Shown here: positions 1-64,000 of the stretch, one piece after another
How positions within the stretch are numbered: the stretch's first letter is position 1
How the letters are laid out: each line of letters opens with the position of its first letter
DNA from: a virus
IMG/VR virus record: IMGVR_UViG_3300025676_000013
DNA length: 64,000 nucleotides
Direction: 5' to 3' (one strand)
The notes under the pieces: generated by a model
The model's input: the letters and a program-made list of their open reading frames with translations, nothing else
Database searches by the model: none
Told to the model about the DNA's origin: nothing
Made by a program: the position numbers and the translations under genes

Positions 1-756
1 TGATATGGTTTGCTTCTTCCAATTCGCATCTCGCTTCGGTACATCCCACCAATTAATTTCAAATGGCTTATAATGTGAATTGCCTTCAGTGGCATCTGTC
101 CACATCTTATAGAAATGATTCATTCCATTTGGTGTAGATACGATGATAACTTTTGAGGTATTACCAGAAGAGATAGTCGGATATACAGAACGGAAGAAAT
201 CTTCTGCCATATTCTGTTGAACGAATGCAAACTCATCAAGGAAAATTAGATTGAATGAGAATCCACGAATAGAGGAGGATGATGTTGAGCCAGCAAGAAT
301 TCTTGAACCATTTTCAAGTTCTATTGAGCCCTTGTTCCATTCACAAACTCCTTGTTGAAGAAACAACGGGAGTTTCTCATATGCCATCTGTAGTCTGCCC
401 AACAATTCTCGTGATGTTGCAGATTTATTGGCAAGAATTGCTACACTCTTTTGGTCATTAAATAATACATAATGGAGCATATACGCAAGGCTAGTCTGGG
501 ATTTACCCGACTGTCTTGGACACTTAACTATAGTAAATCTTTCATCAACTAGAGTGTTGATTAATTCTTCTTGGAAAGGCCACAATTCAAACTTCATCAA
601 CCCTTTGTCCACATTAACAATGTGGATGTGGTGTTTAATGAAATAAATCGGGTCATCTCTACATTTTACGTATTCTAGAATTTCCTCTTCGGTAAATTCT
701 ATAGGTACATTAACACGTTTAAGTAGGGGATTCCCTAGATAAGTAGTAATCGTCAT
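1..756 (-). CDS. gp17: Terminase large subunit (N-terminal part; runs off the left edge)
   Basis: Manual translation MTITTYLGNPLLKR...KCPRQSGKS (Walker A)...LIFLDEFAFV (Walker B)...IIVSTPNGMNHFY; absent from the ORF track because it is truncated. Confidence 0.97.
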   Translation of the reverse strand, partial: MTITTYLGNPLLKRVNVPIEFTEEEILEYVKCRDDPIYFIKHHIHIVNVDKGLMKFELWPFQEELINTLVDERFTIVKCPRQSGKSQTSLAYMLHYVLFNDQKSVAILANKSATSRELLGRLQMAYEKLPLFLQQGVCEWNKGSIELENGSRILAGSTSSSSIRGFSFNLIFLDEFAFVQQNMAEDFFRSVYPTISSGNTSKVIIVSTPNGMNHFYKMWTDATEGNSHYKPFEINWWDVPKRDANWKKQTIS

Positions 757-771
757 AATATAAGGTTACCT

Positions 772-1146
772 TTATTCAGATGTTTTTTCTCCAACACCGT
801 CTTTTTCAATAATCTGTTGCATCAGGAATTTCATTCCATCGTCTAGTTTATCTAGTTTAGTGTTTAAAGTTTTTTGAGTGATAACCATTTCATCAAATAG
901 TTTGTTGTACTCAGCATCTTGTTTATTTCGGGCCTCAATTTGCAATAGTCTATTATTAAACTCTGAATTAGTCTTTTCACTCATTTCAATATAAACGACC
1001 ATTCGTTCAACATCTCGTATCATATCCATCATAGAAGTGATACCGAATATTATTGCGGCAACGCATATGACCTGAACCACTGTTTGAATTGTACCGATGT
1101 TTGTGCTTACTCTTTGTTGTTGCATTGTAGGTTCCTCTTGGGTCAT
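772..1146 (-). CDS. Hypothetical protein, one N-terminal TM helix plus coiled coil, between the terminase subunits
   Basis: Hydrophobic TVVQVICVAAIIFGITSMM followed by heptad-like helix; co-oriented with neighbours. Confidence 0.7.
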   Translation of the reverse strand: MTQEEPTMQQQRVSTNIGTIQTVVQVICVAAIIFGITSMMDMIRDVERMVVYIEMSEKTNSEFNNRLLQIEARNKQDAEYNKLFDEMVITQKTLNTKLDKLDDGMKFLMQQIIEKDGVGEKTSE

Positions 1147-1161
1147 AGGGAATAAATAACT

Positions 1162-1668
1162 CTAGTCATTAATCTTATCGTCACTTATTGTCTTTCCCTT
1201 TAGTATATTCTGCAAATCTGCCGTTGAACCTACATATAGATTGTTGACGTTGGTTTTTGGTGCCTCGCCCTCTCTCATATTTTTTAGTTCTTTTTGCATC
1301 TTTAGTAGTTCCATAGTCGTATCGGAAACATTTTTTATTAGACCACTAGCGACTTCATATGCTCGTGGATGTTCCATTTCTTTAGCAAGTTCTAATATTC
1401 CCTCAAGGGCCTCATTACCTCTTTCAATGAGATTATAAAGATTATCTCTTGCGTATCCATAATCTGTATCCAAATCACCCTTATGTGAGTCAGAAATCTT
1501 AGCCGACCTAGGAGTTAAACCTCTCTCCCTGCGAACACTCATTATCCTATCACTGTCTTTTGCGGGTATAATCTCTGGATAGTCGGGTTGCTCATATTGT
1601 TCTATGATATCATCAACCTTCGCATTCAATTCTTCATCTAATCTAGCGTTTACTGTTTTCTTCGCCAT
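1162..1668 (-). CDS. gp16: Terminase small subunit
   Basis: RDNLYNLIERGNEALEGILELAKEMEHPRAYEVASGLIK motif; between gp15 and gp17. Confidence 0.92.
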   Translation of the reverse strand: MAKKTVNARLDEELNAKVDDIIEQYEQPDYPEIIPAKDSDRIMSVRRERGLTPRSAKISDSHKGDLDTDYGYARDNLYNLIERGNEALEGILELAKEMEHPRAYEVASGLIKNVSDTTMELLKMQKELKNMREGEAPKTNVNNLYVGSTADLQNILKGKTISDDKIND

Positions 1669-1684
1669 AATCTAAAACTCCTAA

Positions 1685-2494
1685 TCAATCAAGCGGCCAC
1701 TTCACTGGCGCCATAGTATCTACGTCTTCTGTGTTATTTGGGTCATCTGGATGCCCTGCTTCAAGTGCCACAGTCCAATTATCATCAGCATCAGAACCCC
1801 AAGGGTCTACGCTCATATTTACTTGTTCGAGTGGCGCTTCCCCATCTGCTGGGTCTAGCGAACCAACCATATAATTTGTAACAACCTTTTTGATAATTCC
1901 TTGCTCGTGTATTGGTGGATATAACCAACCACGAATTAAAAAGTCTAATTGCCAATTGACAATTCGATGGTCGCCAAAAGTACCTTCAAATTCATCCGTC
2001 ATTGTGACACCTGTTAATTCGATAGGAATATCTCTCTTCATATCTAATTCAGGAACTTCTTCAATAACGACATTGAAATCTGGTTGAAAATATGGTACAA
2101 TTTGCTCTATAATCTGTAAGCCATCATCCATCAAATCACAATATACATCAAGTGTAAATGTGAAATTGTATGGGATTGGCGATAATATCGTATGTGCTTT
2201 GTCTGTACCAGTCTTATTAAATCTATGTGTCTGCATCTGATTACCCGCACGGGAGTAATCTGCTTCAATACCGTTAAGAATAAATCCCATTCTAGGGACT
2301 TGTTTGTTTGTAGCGGCATCTTTAATCAGCCTTGCTAGATATTTCTTCTGAGACTCATATGCTAGAGGTACTCGAATATCTTTAATTAATGTACCATCTG
2401 ATTCGGTTCTTTGAACGTGAATATTATTAAACACTGAGCCGAACGCAATAATGAGTTTCTTCGTTGTTCCGTGATAAAAAGTAGTTCCGAACAT
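1685..2494 (-). CDS. gp15: Tail sheath stabiliser / terminator
   Basis: FYHGTTKKLIIAFGSVFNNI, VPLAY, QIIEQIVPYFQPDFN motifs; synteny. Confidence 0.93.
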   Translation of the reverse strand: MFGTTFYHGTTKKLIIAFGSVFNNIHVQRTESDGTLIKDIRVPLAYESQKKYLARLIKDAATNKQVPRMGFILNGIEADYSRAGNQMQTHRFNKTGTDKAHTILSPIPYNFTFTLDVYCDLMDDGLQIIEQIVPYFQPDFNVVIEEVPELDMKRDIPIELTGVTMTDEFEGTFGDHRIVNWQLDFLIRGWLYPPIHEQGIIKKVVTNYMVGSLDPADGEAPLEQVNMSVDPWGSDADDNWTVALEAGHPDDPNNTEDVDTMAPVKWPLD

Positions 2495-3108
2495 TAGTTA
2501 GTACTCCCAAAAGGATTCATCTCTGATAAATCAAAAACATCATCATCCATAGTATCCCAATCTGGTGTACCAAGTTCACTGTCGATTGCGGCCTGTATTT
2601 CAGCCTCTACGCCTTCTATTTCAGCATCAACAACATCAATTGCTTCACCACCATATTCCCAAGGTTTAAGCGTTAAAGTCCACACGTGTTGTGGTCCTTC
2701 TGGCGTTGGATAGAATGAACTGTCATTGCCTACAAATGTTACTTCAAATAATGCTTCTGCATCTGCAAAGAATAACAAATCTCCTGCAATTGGTTTATCA
2801 TCGTCTGTAGCCGCGGTTTGTTCTGCAAATGATGCCTTCGTAAAGGAAACTTTCATTTCGTCTGTAACAGACACACCAAATTTGCCGTAGAAATCTCCGA
2901 CATCTCCGTATTCTTGGTAATCGTCAATCAGGATATTAAACTGCCATACAGTATCAAACTTGCTCGTGGGGTCTTCCCCAAAAACAGGGTCGAGACCAGT
3001 CCCATACTTCCGCGGAAGATACTTTGCAGTAAACCCAATTACGGCAACTACTTCTTCAACGATATCCTTAATCATTGGCGATTTGGACATATTATCGAAC
3101 ATACCCAT
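2494..3108 (-). CDS. gp14: Neck protein
   Basis: YLPRKY..LDPVFGEDPTSKF, KFGVSVTDE, PIAGDLLFF; between gp13 and gp15. Confidence 0.9.
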   Translation of the reverse strand: MGMFDNMSKSPMIKDIVEEVVAVIGFTAKYLPRKYGTGLDPVFGEDPTSKFDTVWQFNILIDDYQEYGDVGDFYGKFGVSVTDEMKVSFTKASFAEQTAATDDDKPIAGDLLFFADAEALFEVTFVGNDSSFYPTPEGPQHVWTLTLKPWEYGGEAIDVVDAEIEGVEAEIQAAIDSELGTPDWDTMDDDVFDLSEMNPFGSTN

Positions 3109-3112
3109 CGTA

Positions 3113-3925
3113 TTATCCTACTAAGAAATTAACCGGAAGTTCATAATTAAGTGAAAATTCTTCTTGAAGTTTCTCAATCTCTTCTTTCGCTTCATCCCAA
3201 ACTTGTTGCCCATTTACTGTAATCCCACCAGGCAATGGCATTCCGTCAAATTGTTTCATATTTGCACCCCATTGCTGTTTTATCTGAGCAGTGGCATACT
3301 TCTTCACCCATTCATCGTTATATACATCTACAGCGAATCCGGTTGCTTCATCTGGAGTAACTGCTTTCCACGCCCTTAGAAGCATAGAGTGTCCTTTAGT
3401 CCAAGTACCTGAAGCGGCTTCACAAGCGGCTTGAGTTAGTATCGTATCATCTGAACAACTTGGTCCAATGATTTTGCCAGAGTGTGAGTGTAATTGATTT
3501 GTTGCTTTATTGAAAGAAAATGTTCTGTCTGGATTAAAATAACTGGCAACCATATCTAAATGTTGCATTGTTATTTCATAATATGCCATACTAACTTTGG
3601 TCATATCAAACATCTCATCCGCCATAATCTTGTAACGGACATCATTCATTGCTTCTGAGGAGAATCGTCCTGGCTCAAATATCCTAGTTACTGCTATAAT
3701 TGATTCATCTAGCGTAATATACTGATTAGTAGCATCAAGCGCCGTGAACTCTACAGTAAGAAACTTTTCCTCTGCACCATCAAAATGTCGCTCAATGAAG
3801 AGTTGAATCGCATCATCAATTCGGTCGAATGCCTGTATAGGCTCGACTTGAATTTCTATCTTAGGAGAACCTAGTTTCCTAAAAGCGTAATCCATTAACT
3901 CCTGTGCTGTCTGTATTTTTGCCAT
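3113..3925 (-). CDS. gp13: Neck protein, with inserted Cys module
   Basis: RKLGSPKIEI..., WVKKYATAQIKQQWGANMKQFDGMPLPGGITVNG. Confidence 0.95.
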   Translation of the reverse strand: MAKIQTAQELMDYAFRKLGSPKIEIQVEPIQAFDRIDDAIQLFIERHFDGAEEKFLTVEFTALDATNQYITLDESIIAVTRIFEPGRFSSEAMNDVRYKIMADEMFDMTKVSMAYYEITMQHLDMVASYFNPDRTFSFNKATNQLHSHSGKIIGPSCSDDTILTQAACEAASGTWTKGHSMLLRAWKAVTPDEATGFAVDVYNDEWVKKYATAQIKQQWGANMKQFDGMPLPGGITVNGQQVWDEAKEEIEKLQEEFSLNYELPVNFLVG

Positions 3926-3951
3926 AATTTACCTCGTATTCATTTCTTGTT

Positions 3952-4320
3952 CTATTTATGTTGTTTCAATTCTTTCATAATTGTCTTGTACTGCTTCCTT
4001 ATGGACCATCTGAACCTTAGTATCGTATAGATAAACGTAGAAATTGTGAGTGAATATCCAATATGGATTACGGCTTGAATCATATGTGGTTGTCCTTGTT
4101 GGTCTACGGCCATCATTGCCATCGTTTGTAAATCTGTATAACACAGGAAACAGTTATATGAACTGTAGAACTCTATGAGGGCTCCGAGCAAAATTGCAGA
4201 GCGTGCCCAACAGGAATAATACTTTCTGTGACGTAATGTAAAGAAGAATGCTCCGAAGGCTAGGGCTGTTACTATTATTGAGAGATATTTCTCGACTTCA
4301 AAAATTATTGTTGTATCCAT
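3952..4320 (-). CDS. Membrane protein (about 3 TM), holin candidate
   Basis: Three hydrophobic segments and a basic C-terminus; adjacent to an XhlA-like gene. Confidence 0.55.
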   Translation of the reverse strand: MDTTIIFEVEKYLSIIVTALAFGAFFFTLRHRKYYSCWARSAILLGALIEFYSSYNCFLCYTDLQTMAMMAVDQQGQPHMIQAVIHIGYSLTISTFIYTILRFRWSIRKQYKTIMKELKQHK

Positions 4321-4327
4321 TATAGTC

Positions 4328-4597
4328 TCATCCGCTCTTAATCCAATATATCACCAGGCCAATGCCAGCGGACAATATAAGCCAAAAGAGCCTCTCTCCG
4401 TTACCTATCTGCATTTTGCTAGTAGAAATGTCTACCTGTTGGTCATCGGTTTGGTCAATTAGTTTATCCAACTTCTTTTCGATGCGGTCCACAGAGTTGT
4501 AAACCGTTTTCATCTGTTCTTCAAGTCGGGTAATTCTTTCTTTCATATTATCAATACCGGACCACAGTCTTTCTAGCGTTTCTCTTCCTGTGTCCAT
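4328..4597 (-). CDS. XhlA/hemolysin-like coiled-coil plus C-terminal TM protein
   Basis: ERITRLEEQMKTVYNSVDRIEKKLDKL coil followed by RLFWLILSAGIGLVIYWI. Confidence 0.6.
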   Translation of the reverse strand: MDTGRETLERLWSGIDNMKERITRLEEQMKTVYNSVDRIEKKLDKLIDQTDDQQVDISTSKMQIGNGERLFWLILSAGIGLVIYWIKSG

Positions 4598-4666
4598 ATT
4601 TTCCCTAACGTATATATAATTGTGTTACTTTAAAATTAAATAGTCTCTTCTAAGTGGCTATAATAG

Positions 4667-4674
4667 TATTTATA
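4667..4674 (-). promoter_or_regulatory. T4-type late promoter TATAAATA
   Basis: tatttata on + strand, upstream of the 4597->gp13 unit. Confidence 0.75.
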
Positions 4675-4700
4675 TAAAAGTGTGAGTTGGAGATGATATT

Positions 4701-5945
4701 ATGAATAAACGAATTTATGTAGTGGGTGATGTGATGCTAGACACATACTGGTCAGGAGTCTCGACCCGTATCTCGCCTGAATGTCCCGTACCAGTAGTAG
4801 ATGATGTGCAGATAGAAAATCGACTAGGAGGCGCTGGTAACGTCTGCCAGTCGCTTAAAGTATTTACAGACGATGTAGTGCTTTACTCTGTGGTTGGTCT
4901 GGATAGAGAGGGTGCTACTGTCGCCCAACTACTTGCTGATAGCGACATCACAAACAACTTGGCTCTGGGCCCAGAGTCAAAAACAGTCACTAAAACACGT
5001 ATACTGTCGAATGACCAACAACTCTGTCGATTAGACAGTGGGTACGTTAAAGACGCTCCTCCCTCATTTGGAGAGTCACCAGACGTTGTTATAATAAGCG
5101 ATTATGGCAAGGGTACGATAACACCTGAAGTAATTGACAAGATTATCTATGATAACGACTGCCCTATTCTAGTTGACCCAAAAGGAACAAACTGGGAAAA
5201 GTACACTGGTGTCTACGCAATAACTCCTAATAGAAAAGAATTTGAAGATGCGTATGGAGAATTGACATTTGAAAACGCTACAGAGGTTATAGAAGATTTG
5301 GATATACAAGGAATTCTAATAACTCTAGGTGCAAATGGAATGTGGTGGATTGGTAAAGACGGCACATCTATTATAAGACCAGTACCTGAAATCGACCAAG
5401 TTCGAGATGTTACTGGCGCAGGAGATACCGTAATCGCAACCTTTGGTCTATTTCTAGATAGAGGGATTACAGTTGCTATGGATTTAGCAAATAGGGCCGC
5501 TGGTAATGTTGTAACTAAATTAGGTACATCGATTCCAGACAAGGAGGCCGTTGTTGAGACTGTAGTATTCACAAACGGGTGCTTTGACATCATTCATTCA
5601 GGACATATCTCCTTGCTCAATCAGGCATCTTCGTTTGGAGACAGGCTGGTGGTAGGGCTAAATAGTGATGCTTCGATGACTCGAATTAAACGAAAACCTG
5701 TTAATAGTCAAGAAGAAAGGAAAAAAGTATTAGAAGCAATTACAGGAGTTGATAATGTAATTATATTTGAAGAAAATACACCATATGACTTGATTAAATC
5801 ATTAGAACCTGATATAATAGTGAAAGGCGGTGATTACACAGTTGACCAAGTTGTCGGAAACGATTTAGCAGAGGTCAAGATTATCGATACTATTAAAGGC
5901 AAAAGTACAAGTGAAACAATAGAGAGAGCAAAATATGTCAGATAA
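4701..5945 (+). CDS. hldE: Bifunctional heptose-7-phosphate kinase / heptose-1-phosphate adenylyltransferase
   Basis: VVGDVMLD, RISPECPVPV, SDYGKG, DVTGAGDT (PfkB kinase) plus FTNGCFDIIHSGH, VVGLNSDAS, KGGDY (nucleotidyltransferase). Confidence 0.95.
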   Translation: MNKRIYVVGDVMLDTYWSGVSTRISPECPVPVVDDVQIENRLGGAGNVCQSLKVFTDDVVLYSVVGLDREGATVAQLLADSDITNNLALGPESKTVTKTRILSNDQQLCRLDSGYVKDAPPSFGESPDVVIISDYGKGTITPEVIDKIIYDNDCPILVDPKGTNWEKYTGVYAITPNRKEFEDAYGELTFENATEVIEDLDIQGILITLGANGMWWIGKDGTSIIRPVPEIDQVRDVTGAGDTVIATFGLFLDRGITVAMDLANRAAGNVVTKLGTSIPDKEAVVETVVFTNGCFDIIHSGHISLLNQASSFGDRLVVGLNSDASMTRIKRKPVNSQEERKKVLEAITGVDNVIIFEENTPYDLIKSLEPDIIVKGGDYTVDQVVGNDLAEVKIIDTIKGKSTSETIERAKYVR

Positions 5946-6375
5946 AATTATTAAAGGATGGGGTCACGAACTCATCATTGAAAGCAATGAAACCTACTGT
6001 ATGAAACAACTCTGTTTCTTTGCAAAGGGACACAAATCATCCTTTCACTTCCACAAAAACAAAACAGAAACTTGGTTAATACAAAAAGGTTCTGTTTCAG
6101 TTGAAATGATGGATATGAAAGATGCGACCACTAGAACTATTATTTTAAAAGAGGGAGATACGCTTCATATACCGCCAATGACTCCTCATCAAGTAACTAA
6201 TCTAATCCCAGAAACAGTTATCCTCGAGGCATCTAGTAAAGACACACCCGAGGATAATTATCGTATTGCACCTGGAGATTCTCAGAAACTAGGAAAAAGA
6301 CCTACTCAGTTTGTCCAAGAGGACATAAAACCAGGCGATTATACTAGGGGAGAAAAACGAGACATTATGGTCTAG
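5935..6375 (+). CDS. Cupin-fold protein, sugar isomerase/epimerase-like
   Basis: KGWGHE...SFHFHKNKTETW...GDTLHIPPMTPHQ cupin metal motif; overlaps hldE end. Confidence 0.8.
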   Translation: MSDKIIKGWGHELIIESNETYCMKQLCFFAKGHKSSFHFHKNKTETWLIQKGSVSVEMMDMKDATTRTIILKEGDTLHIPPMTPHQVTNLIPETVILEASSKDTPEDNYRIAPGDSQKLGKRPTQFVQEDIKPGDYTRGEKRDIMV

Positions 6376-7474
6376 CAGGAATAGAGAATCCTGCGTTATC
6401 CATATTTGCACAAGTGTACGTTTGATAATGCAGGGCTAATTCTTCAGGCATTGGGATATAACGAATAGCATCTTCATCACCGTCAACCACTTCTAGTGCT
6501 AATTCAAGGAATGAACGAACCTCACCCATACCAACATTATATACGCCACTTCGTGCTTGACTCATTGCATTTATTGTACAATACACGGCCGCTTCAACGG
6601 TAATAAAGTCTCGTTTGAATTGGTCTGAACCAATAAACAAACTAACTTTACCACTTTTAGCATATTGTTCTTTCATCCAACAAGTCGCAGATTTCATACC
6701 ATCTTTATGTTGTTCGTGTTCTCCATCTGAAGTAACATTAAAATATCTTAGACCAACAATTTTTGCTTTGTCAAGAGAATCAAATTTCCTCTGGTATTTA
6801 TCTGCTTGAAGTTTTGATAATGCGTAATAATTGTTTGGTGTGTAATCATCACTCTTATCATCAAACTCGGCCCACTCTTTATCAATATCCCCATAGACAG
6901 CGGCAGAAGAAGCATAGACCATTGGAACATTATTCATAGCACAAATGTCCATAAGATTGCAGGTATATTGATAGTTATTTTCCATCAAATATTTCCCATC
7001 AGTACAAGTAGTGGCACTTTCAGCACCAAGATGATAAAGACACTCTACCATTTTATTCTGCACCATAAATGAGAACAATTCAATAAATTTAGATTTGTCT
7101 ATGTAGTCTTGGAATTTAAGGTGTTTGATGTTATGAATTTTTCTTGGGTCAGACAAATCATCAACTAGAATGATATTCTCTTGTCCTCGTGCATTCAAAT
7201 TCTTTATCAAATGAGTACCAATAAATCCTGCTCCACCAGTAACGATAATTAATTTATCGCCACCGAACTGCCCGATTGCATCTTCTGGAGCGGCGTGTTC
7301 CTCTGGGTCAGGCGGACGTTGCATTAACTCCTCAGTTTGTGGTGCGGCGTGTACCTCTAACACCTCATTCTCTTCATCCAAATCGTGGTTCGGGTCATCA
7401 CCCATTACGTGACCATCTCTGATATTCATCATATCTTCATTAGTAAGTTGGCTAACATCTTTCTTATCAGTCAT
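6365..7474 (-). CDS. hldD: ADP-L-glycero-D-manno-heptose 6-epimerase with acidic N-terminal extension
   Basis: IIVTGGAGFIG...IILVDDL..DYIDK, HLGAESATT, YASSAAVYG, YALSK, GLRYFNV. Confidence 0.88.
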   Translation of the reverse strand: MTDKKDVSQLTNEDMMNIRDGHVMGDDPNHDLDEENEVLEVHAAPQTEELMQRPPDPEEHAAPEDAIGQFGGDKLIIVTGGAGFIGTHLIKNLNARGQENIILVDDLSDPRKIHNIKHLKFQDYIDKSKFIELFSFMVQNKMVECLYHLGAESATTCTDGKYLMENNYQYTCNLMDICAMNNVPMVYASSAAVYGDIDKEWAEFDDKSDDYTPNNYYALSKLQADKYQRKFDSLDKAKIVGLRYFNVTSDGEHEQHKDGMKSATCWMKEQYAKSGKVSLFIGSDQFKRDFITVEAAVYCTINAMSQARSGVYNVGMGEVRSFLELALEVVDGDEDAIRYIPMPEELALHYQTYTCANMDNAGFSIPARP

Positions 7475-9269
7475 CTGTTTTCTCCTTGTTTTTCACTTCA
7501 ATAATTAGATTATTATCTGGTATGTACAAATATTCAATATCACTATCTCGTAAAGTTCTGATAGCATCATCGATTGTTTCTACCAGAGGTTCACCACCTA
7601 AATTAAACGATGTATTAAATAAGATAGGTACTCCAGTTTGAATGTGAAATTCTTTTATCATTGCATAGTAAATTGGATTCTGGTGTTCTTTAACAGTCTG
7701 AATCCTACACGTACCATCTATATGGATAATTGCAGGAATCATTGCCGCGTGTTCTTCAGTAGCACAATTCATTGCGTACATCATATGAGGAGATTCTTCC
7801 ATTCCTCTCATATCGAACCACTCATCGGCGTGTTCGTGAAGAATGCTTCCAGCAAATGGCCGGAAATATTCTCTATGTTTTACTGAGTTAACGTAATCTT
7901 TTCCTTCTGGTGTTCTTGGGTCATATAAGATAGAACGATTACCCAATGCTCGTGGACCATTCTCACACTTGCTTTGAAACAATGTAACAATATTCCCTTG
8001 CAAAATTAGTTTAACAGCATCTTCTGGAGTTTGATTATTTGTAACAGCGGTTGCTCCATAGGCTTTCGCAATCTCAACAATCTCATCATCAGTTGATTTC
8101 ACTTCTGGACCAAGAAACAATGACTCACCAAACGGACGAACTGTTTTGTCTTTAGTAACATTATAGTGAATAAGTAATGCCGCACCCATAGCGGTACCAG
8201 CATCATTTGATATAGGCTCAACATATAGATTAATGCCTTCTTCTTTTAATTGCTCAAGATACCAATAATTAGCAACACAATTTAGACCATAACCACCAGA
8301 AATGACAACATTTTTATTGCCACTCATTGCTACGGCTTTACGAATGAGCGTAAGTACCATTGATTGAGATTCAGTTTGAATAGCATATGCCATATCTCTA
8401 CGATTTTGTAGTAGAGTTACATCACCCTTCATCTCCTCTTCTGTACTTGTTAATGATTCATATCTGCCTTCATTGACAAGAGCACCATTAGGATAAGTTG
8501 GAATAATGACATTTCTATCAGTAGTCAACCACTTTCCACTTGGTCCGCCATCTGTGTAAATTGCAGGAATATCTTCGTTATATTTTCCGTAAGGGAAAAG
8601 ACCCATAGTCTTTCCTGCTTCAATGGGCTGCCATCCACAATATTGTGTAACTGCCTCATATGCTTTTACGATACCACCAGAATCATCAAGAACTAGTTCG
8701 TGTCTGCCTTCTTCTGCTTCTCGACCAGAATCCATATCTTTAACAGTAACAGAGGGCCAAGGGCCTCGACCACCCTGGTGTTTATAAAGAGTTTTAAATC
8801 TGTCTGGATAAGCACAATCAAAAATCGACTCTAGTTCCCAAGTCATTTCTTCTGCACCATTAATATTCATTGGAATGAAAGTTCCTGCACCATCAACAAT
8901 AAGAGCAACGGCAGATTCAAATCCACTTCGATAAAACGCACAAGAGGCGTGCATCTTGTGATGCCATTTATCCATCATTATTACTTGGTTGTTCGGGTCG
9001 TTAATTAGTCGCAATTTCCTGGCAAGTCCTACTATCACTTTATCGCCACTAAATTCTACTCGACTTTCATCTGGTTGAGTGTGACTAACAACAAGATAAT
9101 CAATCTTATCGGTGTATTCTAGAATTTTAACAAGGGAGGCATAAGGACCACCATCATATTTTTGTCTTGAAAGGCGTTCTTCTTCGATAGAGAAAACAAT
9201 TTCACCATCTTTCAATAAACATACCCCACCATTGTGGCCTCGGGCAACGCCTGCAATCCATAAACTCAT
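7467..9269 (-). CDS. Carbamoyltransferase, NodU/CmcH/TobZ family, copy A
   Basis: HNGG, EEERLSRQK, HHKMHA, VDGAG, GKTMGL, GPRALGNRSIL, HREYFRPFA, NTSFNLGGEP. Confidence 0.95.
   Translation of the reverse strand: MSLWIAGVARGHNGGVCLLKDGEIVFSIEEERLSRQKYDGGPYASLVKILEYTDKIDYLVVSHTQPDESRVEFSGDKVIVGLARKLRLINDPNNQVIMMDKWHHKMHASCAFYRSGFESAVALIVDGAGTFIPMNINGAEEMTWELESIFDCAYPDRFKTLYKHQGGRGPWPSVTVKDMDSGREAEEGRHELVLDDSGGIVKAYEAVTQYCGWQPIEAGKTMGLFPYGKYNEDIPAIYTDGGPSGKWLTTDRNVIIPTYPNGALVNEGRYESLTSTEEEMKGDVTLLQNRRDMAYAIQTESQSMVLTLIRKAVAMSGNKNVVISGGYGLNCVANYWYLEQLKEEGINLYVEPISNDAGTAMGAALLIHYNVTKDKTVRPFGESLFLGPEVKSTDDEIVEIAKAYGATAVTNNQTPEDAVKLILQGNIVTLFQSKCENGPRALGNRSILYDPRTPEGKDYVNSVKHREYFRPFAGSILHEHADEWFDMRGMEESPHMMYAMNCATEEHAAMIPAIIHIDGTCRIQTVKEHQNPIYYAMIKEFHIQTGVPILFNTSFNLGGEPLVETIDDAIRTLRDSDIEYLYIPDNNLIIEVKNKEKTDD
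9175..9215. repeat. 41-bp exact direct repeat (partner at 10965..11005) near the 5' ends of both carbamoyltransferase genes
   Basis: cgttcttcttcgatagagaaaacaatttcaccatctttcaa at both sites. Confidence 0.9.
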
Positions 9270-11059
9270 TTTTGTACTCCATTATATAATTTAATTAGAA
9301 TTTTTATTTCTGGCAACCAACAATATTCCATATCGGAAACACTTAATGTCTTTAGGGCATCATCAATAGTCTCTACTAATGGTTCACCCGACAAATTAAA
9401 TGATGTATTGAATAATATTGGTACATCTGTAATCTTATGAAACTCCTCAATGAGTTCGTAGAAATTACTATTGTCCTCTCTGCTTACTGTCTGTATTCTA
9501 CACGTATTATCTATATGACAAATAGATGGCACTAAATCTACCTTATCTTTCTTAACATCAACCGCATACATCATATTAGGAGATTCTTTTAGTCCCTTCA
9601 TATCAAACCATTCGTGGACATATTCTTTCAATACTGAACCAGCAAATGGTCGAAAATATTCTCTACCCTTCACTTTGTTCACTATGTCTTTACCATTTTT
9701 TATAGTAGGATTGAATAATATACTTCTATTACCCAATGCTCTCGGTCCAGACTCAGAACGGCCTTGAAATATAGAAACGATATTCCCTTCTTTAATCAGA
9801 TACGCAACATCTTCCGCATAAGCAATTTCCATTTCACCACCATATTTCTCAACTTTCTGGCGTATATCCACAACATCATAATTATAATCTGGTCCTAAAT
9901 ATAGATTATCATTTCTTTTCCTAACAACGTCATCCTTCGTCACCAAATAGTGTTGCAGTAAAGCGGCGCCAGTGGCAGTTCCCGCATCGGAAGAGTTTGG
10001 CTCTACATACAAATTGATGCCAAGTTCGTTTAACTTGTCTAAGTAATAATAATTAGAAACGCAGTTGAGGGCATAGCCGCCACTTAATACAACATTCTTA
10101 TTAATATTCATCTTGGATGCGTTGATGATTAGATTTAATACTTGTTCTTGTGTATCTTTTTGTACCTTGAATGCCATATCCCTTCTAAAACTAGATTTGG
10201 ATAAATCTTCGCTCCAATCCATATCATTCAAAAACTCAAATTCATCTTTAGATATATTAAGACTTGTACGATGTGGATATTGGGACTTTATCAAATCTTT
10301 ATTAGATGTATTACCACGGAACAAGTAAGGTAGGCTATCATTCTCTTTACCAAATGCAGATAAGCCCATAGTCTTTCCTGCATCATTTATGTGAAATCCA
10401 CAATAATCTGTGACTCCATCCCAAACTTTTCCAATTCCTGCGCCATCATCTGCTATCAGCATAAATTTCTCATCTAATAGTTTATCGTGACACTCTGGTA
10501 TGTGATAACTTCTTCCCTTATCACATCCTAATTTTTTATATCGAGAATTGAATCCTTTTGAATAGGAACAGTCGTAAATACTTTCTACTTCAAAATACAA
10601 ACCACTTTCCTCATCCGTTCCCAATTCCCGTCCACTGCCGCAACTATCTACAATGACACTTGTAGCAGATTCAAACCCAGAATTATAGAAGGCAATCGCT
10701 GAATGGAGTCTGTGATGATTATCAAACATCTTAATGACTTGTGGAGATTGTATATCGATTTGGTCGGTCTGTTCAATTAATCCTAATCGTCTTGCTGTAC
10801 CTTGCCATATATCTTCTCGTGTATAATCAAAGACTGGATATGAGCGTTCATCTTGTGTGTTTGTGACTATACCAGACACCACTAGATAATCTAATTTATC
10901 TGTGTAGTCTAATATCTTCAACATACTAAGCAAAGGTCCACCATCGGCTTTTGACCTAGAGAGCCGTTCTTCTTCGATAGAGAAAACAATTTCACCATCT
11001 TTCAACAAACAAACTCCAGCGTTATGGCCTACCGCAATGCCTGCAATCCAGACTGCCAT
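9266..11059 (-). CDS. Carbamoyltransferase, NodU/CmcH/TobZ family, copy B
   Basis: Same motif set (HHRLHS, GKTMGL, GPRALGNRSIL, REYFRPFA, NTSFNLSGEP). Confidence 0.95.
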   Translation of the reverse strand: MAVWIAGIAVGHNAGVCLLKDGEIVFSIEEERLSRSKADGGPLLSMLKILDYTDKLDYLVVSGIVTNTQDERSYPVFDYTREDIWQGTARRLGLIEQTDQIDIQSPQVIKMFDNHHRLHSAIAFYNSGFESATSVIVDSCGSGRELGTDEESGLYFEVESIYDCSYSKGFNSRYKKLGCDKGRSYHIPECHDKLLDEKFMLIADDGAGIGKVWDGVTDYCGFHINDAGKTMGLSAFGKENDSLPYLFRGNTSNKDLIKSQYPHRTSLNISKDEFEFLNDMDWSEDLSKSSFRRDMAFKVQKDTQEQVLNLIINASKMNINKNVVLSGGYALNCVSNYYYLDKLNELGINLYVEPNSSDAGTATGAALLQHYLVTKDDVVRKRNDNLYLGPDYNYDVVDIRQKVEKYGGEMEIAYAEDVAYLIKEGNIVSIFQGRSESGPRALGNRSILFNPTIKNGKDIVNKVKGREYFRPFAGSVLKEYVHEWFDMKGLKESPNMMYAVDVKKDKVDLVPSICHIDNTCRIQTVSREDNSNFYELIEEFHKITDVPILFNTSFNLSGEPLVETIDDALKTLSVSDMEYCWLPEIKILIKLYNGVQK

Positions 11060-11061
11060 AT

Positions 11062-12156
11062 TTATTTATCCTCTAGAAGATTCTTGGCATCGAAATCGTA
11101 GACTGATTTTTCTGGTGCTTGCGTTGGTGGTGGTGCAGTTTCTACGTTAGGAACTCCACAACTTCCGCCTTGTGCTTGCATCGGAGTAGGCTTTTGACCT
11201 TTAAACTCTCCGCCTTCACCTAAGAATGACTTACAAGAATCAATAATTTCTTGTTCTTCAGATTCCTCAAGCATCATAGCCTTATCATTCTGTCTGTCTA
11301 ATTCATCATCCATTGAGATTCGGATTGGAGAATATACTCTGCCCTTTCTTGCACCAACGTCAATAATATCAAACTCATCAACTTCTGGATAACTGATATT
11401 AATTGGTACAGTAGAACCAACAACAACTGTAGCCGTCTTGTCGAATGCTCGAACTAAATGCTGACCAAGACTATCGCAACCCAAGAAATGGTCTGCGTTC
11501 ATAATCATAGAAGCCCATAAACGTAAATTGGGTTCTTTAGGCATAGCAACTTGGTGTTTTGGATTTGACGTAAGAGGAACCTGCAATTCAGACATCATAA
11601 CAACACCATAATCTACCCGAAGTTTATCAACGATGTTGACAATATTCTGCACTTCAAAAGAACGTGAGGTAGGGTCAATTAAGAAGTCTCCCATAGGACT
11701 AACAGAACGACCGAATGGTTGAATAACGACTATTTTGTCTTTATTCAATCCAGACTTCATCTCTTGAATAGACTGATAGCCAGTCACCATCTCTTGCTTA
11801 TTGAGATTTAATGTGGGTTTTGGAAGTTCTCGTGGTGCATCAAGACCGTTGATTTCAATATCAAACGCTTGAGCCAGAGAACATTCTTGGTTGAAGTATG
11901 CGTTAATTCGATACGGTTCTAGCGTAATCAAATCCTTGTCTTTCAAATGTTCGCTGAATAGACCCTTGTGCCATACTTCATATGCTTTATTTTGGAGAAC
12001 AGGATGTCCTCTGTATAAATCCATACCGCCTTCACAGACAATTATGAAATCTTCGTCACCAGATTCTTCGGCATATTTCTCAAATGCCGGAATTGAACAT
12101 AGTACCCTACCGGCACCGCCATTAATAAAGAACGCTTTTGAACGAACTGTCATCAC
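11062..12156 (-). CDS. GT9-like (heptosyltransferase-type) glycosyltransferase
   Basis: GGAGRVLCSIPA, VVIQPFG, LWASMIMNADHFLGCDSLGQHLVRAF..TVVVGST match the GT9 pattern G-x-D-S-G-x-x-H-L-A. Confidence 0.72.
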   Translation of the reverse strand: MMTVRSKAFFINGGAGRVLCSIPAFEKYAEESGDEDFIIVCEGGMDLYRGHPVLQNKAYEVWHKGLFSEHLKDKDLITLEPYRINAYFNQECSLAQAFDIEINGLDAPRELPKPTLNLNKQEMVTGYQSIQEMKSGLNKDKIVVIQPFGRSVSPMGDFLIDPTSRSFEVQNIVNIVDKLRVDYGVVMMSELQVPLTSNPKHQVAMPKEPNLRLWASMIMNADHFLGCDSLGQHLVRAFDKTATVVVGSTVPINISYPEVDEFDIIDVGARKGRVYSPIRISMDDELDRQNDKAMMLEESEEQEIIDSCKSFLGEGGEFKGQKPTPMQAQGGSCGVPNVETAPPPTQAPEKSVYDFDAKNLLEDK

Positions 12157-12200
12157 TTCACCTCACTGTTAATTATAAAAATAATCTTAAACTTAAACGT

Positions 12201-12229
12201 ATTATAGCATAACTGCTATGGCTTGTCAA
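12201..12229 (-). promoter_or_regulatory. Consensus sigma70 promoter TTGACA-N17-TATAAT with extended -10 TG
   Basis: + strand attata (12201-06) and tgtcaa (12224-29); 17-bp spacer ending TGC. Confidence 0.85.
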
Positions 12230-12242
12230 GCAATTATGTAAC

Positions 12243-12250
12243 TATTTATG
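12243..12250 (-). promoter_or_regulatory. Late-promoter variant CATAAATA
   Basis: tatttatg on +; one mismatch to TATAAATA. Confidence 0.4.
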
Positions 12251-12251
12251 C

Positions 12252-12292
12252 AAATAAAAAAGGCTCTAAATTCCGAAGAATAGAGAGCCTTT
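12252..12292 (-). terminator. Rho-independent terminator with cUUCGg tetraloop
   Basis: - strand AAAGGCTCT..ATTC-TTCG-GAAT..AGAGCCTTT then T-run, right after the 246-aa gene. Confidence 0.85.
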
Positions 12293-12313
12293 CTTGATTT
12301 CTTATTGAATTAT

Positions 12314-13054
12314 TTACTCATCAACGCCAGTGATTGGAGCCAATTGAGCAATTGCATCTGCATCATCCGCAGTACGCTCGGCTATCCGAATAACCTTATG
12401 CTCTGGGTCTTCGTCACGGATATACGGCTCATCATACTCGCCATCAGGGTCAGTTGGCCATTTAATCAAATGATTTGGAACAGCCGACCAATCTGCAGGA
12501 ATATCACGCAATTTTTGGCGATATGCCATCCATTCTGCTTTAACAGACTCAGGCATATCATCAGCGATACGACCATCAGACTGTTTCAATTTAGCGTTAC
12601 GCTCTTCCCTAATAAACTCATCAGTTTGTCTACGAAAATCAGTTCTAAACACTAGAGGCTTAGTATAATCATCGATGATATCATTCTCTGAAAAAATCAT
12701 TCGTGGGTCAGATGGGTCAACAATAACTGCATTATCATCTTCTACAGGTCCTACAGCGACTTCGTAGAGTTTCCTCTCAGCGAATCCGCCGAAGAGAAGT
12801 GCAATTTTAATTGTATTCTCATCTGTATCAGCGTTAAGTTCTTTGACTTCAAGATTCAAAGGAACAGGTTGGTCTGTATAATCGTCTTTATCCCAAGTTT
12901 GTTCAATATCTTTAGTCTCTTTGTCAATCCAGAGGATTAGAGTAGACGGCCCATCATAACTTTGCGTAGACGTTTTACCTAACGCTTTTGTTGGGACAGC
13001 CTGTTCAAACTCGTCTGGTACGTCATAAGTTACGACTTTTTGTACGTGTGCCAT
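12314..13054 (-). CDS. Tail-fibre assembly chaperone-like protein
   Basis: IREERNAKLKQSD...EWMAYRQKLRDIP (phage tail assembly chaperone signature). Confidence 0.8.
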   Translation of the reverse strand: MAHVQKVVTYDVPDEFEQAVPTKALGKTSTQSYDGPSTLILWIDKETKDIEQTWDKDDYTDQPVPLNLEVKELNADTDENTIKIALLFGGFAERKLYEVAVGPVEDDNAVIVDPSDPRMIFSENDIIDDYTKPLVFRTDFRRQTDEFIREERNAKLKQSDGRIADDMPESVKAEWMAYRQKLRDIPADWSAVPNHLIKWPTDPDGEYDEPYIRDEDPEHKVIRIAERTADDADAIAQLAPITGVDE

Positions 13055-13083
13055 TTTATTCTATCTCCTAAAATTCATATTAA

Positions 13084-14058
13084 TTATTGGTAAGTCACTT
13101 TGACTAATCCGCCTGCGCCAAATCCACCTGTACAAGCAGTTCCTGCACCGACAGAGTTTCCTGAACCACCCCCACCAGGGAAGGCACTGTGAGCAGAACA
13201 ACAAGCAACGCCACCAGTACACCACTGTTTACCAACACCAGTCCCGGAGACTGTAAATGGTCCAGCAGGGCCACCAGTTGTAGTTGCCATATGAGTACAA
13301 CAATCGTATTCTTTGTGGAAAGACGAATTGATTCCTCTGAAACACATATCGCCGCCGTACGTGGCTTCGTTACAGTTATGAGAAACCCAACCTGCGTTAT
13401 AGTTACCTCTGTCACACTGAGCATTACCGATATGACAGTTATAACAGTTAGACATTACATCCCAAGAAGTAGAACCACCGTGACCACCGATTGCACAGAA
13501 GTTAGATAGTCCAGGACCAGTTACATAAGAAGAACAACCGTGTCGGCACGCTCTGTTACAAGTTGTACAACAAGAACACTGTGAAGTTCCACCAGCACAT
13601 AGCGTATATGTTGATTCTGAACCCGCAGTTGATATGAAATCACCCGCATCTTTACAGATAGTCTTTACGTTATAGTTTCCGCCTGCACCACCGTGTCCGA
13701 TATCATAATCGTGTCCAGCAGAGCCACCAGGGCCGCCACCAGAAAGAATTTCAAATTTGATAATCTGTGCACCAGTAGGTACTGTCCAAGAGAGACAACA
13801 ACCACCATTAGTTACTGACCAATGATTCGTGTTATAGATGTAAAAATCTCTTTGTGGGTCACCACCAACACCAGTATCAATCAACGTCTGAATGTTTGCC
13901 AATCCACTGGCAACAGCCGAATCAATTGTAGTATTTGCAGTTGCTTGTACTCCAGTTATTTCTTGTAGACTTTCGTATACGTGATTGGCCATCAAATCTA
14001 ACGCTGAGTTAGTATTTTTGGCCATTTGGTTCATTTTACCAAGTGTTAAAATATCCAT
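13084..14058 (-). CDS. Cys/Gly-rich fibre-tip / adhesin-like protein 2
   Basis: WTVPTGAQIIKFEILSGGGPGG...GGAGG glycine-rich domain; about 22 Cys; paired with a chaperone. Confidence 0.65.
   Translation of the reverse strand: MDILTLGKMNQMAKNTNSALDLMANHVYESLQEITGVQATANTTIDSAVASGLANIQTLIDTGVGGDPQRDFYIYNTNHWSVTNGGCCLSWTVPTGAQIIKFEILSGGGPGGSAGHDYDIGHGGAGGNYNVKTICKDAGDFISTAGSESTYTLCAGGTSQCSCCTTCNRACRHGCSSYVTGPGLSNFCAIGGHGGSTSWDVMSNCYNCHIGNAQCDRGNYNAGWVSHNCNEATYGGDMCFRGINSSFHKEYDCCTHMATTTGGPAGPFTVSGTGVGKQWCTGGVACCSAHSAFPGGGGSGNSVGAGTACTGGFGAGGLVKVTYQ
14021..14058. repeat. 38-bp exact direct repeat (partner at 15736..15773) covering the start of both Cys-rich fibre genes
   Basis: gccatttggttcattttaccaagtgttaaaatatccat at both sites; both proteins begin MDILTLGKMNQMAK. 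Confidence 0.92.
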
Positions 14059-14810
14059 TATTCTTCTCCCCTCAAGGCTCTCGCCGCGTTGTTTTTGATT
14101 TCTTCGGGAGAATCTGGATGTGCTACTGTATGTAGTTCAGCATCCGCGTATTTTTGTGGGATATCCCTCAGTTCTTGTCGATAAGCATCCCAGGCATCTT
14201 TCTCTGGCCCATCAGGCAGAAGGTTTTTAACGTCTAGTTGCTCAAGTTCCATATCACGATATGCCCTAATTTCATCCCAAGATTCTGGCATACCAAAGTC
14301 TGCTGGTGTCCTCAAGACTAAATCCCACTCTTTTGTATCAAAATTCCAAGTACACTCATATGGGTTCCATACGTGGTCAGGTGGAATCTTATCATTTGCT
14401 GGTCGAGAGTAATATACTGTTCCGTCAGCGAGTTTATCTTCTTGTTGAGGAAGTTTATCGTAGTTAGGAGAATCATCTCCTACTGTTTCAGGTTTTGTCC
14501 AGATAGCACATATATGAGGATTAGTTGTACAGTCGATTTCAATTCGTTCTGCATCTAGAGGAACAGGTAATGCCCTAATAGCATCTGCCATTTCTTCTTC
14601 AGAACCATTCTCCATATCGCCATCATCAGCGTAATTCGTTTTGATTGGATTCTGATTCCATTTGCCTTTCCTATCACCTTCTTTATTGACTTGCACCCAG
14701 ATAGTGTCTGGCCCTAGATAAGACATACTAGCAGTATTACCGGCAGCCGTACTCTGGGATAGATACTTATCCGGCACTGGATACGTCATTTCAATATTCA
14801 ATTTAGCCAT
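14058..14810 (-). CDS. Tail-fibre assembly chaperone-like protein
   Basis: WDEIRAYRDMELEQLD...AWDAYRQELRDIPQ. Confidence 0.8.
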   Translation of the reverse strand: MAKLNIEMTYPVPDKYLSQSTAAGNTASMSYLGPDTIWVQVNKEGDRKGKWNQNPIKTNYADDGDMENGSEEEMADAIRALPVPLDAERIEIDCTTNPHICAIWTKPETVGDDSPNYDKLPQQEDKLADGTVYYSRPANDKIPPDHVWNPYECTWNFDTKEWDLVLRTPADFGMPESWDEIRAYRDMELEQLDVKNLLPDGPEKDAWDAYRQELRDIPQKYADAELHTVAHPDSPEEIKNNAARALRGEE

Positions 14811-14855
14811 TTCTAATATATCTCCTAATTATTTTTTTAATAACTTTGTTATGTC

Positions 14856-15773
14856 TTACGACCAATACGTTACTACGACTGCGCCACCGCCGCCTGCTTT
14901 TCCGCAACAGCAACCGCCCGAAGTCATACCACTATATCCGCCTACACCTGGACTCTTTGGAGAACCACCGGAGTGCATCCCGAAAGTACAAGCATCTGGT
15001 GAATGAGCATCTCCAGTTCCTAGAGGGCCTGGGGCACCTGGAGCAACTTGCCACAATCCGCCAGCACAATAATGATTTGAGTGAAACCAAGCACTTCTGC
15101 CACCCATACCGTAATCTCCACCATATACTGGTGCACAGTTAAAACAAGTATGACAACAAGTGTAACAGTTGAAACTATGACATTGTATTTGCCCTACGTG
15201 TCCACCCATTGCACAATAATTTGATAGTCCCGGTCCAGTTACATAACTCGTATGGCCTCTTCCGATTGAACTTCCCGGATAGCAACATCCAGTTCCTGCT
15301 GAACATATTTGATAAACGTCTGTACCATCTCCAACGAAATCTCCGTCATCTACGTTTAAGTGTTTAACAACATATCCTCCAGCACCACCAGGAAGTCCTA
15401 CCATCATACAACAGCAAGCACCCCATCCTGAAGCGCCTCCACCGTACATTTCAAATTTAATTCCTTTAGTGTCTGCGGGTACAGTCCAAGCACATTGATG
15501 TCCGTTATAATTAATTGCTTCTTGACCTGTAGCACCTTGACCAGAGTTACAACCAACGTATAGTACACGTTCTGGGCCACTACCTTGTCCACCACCAGCG
15601 GCAATCAACTCTGCTACACCGTCTGCGGTAGTCTGAGTGAGTGTTCCGACTTGTGACTCTTGCAAGTCACAAACGTCTTTTAGGGCGGTAAATGTCGCAT
15701 TGGCTAGATATTCCAAGGTTTGGTCGACATCTTTCGCCATTTGGTTCATTTTACCAAGTGTTAAAATATCCAT
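14856..15773 (-). CDS. Cys/Gly-rich fibre-tip / adhesin-like protein 1
   Basis: WTVPADTKGIKFEMYGGGASG..GGAGGY; about 20 Cys; paralogue of 13084..14058. Confidence 0.65.
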   Translation of the reverse strand: MDILTLGKMNQMAKDVDQTLEYLANATFTALKDVCDLQESQVGTLTQTTADGVAELIAAGGGQGSGPERVLYVGCNSGQGATGQEAINYNGHQCAWTVPADTKGIKFEMYGGGASGWGACCCMMVGLPGGAGGYVVKHLNVDDGDFVGDGTDVYQICSAGTGCCYPGSSIGRGHTSYVTGPGLSNYCAMGGHVGQIQCHSFNCYTCCHTCFNCAPVYGGDYGMGGRSAWFHSNHYCAGGLWQVAPGAPGPLGTGDAHSPDACTFGMHSGGSPKSPGVGGYSGMTSGGCCCGKAGGGGAVVVTYWS

Positions 15774-15808
15774 CGTTTTTTAATCTCCAGTGTTTTCATA
15801 TTCAATTC

Positions 15809-15829
15809 TATTTATATTAAATATTTATA
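15809..15829 (-). promoter_or_regulatory. Two tandem late promoters TATAAATA
   Basis: tatttata at 15809-16 and 15822-29. Confidence 0.75.
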
Positions 15830-15846
15830 TTAAGTTTCTAGTAGTA

Positions 15847-18800
15847 TTATACTTCCCAAACATCTTTGAGTGTAATAATACCCCTCATATTCTCAAGGTT
15901 GCCATCGTATCTACTAGAAGTGTAAAGTAATGACGCAGGAGTTCCTAGTGTCCAAGATTGAGTTTTGAATGACCAAGAGTCGTTCAGCGTGTGTCCGTTT
16001 GGATTCTCGAACTGAATCATAATACCATTCTTGTAGTTAGTACCAGCAGTGTTATTTGCAGAGAATTCAGAATCATTCGTATTGCCCTCTGGTCCAAACA
16101 ATGCTAAGTCTACATTGACATTATTAATAGATGCGCCTTGCAATAGAACTGGGCCAGCAACAATTATGACAGGAGTCTTATATGCAGTTCCAGGATTAGT
16201 GAATTCGATAGATGAAACATTACCATTCAATCCTAATACTACCGTTCCTTCTGCCCCGTAACCAGTTGGTTCTGCGTGTTCATCTACAACAATGACTCGT
16301 GTTTCGCCAGGAACATAATCTGCCCAATCTTCGACAATCGTTCCAGCCCCGATACCATTATTAAGAGATACACTTCCTACAAAACCACTTCCGACTGATT
16401 TAGTGCTTGAGCCAACTAGGCCACCAGCATCTGAAACTACAATCATCGGTTCGTCATAGTTAGTTCCACGTGTAGTTAATACAATGTCAGTTACTACGTT
16501 ATTAAGGTCTTGAGTAAGAACTGCGCCTGAACCAGTATCTAATGGGTCATTGATAGTAAACTCAACATCGACATAATTAGAACCCGGTTTAACAACAGTT
16601 ATTGAAACAATTTCACCAATCGTAATTGGTGCAGTCCAAGTACCTGAACCAGCAACACACGTTGCTTCGTCTGAGAATGCAACATCTGAACAAGAACCTG
16701 GTACTGCTTCAGTAGTTAGAACTGGTCGAACAATTGCACCTGAACCATATAGAGTACCAGTCATATTGCCTGTGATATCATACTGCGGAGTTCCCGTAGG
16801 GTCCATCACAACGATTTTAGTTTCTGGTGAGTATCCTGTACCACGATTGGCTACACCAACAGAGGCAATAGAACGATTAGTTTCTACAGTTGCGTATGCT
16901 CCTTCTCCTGGCCCAGATACATCAACTATGTTCACTATATCAGTAAGTGTATATCCTTGTCCAGGTCTGTCTACAGCAATATTGATAATTGTTCCTGCGG
17001 CATCGACTGTAGCAAGTCCTCGAACTCCTCCACCAGTAGGTGAATTGATATCAACAAAAACGCTATTATCACGTACCCAAAGGGTTGCTTTAATGTTTGT
17101 GTCATTATCATCATAGAGGTCATACTTATCTGTGATTTCACATTCTTTAGTAATTACGTATGTGAAAACAGCATTCTGAGGTACGTCACCAGAATCAAAC
17201 ATCCCACCTGCGTGAGTAATTGTATGTGCTTGAATATCTAAGTTTGTAAACTCTAGAGTATCTCCAACATTAGCAGAGATAATAGATGGAACAAAAGCGT
17301 TGTTCTGAATATCGACACTTACTGTTTTAGCAGTAGTATCCGTATATCCTGTACCAGCGACTGATACTGCGAATCCAGCAATTCCGCCGTCAACTAGTGA
17401 CATTGAAGTTGCGGCTGCCACAGTAGGAGTTCCACCTGTAATTGCAACACTGTCAGCGACAACATAATCTGCTCCGCCATCTGTAATTGTTACAAAATCT
17501 ACACTGTCATCTTCTTTAAGAGTAACATATCCAGCCGCAAGTCCACCAGTTGAAGTGGTGAAAGTAAGCGTGATAGTAGGATTAACAATGTGAGTAGTAA
17601 CTTCCCTTGGATGAACGTGAGCACCGTTTGTTGCAGTGAATTCAAATGATTGATTGAATACGTTCCAAGATACTGTTTGGTCGTGAGTGTGACCCGCATC
17701 AACCGTAGTTGATAGAACAGGAGTTCCCGATTTAATAAGATTAACTTCAGTCTGGGTTAGATGAACTGTATGAGTATGTCCATCTCCACCTGGTACTGCG
17801 GCAACCGCTACTTCATAGTATCCAGTATATCCTGCACCAGGAGTTTCAACTTTAACTTCTTCTACCATTCCATCTTTCAATGTGAATGAAGAAACCGCTT
17901 TAGTTTCTACTGAGCCCGCTACATCAACTGCTCCCTTATCAAATGCTCGTACTGAAGTATTTGCTGACCATTTAGTACCACCGTTTGTGATTACGACATC
18001 TGAAACACCATCATCATAAACTGCGTTAAGTATTGCTCCAGTTCCTTGTTTTCCATTTGCATCAACTGTGTATGCGTAAGAATCAATAAATCCAGAGTCA
18101 TCATTGATGAACACTTTATAAATTAGTCCGTCTGATAATTCTTTTACGTATGATTCGCCTGAAATATTATACTCATAAGAACGTGTAAAATCGTCAAGTA
18201 GTGCGACAATTGGGTCAAAATATTCTTCACAAGTAGTAGGAGTATCATAACTTCCACCAGAACCATCGATATCCGATGCGTTGTGCATTGCAGTCACGCC
18301 CCAACCAGTCACTGAACTTGTAGCATCGTGACAATAAGATTGGAAAGGCTTGAATAGAACTGTATCGTAATGTTCTGCAAAGTTTCCTGTTACACCATTA
18401 TTGTAAACAGTATTACCAGTAATGTCTGTAATTTTGACATAATCTCCACTGTCAACTCCACCAAACATAAGTGCGGCATCTGCGCCACGTCTTAGAATAA
18501 GTTCTGGGTTGTCTGTGTCTGGGATAGAAGTGTTATTAAGAATAGTTAAGTCTACTGCAGGGTCACCATTAATTTCGTGTCCCGTTGCTCTGAATGTAGT
18601 AACTCCACCAACTGTGGTATTCTTGTTAATATCATATGCTTTAATCTTAGTAACTGAGGTAGAACCTGTAGCCGTTTCAATATCAAGTTTTAAGTGATGT
18701 TGGAATGGTCGTGGCTCTCCTACAATCTGCATACTTTCACCAAATGATACAATTGCACCAGATGTTGGATTATATGAAATGTGGTGAGTCTTATTAGGAC

Positions 18801-19431
18801 CCTCTTCAGCAAACGTAATATTACCTTCTGCATTGTAGAGATAATCAGTAAATCCGATTTCTCTAGTCATCGTGACTTCAGAAAGTAGAGTATTCGTTTG
18901 ATGGATAGAATATCCAGAATCGGCTGCGCCAGAAGTATATTGCGATAAGTTCGCAAGCATATCTGCTAGTGCTTGAGCAATAATAGAATCCTGATACGCA
19001 ACGTGACCAGTATAATCAGTCGTTAATTGCGATAGGCTGTTTGTTAAATTCGTTTCAAGAGTATTAGCGTGATTTGATAGAACATTTCCTGCATCATTGG
19101 CCCAAGGGACGAATGTTGCATTGACGAATCCTTGAACCTCATCGTTCATATAGGTTTCTACAGCGTTCATAGCCGTATTTGTTCTAACAACTACCTCATT
19201 CTTGAAGGTATTCTGTTGATTTTCTAAAGGAGTTGAGATATTATCATTCAACCAGTTCTTCATTGATGCGGCCATCGCATTCAACTTAGTCGGTATCATA
19301 ACCGCTGGTGTATTTGTGTATATCTCTACTTCTTCGGTAAACGCCGTGACATCGACACTATCAAATGTAATATCTGGTATGTCATTGAACGGGTCAACCG
19401 CAGTAGTTATGCTTGATAGTGTTACGGACAT
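15847..19431 (-). CDS. Large virion structural protein (1194 aa): helical N-terminus, G-x-GY beta repeats, HxH module, degenerate cupredoxin-like domain, Cys module
   Basis: Repeated V..I.I...G.GY motifs typical of marine T4-like structural proteins; late promoter upstream. Confidence 0.7.
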   Translation of the reverse strand: MSVTLSSITTAVDPFNDIPDITFDSVDVTAFTEEVEIYTNTPAVMIPTKLNAMAASMKNWLNDNISTPLENQQNTFKNEVVVRTNTAMNAVETYMNDEVQGFVNATFVPWANDAGNVLSNHANTLETNLTNSLSQLTTDYTGHVAYQDSIIAQALADMLANLSQYTSGAADSGYSIHQTNTLLSEVTMTREIGFTDYLYNAEGNITFAEEGPNKTHHISYNPTSGAIVSFGESMQIVGEPRPFQHHLKLDIETATGSTSVTKIKAYDINKNTTVGGVTTFRATGHEINGDPAVDLTILNNTSIPDTDNPELILRRGADAALMFGGVDSGDYVKITDITGNTVYNNGVTGNFAEHYDTVLFKPFQSYCHDATSSVTGWGVTAMHNASDIDGSGGSYDTPTTCEEYFDPIVALLDDFTRSYEYNISGESYVKELSDGLIYKVFINDDSGFIDSYAYTVDANGKQGTGAILNAVYDDGVSDVVITNGGTKWSANTSVRAFDKGAVDVAGSVETKAVSSFTLKDGMVEEVKVETPGAGYTGYYEVAVAAVPGGDGHTHTVHLTQTEVNLIKSGTPVLSTTVDAGHTHDQTVSWNVFNQSFEFTATNGAHVHPREVTTHIVNPTITLTFTTSTGGLAAGYVTLKEDDSVDFVTITDGGADYVVADSVAITGGTPTVAAATSMSLVDGGIAGFAVSVAGTGYTDTTAKTVSVDIQNNAFVPSIISANVGDTLEFTNLDIQAHTITHAGGMFDSGDVPQNAVFTYVITKECEITDKYDLYDDNDTNIKATLWVRDNSVFVDINSPTGGGVRGLATVDAAGTIINIAVDRPGQGYTLTDIVNIVDVSGPGEGAYATVETNRSIASVGVANRGTGYSPETKIVVMDPTGTPQYDITGNMTGTLYGSGAIVRPVLTTEAVPGSCSDVAFSDEATCVAGSGTWTAPITIGEIVSITVVKPGSNYVDVEFTINDPLDTGSGAVLTQDLNNVVTDIVLTTRGTNYDEPMIVVSDAGGLVGSSTKSVGSGFVGSVSLNNGIGAGTIVEDWADYVPGETRVIVVDEHAEPTGYGAEGTVVLGLNGNVSSIEFTNPGTAYKTPVIIVAGPVLLQGASINNVNVDLALFGPEGNTNDSEFSANNTAGTNYKNGIMIQFENPNGHTLNDSWSFKTQSWTLGTPASLLYTSSRYDGNLENMRGIITLKDVWEV

Positions 19432-19465
19432 TGTATTTTATCTCCAAAATTGTATTCTTCTGATA

Positions 19466-19473
19466 TATTTATA
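19466..19473 (-). promoter_or_regulatory. Late promoter TATAAATA
   Basis: tatttata on +, upstream of the 1194-aa gene. Confidence 0.75.
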
Positions 19474-19501
19474 AGAACTAAATTCATAATCATATCGTAT
19501 A

Positions 19502-22500
19502 TTATGGAATCACTAGAGAAGATACTTCTCTAAATTGAGTTCCGTCTGCGTTTTCAACTATTACATCATATGTTCCAGAAGCCAGTCCACCTTGGTCATC
19601 GACCATTGCCAGATTATTAACATCTGTGAACTGGTAACTTGGACTATTTGCCACTGGTCCTGTACCCGGAGTGCTAGTAAGTTCTACCCACACTACAGTA
19701 CCATTTCCACCAGATACAAATCCTGCTCCAAGTATAAACCAATTAGACGGGTCTATCTCCGTGACCGATATGATTCTTAATGTATCTCTAACATTGAATA
19801 AGGTTGGAGCAGTTGCGGTATCTCCATCAGTATTTGTAATTATAAACTCTTGGTCTCCAAGTGGAGTTAGAGGATTGATAACAAAATTAACTTTAGTAGG
19901 CAACAAGACTGCTTGTGAAACCTGTTCGACTCCACCGAGTGTGATTGTCCATAATGGGTCAATACCATCACCAACTACTTCGACTGTATCTCCCGCCATT
20001 GCTGAGACTACTGTAGTATCCCAAGTTCCTCTTGGTGCAATACATTCTGCTTCAGTCGTGAAGTTAGCATCAGAACAATGTGCTGGAACTTCAGGAGTCC
20101 AAGTGCCTCTTGGTGCGATACAAGTTGCTTCAGTCGTATATGAAACGTCAGTACAAGTACCTGGGGTCCAAGTATTATTCGCTGAAGTCCAAGTATTATT
20201 CGCTGAAGTCCACGTACCTGCATTATTTTCACAAGATACTTGGTCATAGTAAGAACCGATAGAACAAGTTCCCTGAGCCAGACAGTTAGTTTCGTTATTG
20301 TTATATACTGGATTAGAACAAGTTCCTTCCATTATACAATCTGCTTCAGTATTATTTGCCGATGCTGAACAACTTCCTGCAGTCCAAGTTCCGAATGGTT
20401 CTACACAACCTGCTTCAGTAGTATAAATTCCATCAGAACAGAATTCTGTTGCGAGTCCCGTCCAAGCACCGTTTATTGTTTCACAATCTACAGAGTTGTA
20501 GTATAATGGATTAGAACAAGATGGGGTTATTGCCGATACTGCTCTATTACCAAACTCAATACTCATAGTGGAAATCATAATTGGTGGATTAAGAATTTCA
20601 TTAGAACGCTTGTTAACGTCATAGTAATCTTCAACTACAGATTCTCCGAATGATTCAAGAGTACGCATTCCAGCGATTGGCTGTCCAACGTAATCTGCAT
20701 TCTTCATATCAAGATGGTTGTTTGCCCATCGCTCTTCTCCTCCGATTGGAACTCCGAAGACGTTCATTGAACGTGCTAACAATAGATACTCATCAGATGA
20801 AAGATTAGGAACAGATTTTACTGAGATGTTATCCCAATAAGTGAATCCATTTCCAGTAGTTGAAAGAGTTAAGAATGCGTTACCCGTAACAGGTGCAGTA
20901 AAGATAAAGTCTTTAGAGCCGTCTGTGTCGTTCGCCGCAATCACCATACTTCCATACGCATCTGAATCAGGCGTAGGACCAATCTTAACGATTGAATCAG
21001 TAGGTCTATCAATATCGAATGATACTTTATAATTCAATTTATCAGTAACTTCAAAACTAATATGTGCAATACCTCTTGCAGAAGTACCGACACCAGATGT
21101 ATATATTTGTTGAGTATTTTGATTTACATAAGCCTCTGCACCTTGCTGAGGTGAGAATGTCCATTTCTCTTCGATTTCTCTAACAGAAACATCATCAATA
21201 CTTCCTTGAAATCCCGTATTAGTATAATAAGGACTATAATTTTCAGGTCGATTATTATCTACAGTAGATATGAAGTGAATTTTGCTATCCGCAGAACCCG
21301 CTCTAACGTGATGTGTACGTTGTCCGCTTGGAACAAGTCCAGTTGTATCAGCATCAAGAACTGGGATATCTTCTTCGTGTAATGATACAGAATTGATTAA
21401 TCCAGTTCCATTCATTCGTAGAACAAACTGGTCACTGGCTTCACCTATCAAATCGAGATGATGAATACCAGATGTAGTAATCGTTTTCTGAAGAACTCCG
21501 CCAATCAAGATTTCAATTGATGGGTTATTAGCAGATGTTCCAATCAATGCTAGTGTCTCGTGTCCTTCAGGAATAGTTTGACTAACTAGAATATAACTTC
21601 CAGTATCATAACTAATAGTGAATTCGTGAGTATATGTATCAGCGTGATAGGCATCAGTCTGAGGGAATGTTCTTGTGCGAGTTGCATCAGCCATCAACCA
21701 ATCAGCATCAACCTGTGTAATCTGGAATTGATGTGAGTGACTTCCGTTAGGACCAGGCCCAACTTGGAAAGTAAGAATATTATGTGTCTCAAGAACACAA
21801 TCTAATGTAGTCTCGTAACTAGAGTTTTTGACTAAATTATTCTCTAGAGTATATGTCATTGTTCCATTTACAGAAGAGTTAAAGTTCATCACTGCATTAG
21901 TAATTGAAACATCAACACCCGAAGCAGTCCAATTGATTTGAAGTGGGTCTACTATATCAAGATTCCAGTTAGCAATCTTATGAGTAGTATCACTACCAAG
22001 AGCAACTCTTAATCGCCCAGTCATTCCATTATCACTTGGGTCCATATCTGCTAAGGTATACTTAACTTCATATAGTTTGCCAGGAGTAAATACTACTGTC
22101 TGATTAATCTCAGTATCAGATAAAATAGTTCCGTCAAGATACGCTTTACCGTTGATTGACTGCCATCCTTCACCCATATACCAAGCATTCTGTCCAGTAA
22201 CACGTTCTCTGATTGATATATTATCAATCTTACCTATTCCCGTGTTAGACAATCTCAGTATTGCAGTATTATTAGGAGCGACTACAGTTTCAGAATAATG
22301 TCCTACTAGTGTATTTGCAGTTCCGACAATCGTTGTATCGCCCATCAAGGATGCTGTAAGTGTTCCATTCTCTGCGCCGAATACATCTTTAAACGACTCA
22401 ATAATATCATATTGAATTTCGTAAGTGATTCCGTCTTGAACTGTTCCAGTAACAAGTTGTTCGATATGAGCGGCAGTGCCATCAGTTGTATGTGCAGTAC

Positions 22501-25500
22501 CACCGTTTACTTCCCAAGAACCTGTCTCTGTCCAAACAACTTCTTTGAATGAAACATTGTCGAGTAGAATATTTGAACGCTGATTAATATCAACACTCAT
22601 ATAAACTTTAGCAAGTCCCTCGTGGTTATTTGTTACAAGGAATTGCTCTGAATTAGCACCTTTTATCATTGTAACTGGGTCAATATATTGGATAGTACCA
22701 AGTTCAATATTCATTGCTTGAATCTTAGGTAGTGCTCCAAGTCCAGTTGCTGTTACTAGATTTCCAAGTTGTAACAAGTCTGCTTGAGTTCCCGCTACTG
22801 GGAACGCATTTGCAGGTTCTGGTTGTACTTGGAAGTAATCATTTCCTGTTCCGTTGTCTATTTGAATTTTATCTTTAATGTGTAATGGAGTGTACATATT
22901 TTCTTGACCGTGATGATAATAAACTACGATATCATCTCCAGCATTAACTACTGGAATGTCAATAATATTGAATGTACCAACCATAGATGCGTGCCAACCA
23001 CACTGATAATACAGTGTGTCTGGTGCAACTGAAGGTACAGTAAATTCTACAATCTCATACTTAGGAACTCCTGCGGCATCTAGTCCGAATTTAGAACCTG
23101 GGTCAGTTTGAACCCCTGCTCCTTCTTCTCCTCTAGAACCCGTGACACCCAATAGATACTCACCGAAGTAAGCGCCTGGGGTAAAGTGACTTCCGTCATC
23201 AGTAGTTATATAGAATGGATGACCAGGTGCGTTGACTCTAAATCTATAAGTAGCACCTCTGTATAAGTTAAGAGTTCTGTTTGTTCCCTCAATCATTCCT
23301 TCTTTATCAAATTTGTATAGTCCGCCATCATCTTCTACTGCGTAGTAGAGATTAGTTTCTCCTGGCGGTACGAATGGCCCAAATCCAGATACTCCATCAG
23401 CACCTGTTAGACCGAAATCTTCTGGGATTTTCCAAGTAAATTCTTTCGAGAAGTTACCAATCCATTGTGACACTCTCCATTGTGCTAGTCCAACATCTTC
23501 ATTTGGATTTAATGCGGTACATACTGAGTAGTCATCGACTCCATTGTAATACCAACCAGTTACATCTAGTTCTTCACACCATCCACTCAATCCCATACAA
23601 ACTGGGAATGGTTGGTCTGAAACCCAAGTTCCTGGGTTATCCTCAAGAGATACAAAGTCGTTTAGAGCCCCAGTTTCAATGGTTAATCCGTGACTTGCGT
23701 TTTTATTAACACAATGATAGCCCTCATTTGGTTCGCCTAAGCCTCGTGTCATACCCGCTTGAACTAGGTTATCCCAGCCTCCACCAGGTATTGCTTTAAT
23801 ACCAGCGGCGTGCATATACATATCTTGCATTACACCAGTGAATGGGTCAGGAGCAGTAACGTGTCCTGAAGAACTCCAAGCATTATTTACAAATGTATAT
23901 TTACCACCACGGAATAAGTCGAATCCTCCTGCTGTTCCTTCGTTACCACCGAATGCTTCGTGTTCTGCAATGTCTCTTTGATAAGGATAGTAAGAGATGT
24001 TTGACATATCGTGCCAAGACCAGAACCAAGGAGAATCTTGTGCTCCTTCAACTGTAGTCTGGCCAGGGTCAGCGGCTGTAATAGTAGATTGTGTATCGAC
24101 AATAATTTCAAATCCGTCTGTGGGTCCGTAACCATCGCCAAGTGCAACAACTGTATGGTTCATCATTGCGCCAGGTAATTCAGTAGGCGTATATGGTTGT
24201 GGTCCAGATGGTAACTGAACAACATCACCAACTGATAATGCGTGATTGACTGATTTAACAGTTCTTGGTCGAGACCATAGAACTTCTACACCAGAGATGA
24301 ACGGGTCACCAACGTGGTTAGTTAAATCTCGTTCAACTTCGTATCTAAAGGATGCCATATCAGCAACAACTTCATAACTCTCAATAACATTGAAGAAAGT
24401 TGGAGTAGTTCCTGGCGCATTCTCTAGAGGATAAATTACTGTTTCAGTTAATGCAAAGTGGTCCCAATCGATAACATAGTCAACAAAGTAATTTGTATTA
24501 CCGTGATGAATTCCGTTATATACGTTAGTATAGTGTATCTTGTCGCCTGCTTTAAGTTGGTGTCCGTCTGATTCAATACCACGTTCTTTCTTAACATATC
24601 CTGCGATATCTGTGAAAGGCGTTGCGATTGTAGAAGGATTCAAATCATCGCCACCTAAAGCGAAATCATATTTTCCAACTGTGAATTGACTTGACCCAGG
24701 ATAGTATACTCTATCAAAATCGTGAATATGTTGGTCAATCGAAATAATTAAATATGTGTCATTTGCAGGGTCGATACATCCAAATTCTACTGTATGGAAA
24801 TGCTGTGGGTCAGAAGTTCCGTAATTGGAAGTTCCAATCTTAGTTGCTCCGCCCGTATGACTCCAAGTTCCATCAGTGTCTTGTGTGACTCCAGTTAATG
24901 GACTTGCTTTTAGTGTCGCTTCGTCTGTTATGTCAAGGAGCAATTGATGATAATGACCAAAGTTAGTCAATTCAATATTAGTTCCGCCTTCGATAACATA
25001 GTATTCAGACATACCGTGAGTATGTGAGCCAGTCATTCCAACTATATACATTCCACCAGCACCATTGTTTAGTGCAGGGTCCCAGTTATATGTAACAGAG
25101 TGAGCGTGAGGAGAGTTATCTCCAGAGCCAGTTCCGTCTGTCGTTGACATTGAAATTACGTTTGTGCCTGTTTGAATAGTAGCGTATTCGGCAGTTGTGA
25201 GTTCACCAGTGTGTATGTGTCCGATAACATTAACGTCATCAAAGAATACATCGACTCGTGCATCACCTTTTTGTACTGCGGTGATAATATAATCTTCCCA
25301 TTTACGCTCTCCAACTCCAACTACTGCTCCGCCACCCGTTGTGCTTCCGCCTGAACCATAACCAGTACCGCCTTGTTCTAGAGTAAGTGAAGTAATACTA
25401 CCATCAACTGAGCCTGTTGCTAAAGCATTGACTGTTGGTGAACCACCAACAAATGTAACAGCAGGTGGGCCAGTATATTCAGAACCCGCATTCGTTATTG

Positions 25501-27214
25501 TTACTGTATCAACAAATCCAGTAGCATCAATCGTACAAGTCGCTTCGGCTTGAATCGCAGTTCCACCATCAGCAACTAATACTCCGAATGGAGCAGAAAT
25601 AGATATAGTAGGAACAGATTGATAACCAGTTCCAGGTTCGTCTATAACAATACCCGTGACTGAAGCATCAAATCCTATAGTGCCAGTTGCACCAGCACCA
25701 CCTCCGCCAGAGATATACATTGTCGGGATGTTTGTGTATTGAGAACCACCACTATTTAATGTCAATGCTGTTACTACACCACCAACAACTGTCGCATCTG
25801 CCGAAGCATTTACTGTATTAGAATCATTACCACCTTGGAAGGTGATAACAACTGGAACAGTAGCATTCGGGTCAGTTTCAACGTCACCAGACTGAAATGA
25901 TACTAAGTCAGTAAGTGAAAGGTCGTGATAAAGTGATTCTACTACGTTTTGTGAGCCTGCTCCACCAATTGAGGTACAGAGTTGAGGCATTATCTGGCTA
26001 ATATTATAAGAATTAGATAGTGCAGGTAAGGCTACATTAGCGCCATAGTTAATAGGAATCTTGATTGTATCGCCGGGGTTTAGTCCGTGATTCAATGAAT
26101 AAACAAATCTGTGGTTAGTCGTACTGGACAATCTTCCTTCTTCGAGCGGGTGAAAAGTACAGTGAAAATATAAATCGTGATATCCATCTACTACCCAAGC
26201 CCACTGTTCACCAGGTGAAAGGTCAGGAGAAGCAAAGGATATATTATCATCAGAAACAGCATTGTGAACCAATATGTTTGTATCTGGATTATTAAATATG
26301 ATTGTGTCGCCTTCTCTCGCTTCGAGATGGTAAGGGACAAGAATATGTGTTTGTGTGTTCGGGTCGTTAATTGCGCCTTCGAACCAGTGACCGCCTGTAC
26401 TTGTACAAGCAGTTTCCATTGCGACAATTGAAGTCAGATATTCTGGTGTGATTACTGTCCAAGTCTCGCCAACACCTTCACAAGTTGCTTGGTCAGAGAT
26501 TGAAGGATTATTAGAACAACTGCTACAAGTAGGACGAACTAGAAGTTCGTCTTCTATTACAGAAGCAACAAATGTTCTTGGGGCTGGTCCACCACCAACT
26601 TCTGAGAAAGTCGCTGTATCAGGAGCAAGCATATCGACCATATTTTTAGCACCTGAAATAAGGTCCCAGTTAACATCATTAACTGTAAGGTCGTATGAAA
26701 ATTTGTATTGAGTATTTGGTTTAAGATTTGCTTCAAACCAAGCAAGAGCAACCTGTTGACCATCGGTGTAAGCATCAACAATCTGAGTTCCCTCAGTAAA
26801 GAACCTGTCGAATTGGTATGCAATACCATTCGCCCAAGGACTTGCTACGTTAATTGGTTCATCAAAACCACTATTCTTGAGCAATTCAACTTCAAACGCA
26901 TCTGCGGCAAAAGAACTATTTTGAACAAGGTTAGAGGATTCATATGTTATATCGAGACCACCATTCTCAATCATTTCTGTTGGTGATACGAATTGTTGTG
27001 AACGGCCTGCGACATTAATTAGAAAATCTTTATATTCTGGCAAATGTTCTAGGTTTTCCATTACCTCTAAAGACTTCAGCATAAGAGCCAAATCCTTAAC
27101 AAGAAGGTCAGGAGCATCCAATTTAATGTTCAAAGAGTCCAAGAAGGAACTCTTCTGTTGCTCTATAGTGTTTAATTCTAATAGACTGAATTTGTGACCT
27201 GTATAATGTGCCAT
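19502..27214 (-). CDS. Giant multidomain fibre/appendage protein (2570 aa): CBM-like jelly rolls, cupredoxin-like domains, HxH modules, Cys-module array, C-terminal IPT/TIG-like domains
   Basis: Domain motifs read from the translation; location in the tail/baseplate module. Confidence 0.7.
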   Translation of the reverse strand: MAHYTGHKFSLLELNTIEQQKSSFLDSLNIKLDAPDLLVKDLALMLKSLEVMENLEHLPEYKDFLINVAGRSQQFVSPTEMIENGGLDITYESSNLVQNSSFAADAFEVELLKNSGFDEPINVASPWANGIAYQFDRFFTEGTQIVDAYTDGQQVALAWFEANLKPNTQYKFSYDLTVNDVNWDLISGAKNMVDMLAPDTATFSEVGGGPAPRTFVASVIEDELLVRPTCSSCSNNPSISDQATCEGVGETWTVITPEYLTSIVAMETACTSTGGHWFEGAINDPNTQTHILVPYHLEAREGDTIIFNNPDTNILVHNAVSDDNISFASPDLSPGEQWAWVVDGYHDLYFHCTFHPLEEGRLSSTTNHRFVYSLNHGLNPGDTIKIPINYGANVALPALSNSYNISQIMPQLCTSIGGAGSQNVVESLYHDLSLTDLVSFQSGDVETDPNATVPVVITFQGGNDSNTVNASADATVVGGVVTALTLNSGGSQYTNIPTMYISGGGGAGATGTIGFDASVTGIVIDEPGTGYQSVPTISISAPFGVLVADGGTAIQAEATCTIDATGFVDTVTITNAGSEYTGPPAVTFVGGSPTVNALATGSVDGSITSLTLEQGGTGYGSGGSTTGGGAVVGVGERKWEDYIITAVQKGDARVDVFFDDVNVIGHIHTGELTTAEYATIQTGTNVISMSTTDGTGSGDNSPHAHSVTYNWDPALNNGAGGMYIVGMTGSHTHGMSEYYVIEGGTNIELTNFGHYHQLLLDITDEATLKASPLTGVTQDTDGTWSHTGGATKIGTSNYGTSDPQHFHTVEFGCIDPANDTYLIISIDQHIHDFDRVYYPGSSQFTVGKYDFALGGDDLNPSTIATPFTDIAGYVKKERGIESDGHQLKAGDKIHYTNVYNGIHHGNTNYFVDYVIDWDHFALTETVIYPLENAPGTTPTFFNVIESYEVVADMASFRYEVERDLTNHVGDPFISGVEVLWSRPRTVKSVNHALSVGDVVQLPSGPQPYTPTELPGAMMNHTVVALGDGYGPTDGFEIIVDTQSTITAADPGQTTVEGAQDSPWFWSWHDMSNISYYPYQRDIAEHEAFGGNEGTAGGFDLFRGGKYTFVNNAWSSSGHVTAPDPFTGVMQDMYMHAAGIKAIPGGGWDNLVQAGMTRGLGEPNEGYHCVNKNASHGLTIETGALNDFVSLEDNPGTWVSDQPFPVCMGLSGWCEELDVTGWYYNGVDDYSVCTALNPNEDVGLAQWRVSQWIGNFSKEFTWKIPEDFGLTGADGVSGFGPFVPPGETNLYYAVEDDGGLYKFDKEGMIEGTNRTLNLYRGATYRFRVNAPGHPFYITTDDGSHFTPGAYFGEYLLGVTGSRGEEGAGVQTDPGSKFGLDAAGVPKYEIVEFTVPSVAPDTLYYQCGWHASMVGTFNIIDIPVVNAGDDIVVYYHHGQENMYTPLHIKDKIQIDNGTGNDYFQVQPEPANAFPVAGTQADLLQLGNLVTATGLGALPKIQAMNIELGTIQYIDPVTMIKGANSEQFLVTNNHEGLAKVYMSVDINQRSNILLDNVSFKEVVWTETGSWEVNGGTAHTTDGTAAHIEQLVTGTVQDGITYEIQYDIIESFKDVFGAENGTLTASLMGDTTIVGTANTLVGHYSETVVAPNNTAILRLSNTGIGKIDNISIRERVTGQNAWYMGEGWQSINGKAYLDGTILSDTEINQTVVFTPGKLYEVKYTLADMDPSDNGMTGRLRVALGSDTTHKIANWNLDIVDPLQINWTASGVDVSITNAVMNFNSSVNGTMTYTLENNLVKNSSYETTLDCVLETHNILTFQVGPGPNGSHSHQFQITQVDADWLMADATRTRTFPQTDAYHADTYTHEFTISYDTGSYILVSQTIPEGHETLALIGTSANNPSIEILIGGVLQKTITTSGIHHLDLIGEASDQFVLRMNGTGLINSVSLHEEDIPVLDADTTGLVPSGQRTHHVRAGSADSKIHFISTVDNNRPENYSPYYTNTGFQGSIDDVSVREIEEKWTFSPQQGAEAYVNQNTQQIYTSGVGTSARGIAHISFEVTDKLNYKVSFDIDRPTDSIVKIGPTPDSDAYGSMVIAANDTDGSKDFIFTAPVTGNAFLTLSTTGNGFTYWDNISVKSVPNLSSDEYLLLARSMNVFGVPIGGEERWANNHLDMKNADYVGQPIAGMRTLESFGESVVEDYYDVNKRSNEILNPPIMISTMSIEFGNRAVSAITPSCSNPLYYNSVDCETINGAWTGLATEFCSDGIYTTEAGCVEPFGTWTAGSCSASANNTEADCIMEGTCSNPVYNNNETNCLAQGTCSIGSYYDQVSCENNAGTWTSANNTWTSANNTWTPGTCTDVSYTTEATCIAPRGTWTPEVPAHCSDANFTTEAECIAPRGTWDTTVVSAMAGDTVEVVGDGIDPLWTITLGGVEQVSQAVLLPTKVNFVINPLTPLGDQEFIITNTDGDTATAPTLFNVRDTLRIISVTEIDPSNWFILGAGFVSGGNGTVVWVELTSTPGTGPVANSPSYQFTDVNNLAMVDDQGGLASGTYDVIVENADGTQFREVSSLVIP
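20166..20212. repeat. 21-bp tandem repeat, about 2.2 copies (TSANNTW)
   Basis: gtccaagtattattcgctgaa x2 plus gtcca. Confidence 0.95.
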
Positions 27215-27235
27215 TTTTATATTATTTCCTATAAA

Positions 27236-27433
27236 TTATTCGGACGCTAGTTCGCTGGTGTAGTTCAACTGCATAGAGGTGGTAACATACGGGTCACTAA
27301 CTCCTAACATTTCAAATTCTTGCATCCTAACAAAATTATTTTGCTGTTGAATCATTATGTTGGTACGTTCACGCCACGTTTTGAAGGTTTCATCCTTTCT
27401 TACGTACGGTATAGTTGTGGTTCCAGTTGCCAT
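27236..27433 (-). CDS. Small structural protein resembling a fibre N-terminal attachment motif
   Basis: ETFKTWRERTN resembles the TF-x-x-WR-x-x-TN starts of T4-like fibres. Confidence 0.5.
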   Translation of the reverse strand: MATGTTTIPYVRKDETFKTWRERTNIMIQQQNNFVRMQEFEMLGVSDPYVTTSMQLNYTSELASE

Positions 27434-27439
27434 AAAGTC

Positions 27440-27652
27440 TTAATCCCCTCGGTTTTCAATCAAATCGTACACAAGTTTTTTTAGTCCCTTTATTTCGCTT
27501 CTCATACTATTTATAACTCTTCGAGAATCCGTTTGAACTTGTTGTGCTTCTTTCTGCTTTTTGATTGCAATTTTGCGTTGTTTATATGCTCCAGAGTCAG
27601 TAAATATGACTGCGCCAGTTCTTGGGTCTTTTGTATATGTTGGTTCCGCCAT
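27440..27652 (-). CDS. Small coiled-coil protein typical of marine T4-like phages
   Basis: KDPRTGAVIFTD..Y...I..MRSEIKGLKKL pattern; follows the DUF4815-type gene. Confidence 0.65.
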   Translation of the reverse strand: MAEPTYTKDPRTGAVIFTDSGAYKQRKIAIKKQKEAQQVQTDSRRVINSMRSEIKGLKKLVYDLIENRGD

Positions 27653-27662
27653 AATCTATCTC

Positions 27663-30600
27663 CTATGTCAGTGTCAATACTCTCATCTCTCGTACTGCTG
27701 GTAAATAGCACGGATGAGTCGTATGTAATTCAATTTTAACTCTAAAATGGTCAAATTCGTGAGACACTTTCTTCAATGGAGTGAAGGTATGCTCAATAAA
27801 TTCCATATTAGTTTGGATAGATGAGTTTGTAATCGTCACACCACTGTCTTTCATCTCCCTCCACGATACTGGTTCTTCTTCGATAACAGCAAGTCCGATA
27901 GGATAATCAGGATGTTCCGTTGGAACAATTGAATCAATCTCTAGTACAGGAACTTCTTGTTTAGAATATGTGCCATCAGCATTAATGACTTTCTCATAAA
28001 ACTTTCTATTCAAATCATCATCCCAAACTCCGAACCAAACATCTCCAACATCATATAATGAGAGGTCTGTTCCAGCACCTTGACCAGATGTGGTTACGTC
28101 TGAAGTTGCTCCTGCCAAATCTTTTCGACTTATGAAACACGTTCTAATGATTGATTTCATATTTGAAATGTCAACTAGGTGCATCATCGTTAAGTTGGCT
28201 GGGTCGTCATCACCATCTACATATGCGGTAGAGACTTCAGCACTAACACCCTGTCCAGGATTCGCTATGACTCCGTTCCAGTTAGCAATACCAGAGCCTT
28301 GGGCCGTGATAGTATTTTCAGGACTATTTGCTCCAGAAGGATAAATGTGTGCGTAATACTCTTCAAAATCATTCACGTTGTAATCACCGTGGGTGATGGT
28401 ATTCGCATATGGTTGAGTAGTAATATATCTTGGAATAACTGTACCTGTATCGTAGTAAACTTTGACGTATGTATTAGGAACTTCTTGTACACTAAGGAAC
28501 ATTTGCAAGTCACTAGCGAAATTCGCCAACTTGACATCCTTAGATTGATAGATTCCCATTTGATTCTTGACAGTTGGAGCCGTATCGTAAATAATATTAT
28601 TGACTAGAACTGTGCTTAATCTCTCTTTATTTAGTACAGGAGTAAGATTAGTATTATCGGTTTTAAATGTAGTATTGTATGATATTGGAGTATATTGATA
28701 ACCAGAAGCAATCGTATGACTACCGTCTAGAGATACAACATTTTCAAGTATGACATCTTCGTTATCTAAAACTCCACCATATATATTATTAATATCTCCG
28801 TTAACAACACCCTCTATATCTAAACTCGTTCCCGAAAGAACAAGTGGTTGAAAATTGGGCATAAATGATGCCGCTAATTTAGTATCACCGTATGGCTTCA
28901 TATCAAGTTGGAGGTCGCCAGTAGGGGTAAAGGCACATTTATTCATATCGAATTTAATGTCTTTTAATTGCTCTGCGGTCCAAGTTGTGTTATTCTGAGA
29001 AGTAAATAGGCTTCCAAGATATGGTTGTTCACTAATATATTTACCACTTAGCAAATCAACTTCTCCTAATTCAGAAATCCACATATTATATTTTAGGGAA
29101 TCCGATATCACAACAAAACAATACTCAGTCCCGTTCATTAGATAAATTGGGTCATCGAATTGGAATCGTGTGCTTACTGCTCCCGTTGTGGAAGTAGAAA
29201 CATCTTCAGGATAAAGCATCTTAGATGCCATCGGCACAACCGTTGTAGTCGGATAACCATTTGACATTGTTCTAATTTCTACTCGAACAGGAGTCTCTTC
29301 GTCATCTTTTGACCAGAAGAATAAATCGATTGAGTCTACAAATACTCCACCATCTTCGTCTGCTACTAAGAATGATTCTGCTACTGGGTCATACCACTCT
29401 GTTACATTTCTTGTTGTTCTACTTGTTCCAGATGTATCGCTTCTAGAAATTGTTCTGGTTTCACCTAATATAGCCCGAGTATCACTTATGGCTTCATCAA
29501 CCCTGTAACTTTCTAGTGTAGATAGAATATCTCTCTGCCGTCTATCAAGAGTACCAGCAGATGTAAATACTCCTACTGCTTGTGTAGTCATTAATTCTGG
29601 TGAAGTGAAATTGTCTTTCATTGCGAGTATCTTCATACCCGTTCTGATTCTAACTCCGTCTGCACCTTCTGAAGGAATCTGTAATACTGCGTTTCTTAGT
29701 CTACCAGCAGTATCAGTCCAAACAGCGTCACCCATTGCTCCTCCGTCTGGAGTAATATAAGCATCGACATTAATCTCATCAAATTCAAAGTGCATCTGAG
29801 TTGATGGACGTAATTTATCTACATCGATAGTTACAGGTACACTTCTCATCCAAGGAATAGCAGAACTGTCTACAAATCTATCACCGACTTGTGTGCGAAT
29901 ATCATTGATTTCCATATGAGACTTCGTACCAGTTCGTAATTGATTATTTGTTTGTTGTTGATTCTGGTCCCAAGTATCAACCTTTGTAATTTGTCTCCAA
30001 ACAGTCCGTTGTCGAGTAGGTCGATTATTAATGGTTCCCGAGCCCCAATGCCTTCCAGTTTCAAATGCTCGTTCAGTAGTTCCACTGCCACCACCAAAAC
30101 TAAGATTACCACCAAAGGTGATTGTTTCCGCACCTTCACGAACATTCTGTCTTCCACCAACGTCTGCCCATCCAGACCATTGAGTCTGCCAAGCATTCCA
30201 TCGAGTCTGTGTTCCAAAAGTTTCTACTTGTTGAGTTACAGCATTGTTATTTTCATTCTGAATAATAACATCTGGCATATAAAGTTCTTCAAACCAAGTA
30301 TCAGATTGAGGAGTTAATGTACAGAATCCAACCCAAGATTTACGAGCAAATGGATTCAAGTTAATAACTTGTGACCCCATCGGCTGAGTAATCCACGCTT
30401 CAATAACATCAAAGTCTAGAGTATATGTCAGATTATTTAATTTAACATTAGATTTTACACCACCTACCATATCCATACCATACATTTCGTAGGGTACAGT
30501 ACATATTCCTGCTTCTGGATAAATAGCACAATAATATGCTTCATCGATAACATCACCAATACCGTGGTCAACAAACGGGTCAACTAAGATACCATTTTTA

Positions 30601-33101
30601 TATCTTAGTAATCCTGCCGTGTCAAGCACCTGCATATCGGCAGTAGTCTTTTCTAGAAGATTAAGTGCAGTGTAGTATTCTAAATTTTCAAGTCTATTTT
30701 CTATGCCACGAATATCTTGCATCGTAAATCTTTTATTCTTTACGTGAGATACATTAATATTCTTGTGGTTATATGTGTACGCTGGTACAAATATATTATA
30801 CAAGGTCATCTCATTCAATTCTTCAGTAGGAAGAACTGGTTCAGTAGAAGGGAAGCCTTGTTTAATCTGTATCTTTCCATCGTCATTAATTGTCAGTCTA
30901 TCTTTTCGTGGGAGATAGAAATCATAAGATACTGAGATGTTAGAAGAAGGTAGTGGCAAATATGTGCCAACTGCGTAATCGTCATCCGATGCTCTAAAGT
31001 CCATCCCATCAGCGGAAGGGTGACTCAATCCTGTTGAGTCTCTATATCCAAAAATGTCATCATAAGTGATACCAGAATCTGTATAACTGTTTACACATCT
31101 ATATTGAGCGGTTGTGATATTACCAAGAATATAATGTTTATATGTTACTGTATATGTGCCAGGTTGACTTGGGTTAACTGCATCGTTCCAAGTTAATAGT
31201 GCATCGTTCAAAGAAGTATCAGTATCACCAGTTGTGAAGGTAAATGATGAAGTTACATCCGTAGTATCAGGTGCGATAATAGAAACAATTTCTTCAACTG
31301 CGTGTGCAATTGTTAATGTGTCAGTAAGTGAAAGAACATAATCGGTTGATGTTGTAGATTTTGTCAATGCTCTCCAAGAAGCATTTGACATATACATATC
31401 TGCCATAATAGAGATATTATGTCCAGACAAATTCGTTGATGTGTTACCTGTGACTTGGTCTACTATTTCAATAAGTGCAGTTGTATTTCCTGTTAAGTCA
31501 GCCCTCCACGTATCACCAGAAGCGACAGTACCATATTGAGGTATAACTTGGTTTGTAAATTCGTCCCAGATATAAAGAACTCGTTCCCAGTGCATATCAT
31601 TGAAAACTGCGGGTACTGAAGCAACTGCTCCAGATAAGATAGCGGTTAAATTCTTTTGTGTAGAGTATGTTACTTGTCCTAGAGATAGTGCAGAAGTAAT
31701 TGAATGGACCTTATAAATCCAAGGATAATTAACACCCTTACTAACTGCGATACCAGTTGGACGAGAGATTTTTGCGTATACATCGGCATTCGTTTCAGAA
31801 ACAATATATTGAGCGGGTGCGATAGCATCGAGGCCAGTATTGTTTTCTAGATAAATTCTGAATGCGTTGCCGTACTTTGTAACGTGTGTGATACGTTTTC
31901 TTATTCCGATAGTATTAACTGGACTCGTTGCAGAAGTGTAACCCGTGTCAGTAACAAGGATAACATATTCTTTATTCACAACATTAAACACGCCGTGCAT
32001 ATCATCAATAGATGCTACTTCAAAGTATGGTCCAAATTCAGGATTGATATGGTCATTCGCTACGTGGCGAGTTGTTCTTGCCCTATCTGCTTCTACAGTT
32101 AGAGGAACTAAGAGTTCGTGTTCATATCCATTAATGTATGCTTTAGATGGGTCAACTTTAATAGAATACTTATCAACCGTACTTCCCGTTTTAAATTCAA
32201 TTGGGAATGGATTAATAGTATAGTTGCCAGACTCATCGAATGTTCGTTGAGCCATTTCATTACTAAGAAGTGAATAGTCAGTAGCCTCATACTTAGTAGT
32301 AATGATGCCATTCGTGACATCCATCATCCACAACCACTTATTAGATTCAGCGGAGTTGGCCTCTGCAATCAATGTAAGAGAAATTTGATATCTATCTCCA
32401 CCTGGTGCATTCTGATTATAGAAACCAGAAGCAGGGTCAAGCAATCTTGGGTCAGTCGTTGATGCTACAATAGTTTCTTCAATATCGAATCCAACTTTTA
32501 ATGTTGGTGTTGCAGAAATTGGGTCTAAGAAAATAGTTTGTGCTAGAATAGGAGTGAAGAAATTATCTAGCCAATAAACACCGTTATCAACTCTTGCTTC
32601 TAGTCCTTGTCCTGTTCCTACGATGACGCCTGCTTTATATATTTGAGTCGCATCGTACCAATTGTTATCAGCACATTCACCGTTTACATCAAAGCCGCCT
32701 TCACAAACAGTATCGTAACTTAATAGATTTTCGTTTGCTTGAAATTGTCCAGAAAGTATTCTGTAGTAATAGATAGGTTGCGTTTCATCATCGTGAAGTT
32801 GAGTAATTTCTGCAACTGCATTAGATGTTTCACCATAAACAATACGATTCAACCAAGAGGTATCAACCACAGCAAGTTGCATCCATTCTCTTTTAGCAAC
32901 ACTAACTTCTCCGCCTACAACGGCAGAGCCATTCTTCCATATATGATTCGCAGAAGCGGACATTTGATTCTGAAGAATAGATTGTATTTGAGTTAATTCT
33001 CTGGCCTGAACTGCTCGACCAGGATTAAACAGAATCTTTAAAAATTTGTCATCCGCATTATAGTCATCATAATATGGAGATGTGTTGAAGTTATATGCCA
33101 T
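27663..33101 (-). CDS. DUF4815-type large virion structural protein (1812 aa)
   Basis: FNTSPYYDDY...ILFNPGRAVQARELTQIQSILQNQ; RFTMQDIRGIENRLENLEYYTALNLLE; DPVAESF. Confidence 0.88.
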   Translation of the reverse strand: MAYNFNTSPYYDDYNADDKFLKILFNPGRAVQARELTQIQSILQNQMSASANHIWKNGSAVVGGEVSVAKREWMQLAVVDTSWLNRIVYGETSNAVAEITQLHDDETQPIYYYRILSGQFQANENLLSYDTVCEGGFDVNGECADNNWYDATQIYKAGVIVGTGQGLEARVDNGVYWLDNFFTPILAQTIFLDPISATPTLKVGFDIEETIVASTTDPRLLDPASGFYNQNAPGGDRYQISLTLIAEANSAESNKWLWMMDVTNGIITTKYEATDYSLLSNEMAQRTFDESGNYTINPFPIEFKTGSTVDKYSIKVDPSKAYINGYEHELLVPLTVEADRARTTRHVANDHINPEFGPYFEVASIDDMHGVFNVVNKEYVILVTDTGYTSATSPVNTIGIRKRITHVTKYGNAFRIYLENNTGLDAIAPAQYIVSETNADVYAKISRPTGIAVSKGVNYPWIYKVHSITSALSLGQVTYSTQKNLTAILSGAVASVPAVFNDMHWERVLYIWDEFTNQVIPQYGTVASGDTWRADLTGNTTALIEIVDQVTGNTSTNLSGHNISIMADMYMSNASWRALTKSTTSTDYVLSLTDTLTIAHAVEEIVSIIAPDTTDVTSSFTFTTGDTDTSLNDALLTWNDAVNPSQPGTYTVTYKHYILGNITTAQYRCVNSYTDSGITYDDIFGYRDSTGLSHPSADGMDFRASDDDYAVGTYLPLPSSNISVSYDFYLPRKDRLTINDDGKIQIKQGFPSTEPVLPTEELNEMTLYNIFVPAYTYNHKNINVSHVKNKRFTMQDIRGIENRLENLEYYTALNLLEKTTADMQVLDTAGLLRYKNGILVDPFVDHGIGDVIDEAYYCAIYPEAGICTVPYEMYGMDMVGGVKSNVKLNNLTYTLDFDVIEAWITQPMGSQVINLNPFARKSWVGFCTLTPQSDTWFEELYMPDVIIQNENNNAVTQQVETFGTQTRWNAWQTQWSGWADVGGRQNVREGAETITFGGNLSFGGGSGTTERAFETGRHWGSGTINNRPTRQRTVWRQITKVDTWDQNQQQTNNQLRTGTKSHMEINDIRTQVGDRFVDSSAIPWMRSVPVTIDVDKLRPSTQMHFEFDEINVDAYITPDGGAMGDAVWTDTAGRLRNAVLQIPSEGADGVRIRTGMKILAMKDNFTSPELMTTQAVGVFTSAGTLDRRQRDILSTLESYRVDEAISDTRAILGETRTISRSDTSGTSRTTRNVTEWYDPVAESFLVADEDGGVFVDSIDLFFWSKDDEETPVRVEIRTMSNGYPTTTVVPMASKMLYPEDVSTSTTGAVSTRFQFDDPIYLMNGTEYCFVVISDSLKYNMWISELGEVDLLSGKYISEQPYLGSLFTSQNNTTWTAEQLKDIKFDMNKCAFTPTGDLQLDMKPYGDTKLAASFMPNFQPLVLSGTSLDIEGVVNGDINNIYGGVLDNEDVILENVVSLDGSHTIASGYQYTPISYNTTFKTDNTNLTPVLNKERLSTVLVNNIIYDTAPTVKNQMGIYQSKDVKLANFASDLQMFLSVQEVPNTYVKVYYDTGTVIPRYITTQPYANTITHGDYNVNDFEEYYAHIYPSGANSPENTITAQGSGIANWNGVIANPGQGVSAEVSTAYVDGDDDPANLTMMHLVDISNMKSIIRTCFISRKDLAGATSDVTTSGQGAGTDLSLYDVGDVWFGVWDDDLNRKFYEKVINADGTYSKQEVPVLEIDSIVPTEHPDYPIGLAVIEEEPVSWREMKDSGVTITNSSIQTNMEFIEHTFTPLKKVSHEFDHFRVKIELHTTHPCYLPAVREMRVLTLT

Positions 33102-33189
33102 TCGCTATTATCCTAAATATGTTCCTATCATCTTTAATGTTCCCTCCCCACTTTTGGAGAGAGAACATATATAACATCCTAAAGTATTC

Positions 33190-34200
33190 TTAGAATTCTA
33201 CTACGAGTTTCAAATCCTCAATCTGGTCAGATGCACGAGTAATAGCACGCCTGTTCTCAAGATAAATCAACTGTCCACTATCGCTTTCTAAACTTACGTC
33301 TGCATCAGCATATACGGATGCTTGGGCTTTCGTTCCGCCACCAGCAAGTTCTGGATTACGCAAGAGTCCGATTTGTCGAAAGTCATCGTTCTCTGGGAAT
33401 CCGTCTGAAGTCTCAAGTCTAACGTGAATCAATCCGTGGTGAGTTTTCGCTGTAAATATAGAATCTACATCACCGAAATCGGCCTGCTCAGACCCTGCAA
33501 GAACTCCTGTACCTGAAATAACTGGCATCCAGTCATTGGTAGTAGAGTTAATAATGTCGTTCAATTCTAGTTTATATAAGAATGTCCACGTATAGTTGTC
33601 AGATGTAGTAATCGCTTGAGCAACTAGTCCAGCGGCATCTCCAGTAAAGCCAGTTGGCTCTTCAGAAGCACCAGTAGGTAACCAAAGTCCACCTAAAGTA
33701 CCTTCACAAGTTGTTCGTGAAACAGCAGTTCCGCCATCAAAGACTCCACCAATATAGCATTTTCCGCCAGATGGTTCGCCTGTACACATATAAACTCGAT
33801 ATTCAGAATTCATCACAATACTGTGACTTCCGATTTTTGAAACAAAAGAACGGCCAGGTTCATCAATTCCTGTGATGCCGTTTGCGGCATCTCCGTCAAA
33901 TGCGATAGTATCACCTGTTTCCCAGTTAATACGTGGAAGCACGGGTGAGATATCATCATTCTGAATTCGCTTGGTACCAACAATGTCAGTCCAATATTGT
34001 GATTCATCCTCATCAAGAGGGTCAGGTAGAGTAAAGTTACCTGAACTTTCGTCATTTCCTTGAGCATCATTAGGCCAAGCGTCATTTCGCCCAAACCCTA
34101 GATACAGGAAGTTGTCGTCAACAGAACCAGTAGTTTTGAACTGGTCGATGAAAACCATCAAGTTCTGTGTTCTGAATTTACTGGTTACAATTGCACCCAT
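33190..34200 (-). CDS. gp8: Baseplate wedge subunit
   Basis: LYLGFGRNDAWP, YRVYMC, TSDNYTWTFLY, FRQIGLLRNP, GQLIYLENR..ITRASDQIEDLKLVVEF. Confidence 0.9.
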   Translation of the reverse strand: MGAIVTSKFRTQNLMVFIDQFKTTGSVDDNFLYLGFGRNDAWPNDAQGNDESSGNFTLPDPLDEDESQYWTDIVGTKRIQNDDISPVLPRINWETGDTIAFDGDAANGITGIDEPGRSFVSKIGSHSIVMNSEYRVYMCTGEPSGGKCYIGGVFDGGTAVSRTTCEGTLGGLWLPTGASEEPTGFTGDAAGLVAQAITTSDNYTWTFLYKLELNDIINSTTNDWMPVISGTGVLAGSEQADFGDVDSIFTAKTHHGLIHVRLETSDGFPENDDFRQIGLLRNPELAGGGTKAQASVYADADVSLESDSGQLIYLENRRAITRASDQIEDLKLVVEF

Positions 34201-34254
34201 TTTACTAACTCCTTAAATTATTATGTTCTGCTATCATTTGATATTTATCAGAAC

Positions 34255-34262
34255 TATTTATA
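34255..34262 (-). promoter_or_regulatory. Late promoter TATAAATA
   Basis: tatttata on +, upstream of gp8. Confidence 0.75.
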
Positions 34263-34290
34263 CGTTTGTTTAATTAAAATATTCACAACT

Positions 34291-37200
34291 TTATGCCGGT
34301 ACTGGCCATACGTTGCTATCGTCTACAGTAGTAGAGTGGACGTGGTCGCCTGCTCCAGAGCCCTGTGTGTTTTGTGACCACTGACCACCAATTGGAACAC
34401 TTCCCAAATATGATATTGTATCGTGGTTGTCATAGTCACTTGTTTGTGATATAATGTTATAAGTAGAACCATTCCACTCTAATACTAATTCGTGAGTGTA
34501 TACGGCCGCGTGTGTACTATCTCTCTGTGGTGTAGTTACATAAGTTCCACCAATCAAGGATGTATAATCTGCAACACTTATCCAGTAATCGTGGTCGTGG
34601 AATCCACCAGTTAGAGAGAATTTATGCACATATGTAGATGTTCCTGGTATAATATCCCATTGTGAAATACCAGCAACTACAAATGTTCCCTTTGCTCCCA
34701 TATTGGGATTAAATTTTATCGTATATCCGTGATAGTGGGAACTGGCTCCGTTTGGAGAATCAAAGAATATAATACCATAGTTGGCATTCTGAGCATTAAT
34801 CAAATCATTTGCTTGTGCCAAAGTAATTGGTTCACACGTTCTTCCGACATTAACTCCCGCTGAATCCAAAGAGCATCCATCATAAAGCAGGTGGTCGTGA
34901 CTTCCGATACCAGCAATAAACGATGGTTGCATCTGAACAATGGGCGGGTTGTTTGCCTGAAGGACATTATTTACATAAGTTTTTCTTTCCGTTAAGTCTT
35001 CCACTTCGGAAGTTGTTTGACTTGTCGTAACTTCAGACGTAATAACTGGGTCACCAACCGATGTTTCAGTACCATAATCTGAATAGTATATAATATCAGT
35101 CGTGGTCGTTGTAATCTGGACCGTTGACGTTGTTGTCGTTGTGATTAAATCACTATATGTTACGATAATAGTTGTATCACCAGTCGCAGGCGTATCTGGA
35201 TACGTTGTTGTGACTGGTAGTAATTCGGTTGAAGCCTGCGTAACAACAACACTCGGTGCCGCAGAAAGAACTTCATCAGTTGATGTAGTCTTCGTTATAT
35301 ATATGCTACCACCAGTTTGCTGTGGTATTGCAACTAGATTTGGATTCCAGTCAATTGTCAAGTTATGCCAGTGAAGTCCTTCAGCCGCATTCTCAACTAC
35401 AGATACATAATATTTAGTAGGGTCTTGAAGTGAATCTTCAATGCCACCTTTAATCCAAGTCACTGACCAATCAGCATAGAATATATTATAATTAGTATCC
35501 CATTTAATTCTGTACTCGTGAAAGTGAGCACCCTCAATTGAATCGTAAATAGTAACACTATCTACAACACCATCAATCAGTTGCATACCTTGGTCAATCG
35601 TCATTCCGTGAGCGTAAGAAATCTGTCCAGTCAAAGCCCCTTCTGCAAATGGTCCCACAACTGTATCATTATGAAAGTGAGGGTGAGAACCACCTGGATA
35701 AGGATATCCAGGAGAAGCAAATGTCGGTAGAATTTCCATCATCTCATTATAACCTGGTCGTGAAAACAGATTAGAGATGTTCGTTGGATGTGCGTGTGAC
35801 CTTGGGTCTGCGGAATAGAATTGATGTCCGTCAGATGATTCCCATTTCTCAGTATCTAACGCAACGAAACTTAATGTATTTGGGTCGTATGTAATTGTGA
35901 TTCCGTGATAATGGTCTCCGCCTGAGATAGATGTATATGTTTTTACTTCAGTCACTTCACCATTAATCAAATCAGTTGCTTGATTATCATCTAATGGTAA
36001 TGCTTGTCTGCCAGTGTGTGTTCCGAGAGTGTCTAATGTTGTTCCGTTAAATGCGTGTAGATGGTCTGGTTCAGAGCCTTCTAATTTATGCCAATCGTGT
36101 GCATTTGATAATGTAACATCAGGAGCAGTATACAATGGTGTACCATTCCAACCAAGATGGGTCGTTATACCATTAACTAAAAGGGTATGCTCGTGAGTTC
36201 GTAGATGTGTATCTACTGCTTCCCATTCTCCAGTACCGTTTTCATCCCACATCTCAGCCATTTCGTCTGCAACAAATTGTTGCGTAGAAAGATTCCACAT
36301 AATTTTATATACGTGATAATGTTGATGCTGGCCAGAATCTTCAATAGAAGAATAAACATAAAATGCGTTTACTACTCCATTAGCAAGTTCTTCTGCTTGT
36401 ATTCTCGTAATCGGTACAGCCGTTCTACCATCATTAGCACCAAATGTATCTAGTGTCTCACTATTGAAATAGTGGATGTGAGCGTTCTCGCCATATTCGT
36501 TTGCTCCAAGTATCTCTACTACGGGAGCAGTCTCAATATAAAATGTTCCGTCATCATCGTCATCATCGACAGCAAGATAAGGCGTATCAGAGCCTGTGTC
36601 GTATGGTTCCCAAACTAGAGTTAGAGGATTCAAATGCCATCCAGCAGATGAACCAAGAAGAATATTTTCATCTACTATTCCAGTCCACGAAGTAATTACA
36701 GGATGCAAGTGAGAGACAGGAGTATTATAAGTCCATATAGGGAAGAAAGCATCCCAGTCAGTCATTTCAATATCAGATATCTCAGTTGCAGAGAATAATT
36801 CTGTGTTAATGTCGTATACTACTTTATATCCGTGAACGTGAGCCGTTTCAGAAGCAGGGATTTGTGAAGATGCACCCGTTTCTGTAGAGGAATCATATGT
36901 ATCAGTTAGTTTGTATATATCACAATTCTGTGGGCCAGTTCCTTGATAACTATCAATACCAATTCTTGTAGCCATATAAAGTTCGCCATTAGTGTCTTCA
37001 CCTAATGTCAATATAGATTGGTCGTGAGTTGTTAAGTTCAATACAGATGTTGCAGGGTCCCAGAAAGATAAATTCTTTCTTGTATATCCTACATCGCCAT
37101 TGTATTCGATAAATGTGAATACATCGTGGTTCTCCATATTCGTTTGTGCTATCAGATTCCAAGTATTGAAAGCCGCATTCCATATAATGGAGAATGTGTG

Positions 37201-40200
37201 AGTATAACTTTCAGCGTGAACCGTATCACTCTGAACAACAACAATTGGTGTTCCAGGATTCGCTTGAGCCATCGCAACTTGACTCGGAGTTAATATAGCC
37301 TCGTGACTATGATTTGCTCCATTGATTGCATTAGGAGTTATTGTGAAGTGTGCAGAAAGTCCATCAGGATTTTCTTCTAGTGAAAAGAGATGACCAGTAG
37401 TACCAGCCCAACTCGTACTCCAATCTCCGAATATGTATTTGCCTTGAAGTCCAGTTAAGTCACTTCCCCTATAGATGAATCCACCTAAGATAGAAATACC
37501 AGTTCCGTGACTGTACTCGTGAATAGGTGATTTTAAATCAAGAAGAAATGCTTGAGTATTTGCATAGCCTTGGTCTAATGCCATTTGGTCAATAGTTGCT
37601 TGGTCTTCTTCAAAGTAATGATATGCTTCCATTACTCTCCAACCATAGTTGCCGCCCTTTTCGATAATGTTTACTTCTTCAAATTTATTTTGTCCAACAT
37701 CAGCCGCCCATAGTTTACCATCTGGAGCAAAAGAGAATCTCCAAGGATTTCTTAATCCGTATGCCCATATCTCTTCTCTAAACATTGCACCCGCAGTACC
37801 GTGTGGTTTTGCATTTACACCAGTGAAGGGGTTATCGGAAGGTATGGAATAAGGTTTATTATTAACTGTGTCTGGTGCGACATCAATTCTAAGAATTGTG
37901 CCCAATATGTTAGTAGGGTTCTGTGCATTACCATATACTCCGTGTCCGCCGTGACCGCTAGAACTCGAAGTATCTCCCGCATTTCCGCCGTCACCGAATC
38001 CGATATAGAGATAACCATCTGGGCCAAATACTAATTGACCACCGTTATGATTCATATCAGGTTGTGGCTGTGTGATTAAAATTCGTTCAGTAGTAATATC
38101 AACTGTCTCTGCCGCAACGTCAGCCGTGAACTCAGCAATGATTGAAGTTGAAAGAGGATATCCGTATGAGCCAGTAGATGGACCTTGCTCTGTCATATAA
38201 TAGACATACAAGAGTCCGTTTGTTGCGTAATCTGGATGGAATGCAAGTCCTAGAGCGCCACGTTCATCATATGCACCGAATGGCCCGACTCCGATAGTCA
38301 GATTAAGAGAAGTGTAGTCGAAAAATAATGATTTGACACCAGACGTAGTATCCATCAAGTGAATGATTCCAGATTGGTCTACAATACAGATTTTATCTGG
38401 GTCCATCGGATACGCTACAATAGTCGCAATGTCTGTGCCTGTACCCATCTTAACATCCCCTAGTAAATCTCCAGTATCACCAGAGCCAGGAACTTGTTGA
38501 ATATAGTTAGATGAATATAATTCTACCCAGTCTACATTAGGTACTAGCGTAGCAGGGAAAGTCTGTGCGTGTTGGAATGTAAATGATGCTTCACCAATTG
38601 CAGTAGCAACCGTGGCATCATCAAGTTCATTGAATACATTCTGTCCGAGATTCATTGTGTTACCAGAATAATCAACACCGTCAATTAAACTAGGGTCAAC
38701 CACAAGTTCTGGTTTATAGTTATAACATATCCACGTAGTAACTGGCGTATATCTAAATCCGTGCGTACAAGGATTACCCATAAAGTCAGTATTCATTTCC
38801 CAGTCTGATTCGTATGTGACTAGGTACTCGTGATAATGTGCAGAGGTAATTCCATTTGAATCGGCTACCGTACCGCCTTGGAAGACGCCATTTTCATCTG
38901 TCTCAGGGACCCCGTTGGTAGTTATTCCGATACTATCGTAAAGAGTTACGTCTGTGATATCTCCGTCAATTAATTTTCTTGCATCGGCTCTTGATAGAGG
39001 GTCAGATACACGACCACGTTGTCTGTCTACAATTTGACCATCTACAAATCTATGAACGTGACCCGTTGCTTCAGGCAAGAATGCAGTCGTATGAACATCT
39101 GCAAGGAATTCTGGAATTTCAAAAGCATCAGAATTCATTAATGCTCTTGCTTGAGAATAACTTAGTCCGTGAGCCGTTGCTTCTTTTCCGTGAACCATTA
39201 AATTAGGTATTGCACTTCCATCAAAACTATGAACGTGAAACGCTGCCGCTCCAACACTCATCAATGGAAGTTCAAGTCCTTTAGTAAGACTTGTAGATAC
39301 TAGTGGTGCGAAACCATTCTTTCTTCCGTGGGAATGGATTACATTAGGGTTATCAAACGCCTGTATCTGAACCGCATCAATAACGTCATTTGTATTCCCG
39401 TATACTTTTTTAACTAGTGTGTCTTCTCGACCACTCTCGAATGCGCCGTAACTCTTTTCAGGAGCGTATTCGGCTTCTTGCATAAACGATTCAACCCATT
39501 CAACAACTCTAGAAAGATGTTTGAATACGGACAATTCATAAACGTCACAAGAAATCATTCTACCGTCTGTGGTATTCTCTAGATTATCCTCAATGCCTAA
39601 TTCAGTAACAGAAGGTGGGAACTCTTCAATAGGTAGAACTCGGAGAAGATTAGTAAATTCAAATACAACCTTCTCAGGCCAAGCATTAATCTGGTTCTTG
39701 ATTTCATCACGGAGAATATTAATTTGATAGAGTTTCTCTGTAAGTTTGGTACCAATAGTCTTGATTTCATTTTTATCAGTTACTATATCAACCCCTACGT
39801 GTTCACCAGGAGCACCCCAATTATCAGGAGTTACTAAGGCAGCCCTTGAATCGAGATTACCCATCATTTCAATGATATATTCGTCAAAGCCTTTCTCAAT
39901 GAAGACTCCAAATCCAGTATGAGCCCTTCCGACTGAACCGTGTTGTTCGCTCTCTTGGTCCCAGATATCAACCGCGACATCAAGATAAGAGAATATCGCA
40001 ATAATCATCTTGACGTAATCGGTAGGTAATTCGATTACCAAATCAACTGTAGACCTAAACGAGAACTCAGCAAATAATTTCAGTCCAACAGGGTGAACTA
40101 GTTTTTTAAGAACTTCTCTATACGACTGAATAGGTACATCACTTCGGATAACATAAGAGAAATCTTGGTAGTAGTCATTATCTTGGAGTTTTCTGTCAGA

Positions 40201-41562
40201 AGACAGGAAGCCGCCAGAGTCAAGCCAGTAACCATTTGTTTTCCAAACGGCCGTCTTGACATTAGGTTGAGTCTCGATATTAACAAGAGCATCACACTCT
40301 TCTCGTGTCAAAGGAGGACTACTTACATTTAATAGTATATTGTGTTCTACGTCTTGAAGGGTCTTAGTAATATCGACTACTGGGTACCACGAAAGAAACG
40401 CACTCTCTCCGAAATAGGGGCTCGCCTTGTCTAACCCATCCGGGTGCAACGCCGCCACACAATCAACCTCAGTAGTAAACGTATGAAGAACTGGCCAATC
40501 CGTAGAGATACTACAGAATGATTGGCTCGGGTTTTCCCAATAGTTGTTCGCCGCCACGTTAAATAATTTCTCACCTAACTCAAACTCACCAGTTACTTCT
40601 AATAGGTTAAGTTTTGTCCAGTCAGTATCAGTACCATCAATGGTTGCTGTAGCACCAGAGGTTAATCCTTTTATTAGTGAACCACCCTCTCTGTGTACCC
40701 CTGCCGCGTGTAGGTAATGAACTTCATTTGGATGTCCACTAATATTAATCCATTTATCTGTCCATTTGTGCCCATTGACAATACATTCACCCTCTGTCCG
40801 AATACCGTCAGAGATGATTAGTGCTTTATAGGGTATAGTGCCAGATGTACCAACGTCTTCCCAGATTTCTTCGTCTTTAATGAATACGCCATTTACTTCG
40901 GTTAATAGGAGTCGCTCGTAGTCTGTAGTAGAGACTGATTCGTCCATATCCACGAAAGCCGTTGCGCCGCTAATTTGGCCACGGATTTTTTTGTTGTAGA
41001 TAGACCGTACCGTCTCGGCCACGTGTGAGTTATTCGTGTTGCCGAAATAGGGCGATGCAGAATCTAGTGTGGCTTGGTCAGTTAGTACCGTAATCCATTG
41101 TGGCTCATACCATACACTGCCAGACGCCTTCATCATCCATTGCTTTGGATACATCGTATCAACGTCTGTATTAAAGTCTCGTCTGAATAGAAACTCTAGG
41201 GCAGAAGTAGTACCTTTCTGTCTATAGACAGGTTGGATATTCTTAGCAAGGAAGGACTTGTCAGTAGTCTCTACTGTTGGGTCTATTGAGGTGTGTGGTG
41301 TACCGTGGAGATACTTAGCCTCGAATTCTGGTATGAAATTATCTAGTGCGTGGTCAACATCAATGTTCTGAATCAAATCAGTTATTTGATTGTACTCGCC
41401 TAGTTCCCCATTAACACCAGTCTCTCGTTCCAAGTATTCAAAATACTTGCGAAGGAAAGTGATGAACATAGGATGGTCTTCCCGTACATAGTCGGGCACC
41501 ATTCTCTCAACAAAGACCGATAGGAACTTAGCAGGAGATTTAGTAAATTTATCGTTAGCCAT
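34291..41562 (-). CDS. gp7: Baseplate wedge initiator (gp7-like) with a very long C-terminal extension carrying HxH modules and a glucose/sorbosone dehydrogenase-type beta-propeller
   Basis: VPDYVREDHPMFITFLRKYFEYLE, YRQKGT, GYWLDSGGFLSSDRKLQDNDYYQDFSYVIRS..LKKLVHPVGLK; between gp6 and gp8. Confidence 0.78.
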   Translation of the reverse strand: MANDKFTKSPAKFLSVFVERMVPDYVREDHPMFITFLRKYFEYLERETGVNGELGEYNQITDLIQNIDVDHALDNFIPEFEAKYLHGTPHTSIDPTVETTDKSFLAKNIQPVYRQKGTTSALEFLFRRDFNTDVDTMYPKQWMMKASGSVWYEPQWITVLTDQATLDSASPYFGNTNNSHVAETVRSIYNKKIRGQISGATAFVDMDESVSTTDYERLLLTEVNGVFIKDEEIWEDVGTSGTIPYKALIISDGIRTEGECIVNGHKWTDKWINISGHPNEVHYLHAAGVHREGGSLIKGLTSGATATIDGTDTDWTKLNLLEVTGEFELGEKLFNVAANNYWENPSQSFCSISTDWPVLHTFTTEVDCVAALHPDGLDKASPYFGESAFLSWYPVVDITKTLQDVEHNILLNVSSPPLTREECDALVNIETQPNVKTAVWKTNGYWLDSGGFLSSDRKLQDNDYYQDFSYVIRSDVPIQSYREVLKKLVHPVGLKLFAEFSFRSTVDLVIELPTDYVKMIIAIFSYLDVAVDIWDQESEQHGSVGRAHTGFGVFIEKGFDEYIIEMMGNLDSRAALVTPDNWGAPGEHVGVDIVTDKNEIKTIGTKLTEKLYQINILRDEIKNQINAWPEKVVFEFTNLLRVLPIEEFPPSVTELGIEDNLENTTDGRMISCDVYELSVFKHLSRVVEWVESFMQEAEYAPEKSYGAFESGREDTLVKKVYGNTNDVIDAVQIQAFDNPNVIHSHGRKNGFAPLVSTSLTKGLELPLMSVGAAAFHVHSFDGSAIPNLMVHGKEATAHGLSYSQARALMNSDAFEIPEFLADVHTTAFLPEATGHVHRFVDGQIVDRQRGRVSDPLSRADARKLIDGDITDVTLYDSIGITTNGVPETDENGVFQGGTVADSNGITSAHYHEYLVTYESDWEMNTDFMGNPCTHGFRYTPVTTWICYNYKPELVVDPSLIDGVDYSGNTMNLGQNVFNELDDATVATAIGEASFTFQHAQTFPATLVPNVDWVELYSSNYIQQVPGSGDTGDLLGDVKMGTGTDIATIVAYPMDPDKICIVDQSGIIHLMDTTSGVKSLFFDYTSLNLTIGVGPFGAYDERGALGLAFHPDYATNGLLYVYYMTEQGPSTGSYGYPLSTSIIAEFTADVAAETVDITTERILITQPQPDMNHNGGQLVFGPDGYLYIGFGDGGNAGDTSSSSGHGGHGVYGNAQNPTNILGTILRIDVAPDTVNNKPYSIPSDNPFTGVNAKPHGTAGAMFREEIWAYGLRNPWRFSFAPDGKLWAADVGQNKFEEVNIIEKGGNYGWRVMEAYHYFEEDQATIDQMALDQGYANTQAFLLDLKSPIHEYSHGTGISILGGFIYRGSDLTGLQGKYIFGDWSTSWAGTTGHLFSLEENPDGLSAHFTITPNAINGANHSHEAILTPSQVAMAQANPGTPIVVVQSDTVHAESYTHTFSIIWNAAFNTWNLIAQTNMENHDVFTFIEYNGDVGYTRKNLSFWDPATSVLNLTTHDQSILTLGEDTNGELYMATRIGIDSYQGTGPQNCDIYKLTDTYDSSTETGASSQIPASETAHVHGYKVVYDINTELFSATEISDIEMTDWDAFFPIWTYNTPVSHLHPVITSWTGIVDENILLGSSAGWHLNPLTLVWEPYDTGSDTPYLAVDDDDDDGTFYIETAPVVEILGANEYGENAHIHYFNSETLDTFGANDGRTAVPITRIQAEELANGVVNAFYVYSSIEDSGQHQHYHVYKIMWNLSTQQFVADEMAEMWDENGTGEWEAVDTHLRTHEHTLLVNGITTHLGWNGTPLYTAPDVTLSNAHDWHKLEGSEPDHLHAFNGTTLDTLGTHTGRQALPLDDNQATDLINGEVTEVKTYTSISGGDHYHGITITYDPNTLSFVALDTEKWESSDGHQFYSADPRSHAHPTNISNLFSRPGYNEMMEILPTFASPGYPYPGGSHPHFHNDTVVGPFAEGALTGQISYAHGMTIDQGMQLIDGVVDSVTIYDSIEGAHFHEYRIKWDTNYNIFYADWSVTWIKGGIEDSLQDPTKYYVSVVENAAEGLHWHNLTIDWNPNLVAIPQQTGGSIYITKTTSTDEVLSAAPSVVVTQASTELLPVTTTYPDTPATGDTTIIVTYSDLITTTTTSTVQITTTTTDIIYYSDYGTETSVGDPVITSEVTTSQTTSEVEDLTERKTYVNNVLQANNPPIVQMQPSFIAGIGSHDHLLYDGCSLDSAGVNVGRTCEPITLAQANDLINAQNANYGIIFFDSPNGASSHYHGYTIKFNPNMGAKGTFVVAGISQWDIIPGTSTYVHKFSLTGGFHDHDYWISVADYTSLIGGTYVTTPQRDSTHAAVYTHELVLEWNGSTYNIISQTSDYDNHDTISYLGSVPIGGQWSQNTQGSGAGDHVHSTTVDDSNVWPVPA

Positions 41563-41580
41563 TTGTTACTGTATCTCCGT

Positions 41581-43341
41581 TCAATTGATACTCTGCATCG
41601 TTACACTACTAGTATTTAGTACGAGTAGATTACTTCGGATTGCCGTAATATCATTTGATTGCGGAGTAGCGTACAAACTTATTACTGAATTAGTGTCTAA
41701 CACGGGTCTAAATCCAATTAACTCTATGATTCCATTGGTATAGTCGATGGTACCTTGCTCTGTATTGAGGAATTGCTCATTAACAATGTCGTATAATAGA
41801 ATATTGCCTTGGCCATCGTCTAATAGAGCATACTGGGACCCCGTATCTGTATTACCGAATACACTTGACACGGCAGTACCAGGTGTGATAGCATTATCAT
41901 ACTTAAAGATATAGTTACCAACGGTATTGGATGCTTGAATAAAAAACTTCTTATAAAACTTGACAGACGTTAAATTATTTGATATACTTTCATCAGCAAT
42001 GTCAATAGTATTACCAAGGCGGGAATACCTCATTGTCACTTTAAATGCAGATATCTCTTCCTCAAAGAAGGCCTGAATGTCTGCTATTACTTTACTCTGT
42101 ATCTCACCAGCACTCAAACTGGTTAAGACAGGGTTATACTTGACTGTGCTAATAACATCAATGTAGGTGTACTCTGGTGCTGTTATAATAGGGTTTATGG
42201 CTAACATATTGTATTTACTCAATATATCAGTCGTTAATTTTTGTTTGGTCAATGGTGACAACTCTAGGCCGTGCTTAGGCTTGATACAAATGAATACTGC
42301 ACCATACTGAGGAGGGTCATTATCTTCACCACCCCATACGGCTATTGAATCAATATTAGGATACTTCTCTATTAATATATTCTTATAGTCCTCTGCGGTC
42401 ACTGCCCTATCTTGTCTCTCATAGGCTCTTGGTGCTGTAAGTTTAATGTTTTCAGTGGTCTCTGCACTCGCACCTAGAGAAGAGATGTCCACAGTGTCCA
42501 CCGTCACGTGGGAGTCGGTGTAGACGTTGGCTATAGTCGATTCAAGTGCGAACACTTGCTCATTAATAGTAGAGGTATAGTTACCTGGAGCACCCACCGT
42601 AGATAGGTAAGTTACTTTAACTGATTGACCATCAAGAGGTATTTTGCCAAAGATGCCATTGCCGAAGTATATCTCACTAACTCCATCAAGGCCTTCCTGA
42701 ACAAAGAATGAATTACTCGTAGGGGTCAATTCGCTTAATACTTTGTTGACTTCCCAAGGCTTGTCATTAACAAGCATAGTAATAGTAGAGCGGTCACAGG
42801 TAGCATCATTAATAAAGAAGGACTGGGCTTCCGCAGTAGCGTCATATGTCCATTCAAGGCCTTTTAATGTCCCTTGATGCAACTTAATTTCGCCAGCGAA
42901 CTCTCCACCCTCGTCTGCAAACACATTAACAGTAGATAAATTGGTAAATGGAAGAGGTACACCAGTAATATTAGATACAAATTGAGTACCTTTCTCTACA
43001 ATAATGTAACTTGGGTCATATCCAGTCGTATCAAACTCTAGTTTAACAATAGATTCAGCGGCTGTAACGCTCTTAGGTATATATCCAATGCTCTTAGCGT
43101 GACTCACAACACTATTTCGGAGCGTTGCGGTATCTAAAAATGCCTCATTGACTGCCATATTCGTATGGAAACCCATATAGTGTGTAGTGTATGCCATTAC
43201 ATCCAGCATTACACTCATACCAGAGCCGTCAAAGTCATAGTCCAAGAACTCAGTCTGACCCTTCATAAAGGTCTTGATGTTCTTCTTAATGCCATCGAAC
43301 TCTAGGTCCGATAAGTTTAATGCTTTCTTATTCTGTGCCAT
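41581..43341 (-). CDS. gp6: Baseplate wedge subunit
   Basis: LEFDGIKKNI, DYDFDGSGMSVMLDVMAYTTHY, FLDTATLRNSVVSHAK, RAVTAEDY, WGGEDNDPPQYG. Confidence 0.96.
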   Translation of the reverse strand: MAQNKKALNLSDLEFDGIKKNIKTFMKGQTEFLDYDFDGSGMSVMLDVMAYTTHYMGFHTNMAVNEAFLDTATLRNSVVSHAKSIGYIPKSVTAAESIVKLEFDTTGYDPSYIIVEKGTQFVSNITGVPLPFTNLSTVNVFADEGGEFAGEIKLHQGTLKGLEWTYDATAEAQSFFINDATCDRSTITMLVNDKPWEVNKVLSELTPTSNSFFVQEGLDGVSEIYFGNGIFGKIPLDGQSVKVTYLSTVGAPGNYTSTINEQVFALESTIANVYTDSHVTVDTVDISSLGASAETTENIKLTAPRAYERQDRAVTAEDYKNILIEKYPNIDSIAVWGGEDNDPPQYGAVFICIKPKHGLELSPLTKQKLTTDILSKYNMLAINPIITAPEYTYIDVISTVKYNPVLTSLSAGEIQSKVIADIQAFFEEEISAFKVTMRYSRLGNTIDIADESISNNLTSVKFYKKFFIQASNTVGNYIFKYDNAITPGTAVSSVFGNTDTGSQYALLDDGQGNILLYDIVNEQFLNTEQGTIDYTNGIIELIGFRPVLDTNSVISLYATPQSNDITAIRSNLLVLNTSSVTMQSIN

Positions 43342-43347
43342 CTCTTA

Positions 43348-43755
43348 CTACCTCAATCTATTTAAGAAGAAATCTAATTGTACTGGGGACCCTTCGTTGA
43401 CTGGCGTATATGCTATAGTAACATCATAGCCATTCCTATCTTCATCAGCATTAACCTCAACTCCAATCAACTCTACACGTGGTTCAAATGTGTTAATGGC
43501 CTGCTTGATTGCGGCAGTCAGTATAACTCGTGTCTCTGTAATCATTGGTTCAAAGAGCGAATGGTAGATAGTAGAGCCGAACTCACTCTGGAATACCCTC
43601 TCACCTCTCTGAGTCTTAATAATATGTATGATGGACCCATTAATCGCATCAACGTCCGAACGACCAACGATATCATTGGTCAATGGATGTACCAACATAT
43701 CAAGGTCTAAGTCTCTGAACTTGCGTACTCTCGTTGTTCTAATGGGTTCTGGCAT
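43348..43755 (-). CDS. gp25: Baseplate wedge subunit / sheath initiator
   Basis: FRDLDL...GERVFQSEFGS..LFEP...FEPRV. Confidence 0.93.
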   Translation of the reverse strand: MPEPIRTTRVRKFRDLDLDMLVHPLTNDIVGRSDVDAINGSIIHIIKTQRGERVFQSEFGSTIYHSLFEPMITETRVILTAAIKQAINTFEPRVELIGVEVNADEDRNGYDVTIAYTPVNEGSPVQLDFFLNRLR

Positions 43756-43782
43756 AACGCTTGAATTCCTCTGTATATACTA

Positions 43783-43790
43783 TATTTATA
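43783..43790 (-). promoter_or_regulatory. Late promoter TATAAATA
   Basis: tatttata on +, upstream of gp25. Confidence 0.75.
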
Positions 43791-43811
43791 CTGCGTGTCG
43801 AATAGGTTCGT

Positions 43812-44102
43812 CTAACCATTTGTAATGACATCTCCACTACCTGTTTGGTTACTCGAACCACAGTCAATCGCATCACCTATCCTTGCTAATGGCTTGGAGT
43901 TCACGAGGACGTTAGGACTACCTGATGCCTGGGCTGCTCCGTGTGGTACACAAACAGGACAACCGTGAGTCTGCCAAGGGTCTCCTACACGATGGGCACC
44001 AAGGCTATTCACGAAAACATTGCCTGATGCTCCTGCATTCTCTCTAGGTGGATAACACCCGTGACCTGTGCAGATATCGGTTAATCGAACTGTACCTGGC
44101 AT
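43812..44102 (-). CDS. PAAR-domain spike tip (gp5.4-like)
   Basis: RLTDICTGHGCYPP, VFVNSLGAHRVGD, HGCPVCVPH, VNSKPLARIGD. Confidence 0.92.
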   Translation of the reverse strand: MPGTVRLTDICTGHGCYPPRENAGASGNVFVNSLGAHRVGDPWQTHGCPVCVPHGAAQASGSPNVLVNSKPLARIGDAIDCGSSNQTGSGDVITNG

Positions 44103-44320
44103 TAGGGTCTAAACCTCTTGAATTTGAGGGTATCTCTCACGCTATTCACAAAATTTCTCTTCGCTGTACCAATAAAACTTTTTTTTATTTCCGTGTTTTT
44201 AGCGTTTTCGGTGGTATTTGCGAAAAAAGTGGGGTTTTCAGGCTCTTTTGACCGAAAGATAGAGTCGTAATTGTCTCTATAGGCATCATTCACGGGCTTT
44301 TGAGTCTCGTTAATAGTCAT
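44102..44320 (-). CDS. Small hypothetical protein (72 aa; start re-assigned to MTINETQK)
   Basis: Track start overlaps the upstream gene by 116 nt; internal ATG directly follows its stop; AYRDNYDSIF motif. Confidence 0.5.
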   Translation of the reverse strand: MTINETQKPVNDAYRDNYDSIFRSKEPENPTFFANTTENAKNTEIKKSFIGTAKRNFVNSVRDTLKFKRFRP

Positions 44321-44321
44321 A

Positions 44322-46631
44322 TCATACGTTCCTAAATTTGTCAAATTGGATAGAAGGTAACTTGTCTGTGTCGAAAGCCTCTTGAGAAGGTAGTTTAGAT
44401 TTGGTATTGACGTTCTTTTTGTTAGTAAATTTGCCATAGGACTCTACTGCCTTATTGCCTTTACTACTGCCTACTTGCCCTTGTTGACATACCCAAGAAC
44501 CATTAGCGTTCTCGCAAACTTCCTTAGACTTAGCATTAGTGACATCAAAGGAACTACCACCACCAGAAGAGCCAGAATCAGCGGCTTGAGAGACCACCCA
44601 TTTACCATTGTATTTGATACAGGCTGCCTTGCCAGGTAGATAAGGGTCAACCTTAGTCGCACCCCATTTGGCTAATACAACAACCTCTGCGGATTGATAG
44701 ATATTATTGTCATCACCCATAACGTATTCTTTGCTTCCTGATTTCTCTGCGGCATCGACTTTGGCTAATAATTCGGGTGTATAGAAGGAAGGTTCTATTA
44801 ACTTATATCCCTCAGGGAATCCTAGGTTTGTGAAGTCACAAGAGCCTACTTCCTTAGTGGAAGCCTTTGCGGCTTTTGGCTCACAGGTACAGGTTTCTAC
44901 CTGAGACCAATCACCTGTCTTCATTGCTCGTTCTACTACTTCCATTGATTGATGATATTCACTGATATCACCACCGATATTAGATACTTGCTGTGCGAAA
45001 TTAGCGGCTACAGAGGCACCCATTCCATAGTTGATATTGCCAGGTAACTCAGTTGGTAGCACGAAAGAGGCACTATTAAGCGGAAGAAATGGAGTAGGAG
45101 AGTTCGGGTCTGCGGATGATGCTGCCGCGGCTGCCGGTGCTGGACTAAATGGGGATGCTTTATCTCCTGCAAACTTAGAGGCTGCCGGTAAAGTATCTCG
45201 AACCTTTGTTGATACTACAGGAGCACCTGATACAGATTGTGATGCTGGACTACTTGGAGGTGGGTCACCTACTATAGAACTAAACGCATCAGAGAGAGTA
45301 ACAGCAATCTTGCCCATTGCGGCTTCTATTGAACCTGCTACTTTGACTTCATTATCAGTCATTTCTTTCACGTTCCAGTCACCTTTAGTGGCCTCACACG
45401 CGGCTTTGTCTCTGTTTCTAATGGTGTCTGTACCACCTGTACACCATCCTACTTTGTGTAATTTTGCTACTGCGTTCTTCTTATATGCGGTTGCTTCATA
45501 TGCCTTAGCCTTAGCGTTCTTAATGAATTCGTTTTTAGAACCACTGAATCGGGTCTTGCCTGCTAAAACTTCCTTTGTGAAGTCTGTAACAGCATCTTCA
45601 GGTACTGTCCATCCGACACCATTGACATACTCCATCTCTTCAGAGGAGTAGACTGCATCGACTAATTCTGTGCCTGTAGGGATACTTGCAGAAAGGGTAG
45701 AAAACGTCTGAAGTCCGCCTTGTGCTTGTTGCTTGAATTTGGGTAGTGATGGTAGTCCACCAGACACCTTACCTAAGAAATCACCTAATGGGATAATAGG
45801 ATTGGTTGGACTCGCTGTAATACCAGTGACTTGTTGATACAATGTGACGATATCATCCATAACAGGTGTCGCAATATGCTTCAACATCTTATGGTTATTG
45901 ACCAAGGCACAAGGGTCACCTGTTGCCAACTTAGCGAATGCGGCCCATTGTGCTAGTTTGTTCAATGCGGCTTGCATTGCATCAAGGTCTTTTTGGATGA
46001 GTGCATTCAAAGAACCCATCATATCTTGACACATACCATTGAAATCAGCAACTAAATCTTGTACAACATCGGCAGATGCTAACATATTAGATATTGCTTG
46101 TGGATTGGTGCTATCTATGATAATTCTATTCACTCGGCGTTGAATCTGTTTCAAGTCACCTAGTCCAAGAGCATCATCAATGACACCAGCACCATCGAAC
46201 AATGTGGCGAAGCCAGCAACACAATCAATCTCTGATTCGTAATTGCCTAGCAAGTCTGCTAGTTCTCGTCCTGCTTGTTGGATACCTGAATTCTTAATAT
46301 AGTCAGTAGCGGCTGCGGCTGCGGCATTCAATGCAAAATCACCACAGGTGGTGAATGAGTCAGAGAGGTCTTGAACCTCACTCAATGCTTGCCATAACTG
46401 AACACCATCTTGTCCGAATGCGGCTTGCAGGGCTACTGGGTCTACCTTATCTGTGATAAACAGACTATTGGCCGCAGTCTTCATCTTAAACGCTGAAGTA
46501 TGAGCAGGCGATTGTAACATATCCCCGACTTGACCTAACGCCTCGTTGATTCCGCCCCCAAAGGAAGTTGTACCAGTGGCAGACTTAATTGTATCTACTA
46601 CACTTACACCACTTGTTGAAAAACTGACCAT
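44322..46631 (-). CDS. Unknown 769-aa protein in the gp5-PAAR region (helical N-half, P/S/A-rich linker, Cys modules)
   Basis: Long co-oriented ORF; no family recognised. Confidence 0.6.
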   Translation of the reverse strand: MVSFSTSGVSVVDTIKSATGTTSFGGGINEALGQVGDMLQSPAHTSAFKMKTAANSLFITDKVDPVALQAAFGQDGVQLWQALSEVQDLSDSFTTCGDFALNAAAAAATDYIKNSGIQQAGRELADLLGNYESEIDCVAGFATLFDGAGVIDDALGLGDLKQIQRRVNRIIIDSTNPQAISNMLASADVVQDLVADFNGMCQDMMGSLNALIQKDLDAMQAALNKLAQWAAFAKLATGDPCALVNNHKMLKHIATPVMDDIVTLYQQVTGITASPTNPIIPLGDFLGKVSGGLPSLPKFKQQAQGGLQTFSTLSASIPTGTELVDAVYSSEEMEYVNGVGWTVPEDAVTDFTKEVLAGKTRFSGSKNEFIKNAKAKAYEATAYKKNAVAKLHKVGWCTGGTDTIRNRDKAACEATKGDWNVKEMTDNEVKVAGSIEAAMGKIAVTLSDAFSSIVGDPPPSSPASQSVSGAPVVSTKVRDTLPAASKFAGDKASPFSPAPAAAAASSADPNSPTPFLPLNSASFVLPTELPGNINYGMGASVAANFAQQVSNIGGDISEYHQSMEVVERAMKTGDWSQVETCTCEPKAAKASTKEVGSCDFTNLGFPEGYKLIEPSFYTPELLAKVDAAEKSGSKEYVMGDDNNIYQSAEVVVLAKWGATKVDPYLPGKAACIKYNGKWVVSQAADSGSSGGGSSFDVTNAKSKEVCENANGSWVCQQGQVGSSKGNKAVESYGKFTNKKNVNTKSKLPSQEAFDTDKLPSIQFDKFRNV

Positions 46632-46641
46632 TTAATGCCCC

Positions 46642-47346
46642 TTACATAAACAATACTTGATTGATTCTATTATAATCACTGAACATACCAAGGTCTACAT
46701 TTTGTCCGTGTAGAGTGTCCGCTTGATATAATACCATTCGATTATATGCCATTTTCGCTTCATATTCACAAGCATAGGGTCTTCCGCCGTCTACTTTTGA
46801 TTTAACATAATCAAAATTTATATCTCCTACATTGGCGTCTTCTAGCCATTGAGGAGTGTAATCGTTCTCTATACTGAGATTACCCATATGACTGTACATA
46901 TTGGTACCACCAGCACATTCTTCTTCCGTATTTAAGTACACTACAGAACCGAATTGATATCCAGGTCCATCTTGCATCTTGAAATGGTCTTGATGAGGTA
47001 TAATGCCAACAGGCGTTCTTAATAGTGTCTCATCGTTTAACACGTTAACCATAAACTCTTGATTGTCCCAATGCTCATTGAACCGTTTCTCTTCAAAGTG
47101 ACCAAAGTATAATTTGCATAGTTGAAAATATACCTTATGCAGGGAATCTTTAACTTCGGCAGTCTCTACGACACCTCTTGCACCCGGCAAGTTGTGTATC
47201 AAATCAGCCTCTGTCCTATGGTCTATTGATAGGGCTAAATCTCTTATCTCATCAGGATTCTTGTAGAAATCATCAATCACAACAACCCTTCGCTCCTTAC
47301 TAATCTGTACGACATTAATCTTCATCTTTGGATTTGGCTCAAACAT
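46642..47346 (-). CDS. 2OG-Fe(II) oxygenase-like protein (DUF6445 type)
   Basis: VVVIDDFYKNPDEIR, PHQD, VVYLN..GGT, YNRMVLY..LHG, RINQV (HxD...H...R). Confidence 0.8.
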   Translation of the reverse strand: MFEPNPKMKINVVQISKERRVVVIDDFYKNPDEIRDLALSIDHRTEADLIHNLPGARGVVETAEVKDSLHKVYFQLCKLYFGHFEEKRFNEHWDNQEFMVNVLNDETLLRTPVGIIPHQDHFKMQDGPGYQFGSVVYLNTEEECAGGTNMYSHMGNLSIENDYTPQWLEDANVGDINFDYVKSKVDGGRPYACEYEAKMAYNRMVLYQADTLHGQNVDLGMFSDYNRINQVLFM

Positions 47347-47357
47347 TATATAATTTC

Positions 47358-48353
47358 CTATGGATTCAAGTGAATAATAGAGCCTTTGATTGTATGGACT
47401 CCAGCAGATTGGTCTAGTTTAGTGCCACCTGTTTGAATTTCTGTAGTACCACCGACATATACTTGCCATTTACCGTCAATCTCTGTAATACAATCACCTT
47501 CAACGTGTGTCTTATAGTCTCCCTTTACTGATAAGTGAGCATCTCCCTCAACGGTTATGGACATATTACCACCAGCACCATCTACTGGATTTGGTTTAAT
47601 GTGTATATACTCGTCTCCTAAGACAATCTGATAATTATCTTTCTGTACTTTAGTTACTTTTGTGCCATCCGCTCGTATCTCTTCAAATGTGCCTGACTTG
47701 TGCCACTTCATTAGTCGCTCGTTGTCTACTGTGTCATCCCATTCCTCTACGTGACCGCTTTCGCTTGCTCTAACGTGATTAAATGGGTAACTGGCTTTGT
47801 AGGGGTTCTCAGGTTCATCCCAAGTGTCTGCTAGTGCTTTATAGACTTCTTTATCTTCTACACGACCACCAGCAGTATCAAGAGGAGTGGGTTTTGAAAC
47901 AATCTCTTCTCCTTTTACAGGCTCTTTAAAGTCTACTCTTCCACGTCTATGTGTATCGGGTTCTTTTAAGTGCGTTTCTTTAGGATACACTAGATTAGGG
48001 TCATTGAATCCCACTTTGGCTACTGGTGCTTCCATAGGGAACCCACCGAATGTGCCCATTACAATAGGCTCTTGAGCGTTCTGCCCATCTCTGAAGAATC
48101 CTATAACCCACGTTCCTTCAACACAACCTAATGGAGTTGTTCCAACACCGTTCATTGCGGCTGAAGTAATTGGTTGCATTGGATGTGCCCAAGGCAAATC
48201 GGCTGTAGGTATACCTGTATCGATTGCTTGAACTGTTTTATCTGTGTGTAGTCCAGCGATACGTACCTTCATACGTCCTAATTTCATAGGGTCACGTCTG
48301 TCTTCTACGACACCCGTAAACCAAATAAATCCATCAAATCCCATAAACTGCAT
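47358..48353 (-). CDS. gp5: Baseplate central spike (OB-fold plus beta-helix), no lysozyme domain
   Basis: WFTGVVEDRRDPMKLGRMKVRI, WVIGFFRDGQNAQEP, YPFNHVRASESGH, V.GD repeats. Confidence 0.92.
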   Translation of the reverse strand: MQFMGFDGFIWFTGVVEDRRDPMKLGRMKVRIAGLHTDKTVQAIDTGIPTADLPWAHPMQPITSAAMNGVGTTPLGCVEGTWVIGFFRDGQNAQEPIVMGTFGGFPMEAPVAKVGFNDPNLVYPKETHLKEPDTHRRGRVDFKEPVKGEEIVSKPTPLDTAGGRVEDKEVYKALADTWDEPENPYKASYPFNHVRASESGHVEEWDDTVDNERLMKWHKSGTFEEIRADGTKVTKVQKDNYQIVLGDEYIHIKPNPVDGAGGNMSITVEGDAHLSVKGDYKTHVEGDCITEIDGKWQVYVGGTTEIQTGGTKLDQSAGVHTIKGSIIHLNP

Positions 48354-48357
48354 AATA

Positions 48358-49683
48358 TTAACCCCTCGCTGGTATTGTTATCTCTGGGTCTGTAAAGAAC
48401 CCGTCTTTCATACATTCAAGAGTCATTGTGTACTCGTGATTATTAATCTTGTGATGTATGGCTGTGATTAGCCACTTACCAGTTGAATACTGGTCTTCTT
48501 CTTCAGTGACAGTTTCATCCCTTATACTAGAGGCAATCTTTAGTGTAATAACATCACCTGCAAATATGTTCGTGTCTCCTGCCATACTGAATTTAACAAT
48601 GTTTGTTCGTAGTTGGGACATCTTCATATCGTGCAGAGGATAGTGGCTCTTCTCGCCCTTATCGTGTATTTGATACAAATAATTGTCACTCATAAGTCCT
48701 GTGTGTTGGTCTACGTTGAAATCTTTAAATGGTTTGCCTGGAGTACCGTTCAGACCAATACCCTCTGCTAGAACCTTATCTTTTTCCCCATCATACTCTA
48801 CTTCATATTTAGTTAGTTTCTTTTCGAGGATGTTATGTGTCAATATGGAACTACCGTAGTGTCCGTTGATTTGACTGTTAGGGATATTGAATCGTTGTGT
48901 TTCGCTATAGTCTTCCATAATAGCGTCATTGACATTTATCTCGCTATCACCACTCTGAGAAGATTTTAGTGGGTTATCTTTCAGTATCATTTCCCTCTTA
49001 GACTTACCCTTTAGCAACTCATCAAGCGTAACGAATTTGAATCCCTCGTTGTTCTCAAAGAATAGATAGTTGGATTCGCCCTCAGCGGATACAGAGTTCT
49101 TAGCAAGAAAATTGATTAGATGAAATGGATTCCAATTAGGTACGACTATCTCTTTAGGATGTTTCGATGGAGTTATTTTACACGTAGTCCATTCCTTTGC
49201 ATCACCACCTAGTGTGCCGAACATAAGAACCTTGTCGCTTACATATTGTACTATATCAGAAGCAGTCGATTTTGTAAATGACCTACTGATTTTCTTCTTA
49301 TTGTTAGCGATAACATATGGCGATACAATGCCTATCTGATAGGCAGTATGTTTCTCAGTGCGTTGACCCGCTGTTACGTAACTAACCGCAAATTCTTTTT
49401 CTAGGTTAGCAGTCTTTCCCAACGCATCAGTGGACATAGATGTGTCTATCTCAAAGTGGACTTTCTCTTCACCACTACCAATAATACCATTTGCTTCTAC
49501 AAATCCAACACCATCGTGGATTTGTATGATACCGTGCATTGCATTAGTGAATATGGACTCATAGATAGACAGTTGGTCTATAATACCAGCCAATTCTGTA
49601 CTGTCTCCCATTATGCTAGTGAACTTACAGTTCCATTCAGATGTTGCTTTCGGATTAAGTGTATTAAACTTCTTCTCTGCCAT
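48358..49683 (-). CDS. Putative baseplate hub protein (gp27-like)
   Basis: IYESIFTNAMHG.I.I.D, YLFFEN..GFKFVTLDELL, AGDVITL, TGKWLITAIHH; between gp53 and gp5. Confidence 0.6.
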   Translation of the reverse strand: MAEKKFNTLNPKATSEWNCKFTSIMGDSTELAGIIDQLSIYESIFTNAMHGIIQIHDGVGFVEANGIIGSGEEKVHFEIDTSMSTDALGKTANLEKEFAVSYVTAGQRTEKHTAYQIGIVSPYVIANNKKKISRSFTKSTASDIVQYVSDKVLMFGTLGGDAKEWTTCKITPSKHPKEIVVPNWNPFHLINFLAKNSVSAEGESNYLFFENNEGFKFVTLDELLKGKSKREMILKDNPLKSSQSGDSEINVNDAIMEDYSETQRFNIPNSQINGHYGSSILTHNILEKKLTKYEVEYDGEKDKVLAEGIGLNGTPGKPFKDFNVDQHTGLMSDNYLYQIHDKGEKSHYPLHDMKMSQLRTNIVKFSMAGDTNIFAGDVITLKIASSIRDETVTEEEDQYSTGKWLITAIHHKINNHEYTMTLECMKDGFFTDPEITIPARG

Positions 49684-49689
49684 AATATA

Positions 49690-50193
49690 TTATTCCTGTA
49701 CTTGAGGTTTAGTGTTTCTCATCCAACTCTTAAATTCCTCTACAACCTTTGGAATGTGTTCTGGTTTGAGAAGCATTATACTCCTTAGTTTATCGTTTTT
49801 ATAAATTTCCCAGTCTAAATTAGTAATTGGTACTCTATCGTTCTCAGGACTGTCAGTGGGATACTGTACGTAATTTTGGTCTTCATAGTGATGAATATCA
49901 TACCTATTGGCATATGCTAAATCAGTATATCGATATACCTCGTGTTCACGTTTAACCCAATCATAGAATGGGTCAATGACTTTGTTGATTGTGCATACAA
50001 CCCACCACAAATCTTGGTCACCATACACGTCCTCTGCTACCTTCTCAGGAGTCATTTCTTCTGAAATTCGTATCTCATAGTACATTGCTTGGAATTTTGA
50101 TACTTCCTTGAGCATATCAATTCTATGAGTAATGTCTGCTATAGTAACTCCATTATACTGTAACTTAGGGAGCATATGTGTATATTTTGACAT
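49690..50193 (-). CDS. gp53: Baseplate wedge subunit (LysM-like)
   Basis: TPEKVAEDVYGDQDLWWVV..N..IDPFYDW, IHHYE, LLKPEHI. Confidence 0.9.
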   Translation of the reverse strand: MSKYTHMLPKLQYNGVTIADITHRIDMLKEVSKFQAMYYEIRISEEMTPEKVAEDVYGDQDLWWVVCTINKVIDPFYDWVKREHEVYRYTDLAYANRYDIHHYEDQNYVQYPTDSPENDRVPITNLDWEIYKNDKLRSIMLLKPEHIPKVVEEFKSWMRNTKPQVQE

Positions 50194-51143
50194 TAGTAAC
50201 CTCCCTCTATTTCTTCGTGTGTCACTATTGAATTTTCTTTTATGTTGAGTGTCAGTTGTGTTTCAACAGGTGCACCATCTTCATAAGCATTCCACGTTCC
50301 TGTTGGAGTATAATTCACTTCAACACTCAATATGAACGAATCTTTAATTTTAAATAAGAAAGGATTAATATCATCCTTATACCAGAATTCAACTGCGACA
50401 GTAGGGGGTATTGATAGCCTGCCCATCTTTCTGAATATTTCTTTATTATCACCACTTGCCTTCTGGAGAGAGTCTTTCTTAGCCTTAGCCTTAGCGGCTG
50501 CCTCCTCTGTAGTGTCTTTACCACCCCAAAACCCTGCAACGGCTGGACTTGCGTATGCTTTCAATACGTTTACAATTTCAGTGATAGCCGTTTGCTCGTC
50601 TTCATTTTTTGGCGTCATTCTCCAAGATAATGTGTGGCTACGTAATGTAGCACCATCGTACACTAATCCTTGATTCTGATTGATTACAGAAGCGTGACTC
50701 ATCTTAGCGGAAGCGTTCATTGAAACACCTAAGTTTTCAACAACATTGACTACTTCTTTTCCTGCTTGAGCACCTGTGGCTTTAGCAGTACCAAGTGCGG
50801 CTTCAAGTGCGCCAACGACACCATCACCAGAGCCAATTGCTCTATTGACCATCATATCTCCTGCTTCAGAGAAGTTCTGATTATATCCAGTTCCAAGTGT
50901 CAGTGGCATTGGCAACCAAATGTCTGCTAGATGATATCCTGCCAATGAGTGATTTTGTCCCTTAACTCCTGCAGTAACCCCTTTTGGGGCCCAAGAACTC
51001 ACTGTGATTTTTGTCCAGAAGTTGCCAGCACTAATAGGTTCTAAAGGGAATTTAAATGGGACTGCGCCTTGGGGCCGTTTTGTGGATGGCGAGAGAACTG
51101 CTTCTGGTCCCATTGCTCCTCCACTCAAACCATTTATTTCCAT
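50193..51143 (-). CDS. gp48: Baseplate tail-tube cap
   Basis: IWLPMP, LRSHTLSWRMTPKNEDE..I..I, SVEVNYTP, DGAPVETQLTLNIKE. Confidence 0.85.
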   Translation of the reverse strand: MEINGLSGGAMGPEAVLSPSTKRPQGAVPFKFPLEPISAGNFWTKITVSSWAPKGVTAGVKGQNHSLAGYHLADIWLPMPLTLGTGYNQNFSEAGDMMVNRAIGSGDGVVGALEAALGTAKATGAQAGKEVVNVVENLGVSMNASAKMSHASVINQNQGLVYDGATLRSHTLSWRMTPKNEDEQTAITEIVNVLKAYASPAVAGFWGGKDTTEEAAAKAKAKKDSLQKASGDNKEIFRKMGRLSIPPTVAVEFWYKDDINPFLFKIKDSFILSVEVNYTPTGTWNAYEDGAPVETQLTLNIKENSIVTHEEIEGGY

Positions 51144-51202
51144 AATTCATACTCCATCTTTAAATTCATTGTCGATTTCCTCTAGAAAGATACTCTTTGA
51201 AC

Positions 51203-51216
51203 TATTTATATAAATA
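51203..51216. promoter_or_regulatory. Palindromic overlapping divergent late promoters TATTTATATAAATA
   Basis: TATAAATA on both strands between the divergent gp48 and gp4 genes. Confidence 0.85.
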
Positions 51217-51222
51217 ATAGTA

Positions 51223-51663
51223 ATGGCACATAAAGGTAAGTACAAAGTTAAGAATCGCTCAAAGTACGTTGGTGCAGTTGATAACGTAGTATATCGGTCA
51301 TCGTGGGAAAGACGATTTATGGTATACGCTGATACGAGCAAGAAGGTAATTAAGTGGAATAGCGAAGAACTCGTAATTCCATACGTAAGCCCAGTTGATG
51401 GTAAAGTTCATAGGTACTTCCCAGACTTTTGGATTCAATCATTAAGTGAAGATGGAAAGATAAGTAATATAATAATAGAAGTTAAACCAAAGGGACAGTG
51501 TCAAGCACCTAAGATGGGCAAGACAGCGAAAAGCAAGTACAGGTACTTGAGAGAGTTAAAAACGTGGAAAGTAAATGAAGCAAAGTGGGATAAGGCTAGA
51601 GAATTTTGTGAAGACAGAAAATGGGAATTTAAAATACTCACTGAGGACCATCTGGTAAGGTAA
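51223..51663 (+). CDS. gp4: Head completion nuclease
   Basis: YRSSWERRF, WNSEELVIPYVSPVDGKVHRYFPDF, IEVKP, VNEAKW. Confidence 0.95.
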   Translation: MAHKGKYKVKNRSKYVGAVDNVVYRSSWERRFMVYADTSKKVIKWNSEELVIPYVSPVDGKVHRYFPDFWIQSLSEDGKISNIIIEVKPKGQCQAPKMGKTAKSKYRYLRELKTWKVNEAKWDKAREFCEDRKWEFKILTEDHLVR

Positions 51664-51664
51664 T

Positions 51665-52357
51665 ATGGCAATAGCAGTCGCAAAGAAACTAATTCAAATC
51701 GCTGTAGGGACTGAGAAGGTCGCTAGTGATGGGCAGAAATATCGTTATCTCGGTAAGCAATGGGGTAAGATAAATCCTAAGTCTGGTAAGACAAGTCAGA
51801 TGGCTCGTAAGGCAATTGGTGCAGAGTTAAACACATTAGCACAAACTCCTAAACGAGGCTCTAAGGCAACTAAGGCTAAGAGGAGTGCCGCTTGGTTTAA
51901 GACTAAAGTTGGTGAATCCGCTAAGGGTATGAAGAAACGTGCAGTTCTCAAGCCAGGACGAATGTTCACATTCGGATATGATGCAAAACATAAGAAAACA
52001 CTACCATACTGGGATAGATTCCCTCTCATTGTAGTATTAGATGTATATAAGGATGGCTTCATAGGACTCAATTTTCACTATCTATCTCCTGTAGAACGTG
52101 CGAAATTTCTATCTAAAATAATGAAATTTGCTAGTGAAAAGGGCGATACAGATAGTATGTCTGATAAGGCTCATTTTAAATTGAGTTGGGATGCTGTGAG
52201 AAACATTAACGGGGCCGAGAAGATGATACATAAATACTTATATGGGCACGTAAAGACAAGTCTTTTAGAGGCACCAGCGAATGAATGGGAAAATGTTATA
52301 TATCTCCCATATCAGAAATTTGTTGGCGCTTCTGCTAAATCAGTTTGGGGCAAATAA
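51665..52357 (+). CDS. gp2: DNA end protector protein
   Basis: PGRMFTFGYDAKHKKTLPYWDRFPL, GLNFHYL. Confidence 0.92.
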   Translation: MAIAVAKKLIQIAVGTEKVASDGQKYRYLGKQWGKINPKSGKTSQMARKAIGAELNTLAQTPKRGSKATKAKRSAAWFKTKVGESAKGMKKRAVLKPGRMFTFGYDAKHKKTLPYWDRFPLIVVLDVYKDGFIGLNFHYLSPVERAKFLSKIMKFASEKGDTDSMSDKAHFKLSWDAVRNINGAEKMIHKYLYGHVKTSLLEAPANEWENVIYLPYQKFVGASAKSVWGK

Positions 52358-52975
52358 ATGAACGTAAAAGAATTTAATCAGCAAATGAAAGAACGTGGCG
52401 ACTATGCCCGAACGAATTTATATTCTGTACAGATAACCAAGCCAGCGGGTGTGGCTTTCTACCACGGAACAGAGAAATCAATCACTACAAACGACTTGGC
52501 GTATCGTGCGAAAAGTGTGACTCTACCTGGTAAGTCTCTAGGTACTATTGAGGCAAGACGATTCGGACCAGTATTTAAAGTTGCAAATGATTTGATTGTA
52601 GACACGGTAGCAATTTCCTTTGTATGTAGTCCTAATCATCTAGAACACAGGTTCTTTGAGGGATGGATTTCTGCTATTATGGGTCGTGTAAAAGAGACAG
52701 ATAGACAAAAGTACACCCTATCATATTACGATACTTATGTTGGAGCAGTTGATATTATACCTTTAAACAGACAAGGCCAGGAAGATACGGTACACGTAAC
52801 ATTAGAAGAAGCATATCCGACTAACGTGGGACCAATAGAATTCGCTTGGGGAGAAAGTTCTGAAGTTGCTTCCTTCAATGTAACATTTTCCTTCAGAGAC
52901 TATGTATGGTCTGGCAAGACTGAAGATACTTGGCTAAAAGCAGGCAATTCTAAACTTCTGCAAGACGCCACCTAA
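52358..52975 (+). CDS. gp54: Tail-tube initiator (gp54 / gp19-like)
   Basis: ARTNLYSV, AKSVTLPGKSL, HRFFEGW, LEEAYPTNVGPIEFAW..FNVTFSFR. Confidence 0.72.
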   Translation: MNVKEFNQQMKERGDYARTNLYSVQITKPAGVAFYHGTEKSITTNDLAYRAKSVTLPGKSLGTIEARRFGPVFKVANDLIVDTVAISFVCSPNHLEHRFFEGWISAIMGRVKETDRQKYTLSYYDTYVGAVDIIPLNRQGQEDTVHVTLEEAYPTNVGPIEFAWGESSEVASFNVTFSFRDYVWSGKTEDTWLKAGNSKLLQDAT

Positions 52976-53003
52976 ATTTAATTAATATTATGGAGTGATA
53001 ATT

Positions 53004-53759
53004 ATGGCTTTACCTAAAATCGAAACACCGATTTACAAATTGAAATTACCGTCTACTGGAGACAGTGTAACATATAGACCATTTCTTGTGAAAGAAGAGA
53101 AAATTCTTTTGACAGCAATGGAGACAGCAAAAGAACTAAAGGGATTAGACTTTGCTAATGCAGTAAGGGATGTGATTGTAAGGGTTATCTCTAATTGTAC
53201 AGATGGAAAGATTGATGGTGCTAAACTACCACCATTTGATGTAGACTTTCTGTTTTTGAACATTAGGGCAAAGAGTAGGGGAGATACTATTGAACCGTCA
53301 TTTACGTGTAATCAACCAGACGGTGATGAAGGTAAAACTTGTGGTAGTGTAGATACGTTCCCGATTAAGATTGACGATATTAAGATTGAGTTTCCTGATA
53401 AAGACTACTCAAAGATAATGTTGAATGAACACGTTGGTATTCAATTTAAATACCTAACTACGGCAGAGTTACAGTATCACGATAATGAAGAAGACACTAT
53501 TGAAAAGATGTTTAAGGTTATCGTAGATTCAATTGATTATGTATTTGACCCAGAAGGAGTTTATAAGGGCTCTGAGACATCTAAGGCAGAGTTGTCAGAG
53601 TTTGTAGAGAATTTGTCGGAAGATGTTTTTGATAAAATTAAGGAATACTTCAAGATGCAACCGCAATTGAGACACACCTTAGATTATAAGTGTTCTAAAT
53701 GTGGGTATGTTGAAGAGGTGAAATTGGAGGGCCTAGAAGATTTTTTCGGCTTTGCATAA
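53004..53759 (+). CDS. gp26: Baseplate hub assembly protein (start set at MALPK, GGAG 8 nt upstream)
   Basis: MALPKIETPIYKLKLPS..YRPFLVKEEKILL, FLNIRAKSRG, C..C, LEGLEDFF. Confidence 0.93.
   Translation: MALPKIETPIYKLKLPSTGDSVTYRPFLVKEEKILLTAMETAKELKGLDFANAVRDVIVRVISNCTDGKIDGAKLPPFDVDFLFLNIRAKSRGDTIEPSFTCNQPDGDEGKTCGSVDTFPIKIDDIKIEFPDKDYSKIMLNEHVGIQFKYLTTAELQYHDNEEDTIEKMFKVIVDSIDYVFDPEGVYKGSETSKAELSEFVENLSEDVFDKIKEYFKMQPQLRHTLDYKCSKCGYVEEVKLEGLEDFFGFA
53726..53747 (+). promoter_or_regulatory. Candidate -1 ribosomal frameshift signal: GGAGG, 10 nt, T TTT TTC
   Basis: Heptamer in the correct phase of gp26 (GAT TTT TTC); -1 frame leads into gp51. Confidence 0.65.
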
Positions 53760-53803
53760 GTTATGATTCGCTAGTTAACCACTATAAGACGAACTTTCAA
53801 CTT

Positions 53804-53926
53804 ATGCAACACCACAATTATAGTCTTTCAGACCTAGAGAATATGATACCATATGAACGTGACATATATGTTCGTCTATTGGTAGCACATTTAGAAGAAG
53901 AAAAAGAACGACACAATAAAACTTAG
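53804..53926 (+). CDS. gp51: Baseplate hub assembly catalyst; probably expressed as a -1 frameshift extension of gp26
   Basis: Manual translation MQHHNYSLSDLENMIPYERDIYVRLLVAHLEEE; frame open from 53714; below the track's size cut-off. Confidence 0.85.
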   Translation: MQHHNYSLSDLENMIPYERDIYVRLLVAHLEEEKERHNKT

Positions 53927-53942
53927 ATAGGTAGAAAAAGAT

Positions 53943-56900
53943 ATGGCAGGCGCTGACACATTAATGAAAATGATGGCTACTTATAAACTTATAGGTGACC
54001 AGAAAGAAAATCTCAAGAAGCAAAAAGATAAAGTTGCTGGCGCTTTGGGAATGGGCAGTGCTACTGCACGAGCCGATAGGTTGCGAGGCAAGATAAAGAA
54101 GAAAGCGGATGATAAGAAACGTAAAGAAGATAAGATAGCCGCTACTGCTAGAGATGAAGCATTCCTTCGTATGCACTCAGACGGATGGCAAGCCGCTCTT
54201 GATTCAATTAGAGGATTTAAGGCTGGGGCTACTGAGCAAGAGGAAACAGAGGCTACCGCTACAAACGATAAGATGGTATCCGATGCTGAGAAAGCCCAGA
54301 AGTCAAAGAGGAAAAAGACTGGCGGTCGTCAAAAAGGTACTCCAAATAAAGTCAAAATGAATGCACCTGCAGGAGATGATGGTTCTCCTAGTCCTACAGC
54401 AGAGGGCAACAACCCTATATCTGGTGTCATTAATGGCGATAGTATGTCAGTCACAAGTCCTGCTCTACAAGAGTTGCTAGAGATTGAACAAGCAGAATTA
54501 GAGTTAGATGAACGCCGAGAAATGCGAGAAATTAAAGCGGAAAGGCGTGCATTAGAAGACCGTAGAGATAAAAAGGGTGGTGCTCTTTTAGGTAAGGTGA
54601 AAAGTTCACCCACTCTAATGAAAGAAGGTAAAGGCTTTATGAGTATGCTTGGAAGCGTACTCGCTGGACCTTTTGGAAGAATTGCATTGGCAATTGGCGG
54701 TGTTTCAACTGGGCTTACGTTATTGAAGACTGTACTTAATAAGATACCTGGCGTCAATATGAAAATTGACCCTAAAGATGCTGAAAAATTGAAAGTTAAG
54801 GAAGCCGAGAAAGCACGCCTTAAGCAAGCCAAGATAGATGAGGCTAAAGCAAAGGCTGCCAAAATAGAAGCAGACGCAAAAGCAAAGGCTGCCGCACTAG
54901 AAAAACAACGCCTTGCGGATGAAGCAAAAGCAAGGAAAGTAACTGCTAATAAAATTGAAGCAGAGAGAGTTAAGGCTGAGAAATTACGTATTGCGGATGC
55001 AGAAGCAAAATCAAAGGCTCTTAAATTAGAGCAAGAGGCTAAAGCGAAGTTGGCTGCCCAAGCAGAAGCAGAGGCTAAAGTCAAAAAAGCAACCGCGGCT
55101 AGACTTGAAGCAGAGAGAGTTAAGGCTCAGAAATTGGCCATTGCGGATGCAGAAGCAAAAGCGAAGGCTGTTAGATTACAAGAAGCGGAGATAAAGAGAA
55201 ACCTAAAACTTGAGAAAGCCGCAAAACTAGAGTTGAAAGTTAAAGCAGAAGCGGCCGCTCAAGCAAAACTTGATGCTAAAAATGCCAAGTTAATTTCAGA
55301 CCAAAAGGCTAAACTCCAATTAGAGTCTAAAAAAATATCGACTCCAAAGTTGAATAGTGTCCCGCAGAAGATACCAGGTGCTACTCCCTTATTATCTCAA
55401 AATGCTCAACAATTGGCTACTAAGGGTGTTACACCCGCTAGGACTCTGTTACCAAATTTATCAGGGACTCGCCTTGCAAATTCATCTTTAGGAAAAGCAA
55501 CATCAGATATGACTGGTAAAGCAGTGAGTGCCTTGGCGAACAAAACACCAGACATCGTAAAAACTACTGCGACAACGGCTCTCAAAGGTGCGGCAACAGT
55601 TGCAACTAAATTGGCAGTTCCTTTGACTGTTCTCGCAACTGCATATGAAGGCTTTAAAACAGAGGACGATGATACATTAAATCGTGACGAAAAGAATGCT
55701 AAACACGTTGGAACAGCAGGGGCAGTTTCAATGGCTCTAGCAGGAGCCGCTGTTGGTTCAGTTGTTCCAGTAGTTGGAACTCTACTCGGCGGACTTGCCG
55801 GTGGAGCAATCGGCTACTTTATGGGAAAATATGGTGGCGAGAAATTAGGGGAAGAGTTATTCCTTGACGGTAAAGAAATTGGTGACCCATCACTAGAAAA
55901 GTCTGCATCTGAAGGCGGTAAAGGTGGAGAGACTAAAGCAGAAATGGATATGGTTTTGGCCAAGCAAGCCCAAAATGCTGGTGCAGTAGACATTGGATGG
56001 GGTGATGCAGATATCGATGACTTAGAAAAGTTAAAAGATTTAACTACAGAACAAGTTCAGGCTCTTCTTGACGTAGAGACTTGGTCCAAAGCAGATGAAG
56101 AAATGCTGAAGAAAGTTCTTGATGCCAAGAAAAATGGACTAACAATAACGCACGATGATGGAGGTTGGTTTGGTAAAGAATCTCTTGAATTTGGTAAGCC
56201 TGGAGCACCCACAGTCAATAAAGAAAAAGAAAAAGTAAATAACAACCCTCATAATCTTCAAGCGACTAGTTTCTCTGCAATGAAATTGGCACAGAATGAC
56301 AAAGAAACCTATGATAAATTCAGAGAATATAAAAAATCACAAGAGATGAAACATAGAGAGGGATATAAGGCAGCAGGCCAGAAAGATAATAGAGGCACTA
56401 GGCGAAGGGCAGAAATGAGGGCAAATCAAGATGCCATAAAGATGTTCAGTGCGGAAATTTTGCAGGCTGGTGCTGGCAAGTTTGTAGATAAGACGACTGG
56501 TCAGTCAGTGACCGCAGAGATGCTAGAAGGAAGAATTGCAGATAAGAAACTTCAAGATGAATCCGCAAACGCTATGTTAACGGAAGGCAGTATCTTTACT
56601 CACGATACACATCTAGAGAAAATCCTCAATGGTGAAGGGGATAAAGATTCTATATTCAATGGCAAGAAAAATTTCACTGTACAGAGTGTATCATCACCCT
56701 CAATGAAACCGAGGGAAAATTTAGATAAAGCGAAAGATTTGAAAGGAGCAGATACTTCTGTAAATGCGAATCAACTCGAATCGGCATTAGTCACTAGGGC
56801 AATGCAAGATGATAAGAATGCTAATCGAACGGCTAGTCAAATGACAAACGTAGTAAATCAACCTAACAATAGCGTCACTAATACTAACGTACATCAAGCG

Positions 56901-56969
56901 GGTTCCACCGCTCACGCACCACAGACCCCGGCTGGAATAGGTCATATGGGAGTAGGCTCAAGAGGATAA
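53943..56969 (+). CDS. Tape-measure-like protein (gp29 position), 1008 aa
   Basis: Follows gp26/gp51; helical A/K/E-rich repeats and glycine-zipper hydrophobic segments. Confidence 0.65.
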   Translation: MAGADTLMKMMATYKLIGDQKENLKKQKDKVAGALGMGSATARADRLRGKIKKKADDKKRKEDKIAATARDEAFLRMHSDGWQAALDSIRGFKAGATEQEETEATATNDKMVSDAEKAQKSKRKKTGGRQKGTPNKVKMNAPAGDDGSPSPTAEGNNPISGVINGDSMSVTSPALQELLEIEQAELELDERREMREIKAERRALEDRRDKKGGALLGKVKSSPTLMKEGKGFMSMLGSVLAGPFGRIALAIGGVSTGLTLLKTVLNKIPGVNMKIDPKDAEKLKVKEAEKARLKQAKIDEAKAKAAKIEADAKAKAAALEKQRLADEAKARKVTANKIEAERVKAEKLRIADAEAKSKALKLEQEAKAKLAAQAEAEAKVKKATAARLEAERVKAQKLAIADAEAKAKAVRLQEAEIKRNLKLEKAAKLELKVKAEAAAQAKLDAKNAKLISDQKAKLQLESKKISTPKLNSVPQKIPGATPLLSQNAQQLATKGVTPARTLLPNLSGTRLANSSLGKATSDMTGKAVSALANKTPDIVKTTATTALKGAATVATKLAVPLTVLATAYEGFKTEDDDTLNRDEKNAKHVGTAGAVSMALAGAAVGSVVPVVGTLLGGLAGGAIGYFMGKYGGEKLGEELFLDGKEIGDPSLEKSASEGGKGGETKAEMDMVLAKQAQNAGAVDIGWGDADIDDLEKLKDLTTEQVQALLDVETWSKADEEMLKKVLDAKKNGLTITHDDGGWFGKESLEFGKPGAPTVNKEKEKVNNNPHNLQATSFSAMKLAQNDKETYDKFREYKKSQEMKHREGYKAAGQKDNRGTRRRAEMRANQDAIKMFSAEILQAGAGKFVDKTTGQSVTAEMLEGRIADKKLQDESANAMLTEGSIFTHDTHLEKILNGEGDKDSIFNGKKNFTVQSVSSPSMKPRENLDKAKDLKGADTSVNANQLESALVTRAMQDDKNANRTASQMTNVVNQPNNSVTNTNVHQAGSTAHAPQTPAGIGHMGVGSRG
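54955..55169. repeat. Imperfect 65-bp direct repeat, 150-bp period
   Basis: ttgaagcagagagagttaaggct...ttgcggatgcagaagcaaaa..aaggct at 54955-55019 and 55105-55169. Confidence 0.85.
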
Positions 56970-56984
56970 AATAAGGATTTTTAA

Positions 56985-57275
56985 ATGCAATATGAACAAA
57001 TAGCGGGTCTAGTTGAAAAACTAGGTATTCCGATTGTTGGTTTATTATTTGTTGGGTGGGGTTTTTGGAAGATTATAAAATGGTTACAAGTATCACTAAC
57101 AGGAAAAATAGATAATCAGACAAATATTATTATACAGTTGATAGATAGAATAAGGGTACTCCAGACGGATATCCTGAAACTAGATACGATGATACGGACA
57201 AAATATGGTCTGGATGTTGATGAAGAGCGGATTGAACGCAAAAACGACCCGAAATACAAAGACAAGATTAAATAA
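56985..57275 (+). CDS. Single-TM plus coiled-coil protein, holin candidate
   Basis: LGIPIVGLLFVGWGFWKII then IIQLIDRIRVLQTDILKLD. Confidence 0.55.
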   Translation: MQYEQIAGLVEKLGIPIVGLLFVGWGFWKIIKWLQVSLTGKIDNQTNIIIQLIDRIRVLQTDILKLDTMIRTKYGLDVDEERIERKNDPKYKDKIK

Positions 57276-57277
57276 GT

Positions 57278-57285
57278 CATAAATA
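57278..57285 (+). promoter_or_regulatory. Late-promoter variant CATAAATA
   Basis: Upstream of the capsid paralogue. Confidence 0.5.
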
Positions 57286-57322
57286 GTAATAGAATTCAAT
57301 AATATAATTTAGGAACATTAAT

Positions 57323-58186
57323 ATGGAAAATCTAGAAGAAGTAGTAACGAATGCTAACATCGGCACTGCCGATTTTAGTTTTAATTCACTAATAAACGCA
57401 TTTGAAGAATTACCCACTATCTCACTATTGAGAGCAGTGGCGGCAGTTGTTCCTATGAAAATGAGTACAGGTCAAATCATCAATCTCAAGCGAAATGCGG
57501 CAACGAATTCGTTTGAAACGGTGGTCTCGACTATGACGATAAACACTGCAACGACTAATCCAATACAGTCTGGACTCTCGATGGAAGCAATGCGAGATTT
57601 GACGAATCAGTATGGGCTAGACGGATATAAAATTGCGGCGAATCTACTCAAGGGAATTACAGACAAAGAAGAGAATGATGATTTTCTGGCATTCCTGGCA
57701 GCCAATTCACTAGCAACTCCAGTATTGACATTGACCGATGCTGGCAATGCCGAACTGAATTTGTTTGAAGTCACTCAGCGGGTTCAAGAACTTGTCATTA
57801 AGATGAACACTCCATCGTTTAGGACATATGATGCTTTTGTTATACTTCCGTATAAGCAATTAGCGGCTATATCAGCACTAAGCAAATACACAGGTGGCGA
57901 TGAAGATAATGCAGACCGATTGATTGTTAACAAGTTGGGTAAAACGAAATACTATGTCAACCCAGACCCTGCGGCTGTAGAGGCTTACGTTGGACTAGCA
58001 GATGATGACAAAAAATCAATGGGTGCATCTTCAGTGATTATGGGTACTTTCCCACAAGAAATATTGAAGAGTGGCTTTGTTGAATCATTTCAAGGTAATA
58101 TTGGTATCTTAAATCGTTATGCTACTGCGGTTAATCCGTTGAGTGTAGCCGGTGCTGAGATGTTAGTATCATTCGTAATAGCATAA
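57323..58186 (+). CDS. gp23/gp24-family capsid (vertex-like) paralogue
   Basis: VVPMKMSTGQII, SMEAMRDLTNQYGLDG, SFQGNIGILNRYATAVNP echo gp23 motifs QPM..PTG, S.EL.QDL...HG.D, F.P.IG...RY....NP. Confidence 0.7.
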   Translation: MENLEEVVTNANIGTADFSFNSLINAFEELPTISLLRAVAAVVPMKMSTGQIINLKRNAATNSFETVVSTMTINTATTNPIQSGLSMEAMRDLTNQYGLDGYKIAANLLKGITDKEENDDFLAFLAANSLATPVLTLTDAGNAELNLFEVTQRVQELVIKMNTPSFRTYDAFVILPYKQLAAISALSKYTGGDEDNADRLIVNKLGKTKYYVNPDPAAVEAYVGLADDDKKSMGASSVIMGTFPQEILKSGFVESFQGNIGILNRYATAVNPLSVAGAEMLVSFVIA

Positions 58187-58188
58187 AC

Positions 58189-58218
58189 AAAAAAAGGGAG
58201 CCCGTAAAGGCTCCCTTT
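58189..58218. terminator. Bidirectional rho-independent terminator
   Basis: aaagggagcc-cgtaaa-ggctcccttt between convergent genes; A-run on the left gives a U-tract on -. Confidence 0.9.
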
Positions 58219-58237
58219 AAAACAACATCCTGATGGA

Positions 58238-59143
58238 TTATGCTTCGGCTAGTTTGCTGAAGTAACTCATCGTGTCATCCTCTTCCACTTTATCAGTATT
58301 AGAGTCACCGTCTGTCCAAGGTGCTTCAGAGGCAATCTCTGAGACCTTAGTTACAGGTGCTGATACTGATTCCGCAGTAAACGAATCATCCGACTCAGAA
58401 CCACTTCCAATTACTCGGAAGAACTTCTTCTTCAACTCATCATATGATTTGAACTTATCTTCAGTAATCTCCGCTTCCAAAGAATACAGACCGTTATACA
58501 ACGTCTCCATTTCTTCTTCACTTTCTAACCACTGAGATGGTTCTTCAAAACCAGACTTGTCATACTTCACAAAGCCATCTGCTTTACGAGCCTTCAATTT
58601 GAAGTTCGCTCCGCTGAATAGATTGAAGACGTTGACCGGGGTCTCATCATCAAACTCAGGCGCACCTGCGGCTTGTATCATATCAAAAATAGACTTACCA
58701 TATTTGAAGAGAAATACTTTCCCTTCATTTTCTGGATGGGCGGAATCACTAACAACATAGATGTTAGAGATATACTGAAGCCTACGCTTCCTATCTCGTG
58801 CAATCTGTTTGTTAGAGTCGATACCTGAATTCCACAACTCAGAATTGGCTTCAGAAATCGGGTCCTGTTTACCAATAGTTGTGAGAGAATTCTCGATATA
58901 CCATCCACCTTTACCTTTGAAACCGTGAGAATAAATTTTCACGAATGGAAAATCTTCTTCTGCTGGTGCATCAAGGAAGCGAATGATTGCGTAACCATTG
59001 CTTGACTTGTCACGTTCCAACTTCCAGTATCGGTCGTCTACATAACTTGCCTTCGAACCGCCACCAGCGGCTGAAAGTTTGTCCATCATTGATTCTACGT
59101 CTTTTTTAGACTTAGAACGCTTTTTAAGAGCGGCAAAACTCAT
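58238..59143 (-). CDS. gp32: Single-stranded DNA-binding protein
   Basis: DDRYWKLERDKSSNGYAIIRFL, SHGFKGKGGWYIENSLTTIGKQDP, NEGKVFLFKYGK, GANFKLK; acidic tail. Confidence 0.97.
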   Translation of the reverse strand: MSFAALKKRSKSKKDVESMMDKLSAAGGGSKASYVDDRYWKLERDKSSNGYAIIRFLDAPAEEDFPFVKIYSHGFKGKGGWYIENSLTTIGKQDPISEANSELWNSGIDSNKQIARDRKRRLQYISNIYVVSDSAHPENEGKVFLFKYGKSIFDMIQAAGAPEFDDETPVNVFNLFSGANFKLKARKADGFVKYDKSGFEEPSQWLESEEEMETLYNGLYSLEAEITEDKFKSYDELKKKFFRVIGSGSESDDSFTAESVSAPVTKVSEIASEAPWTDGDSNTDKVEEDDTMSYFSKLAEA

Positions 59144-59214
59144 ATTGTTTCTCCTGTTTTATATTAGATTTTAGGGTTACCATTATTGGCACTACCTGCT
59201 TTTGAAACGATTGA

Positions 59215-59514
59215 CTAGTTAAGATTTTTAACTAATTCAGGACCTTTAGAAACTTCCACTTTCGGCTCTTTGGCTTTCGGCGCTTTCTCTTTAGGACCAT
59301 CTACTGGGTCGGGTGCTTCATCCCCATCCATAACGGCTTTAATCGCTTGAGCAAATCCTGCTCGTGCCATTTCAAGTCGCTGAACCTCTTTGTCGATTGA
59401 AACTAAATGTTCAATTGCAATCTTGGCCACAGTTGGCAAAGTCTCAACATCATATTCACTTCCATCAATACGTACAGTGTTTTTCTGTACGACTTTTGCT
59501 TCATCTTCACTCAT
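59215..59514 (-). CDS. Hypothetical protein
   Basis: TVRIDGSEYDVETL...; GGAG SD upstream. Confidence 0.7.
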   Translation of the reverse strand: MSEDEAKVVQKNTVRIDGSEYDVETLPTVAKIAIEHLVSIDKEVQRLEMARAGFAQAIKAVMDGDEAPDPVDGPKEKAPKAKEPKVEVSKGPELVKNLN

Positions 59515-59536
59515 TCATTATCTCCTTCAAGATTGA

Positions 59537-59752
59537 TTAGTTAATAACATCAGGCTTCGGCCTAATTTCTCTTTCGAGTTCCATTGCTAGAGCATACATA
59601 GACTCTATTTTGTGATGTATCCCGATAATTCGATTAGGATACTCACGTTGCAATTTATTTATGTCGTGAACTTCTTTACAGTCACCGATTAGAGCAAATA
59701 GTTTCACTACTATCTCCTCATCTGTATGAATTGCTCCGATACTCAAGTACAC
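59537..59752 (-). CDS. Hypothetical protein
   Basis: GGAG SD; downstream of a consensus promoter. Confidence 0.6.
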   Translation of the reverse strand: MYLSIGAIHTDEEIVVKLFALIGDCKEVHDINKLQREYPNRIIGIHHKIESMYALAMELEREIRPKPDVIN

Positions 59753-59784
59753 TTCTCCTTTCGATTCAGTTCATCTTAAGGTAT

Positions 59785-59813
59785 ATTATACATCATACCT
59801 AACCCTTTGTCAA
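59785..59813 (-). promoter_or_regulatory. Consensus sigma70 promoter TTGACA-N17-TATAAT
   Basis: attata 59785-90, tgtcaa 59808-13. Confidence 0.85.
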
Positions 59814-60785
59814 GCACTTTTTTACACTTTCCGCATATTTTCTCACTTCATACTGAGCGTGAGGGTCTTGTCGTAATTCAATCAGCCGTCTATAGGCATC
59901 GATTGATGCGGTTTCTACGAACTCTGTATACATCGACTGAGGTAGAACTGAACGTGCCTGTTCAGGACATATGTTCTCTTCTTCCATTAACTCTGTATAT
60001 TTAGATGTAATGGTTTCAGTTGCATTGGCAATCCACCCTTGCATATCACCAGAGTGTCGATGCACTTCATCAGAAGAACCTTGTTTGACAGATGGCGCCT
60101 GGAGTCTCCATTCATTTGGAATGAAGAATTCAGGTGCATCTGAGACATACCGTCTACTTACTTCGTTTCGAGTAAATCCAACTTGGTGCTTATACCACTG
60201 CCTAGCAATAAAGATAGGCATTTTGATTCTAAACTGTGCTACTTTAAGTCGTTGAGGATTCCATCCAAGACCAGCATACAAATTCTGCTTATCCCACCAT
60301 TCATTGGTTGGGTCTGCCAGCATATGAGTCCAATCATCAACAAAGAATGGGTTTGACCCCGATGTCGGTGCACTTTTAATACCAAATGCACTCAAACTCA
60401 ATGGGTTATTTTCCCACATCGAGTCAGTAATAATGTTGTGCTTTACAAAGGCGTAGAGAGAACCCCGTTCGTAAAATCGCACACCACCATCTCCCATACT
60501 AATCACCGAACGAACAAATTGCTCATCGGCAGACTTGGCACACCACACAACATAATCTTGAACCGTCATCTTACGTTCCAGCATATACTGAGCGTGAGAA
60601 AATGGTGTCCAATGTTGGTGCTTGGCCAGATAATTAATTAGTCCAGTGTCTTTAGGTTGAACTTCCTTATGGAGTTTACTCATCGACACTCTAGCCGCAT
60701 TAACTACTTGCAGGTCAGAGGGTGCGATAGGCAGACGTTCAACAGATGATACGCCATCTCCAAGAGGGTCTAGTTTAAGAGCCAT
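59799..60785 (-). CDS. thyX: Flavin-dependent thymidylate synthase with a ~110-aa insertion (start set at MALKLDP)
   Basis: DLQVVNAARVS, HWTPFSH, PIFIARQWYKHQVG..NEVSRRY, EQARSVLPQSMYT, HAQYEVR. Confidence 0.92.
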   Translation of the reverse strand: MALKLDPLGDGVSSVERLPIAPSDLQVVNAARVSMSKLHKEVQPKDTGLINYLAKHQHWTPFSHAQYMLERKMTVQDYVVWCAKSADEQFVRSVISMGDGGVRFYERGSLYAFVKHNIITDSMWENNPLSLSAFGIKSAPTSGSNPFFVDDWTHMLADPTNEWWDKQNLYAGLGWNPQRLKVAQFRIKMPIFIARQWYKHQVGFTRNEVSRRYVSDAPEFFIPNEWRLQAPSVKQGSSDEVHRHSGDMQGWIANATETITSKYTELMEEENICPEQARSVLPQSMYTEFVETASIDAYRRLIELRQDPHAQYEVRKYAESVKKCLTKG

Positions 60786-61020
60786 TAAAGGTTTCCTGTA
60801 GTAAGGTTTTAGTTCCTTCAGAAGCATTCAGCATATCAATAAGCATTTGATAGTCATCTTTCGCATCCGTCTGAGTCCCGTAAGACAAAGTGGTTTCTAC
60901 TTGAACACTATCTAGCATATAGTTAATGCCGATTCGATGGTCTCCTGTGTATTTGAGACCAGTGAGTTTAATCTTTGACAGATTAATTTCAGTGCGGTCG
61001 CTATCGTTCATTTTGGGCAT
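60775..61020 (-). CDS. Hypothetical protein
   Basis: Co-oriented ORF filling the gap between gp59 and thyX. Confidence 0.6.
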   Translation of the reverse strand: MPKMNDSDRTEINLSKIKLTGLKYTGDHRIGINYMLDSVQVETTLSYGTQTDAKDDYQMLIDMLNASEGTKTLLQETFNGS

Positions 61021-61633
61021 TTAAAAATACTCCTTTCATAATGTTTTCATAATGTGTAGTATCAGTCAACTTGAGGAAGTCACCATATCTGTCATATCTG
61101 TATTGTTCAGTCGGGAAGATATAAGAGTCAATTATTTTCTTGGCAATTCTTTTGCTGAACTTCAGCACCGAATCCATTATAATATAACTTTCCACTTCAA
61201 TCATCCTTTGTTGAACAAATCTGAATATAACAGGATGCTCACCATCCTCTACATCAAACAATCTATCGAATCCTAAACCACGAGCGATTAAGAACTCATT
61301 CACTTCTTTCAAGTCTTCTTCAAATATGTAAGAAAGGGATTGAACTCTTTTCTTCCAATTGAAGTAGACATCTTCACTTTCCTTGCTATGTAAATCTCCA
61401 ATCCATACTGCATCACTCCCGTGATATGCGAAATTGGCTACAAAATACTGTAGCAAATCTTTCTTTTGCTTGTTCCCTAATGCTTCAAAAAAGAACTTAT
61501 CGTTTCGCCGTTCGTATGTCGAAACATTTAAACTTCTCATTTTTCCATTATACTTAACGTAATTATAATCGTTTTGTATACTGAAATGTTGCTTTAGGGA
61601 AACATACAATTTATATGCTTCAAATCCTGTCAC
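61001..61633 (-). CDS. gp59: Helicase loader
   Basis: MTGFEAYKLYVSLKQHF..YNYVKYNGK, YERRNDKFFF, YFVANF, WKKRVQSLSYIF. Confidence 0.9.
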   Translation of the reverse strand: MTGFEAYKLYVSLKQHFSIQNDYNYVKYNGKMRSLNVSTYERRNDKFFFEALGNKQKKDLLQYFVANFAYHGSDAVWIGDLHSKESEDVYFNWKKRVQSLSYIFEEDLKEVNEFLIARGLGFDRLFDVEDGEHPVIFRFVQQRMIEVESYIIMDSVLKFSKRIAKKIIDSYIFPTEQYRYDRYGDFLKLTDTTHYENIMKGVFLNAQNER

Positions 61634-61860
61634 AATGGTAATACGCTACCTGGTTCATCATCATCTTTTATTTGATTATTCTCTACTGCTTCCTTTGTAA
61701 TCTTCAACTGAAATGCAGGAGATATCAACTTCGCAACTGCTTTTGGCTCTAACTGGTGTTCTACCATATACTCGACCATTGCATCAACATATGACACACC
61801 AACTTGCATCCTTTCTTCAATCAATAATTGAAATGCCTGTTGTTTATTCACTTTTCTCAT
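61630..61860 (-). CDS. gp33: Late-transcription co-activator (start re-assigned to MRKVNK)
   Basis: F.LLIE....VSYVDAMVEY...LEPKAVAKLISP..KITKEA; adjacent to gp59. Confidence 0.8.
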   Translation of the reverse strand: MRKVNKQQAFQLLIEERMQVGVSYVDAMVEYMVEHQLEPKAVAKLISPAFQLKITKEAVENNQIKDDDEPGSVLPL

Positions 61861-61879
61861 CCTTAAATTTTCCCTTCCC

Positions 61880-62077
61880 TTAACGGTCAAGTAATTCTTT
61901 GCACACATCCTCACGTTTGTCGAATGGCATTGATTCCCACTCTGCAATTTCTTCCAGTGTTCGCTTACAAGTCATACATTGTTTAAGAATATCATCCATC
62001 TTACAATTGGATGTTCCCCAACCAACGCACGGTGTTTGTGCTACACACTGGCTAATAAATTTGTCTCTACTACTCAT
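61880..62077 (-). CDS. DUF1289-type small Cys protein
   Basis: TPCV...C......C..C.RTLEEIAEW. Confidence 0.8.
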   Translation of the reverse strand: MSSRDKFISQCVAQTPCVGWGTSNCKMDDILKQCMTCKRTLEEIAEWESMPFDKREDVCKELLDR

Positions 62078-62078
62078 A

Positions 62079-62732
62079 TTAGGTCTCCAGTCTCTTTAAT
62101 ACTTTTTTAACAAGGACTCTAACAGTCATACTATTCCATCCGAAAGTATCAATATACTCACAGAAGATAGGACTCTCGTCTTGTCTAATTTTCTTATATT
62201 CTCTCATTCTGCTATAGGCACCCATATAGGTGTAATGGCACAATAAATCCAAAGCAACGTCATTCGCATAGGCATCGATTTCATCCGGGTCACTCAAGTA
62301 GACAATTCGCTTTTGCTCATCATCCATATGTTGGGTGAATATAGGCATAATATCTGTTCCGAGGCGTTGTGTTGCCTGCTCTCTATGAATCATTTCGTGT
62401 TCTAGGGTTTGCCTGACTTGGTGCTCCAAGAAGTCCCAGTCACTATTATTTATAGTGATTGTTTGGTCTTCAGAGTTTAACACCAATACCAACTCGATAT
62501 CTGTATCCTCTTCTTCTTCGAGGTCCTGAGAACAAAAATACCCATTGGCTGTGATTTGATTTTTACCAATTTCATTGCCATATGGGTAGGTTGAAACTTC
62601 AATACCAAATTCAAGAAATTGCTCTTGAAAATACGCCTGATATTCGTCAGCAAATAGTGGTCGTCCTACACATTTTGTTTTTAGCAACTGCAACCTTCTC
62701 TTTACTTCACCTTCAGGCAGGTCATCTGTCAT
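62079..62732 (-). CDS. Hypothetical protein with HExxH motif (start re-assigned to MTDDLP, GAGG SD)
   Basis: TLEHEMIHREQ...YLSDPDEIDAYA. Confidence 0.65.
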   Translation of the reverse strand: MTDDLPEGEVKRRLQLLKTKCVGRPLFADEYQAYFQEQFLEFGIEVSTYPYGNEIGKNQITANGYFCSQDLEEEEDTDIELVLVLNSEDQTITINNSDWDFLEHQVRQTLEHEMIHREQATQRLGTDIMPIFTQHMDDEQKRIVYLSDPDEIDAYANDVALDLLCHYTYMGAYSRMREYKKIRQDESPIFCEYIDTFGWNSMTVRVLVKKVLKRLET

Positions 62733-62766
62733 AAATTCAACCTCATTAGTTCGATTCATAGTGTAC

Positions 62767-62794
62767 ATTATACACGAGTTTTGAGGAATGTCAA
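62767..62794 (-). promoter_or_regulatory. Sigma70 promoter TTGACA-N16-TATAAT
   Basis: attata 62767-72, tgtcaa 62789-94. Confidence 0.75.
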
Positions 62795-62806
62795 GCAAAA
62801 TATCTC

Positions 62807-63178
62807 CTACAGATATAAAGGGCCAGTCCAGCGAATCTGGTAGCCACCATCAAGAATGTTTCCACGGGGTTTGTTACGGGCAGGAGCATTATATCCTGCG
62901 GCTTTCAAAATGTCACCTTTGCGGAACATCTTGTCATCATCGACATTAACAACGAATCCCCAAACAGAATTCTGGGTCATCACTTTAACGTACTTTTTGC
63001 CGACTTTGTAGTCGATTCCTTCGTTGAACTCACCAATCATTTTCTGATTGATTGAGCCAAGTTCACCAGCAGGTGATGAACCCGAACTCTGCTTAGTCCA
63101 GCGATAATAGTCGGTTTTGATGTTTTCTACCAAGTCATTAACTTGGGGAGTCATATCGGCTTGAAGTTGGTTTGTCAT
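62807..63178 (-). CDS. Conserved early hypothetical protein of marine T4-like phages
   Basis: GKKYVKV..SVWGFV..F.KGDILKAAGYNAPARNKPRGNI...WTGPLYL. Confidence 0.8.
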   Translation of the reverse strand: MTNQLQADMTPQVNDLVENIKTDYYRWTKQSSGSSPAGELGSINQKMIGEFNEGIDYKVGKKYVKVMTQNSVWGFVVNVDDDKMFRKGDILKAAGYNAPARNKPRGNILDGGYQIRWTGPLYL

Positions 63179-63208
63179 AATATATCCTCTTATTTAATTT
63201 ATACGTAT

Positions 63209-63237
63209 ATTATAGCAAAGACTGAAGGGCTTGTCAA
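63209..63237 (-). promoter_or_regulatory. Consensus sigma70 promoter TTGACA-N17-TATAAT with extended -10 TG
   Basis: attata 63209-14, tgtcaa 63232-37. Confidence 0.88.
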
Positions 63238-63245
63238 CCCTTTTT

Positions 63246-63551
63246 TCATTTATTTTCACCTTTTTTATGACTTTTTATGACCTCATTCCGTCCAGCCAGT
63301 TGGGCCATCACAATCGTATATTCTTCATCTGTCAGACAATAAATGGCTCCATCACAGGTACAACGTGAGAAGGGCACATCTACAGTCTCGATATATTCGA
63401 CCTCAAGTGGGATGGCGCTTGGGTTCGTAAAGTTAGAAAACTTATCGTTTCCTGACGTTTCTTGACTCCAAAACGCAATCATCCCAATCAGGAAAATCAC
63501 AAAGAATAACGTGGCGTTACCCTTATCTGGGTCTTTTAAGAACTGTTTCAT
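63246..63551 (-). CDS. Hypothetical membrane-anchored protein
   Basis: N-terminal TM ATLFFVIFLIGMIAFW. Confidence 0.6.
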   Translation of the reverse strand: MKQFLKDPDKGNATLFFVIFLIGMIAFWSQETSGNDKFSNFTNPSAIPLEVEYIETVDVPFSRCTCDGAIYCLTDEEYTIVMAQLAGRNEVIKSHKKGENK

Positions 63552-63570
63552 ATCTGCCTTATTTTAAGAT

Positions 63571-63834
63571 TTATCCTACAGACGGAACATCCATAGGTTT
63601 AAAGTCATATTTAATATTCTGCAATACCCTGCCGCTTGACTTAATCGTCATATGCTCGTGTGTCCACCCGTGAGGTGCTTTAATAACCTCAAACGCATAT
63701 GTACTCAAGTTCAATAGTGCTTCGACATTACACTCTTTTTCATTCCACAAGTGTGGGACATCTGCTTCATTGATATAGAATATGTGGTCATCACGTTCAA
63801 TGGCGTGGAAAAGTTGATTCCCTATACTAACCAT
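63571..63834 (-). CDS. Hypothetical protein (start re-assigned to MVSIGN, GGAG SD)
   Basis: Co-oriented ORF with an SD. Confidence 0.6.
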   Translation of the reverse strand: MVSIGNQLFHAIERDDHIFYINEADVPHLWNEKECNVEALLNLSTYAFEVIKAPHGWTHEHMTIKSSGRVLQNIKYDFKPMDVPSVG

Positions 63835-64000
63835 TGATACTCTCCGGAGCAACAGAAAAAGGAGGAAGAGTTAATCGATGTGCATTTCTGCGACATTCAT
63901 TAAATCCCTCCATATAGTCAAAGTGCATTTCATCTACAGCGGCTTGTTGCTCAAAACCGTCAGGCTTAACTTGCGGTTTTTCATCAAATTCAGCGGCAAC
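63827..64000 (-). CDS. Partial hypothetical ORF entering from the right edge
   Basis: Open frame VAAEFDEKPQ...SING* to TAG at 63827. Confidence 0.45.
   Translation of the reverse strand, partial: VAAEFDEKPQVKPDGFEQQAAVDEMHFDYMEGFNECRRNAHRLTLPPFSVAPESING

What the first reader, a model, noticed from the sequence alone, without database searches (positions are those of the whole stretch)
36900..38450. Glucose/sorbosone (PQQ-dependent) dehydrogenase beta-propeller fused inside the baseplate wedge protein gp7
Seen: [108 protein letters not shown], which is the full family motif series, in frame in the 2423-aa ORF. The His of NHNG and the Arg of LRNP sit where soluble aldose dehydrogenases have catalytic/PQQ-binding residues. 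Caveat (established): the same subfamily includes non-catalytic propellers such as HHIP/HIPL1, so a lectin-like receptor-binding role is equally possible. An oxidoreductase fold built into a core baseplate subunit is very unusual.
Basis: partly seen in the sequence, partly recalled or inferred. Interest (0 to 1): 0.85.

Follow-up and report, generated by a model that had tools for sequence, protein, structure and literature searches.

The report
Sugar-dehydrogenase propeller inside phage baseplate protein
A widespread, uncultured marine T4-like phage has built a complete sugar-dehydrogenase-type six-bladed propeller, with every conserved pocket residue intact, into its giant baseplate protein gp7, most likely to grip (and possibly oxidise) sugars on the host surface.

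Summary
Residues about 1040-1560 of the 2423-aa gp7-like ORF (window 36883-38445, minus strand) are a complete PF07995 propeller: Pfam E 7e-33; model Z 37.9 to both HHIP and a PQQ aldose dehydrogenase. It is not a chimera. More than 30 protein clusters, 42 IMG/VR contigs and contigs from four independent marine runs carry the same fusion. No GenBank phage has it.

The domain belongs to a huge cellular subfamily (YDERG...NHNGG...GDGG...RNPW...DVGQ..EE...GNYGW...GDW). Its nearest members are often fused to plastocyanin-type or cytochrome c domains, so the subfamily looks redox-active. The phage copies keep 72 of 75 subfamily-conserved positions. These include the equivalents of sGDH His144, Asp163 and Arg228/Asn229. 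Like the whole subfamily and HHIP, they lack Lys377, Arg406 and Arg408.

A 92-aa His-rich module is inserted in blade 6. Neighbouring fibre proteins carry cupredoxin-like domains with conserved Cys/His/Met ligands. A second phage clade places the same propeller beside or within tail-fibre genes.

Best reading: an adsorption module that engages host-surface sugars (0.45). Nearly as likely: a working quinoprotein paired with copper domains (0.37). This is a new kind of phage tail domain. The scan had noted this stretch before on the same DNA.

The parts
34291..41562 (-). gp7-like giant baseplate wedge gene, 2423 aa (P0001)
   Evidence: Single ORF. PF23786 and phrog_17744 match. Gene order gp25-gp6-gp7-gp8 is repeated on an independent 152.9-kb contig.
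40003..41562 (-). Conserved gp7 wedge core, residues 1 to about 520
   Evidence: phrog_17744 matches residues 12-236 and PF23786 matches residues 453-500. This is the most conserved part of alignment A1.
36883..38445 (-). Six-bladed sGDH/HHIP-type beta-propeller (PF07995), residues 1040-1560
37033..37320 (-). His-rich module of about 92 aa inserted in blade 6 of the propeller, residues about 1415-1510
   Evidence: It is absent from all cellular homologues and from the second phage clade. It is homologous to the C-terminal module at residues 2315-2423, i-E 3e-9. Some relatives carry a further Cys-rich insert of about 87 aa at the same loop.
38758..39270 (-). His-rich (HxH) region upstream of the propeller, residues 765-935
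   Evidence: Weak but repeated matches to modules A and B. HxH motifs at residues 776, 835 and 909.
34294..36510 (-). Array of His-rich modules A-E downstream of the propeller (residues 1685-1800, 1825-1935, 1950-2075, 2212-2330, 2315-2423). Modules A-D were aligned and each carries three HxH motifs.
   Evidence: Modules A-D are mutually homologous, i-E 1e-7 to 1e-16. In alignment A3 the second and third HxH are invariant; the first is present in every row that covers it.
41581..43341 (-). gp6-like baseplate wedge gene
   Evidence: phrog_219 at E 4e-153. About 35% identity to gp6 of pelagiphages, Methylophilales phages and cyanophages.
33190..34200 (-). gp8-like baseplate wedge gene
   Evidence: PF09215 at E 3.5e-30.
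26090..26389 (-). Cupredoxin-like domain 1 in the neighbouring 2570-aa structural protein (P0288 residues 276-375; VHNAV...YFHCTFHPLEEGR)
   Evidence: 23.1 bits to a profile of PF00127 domains fused to cellular GSDH relatives; the best of 200 shuffles scored 6.7. The ligand motif is invariant in 26 homologues.
22919..23344 (-). Cupredoxin-like domain 2 in the 2570-aa protein (P0288 residues 1291-1432; GHPF...YYQCGWHASM)
   Evidence: His/Cys/His/Met set with C-x2-H-x2-M spacing, conserved in 27 close homologues and several distant ones, and lost in one distant homologue. Profile and Pfam scores are not significant. Weak ESM Atlas lead only.
17140..17331 (-). Cupredoxin-like domain (N-terminal two thirds) in the 1194-aa structural protein, residues 701-764
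   Evidence: 40.9 bits to the custom cupredoxin profile. Pfam Cupredoxin_1 reaches only E 0.059. No C-terminal Cys-His-Met loop is seen.

Best explanation
The propeller is a captured copy of a cellular, secreted sugar-dehydrogenase-type module. It is carried on the long extension that follows the conserved gp7 wedge core. Its substrate/cofactor pocket is intact. Its most likely job is to engage sugars of the host envelope during adsorption, as a baseplate-borne receptor-binding module. The His-rich modules around it, and the one inside it, would act as metal-stabilised spacers. Shown: the fold, family membership, the integrity and conservation of the pocket residues, recurrence of the fusion, and its association with tail and baseplate genes in two phage clades. 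Inferred: that the ligand is a host glycan, that the domain is exposed at the baseplate periphery, and that binding rather than turnover is what matters.
For: The fold and family are established. The fusion recurs in more than 30 clusters at 54-95% identity on contigs up to 153 kb, always between gp6 and gp8 where the neighbourhood was read. Contigs from four independent runs bridge both domain borders with no joints or indels. A second phage clade puts the same propeller at the C-terminus of gp7, or in 484-674-aa proteins next to Mtd_N, Gly_rich_2 and CBM_5_12 tail-fibre genes. That is the neighbourhood expected for host-recognition parts. Cellular relatives are multi-domain surface proteins carrying CBM, lectin, PKD, Ig and T9SS domains. 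The best structural match, HHIP, is a non-catalytic binder that was solved with heparin and with a glycosaminoglycan mimic. The three PQQ-carboxylate ligands of sGDH/YliI are absent. From established knowledge, phage tail proteins commonly recruit carbohydrate-binding domains, and a virion has no obvious electron sink.
Against: A pure lectin would not need the general-base His, the Asp, the Arg-Asn pair or the Ca-loop. All are invariant in 44 viral sequences and in 230 cellular representatives. In HHIP the sequence gave no alignment over the Arg-Asn/Ca-loop segment. The nearest cellular relatives are fused to plastocyanin-type or cytochrome c domains. Cupredoxin-like domains with conserved Cu ligands sit in neighbouring tail proteins. 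These points favour a redox role. No host, glycan or binding data exist.
Confidence: 0.45

Rival explanations
1. The propeller is a working quinoprotein-type sugar dehydrogenase on the virion. It would bind PQQ or a related quinone plus Ca, oxidise a host-surface or free sugar, and pass electrons to blue-copper-like domains in neighbouring fibre proteins. This would give redox chemistry at the cell surface, such as oxidative glycan attack or a redox trigger.
For: The phage clade keeps 72 of the 75 positions that are at least 85% conserved in 230 cellular representatives. These include the equivalents of His144, Asp163, Arg228/Asn229 and the Ca-loop Glu. The same holds in the second phage clade at 38% identity. 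Seven of the eight nearest cellular relatives scanned carry PF00127 above its cut-off, and others carry cytochrome c, so the subfamily looks redox-active. A profile of those fused cupredoxins hits the window's 1194-aa protein at 40.9 bits and its 2570-aa protein at 23.1 bits; the best of 200 shuffles scored 6.7. Cys/His/Met or Cys/His/Glu ligand sets are invariant in fibre homologues and lost in one distant homologue. P0057/L118 has such domains in the same polypeptide as the propeller, and the L120-L123 group has one at the tip of the adjacent Mtd_N fibre. The literature shows that AA12 CcSDH is PQQ-dependent even though it lacks several bacterial PQQ ligands (PMC4133262, PMC6881789).
Against: Lys377, Arg406 and Arg408 are absent, and no member of this subfamily has been characterised. 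Pfam itself does not call the phage cupredoxin-like segments. Segment 2 is not significant even with the custom profile. A cofactor would have to be scavenged. There is no known terminal acceptor and no precedent for a redox enzyme on a virion. Co-inheritance from a fused cellular ancestor could explain the co-occurrence.
Confidence: 0.37
2. The propeller is an inert scaffold, or a binder of something other than sugar. It could bind a protein, as HHIP binds Hedgehog, or a metal ion. It would be kept only for its rigid shape within the gp7 extension.
For: HHIP, the best match, binds a protein through its propeller loops. The domain tolerates nested insertions in blade 6. It is embedded in an array of repeat modules.
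Against: Strict conservation of the pocket residues across two phage clades is not expected for a spacer. The cellular relatives have carbohydrate-linked domain architectures.
Confidence: 0.12
3. The fusion is an assembly chimera or a mis-called ORF.
For: None was found. The window comes from a metagenome assembly.
Against: The 90%-identity cluster has 39 members from several assemblers and sources, on contigs up to 150 kb. About 32 further clusters carry the fusion. Contigs from four runs in four studies bridge both borders without joints or indels. GC content is even across the gene.
Confidence: 0.01

Closest known systems
Soluble PQQ glucose/aldose dehydrogenases (A. calcoaceticus sGDH 1C9U/1CQ1; E. 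coli YliI/Asd 2G8S; P. aerophilum Asd 3A9G)
   Same: Same Pfam family and the same six-bladed fold (Z 32-38). The general-base His, the Asp, the Arg-Asn pair and the Ca-loop/Glu253 segment all align.
   Different: Only 23-25% identity. Lys377, Arg406 and Arg408, which hold the PQQ carboxylates, are replaced by Ser/Trp, Gln and Ile. Those enzymes are free periplasmic proteins, not parts of a virion. They have no blade-6 insertion.
Hedgehog-interacting protein (HHIP) propeller (2WFX, 3HO5, 7PGM)
   Same: Best sequence match (E 4e-25) and joint-best fold match (Z 37.9, 30% identity). Same DERG/GDGG-type motifs. It lacks the same three PQQ ligands. It is a binder of proteins and glycosaminoglycans.
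   Different: HHIP gave no sequence alignment over the blade-4 RNP...DVGQ..EE...GGNYGW segment, which the phage domain shares with the enzymes. HHIP is an animal protein with EGF domains.
Uncharacterised cellular 'PQQ-dependent sugar dehydrogenase' proteins fused to plastocyanin/azurin (PF00127) or cytochrome c domains (e.g. P0124, P0149, P0187, P0244)
   Same: These are the nearest relatives, at 42-54% identity. They share the complete motif signature. The window also holds cupredoxin-like domains, but in other proteins.
   Different: They are cellular secreted or surface proteins found in many phyla. Their function is untested. They have no His-rich insertion.
Fungal AA12 PQQ pyranose dehydrogenase (CcPDH 6JWF/6JT5; TrAA12 6H7T)
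   Same: Six-bladed fold (Z 26-27). It is PQQ-dependent although it lacks several bacterial PQQ ligands, and it is fused to an electron-transfer domain and a CBM (PMC4133262, PMC6881789).
   Different: Only a distant relative, with no sequence-level hit. Its partner is cytochrome b rather than a cupredoxin.
Enzyme or propeller domains in phage tail proteins (e.g. K1F endosialidase six-bladed propeller, phi11 RBP propeller; own knowledge, not tested here)
   Same: A beta-propeller captured into the host-recognition apparatus.
   Different: Those are glycosidase or lectin folds in tailspikes or RBPs. None belongs to the GSDH family, and none sits inside the core wedge protein gp7. No GenBank phage record holds a GSDH domain.

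Membership tests
PF07995 GSDH / sGDH-like propeller | Pfam HMM score above the gathering threshold | tested here: met
   114.7 bits against a cut-off of 25, E 7.3e-33.
PF07995 GSDH / sGDH-like propeller | Closed six-bladed beta-propeller fold | tested here: met
   Model residues 2-519 align to HHIP, Asd and sGDH at Z 32-38. Foldseek E 2e-22.
PQQ-dependent sGDH/Asd enzymes | General-base His (sGDH His144) and Asp163 | tested here: met
   H1172 lies in NHNGG and D1191 in GDGG, aligned with YliI. Both are invariant in the phage clade.
PQQ-dependent sGDH/Asd enzymes | Arg228/Asn229 flanking the PQQ quinone oxygens | tested here: met
   The ungapped HMMER alignment of sGDH 222-271 places them on R1271/N1272. 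Both are 100% conserved in the viral sequences.
PQQ-dependent sGDH/Asd enzymes | Catalytic Ca loop (Gly247/Pro248 carbonyls) and structural Ca ligand Glu253 | tested here: inconclusive
   G1290 and E1296 align, but Pro248 is Gln1291. The ligands are main-chain atoms, so sequence alone cannot decide.
PQQ-dependent sGDH/Asd enzymes | PQQ-carboxylate ligands Lys377, Arg406 and Arg408 | tested here: not met
   YliI ALK aligns to DWS, and YliI RIR aligns to SIL, near residues 1380-1382 and 1516-1518. The same holds in all subfamily members examined.
PQQ-dependent sGDH/Asd enzymes | PQQ binding and sugar:acceptor activity | not testable with these tools
HHIP-type non-catalytic propeller | Loss of the blade-4 Arg-Asn/Ca-loop enzyme signature | tested here: not met
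   The phage segment matches sGDH, Asd and four further dehydrogenase-type propeller chains here. HHIP aligns only to blade 5.
T4 gp7 baseplate wedge protein | Family HMMs for the wedge core | tested here: met
   PF23786 at 31.9 bits against a cut-off of 27. phrog_17744 at E 2.5e-45.
T4 gp7 baseplate wedge protein | Position between gp6 and gp8 in a T4-type baseplate module | tested here: met
   The window has gp25-gp6-gp7-gp8. L001 has gp48, gp53, gp5, PAAR, gp25, gp6, gp7 and gp8.
T4 gp7 baseplate wedge protein | Sequence similarity to solved T4 gp7 | tested here: inconclusive
   The N-terminal 600 aa give no PDB sequence hit at E up to 1. No fold comparison was run.
Cupredoxin (neighbouring proteins, bears on mechanism) | Pfam PF00127/PF13473 above the cut-off | tested here: not met
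   The only hit is Cupredoxin_1 at 13.8 bits against a cut-off of 27, on the 1194-aa protein. The excised segments give no hit.
Cupredoxin (neighbouring proteins, bears on mechanism) | Match to a profile of PF00127 domains fused to cellular GSDH relatives | tested here: met
   W1194 scores 40.9 bits and P0288 residues 293-358 score 23.1 bits. The best of 200 shuffles scored 6.7. Segment 2 scores only 4.9 bits.
Cupredoxin (neighbouring proteins, bears on mechanism) | Type-1 copper ligand set (His, Cys, His, Met/other) | tested here: inconclusive
   The motifs are present and conserved, but neither the fold nor metal binding has been shown.

The most novel reading that the evidence does not exclude
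The virion carries a working electron-transfer chain. A quinoprotein-type sugar dehydrogenase in gp7 would take electrons from host-surface (or free) sugars and hand them to blue-copper domains in the adjacent fibre proteins. HxH-bound metals might also take part. The result would be oxidative chemistry at the cell surface, either oxidative cleavage of envelope glycans or a redox trigger for baseplate firing. This would be the first redox-active phage adsorption apparatus.
Probability: 0.33. Interest if true: 0.95.

Novelty: new variant of a known kind. Interest (0 to 1): 0.72.

Why it matters
Phage host-recognition parts are known to borrow hydrolases, lyases and lectins. A dehydrogenase-family propeller with an intact active-site signature has not been described in one. 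No paper in the library links this family to a baseplate, and none of 50,697 GenBank phage records holds it.

Here it sits inside a core wedge protein of a phage seen in at least eight marine studies. A second phage clade uses the same domain beside tail fibres. Copper-site-like domains travel with it in both clades. If it only binds sugar, it defines a new class of receptor-binding domain for abundant uncultured marine myoviruses. If it turns over, virions would carry redox cofactors and metals as working parts. That bears on infection mechanisms and on trace-metal and cofactor budgets in seawater.

It also points to a very large, uncharacterised cellular family of cupredoxin- and cytochrome-linked GSDH proteins that deserves biochemical study.

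Tried and rejected
- **GenBank phages.** Megablast and tblastn found no phage with the domain. The only hits were four 'Acinetobacter phage MD-2021a' records annotated yliI, at 26-29% identity. I judge these to be bacterial contigs.
- **Own genome.** No genome is held for this window.
- **Donor or host from genome contigs.** The nearest hits are 36-47% identical and spread over Bacteroidota, Planctomycetota, Chloroflexota, archaea and others. No donor or host can be named.
- **One capture or two.** FastTree gives two phage clades, each with support 1.0. Their relation is unresolved, with supports of 0.40-0.88.
- **His-rich modules.** Pfam finds nothing even at E 10. The AlphaFold model of one module has pLDDT 56, and Foldseek finds nothing at E up to 0.001. 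The fold stays unknown.
- **Cupredoxin-like segments.** Pfam and the PDB sequence search give nothing. The ESM Atlas gives only a 0.87 lead to a cluster in which 17% of members carry PF00127.
- **N-terminal 600 aa against PDB sequences.** No hit.
- **Papers.** The T. cruzi PQQ paper proved irrelevant. No paper links a PQQ-dependent sugar dehydrogenase to a cupredoxin.
- **Not done.** I did not search related phage contigs for pqq biosynthesis genes. I did not run complex prediction, because transient electron-transfer pairs suit it poorly. I did not superpose pocket geometry, because model coordinates are not exposed.


Full report
**What is there**

The window's minus strand carries a T4-type baseplate block. 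It reads gp25-like (43348-43755), gp6-like (41581-43341), a 2423-aa ORF (34291-41562), gp8-like (33190-34200) and a DUF4815 protein (27663-33101).

The 2423-aa protein has a gp7 wedge core at its N-terminus. phrog_17744 matches at E 2.5e-45, and PF23786 scores 31.9 bits against a cut-off of 27. At residues 1100-1379 it has a strong GSDH match: PF07995, E 7.3e-33.

The PDB sequence search ranks HHIP first (E 4e-25), then sGDH (3e-18) and the aldose dehydrogenases. An AlphaFold model of residues 1040-1560, built on 35 sequences, has pLDDT 76.8 and pTM 0.79. It is a closed six-bladed propeller. Z is 37.9 to HHIP (rmsd 3.2 over 334 aa), 37.9 to P. aerophilum PQQ-Asd (rmsd 2.7 over 323 aa), 32-33 to sGDH and 26-27 to fungal AA12.

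**The fusion is not an artefact**

A search restricted to long proteins found about 32 clusters at 90% identity that combine PF23786 and PF07995. They are 54-95% identical over the domain and lie on contigs up to 153 kb. An independent 152,906-bp contig shows gp48, gp53, gp5, PAAR, gp25, gp6, the gp7-GSDH protein, gp8 and DUF4815 in order.

The window's own protein cluster has 39 members from several sources. The stretch 36500-39000 is held near-identically in 15 runs from at least eight marine studies dated 2012-2025, and also in metatranscriptome libraries. Contigs from four runs in four studies bridge both domain borders with no joints or indels. GC content is even across the gene.

No record among 50,697 GenBank phage entries holds the domain. 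The gp6 gene is only about 35% identical to gp6 of pelagiphages, Methylophilales phages and cyanophages. This is therefore an uncultured marine T4-like lineage.

**Active-site residues**

An ungapped HMMER alignment of sGDH residues 222-271 places Arg228/Asn229 on R1271/N1272. It places Gly247 on G1290, Pro248 on Q1291 and Glu253 on E1296. MAFFT with E. coli YliI (L003:10743-11858) places the general-base His on H1172 and the following acidic residue on D1191. The roles of these sGDH residues are taken from PMC6881810 and PMC6881789.

The three residues that hold the PQQ carboxylates in sGDH and YliI are not matched. Lys377, Arg406 and Arg408 correspond to YliI 'ALK' and 'RIR'. These align to DWS and SIL in the phage protein. 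The same is true of every subfamily member examined and of HHIP.

This absence is not decisive. The AA12 enzyme CcSDH also lacks several bacterial PQQ ligands and is still PQQ-dependent (PMC4133262). It uses an Arg from blade 1 instead (PMC6881789). The Arg of the invariant YDERG motif (R1101) is a candidate for the same role here, but I could not test this.

**Which subfamily**

An exhaustive HMMER scan found 29,446 representative proteins at E up to 1e-3. The nearest cellular ones are 42-54% identical over blades 1-5.

I scanned eight of the closest relatives. Seven (P0124, P0149, P0187, P0193, P0204, P0244 and P0043) carry a plastocyanin/azurin domain above Pfam's cut-off. Other relatives carry cytochrome c. 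The cupredoxin-fused members share the exact phage motif set. The subfamily therefore looks like a redox enzyme family with a built-in electron acceptor, although no member has been characterised.

Across 230 cellular representatives, 75 positions are at least 85% conserved. The phage clade of 34 sequences keeps 72 of them, including all candidate pocket residues at about 100%. HHIP, the one known non-catalytic relative, does not align over the RNP...DVGQ..EE...GGNYGW segment, whereas sGDH and Asd do. The phage domain is thus HHIP-like overall but enzyme-like in blade 4.

**Architecture around the propeller**

The propeller is interrupted in blade 6 by about 92 residues (roughly 1415-1510). 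These are absent from all cellular homologues and from the second phage clade. The insert is homologous to the protein's C-terminal module at residues 2315-2423, i-E 3e-9. Some relatives carry a further Cys-rich segment of about 87 aa at the same loop.

Downstream lie four mutually homologous modules at residues 1685-1800, 1825-1935, 1950-2075 and 2212-2330. Each has three HxH motifs. Their fold could not be assigned. HxH motifs in phage fibres are discussed in the literature as iron sites, for example in PMC11705849 (title and abstract only).

**A second phage clade**

An IMG/VR scan with the alignment found 42 viral contigs. Thirty are of the gp7-internal type. Nine form a second clade.

In this second clade the propeller has no insert. 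It sits either at the C-terminus of a different giant gp7 (P0057, L118) or in 484-674-aa proteins. Those proteins lie next to genes carrying Mtd_N, Gly_rich_2, He_PIG and CBM_5_12 domains, which are tail-fibre-type genes. All members keep the motif set. The propeller is thus a recurrent part of the adsorption apparatus of phages.

**Copper-site-like domains nearby**

I followed an earlier unchecked note (e1-5875964). I built a profile from 25 cupredoxin domains fused to cellular GSDH relatives. It scores 40.9 bits on residues 701-764 of the window's 1194-aa protein. It scores 23.1 bits on residues 293-358 of the 2570-aa protein. The best of 200 shuffles scored 6.7. Pfam alone does not call these regions.

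In 26 homologues of the 2570-aa protein the segment VHNAV...YFHCTFHPLEEGR is invariant. A second segment, GHP.Y.T...YYQC.WH..M (C-x2-H-x2-M), keeps its His, Cys, His and Met in all close homologues and several distant ones. One distant homologue has lost them.

P0057/L118 has GHPF...YYYCHNHAAM in the same chain as the propeller. The Mtd_N fibre next to the stand-alone propeller in L120-L123 ends in GHGF...YIYQCTAHAPMHG. These scores are marginal (9-14 bits), and the fold is unproven for segment 2. Even so, the pairing of propeller and copper-like domains recurs in cells and in both phage clades.

**Weighing the readings**

All readings agree that this is a functional module on the adsorption machinery.

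- **Binding only (0.45).** This is the simpler reading. It has a precedent in HHIP, which was solved with heparin, and it needs neither a cofactor nor an electron sink.
- **Redox (0.37).** This reading explains why the catalytic signature and the copper ligands are kept. It rests on an uncharacterised subfamily and on marginal cupredoxin scores.
- **Inert scaffold or non-sugar binder (0.12).**
- **Artefact (0.01).**

**Novelty**

This is a new variant of a known kind, namely an enzyme-family domain captured into a phage tail protein. It would be categorically new if the redox reading holds. The scan had already noted this stretch on the same DNA (e1-5875961).

Noticed in passing
window 34294-36510 and 38758-39270 (-): gp7 holds an array of modules of about 110-125 aa. 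Modules A-D were aligned (A3) and each has three HxH motifs: the second and third HxH are invariant, and the first is present in every row that covers it. Pfam finds no family and no fold could be assigned. Six His per module could form an intramolecular octahedral metal site, like the Fe sites formed between chains in T4 fibres (speculation).
   Followed up: partly
window 22919-23344 and 26090-26389 (-), in the 2570-aa ORF 19502-27214: Two cupredoxin-like segments have copper-ligand motifs (VHN...FHCTFHPLEE and GHPF...YYQCGWHASM). The motifs are strictly conserved in 26-27 homologues. Pfam does not call them.
   Followed up: partly
window 17140-17331 (-), in the 1194-aa ORF 15847-19431: The N-terminal two thirds of a cupredoxin domain scores 40.9 bits to a custom profile. 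It apparently lacks the Cys-His-Met loop.
   Followed up: partly
L121:7141-9999 and L120 (IMG/VR contigs): In a second phage clade, the Mtd_N-type fibre gene directly downstream of a stand-alone GSDH propeller ends in a cupredoxin-like tip (GHGF...YIYQCTAHAPMHG).
   Followed up: partly
L005:5141-6955 (and the proteins P0012-P0020): Some relatives carry an extra Cys-rich segment of about 87 aa, with repeated NNTWT(S/P) and C...C...W micro-modules, inserted directly after the His-rich insert in blade 6. This loop appears to be an insertion hot spot.
   Followed up: partly
protein cluster of P0001: One near-identical partial copy is deposited as MBT6072461.1, from a 'Euryarchaeota archaeon' MAG. 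Given the T4-type baseplate context, this is probably a binning error rather than a host clue.
   Followed up: no
window 36500-39000: Marine metatranscriptome libraries hold this stretch (word share 0.47-0.54), with contigs across both domain borders. Carry-over of DNA cannot be excluded.
   Followed up: partly
P0033 and P0026 (relatives), upstream of the propeller: These relatives carry a Cys/Trp-rich insertion of about 80-150 aa (CGGIMTP..WGDW...) between two upstream HxH motifs. The window's protein lacks it.
   Followed up: no

What the first reader, a model, noticed from the sequence alone, without database searches (positions are those of the whole stretch)
34291..39400. Repeated His-pair (HxH) modules: about 22 motifs in gp7, 7 in the 2570-aa protein and 3 in the 1194-aa protein
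Seen: type A module HxH...(L/I)T/S..(Q/E)A..L..G.....DS....HxH.Y.I.(W/Y)...HxH (e.g. AHIHYF..ITRIQAEELANG..HYHVYKIMW; DHLHAF..LDDNQATDLING..DHYHGITITY; SHDHLL..ITLAQANDLIN..SHYHGYTIKF), also at 24700-25230 and 17600-17790. Counts were made by eye. The units are protein-level repeats with diverged DNA. Inference: each module folds around one or more transition-metal ions, giving tens to hundreds of sites per virion given baseplate symmetry. They differ from the trimeric gp37-type HxH needle.
Basis: partly seen in the sequence, partly recalled or inferred. Interest (0 to 1): 0.75.

Follow-up and report, generated by a model that had tools for sequence, protein, structure and literature searches.

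The report
Uncatalogued three-His-pair domain in phage tails
The repeated His-x-His motifs are real and mark a small, previously unnamed protein domain with three strictly conserved histidine pairs, found eight times in this marine phage's baseplate protein gp7, in other phage tail fibres and in secreted bacterial lipoproteins. It most likely cages a metal ion within a single chain, but metal binding is not shown.

Summary
Observation confirmed. The counts are 22, 7 and 3 HxH in the 2423-, 2570- and 1194-aa proteins, against 3.5, 1.7 and 0.4 expected.

The motifs sit in 12 copies of one module of 65-120 aa. Each copy has three HxH-led strands and one short helix. A 'type B' variant has five His plus an acidic residue.

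In 33 gp7 orthologues (48-95% identity), 30 of 32 motif His are invariant. The figures are 0 of 9 for other His and 20% for other residues.

A profile search of 1.84 billion proteins found only 86 carriers. They are phage tail-fibre proteins and Myxococcota lipoproteins with Tat-like (twin-arginine) signals.

No Pfam, NCBIfam, PHROG or PDB sequence match exists. Two AlphaFold models (pLDDT 82 and 73) have no fold match (best Z 4.6).

In two of the three motifs the His pairs share the strand face of the core hydrophobic residues. This fits a buried single-chain histidine cage, analogous to the three-chain HxH-Fe cages of T4 gp37 and P2 gpV.

Other notes describe different HxH fibre elements.

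The parts
34291..41562 (-). gp7-like baseplate wedge protein, 2423 aa. It has a T4 gp7-like N-terminal part and a C-terminal extension of about 1700 aa that carries the modules.
   Evidence: Pfam Baseplate_wedge 31.9 bits (cut-off 27) at aa 453-500. phrog_17744 baseplate wedge E 2.5e-45. It lies between a gp6 homologue (41581-43341, phrog_219 E 4e-153) and a gp8-like gene (33190-34200).
39064..39336 (-). Degenerate leading module (aa 743-833) with HSH743 and HVH776. Its second motif has decayed to a single His.
   Evidence: for positions. The A1 profile gives only a marginal match. These His are kept in 28-31 of the 31 orthologues that cover this part.
38737..39075 (-). Module 1, type A with a long insertion (aa 830-942): HVH835, HYH909, H934.
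   Evidence: Profile domain E 5e-16. H835, H909, H911 and H934 are kept in 32 of 32 aligned orthologues.
37426..38265 (-). Glucose/sorbosone dehydrogenase-type beta-propeller (Pfam-matched part, aa 1100-1379). It sits between module 1 and module 2 and is not itself an HxH module.
   Evidence: PF07995 E 7e-33. The orthologues carry the same domain.
37105..37326 (-). Module 2, type B (aa 1413-1486): HSH1418, H1449, H1455 (in YTH), H1479-D1480.
   Evidence: Profile domain E 2.6e-22. It is also found at 4.5e-07 by a profile built without any gp7 sequence. All five His are invariant in 33 of 33.
36682..36963 (-). Module 3, partial (aa 1534-1627): only the second and third motifs, HVH1575 and HLH1618.
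   Evidence: Profile positions 27-69, E 0.002. All four His are invariant in 33 of 33.
36163..36495 (-). Module 4, type A (aa 1690-1800): HIH1695, HYH1748, HEH1790.
   Evidence: Profile E 3e-18. AlphaFold model, pLDDT mostly 84-89. All six His are invariant.
35767..36078 (-). Module 5, type A (aa 1829-1932): HLH1834, HYH1884, HAH1923.
   Evidence: Profile E 3e-19. AlphaFold pLDDT 88-93. All six His are invariant.
35338..35700 (-). Module 6, type A (aa 1955-2075): HPHFH1960-64, HFH2013, HWH2064.
   Evidence: Profile E 7e-18. The motif His are invariant.
34618..34914 (-). Module 7, type A (aa 2217-2315): HDH2222 and HYH2276. Its third motif, HDH2322, doubles as the first motif of module 8.
   Evidence: Profile E 1.4e-15. 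The His are invariant.
34402..34614 (-). Module 8, type B (aa 2317-2387): HDH2322, H2351, H2357, H2380-D.
   Evidence: Profile E 2.8e-20. The gp7-free profile gives E 1.5e-09. The His are invariant.
34336..34344 (-). Terminal HVH2407, 15 residues from the C-terminus.
   Evidence: Invariant in 33 of 33.
24995..25234 (-). 2570-aa protein, compact module a (aa 661-740): HIH, HAH, HTH.
   Evidence: Profile E 5e-19. The motifs are kept in orthologue P0038.
24701..24970 (-). 2570-aa protein, module b (aa 749-838): HYH, HFH, HIH.
   Evidence: Profile E 1.5e-14. Kept in P0038.
21530..21754 (-). 2570-aa protein, type B module (aa 1821-1895): HSH, H..YTH, GHE.
   Evidence: Profile E 2.5e-21. The gp7-free profile gives E 5e-06.
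17587..17793 (-). 1194-aa protein, compact canonical module (aa 547-615): HTH552, HTH581, HVH605.
   Evidence: Profile E 2.5e-17. All six His are invariant in 18 orthologues down to 43% identity. AlphaFold model pLDDT 72.9.

Best explanation
The HxH motifs mark a distinct small alpha/beta domain of about 65-70 aa in compact form and up to about 120 aa with insertions. Its order of elements is strand, G-HxH-strand, short helix (LT..[QE]A..L..G), strand, HxH-strand (HxH.v.I.W), strand, HxH-strand. I propose that the three HxH-led strands converge at one end of the hydrophobic core. Six imidazoles (five plus a carboxylate in type B) would then enclose one transition-metal ion. This would be a single-chain version of the three-chain HxH histidine cage that holds Fe(II) in T4 gp37, P2 gpV and R-pyocin fibres. 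The metal would act as a folding nucleus and stabiliser for small extracellular domains strung along the periphery of the baseplate (eight per gp7) and along two fibre-like giants (three and one). That gives roughly 50 to somewhat over 100 sites per virion if copy numbers resemble T4. Shown: the module, its repetition, the invariance of its His, its distribution and its lack of a catalogued relative. Inferred: convergence of the His, metal binding, the metal (Fe(II) by analogy; Zn, Ni or Cu are equally possible), and the structural role.
For: 1. In gp7 aa 1560-2423 across 33 orthologues (48-95% identical), 30 of 32 motif His and 3 of 3 type B extra His are invariant. The comparison figures are 0 of 9 for other His and 162 of 820 (20%) for other residues. 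The six His of the 1194-aa protein's module are invariant in 18 orthologues.
2. Among 56 distant carriers (about 20% identical), the only invariant or near-invariant columns are His.
3. In a 77-sequence module alignment the His lie at offsets 0 and +2. Offsets +4, +6 and +8 are 81-100% hydrophobic and the odd offsets are polar. The pairs of motifs 1 and 2 therefore point to the core side of their strands, and each is preceded by Gly, Ser or Ala.
4. The bacterial branch carries twin-arginine-like signals plus a lipobox (TAT_signal_seq is sub-threshold at 14.6 bits). Tat export typically serves proteins that fold or take up cofactors before export (established knowledge).
5. AlphaFold folds the modules as self-contained monomeric domains with consistent secondary structure: pLDDT 81.8 for two gp7 modules and 72.9 for the compact one.
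6. Three HxH giving an octahedral His6-Fe(II) cage is an established unit of phage spikes and fibres (10.1101/2023.02.25.529910; PMC6116203).
7. The eight-module architecture is kept in all orthologues.
Against: No metal was measured. No coordinates were available, so His-His distances in the models are unknown. The third HxH lies in the least confident part of the compact model (pLDDT 56-64) and aligns less cleanly (second His 62%). In some tandem arrays one HxH appears to serve two neighbouring modules (gp7 HDH2322; P0047), which a strict one-cage-per-module picture does not explain. If the strand-helix-strand unit is a classical parallel crossover, motifs 1 and 2 could lie at opposite ends of the sheet. 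No fold match to any metal site was found.
Confidence: 0.58

Rival explanations
1. Inter-chain cages as in gp37. The module would be a segment of a three-chain fibre, and each HxH would meet its two symmetry mates on the axis. That would give three metal ions per trimeric module rather than one per chain.
For: All experimentally solved phage HxH cages are intermolecular. Several carriers look like trimeric fibres: P0074 has a T7-type tail-fibre N-terminus, and other hits carry collagen or Mtd_N domains. Language-model features of a type A module lean weakly towards PF03335 (score 0.82, below the level the tool calls meaningful).
Against: gp7 is a single-copy wedge subunit in T4, not a trimer (established knowledge). 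The bacterial Tat-like lipoproteins with tandem copies are unlikely fibres. The three motifs sit in different sequence contexts and the module contains a helix. AlphaFold gives a confident globular monomer. There is no PF03335 or PF07484 match.
Confidence: 0.14
2. No metal is involved. The His pairs would form a conserved hydrogen-bond or aromatic ladder, a pH-sensitive latch, or a direct ligand-binding (for example glycan or receptor) surface of an adhesion domain.
For: The modules sit in distal, host-facing parts of baseplate and fibre proteins, next to lectin-type domains in some relatives (Laminin_G_3). Nothing here measures metal.
Against: Six invariant His in about 70 residues, with nothing else invariant across relatives about 20% identical, is the usual signature of a metal site. 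The His of motifs 1 and 2 face the core side of the strands, not the solvent side. The bacterial relatives carry Tat-like signals.
Confidence: 0.15
3. Redox or catalytic metal centres. The modules would be Cu or Fe sites that work with the PQQ-type dehydrogenase propeller in gp7 and the cupredoxin-like domains of the two giants, acting as an electron-transfer or oxidative device at the host surface.
For: A type B module is inserted in the propeller region (aa 1413-1486, just after the Pfam match at 1100-1379). JGI names orthologues of the 1194-aa protein 'plastocyanin'. Two distant carriers touch Cupredoxin_1. Blue copper proteins accept electrons from quinoprotein dehydrogenases (established knowledge).
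Against: Most carriers have the module without any redox partner. A fully His-saturated buried site leaves no open coordination position for catalysis. No cupredoxin Pfam match reached E 0.01 in the window's own proteins.
Confidence: 0.08
4. A chance or compositional effect of His-rich sequence.
For: gp7 has 3.8% His, which is above average.
Against: No shuffle out of 5000 reached the observed count. The excess is confined to the one-residue gap. Profile matches reach E 1e-15 to 1e-22, and the motifs are conserved in orthologues.
Confidence: 0.01

Closest known systems
Intermolecular HxH histidine cage of phage fibres and spikes (T4 gp37 needle, PDB 2XGF; P2 gpV apex, 3QR7; R1/R2 pyocin fibre shaft; T4 gp12)
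   Same: These are His-x-His dyads on beta strands in phage tail proteins, where three HxH supply six His for one buried octahedral ion. The motif is far more conserved than its surroundings. A folding or stabilising role has been proposed.
   Different: There the three HxH are symmetry copies from three chains of a fibre. Here three non-equivalent HxH lie in one chain of a small alpha/beta domain with a helix. There is no PF03335 or PF07484 match. The module occurs in gp7, which is not a trimer in T4, and in bacterial lipoproteins. Metal binding is proven there and only inferred here.
YmaF family (Pfam PF12788), small uncharacterised proteins of Bacillota
   Same: Language-model features of the compact module score 0.90 against YmaF clusters. 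Three of 56 distant carriers touch the YmaF model weakly (best E 0.004).
   Different: No window module matches PF12788 even at E 10. The model finds nothing in five Myxococcota genomes that hold the bacterial form. The function of YmaF is itself unknown, so this is a lead, not a relationship.
Predicted iron-binding tail fibre of Alteromonas phage R22Y, and the 'Ferrojan/Trojan Horse' idea of iron in marine phage tails (PMC11705849)
   Same: It is a marine phage whose conserved HxH motifs in tail proteins are read as iron sites. It raises the same ecological question of phage-bound metal.
   Different: R22Y was modelled as a gp37-like trimer with six inter-chain sites. The present module is a different single-chain domain, present in far higher copy number per protein.
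T4 gp7 baseplate wedge subunit
   Same: The N-terminal part and the gene order gp6-gp7-gp8 match.
   Different: The extension of about 1700 aa, with eight HxH modules and a dehydrogenase-type propeller, found no match in any GenBank phage record by BLAST.

Membership tests
gp37-type HxH needle / Phage_fiber repeat (PF03335) and tail Collar (PF07484) | Match to the Pfam repeat models | tested here: not met
   No match at E 0.01 in the three whole proteins, or at E 10 in seven isolated modules. There is only a sub-threshold language-model resemblance of 0.82.
gp37-type HxH needle / Phage_fiber repeat (PF03335) and tail Collar (PF07484) | HxH contributed by three symmetry-related chains of a trimeric fibre | not testable with these tools
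   Only monomer prediction is available, and it returns no coordinates. Indirect evidence (gp7 context, lipoprotein relatives, confident monomer models) argues against it.
gp37-type HxH needle / Phage_fiber repeat (PF03335) and tail Collar (PF07484) | Fe(II) bound octahedrally by six His | not testable with these tools
   This needs ICP-MS, X-ray fluorescence or an experimental structure.
YmaF (PF12788) | Score above the Pfam gathering threshold (27 bits) | tested here: not met
   No window module matches. Three of 56 relatives match only weakly, best E 0.0041. No match in five Myxococcota genomes that carry the bacterial form.
T4 gp7 baseplate wedge (PF23786) | Pfam match above threshold, and position between the gp6 and gp8 homologues | tested here: met
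   31.9 bits against a cut-off of 27. phrog_17744 E 2.5e-45. Neighbours are phrog_219 (gp6) and phrog_438/977 (wedge subunit).
Any solved fold (PDB) | Structural match of a module model | tested here: inconclusive
   Foldseek gave no hit at E 0.001 for either model. VIA-align wide gave best Z 4.2 and 4.6, below the level the tool regards as meaningful. BFVD gave none. PDB sequence profiles gave only a spurious designed Kelch protein.
Tat-exported lipoproteins (bacterial branch of the module family only) | Twin-arginine motif followed by a hydrophobic stretch and a lipobox Cys | tested here: inconclusive
   The (S/T)RRxFL-like motif and lipobox are seen by pattern in at least 13 full-length bacterial carriers. 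The NCBIfam TAT_signal_seq score is 14.6 bits against a cut-off of 16.7 for P0071.

The most novel reading that the evidence does not exclude
The module is a new fold: a self-contained, single-chain histidine cage. Phages and Myxococcota would use it as a metal-stapled building block for extracellular proteins. This group of ocean phages would then carry of the order of 50-100 or more transition-metal ions per virion on its baseplate and fibres. These could be wired to the PQQ-type dehydrogenase propeller and cupredoxin-like domains as a redox-active host-contact apparatus.
Probability: 0.12. Interest if true: 0.85.

Novelty: new variant of a known kind. Interest (0 to 1): 0.6.

Why it matters
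HxH histidine cages are so far known only as three-chain devices in phage spikes and fibres. A single-chain domain built on the same chemistry would be a new structural solution and a new, easily recognised domain family. It would give a name to parts of many unannotated tail-fibre proteins and Myxococcota lipoproteins.

These phages come from ocean metagenomes, including Tara Oceans samples. Eight or more sites per baseplate protein would raise the estimated metal load per virion well above that of T4. This bears directly on the debated idea that marine phage tails hold a meaningful share of colloidal iron.

The module is small (about 70 aa), so the claim is cheap to test.

Tried and rejected
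1. GenBank phages. Megablast and tblastn of the gp7 C-terminal part, and tblastn of two distant carriers, found no match to the module. The phage itself is only about 35% identical in gp6 to Pelagibacter, Methylophilales and cyano-myoviruses.
2. Family libraries. Pfam, NCBIfam and PHROGs hold no family for the module.
3. PDB by sequence profile. The only hit was a designed Kelch protein with repeated HTH, judged spurious.
4. Fold searches of both models (Foldseek PDB, VIA-align wide, BFVD). Nothing rose above background.
5. The YmaF lead from the ESM Atlas. Tested and not upheld as membership. I could not obtain YmaF sequences for a profile-profile comparison.
6. The search for related loci with the module alignment failed because no stretch was conserved enough.
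7. No whole genome is held for the window.
8. Gene neighbourhoods of the Myxococcota homologues. One lies beside secA and one beside an ABC-F-like ATPase (my reading of the ORF's N-terminal sequence), with no shared metal-related neighbour. I did not pursue this because spurious ORFs in high-GC DNA made it laborious.
9. Measuring His-His distances was impossible, because model coordinates are not exposed.
Full report
**Setting.** The window is the tail and baseplate region of an uncultured T4-like marine myovirus.
- The gp6 homologue (41581-43341) is only about 35% identical to those of Pelagibacter, Methylophilales and cyanobacterial myoviruses.
- The 2423-aa ORF at 34291-41562 (minus strand) lies between the gp6 homologue and a gp8-like gene. 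It matches the baseplate wedge families (Pfam PF23786, 31.9 bits; phrog_17744, E 2.5e-45).
- Only its N-terminal third resembles gp7. The rest contains a glucose/sorbosone-dehydrogenase-type propeller (aa 1100-1379, E 7e-33) and the histidine motifs.
- Neither megablast nor tblastn finds this C-terminal part in 50,697 GenBank phage records.

- HxH occurs 22, 7 and 3 times in the 2423-, 2570- and 1194-aa proteins, exactly as reported.
- Shuffling gives means of 3.49, 1.67 and 0.42. None of 5000 gp7 shuffles exceeded 11.
- Only the one-residue gap is enriched: 22, against 0-5 for gaps of 0 and 2-5 residues.
- DNA-level repetition is limited to 19-29-nt patches at the His codons. Two neighbouring modules are 37% identical as protein (E 9e-18).

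**One module, not two.**
- Eleven segments align into a 72-position core (A1). Its order is small residue, HxH, strand, LT..(Q/E)A..L..G helix, strand, HxH.v.I.(W/Y) strand, strand, HxH.
It replaces the second by H-x5-H (H...YTH) and the third by (E/D/N)-x-H-(D/E). It aligns in register with type A.
- A profile built only from the 1194-aa protein's module and unrelated outside proteins still recognises several copies. These are the gp7 type B copies (1.5e-09, 4.5e-07), one type A copy at 9.4e-07 and two others at about 0.002-0.004, and the copies in the 2570-aa protein. This removes circularity.
- Profile scanning of all ORFs in the window finds eight modules in gp7 (plus a degenerate leading one), three in the 2570-aa protein and one in the 1194-aa protein. 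No other ORF carries it.

**Conservation.** A word-index search returned 32 metagenomic gp7 orthologues of 48-95% identity, from contigs of up to about 150 kb. All keep seven or eight modules. Invariance over gp7 aa 1560-2423:

| Residue class | Invariant in 33 of 33 |
|---|---|
| Motif His | 30 of 32 |
| Type B extra His | 3 of 3 |
| Other His | 0 of 9 |
| Non-His residues | 162 of 820 (20%) |

- The two motif exceptions are the redundant first His of the overlapping HQHYH and HPHFH runs.
- The six His of the 1194-aa protein's module are invariant in 18 orthologues down to 43% identity. Some of these come from Tara Oceans samples.

**Family.** hmmsearch of the module profile against 1.84 billion representatives gave 86 proteins at E 0.001 or better. 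Beyond the orthologues, about 80 diverse proteins carry one to three compact copies of about 65-70 aa. Among 56 of them the only invariant or near-invariant columns are His. They fall into two groups.
- *Phage tail group.* These proteins have no signal peptide and carry the HxH.v.I.W form.
  - They co-occur with Mtd_N, collagen, Laminin_G_3 and DUF2341.
  - One carrier has a T7-type fibre N-terminus (P0074).
  - Another carrier lies in a tail gene block. P0047 has three C-terminal copies and lies four genes downstream of a tail tube protein gene. Its sequence is also recorded on a 427-kb contig.
- *Bacterial group.* These are small proteins with twin-arginine-like signals and a lipobox, with repeats ending in Cys.
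  - One lies beside secA on a bacterial contig.
  - A relative lies in a Polyangiales genome.
  - 33 of 301 sampled genomes of that phylum have a match.
- No Pfam, NCBIfam or PHROG model covers the module. No PDB sequence is related.

**Structure.**
- AlphaFold with a 29-sequence orthologue alignment gave pLDDT 81.8 for gp7 aa 1685-1932, which spans two type A modules.
- A 77-sequence alignment of diverse carriers gave pLDDT 72.9 for the compact module.
- Both models show the same order of elements: strand, HxH-strand, eight-residue helix, strand, HxH-led long hairpin, then the third HxH. The third HxH lies in the less confident tail.
- Foldseek against the PDB and BFVD found nothing at E 0.001. 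Exhaustive VIA alignment gave best Z 4.2 and 4.6. No solved relative is evident, but such negatives do not prove a new fold.
- Coordinates are not exposed. The key question, whether the six His meet, could not be answered directly.

**An indirect structural argument.** In the 77-sequence alignment the His of motifs 1 and 2 occupy offsets 0 and +2.
- Offsets +4, +6 and +8 are hydrophobic in 81-100% of sequences.
- Offsets +1, +3, +5 and +7 are mostly Thr or Ser.
- Position -1 is Gly, Ser or Ala.
- On a beta strand this puts both imidazoles on the core-facing side, at the edge of the hydrophobic core. That is what a buried cage requires and what a solvent-exposed binding surface would not show.

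**Mechanism proposed.** Three HxH supplying six ligands to one buried octahedral Fe(II) is the established 'histidine cage' of P2 gpV, phi92, R-pyocin spikes and fibres, and T4 gp37. There it is always built from three symmetry-related chains and is thought to aid folding and register.
- The present module offers three HxH from one chain.
- gp7 is a single-copy wedge subunit in T4.
- Tandem copies occur in bacterial lipoproteins with Tat-like signals. The Tat pathway typically serves proteins that fold or bind cofactors before export (established knowledge).

I therefore favour an intramolecular cage that stabilises small extracellular domains (confidence about 0.58). The metal is unknown. Fe(II) follows by analogy, but Zn, Ni or Cu cannot be excluded.

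With six gp7 per baseplate as in T4, gp7 alone would give 48 sites. The two giants would add more, depending on their unknown copy number.

**Unexplained.**
- HDH2322 serves as the third motif of module 7 and the first motif of module 8. In P0047 adjacent modules likewise overlap on one HxH.
- The third motif is less regular than the first two.
- Module 3 lacks a first motif.
- These points could mean strand exchange between neighbouring modules, or sites with fewer than six His.

**Relation to known work.** The idea that HxH motifs in marine phage tails bind iron is in the literature (PMC11705849). It concerns gp37-like trimers.
- The ESM Atlas pointed to YmaF (0.90) and to an unnamed Myxococcota cluster (0.93).
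- YmaF membership failed direct tests.
- Earlier notes of this scan on other DNA describe different HxH fibre elements. A sequence look-up found nothing like this module elsewhere.

**Verdict.** This is a real, strongly constrained and uncatalogued domain family. It is probably a single-chain variant of a known phage metal-binding principle. It is novel as a domain and as an architecture, but its central biochemical claim is still untested.

Noticed in passing
window 37426-38265 (gp7 aa 1100-1379), with module 2 at 37105-37326: A glucose/sorbosone (PQQ-type) dehydrogenase propeller is embedded in gp7 and kept in all 32 orthologues. A type B HxH module follows directly after the Pfam-matched part, apparently inside the last blade.
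   Followed up: partly
window 15847-19431 (1194-aa protein, about aa 700-760) and 19502-27214 (2570-aa protein): There are cupredoxin-like segments: C-x2-H-x2-M near aa 1290 of the 2570-aa protein, and H736/H740 conserved in the 1194-aa protein. JGI names two orthologues of the 1194-aa protein 'plastocyanin'. No Pfam cupredoxin match reached E 0.01.
   Followed up: partly
window about 34960-35260 (gp7 aa 2100-2200) and about 36556-36573 (aa 1664-1669): A Thr/Ser-rich low-complexity linker separates modules 6 and 7, and a run of six Asp precedes module 4. They look like flexible spacers between domains.
   Followed up: no
L001, L005, L010; proteins P0043, P0054, P0072, P0107: Myxococcota chromosomes encode small lipoproteins with Tat-like signals, made of two to three copies of a Cys-terminated, circularly shifted form of the module (NHGH ... 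KTYSI.G..HDH.VTIT ... HxH.VTV.C). They were found in 33 of 301 sampled genomes of the phylum. Their function is unknown.
   Followed up: partly
L004 8001-12428 (P0047): A 1475-aa protein ends in three tandem modules that overlap by one shared HxH each. It sits in a block of unannotated genes downstream of a tail tube protein gene, and is also recorded on a 427-kb contig.
   Followed up: partly
window 12314-13054 and 14058-14810: Two paralogous genes match tail-fibre-assembly families (phrog_9740, phrog_4912). They alternate with two paralogues of phrog_4205, downstream of the 1194-aa protein. This suggests chaperone and fibre-tip pairs.
   Followed up: no
proteins P0004-P0035, P0122-P0140: The phage belongs to a coherent, uncultured marine lineage (contigs of 145-153 kb; ENA, JGI and Tara sources) with no close GenBank phage. 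Some orthologues of gp7 are 2700-3200 aa long because of extra N-terminal sequence, not extra modules.
   Followed up: partly
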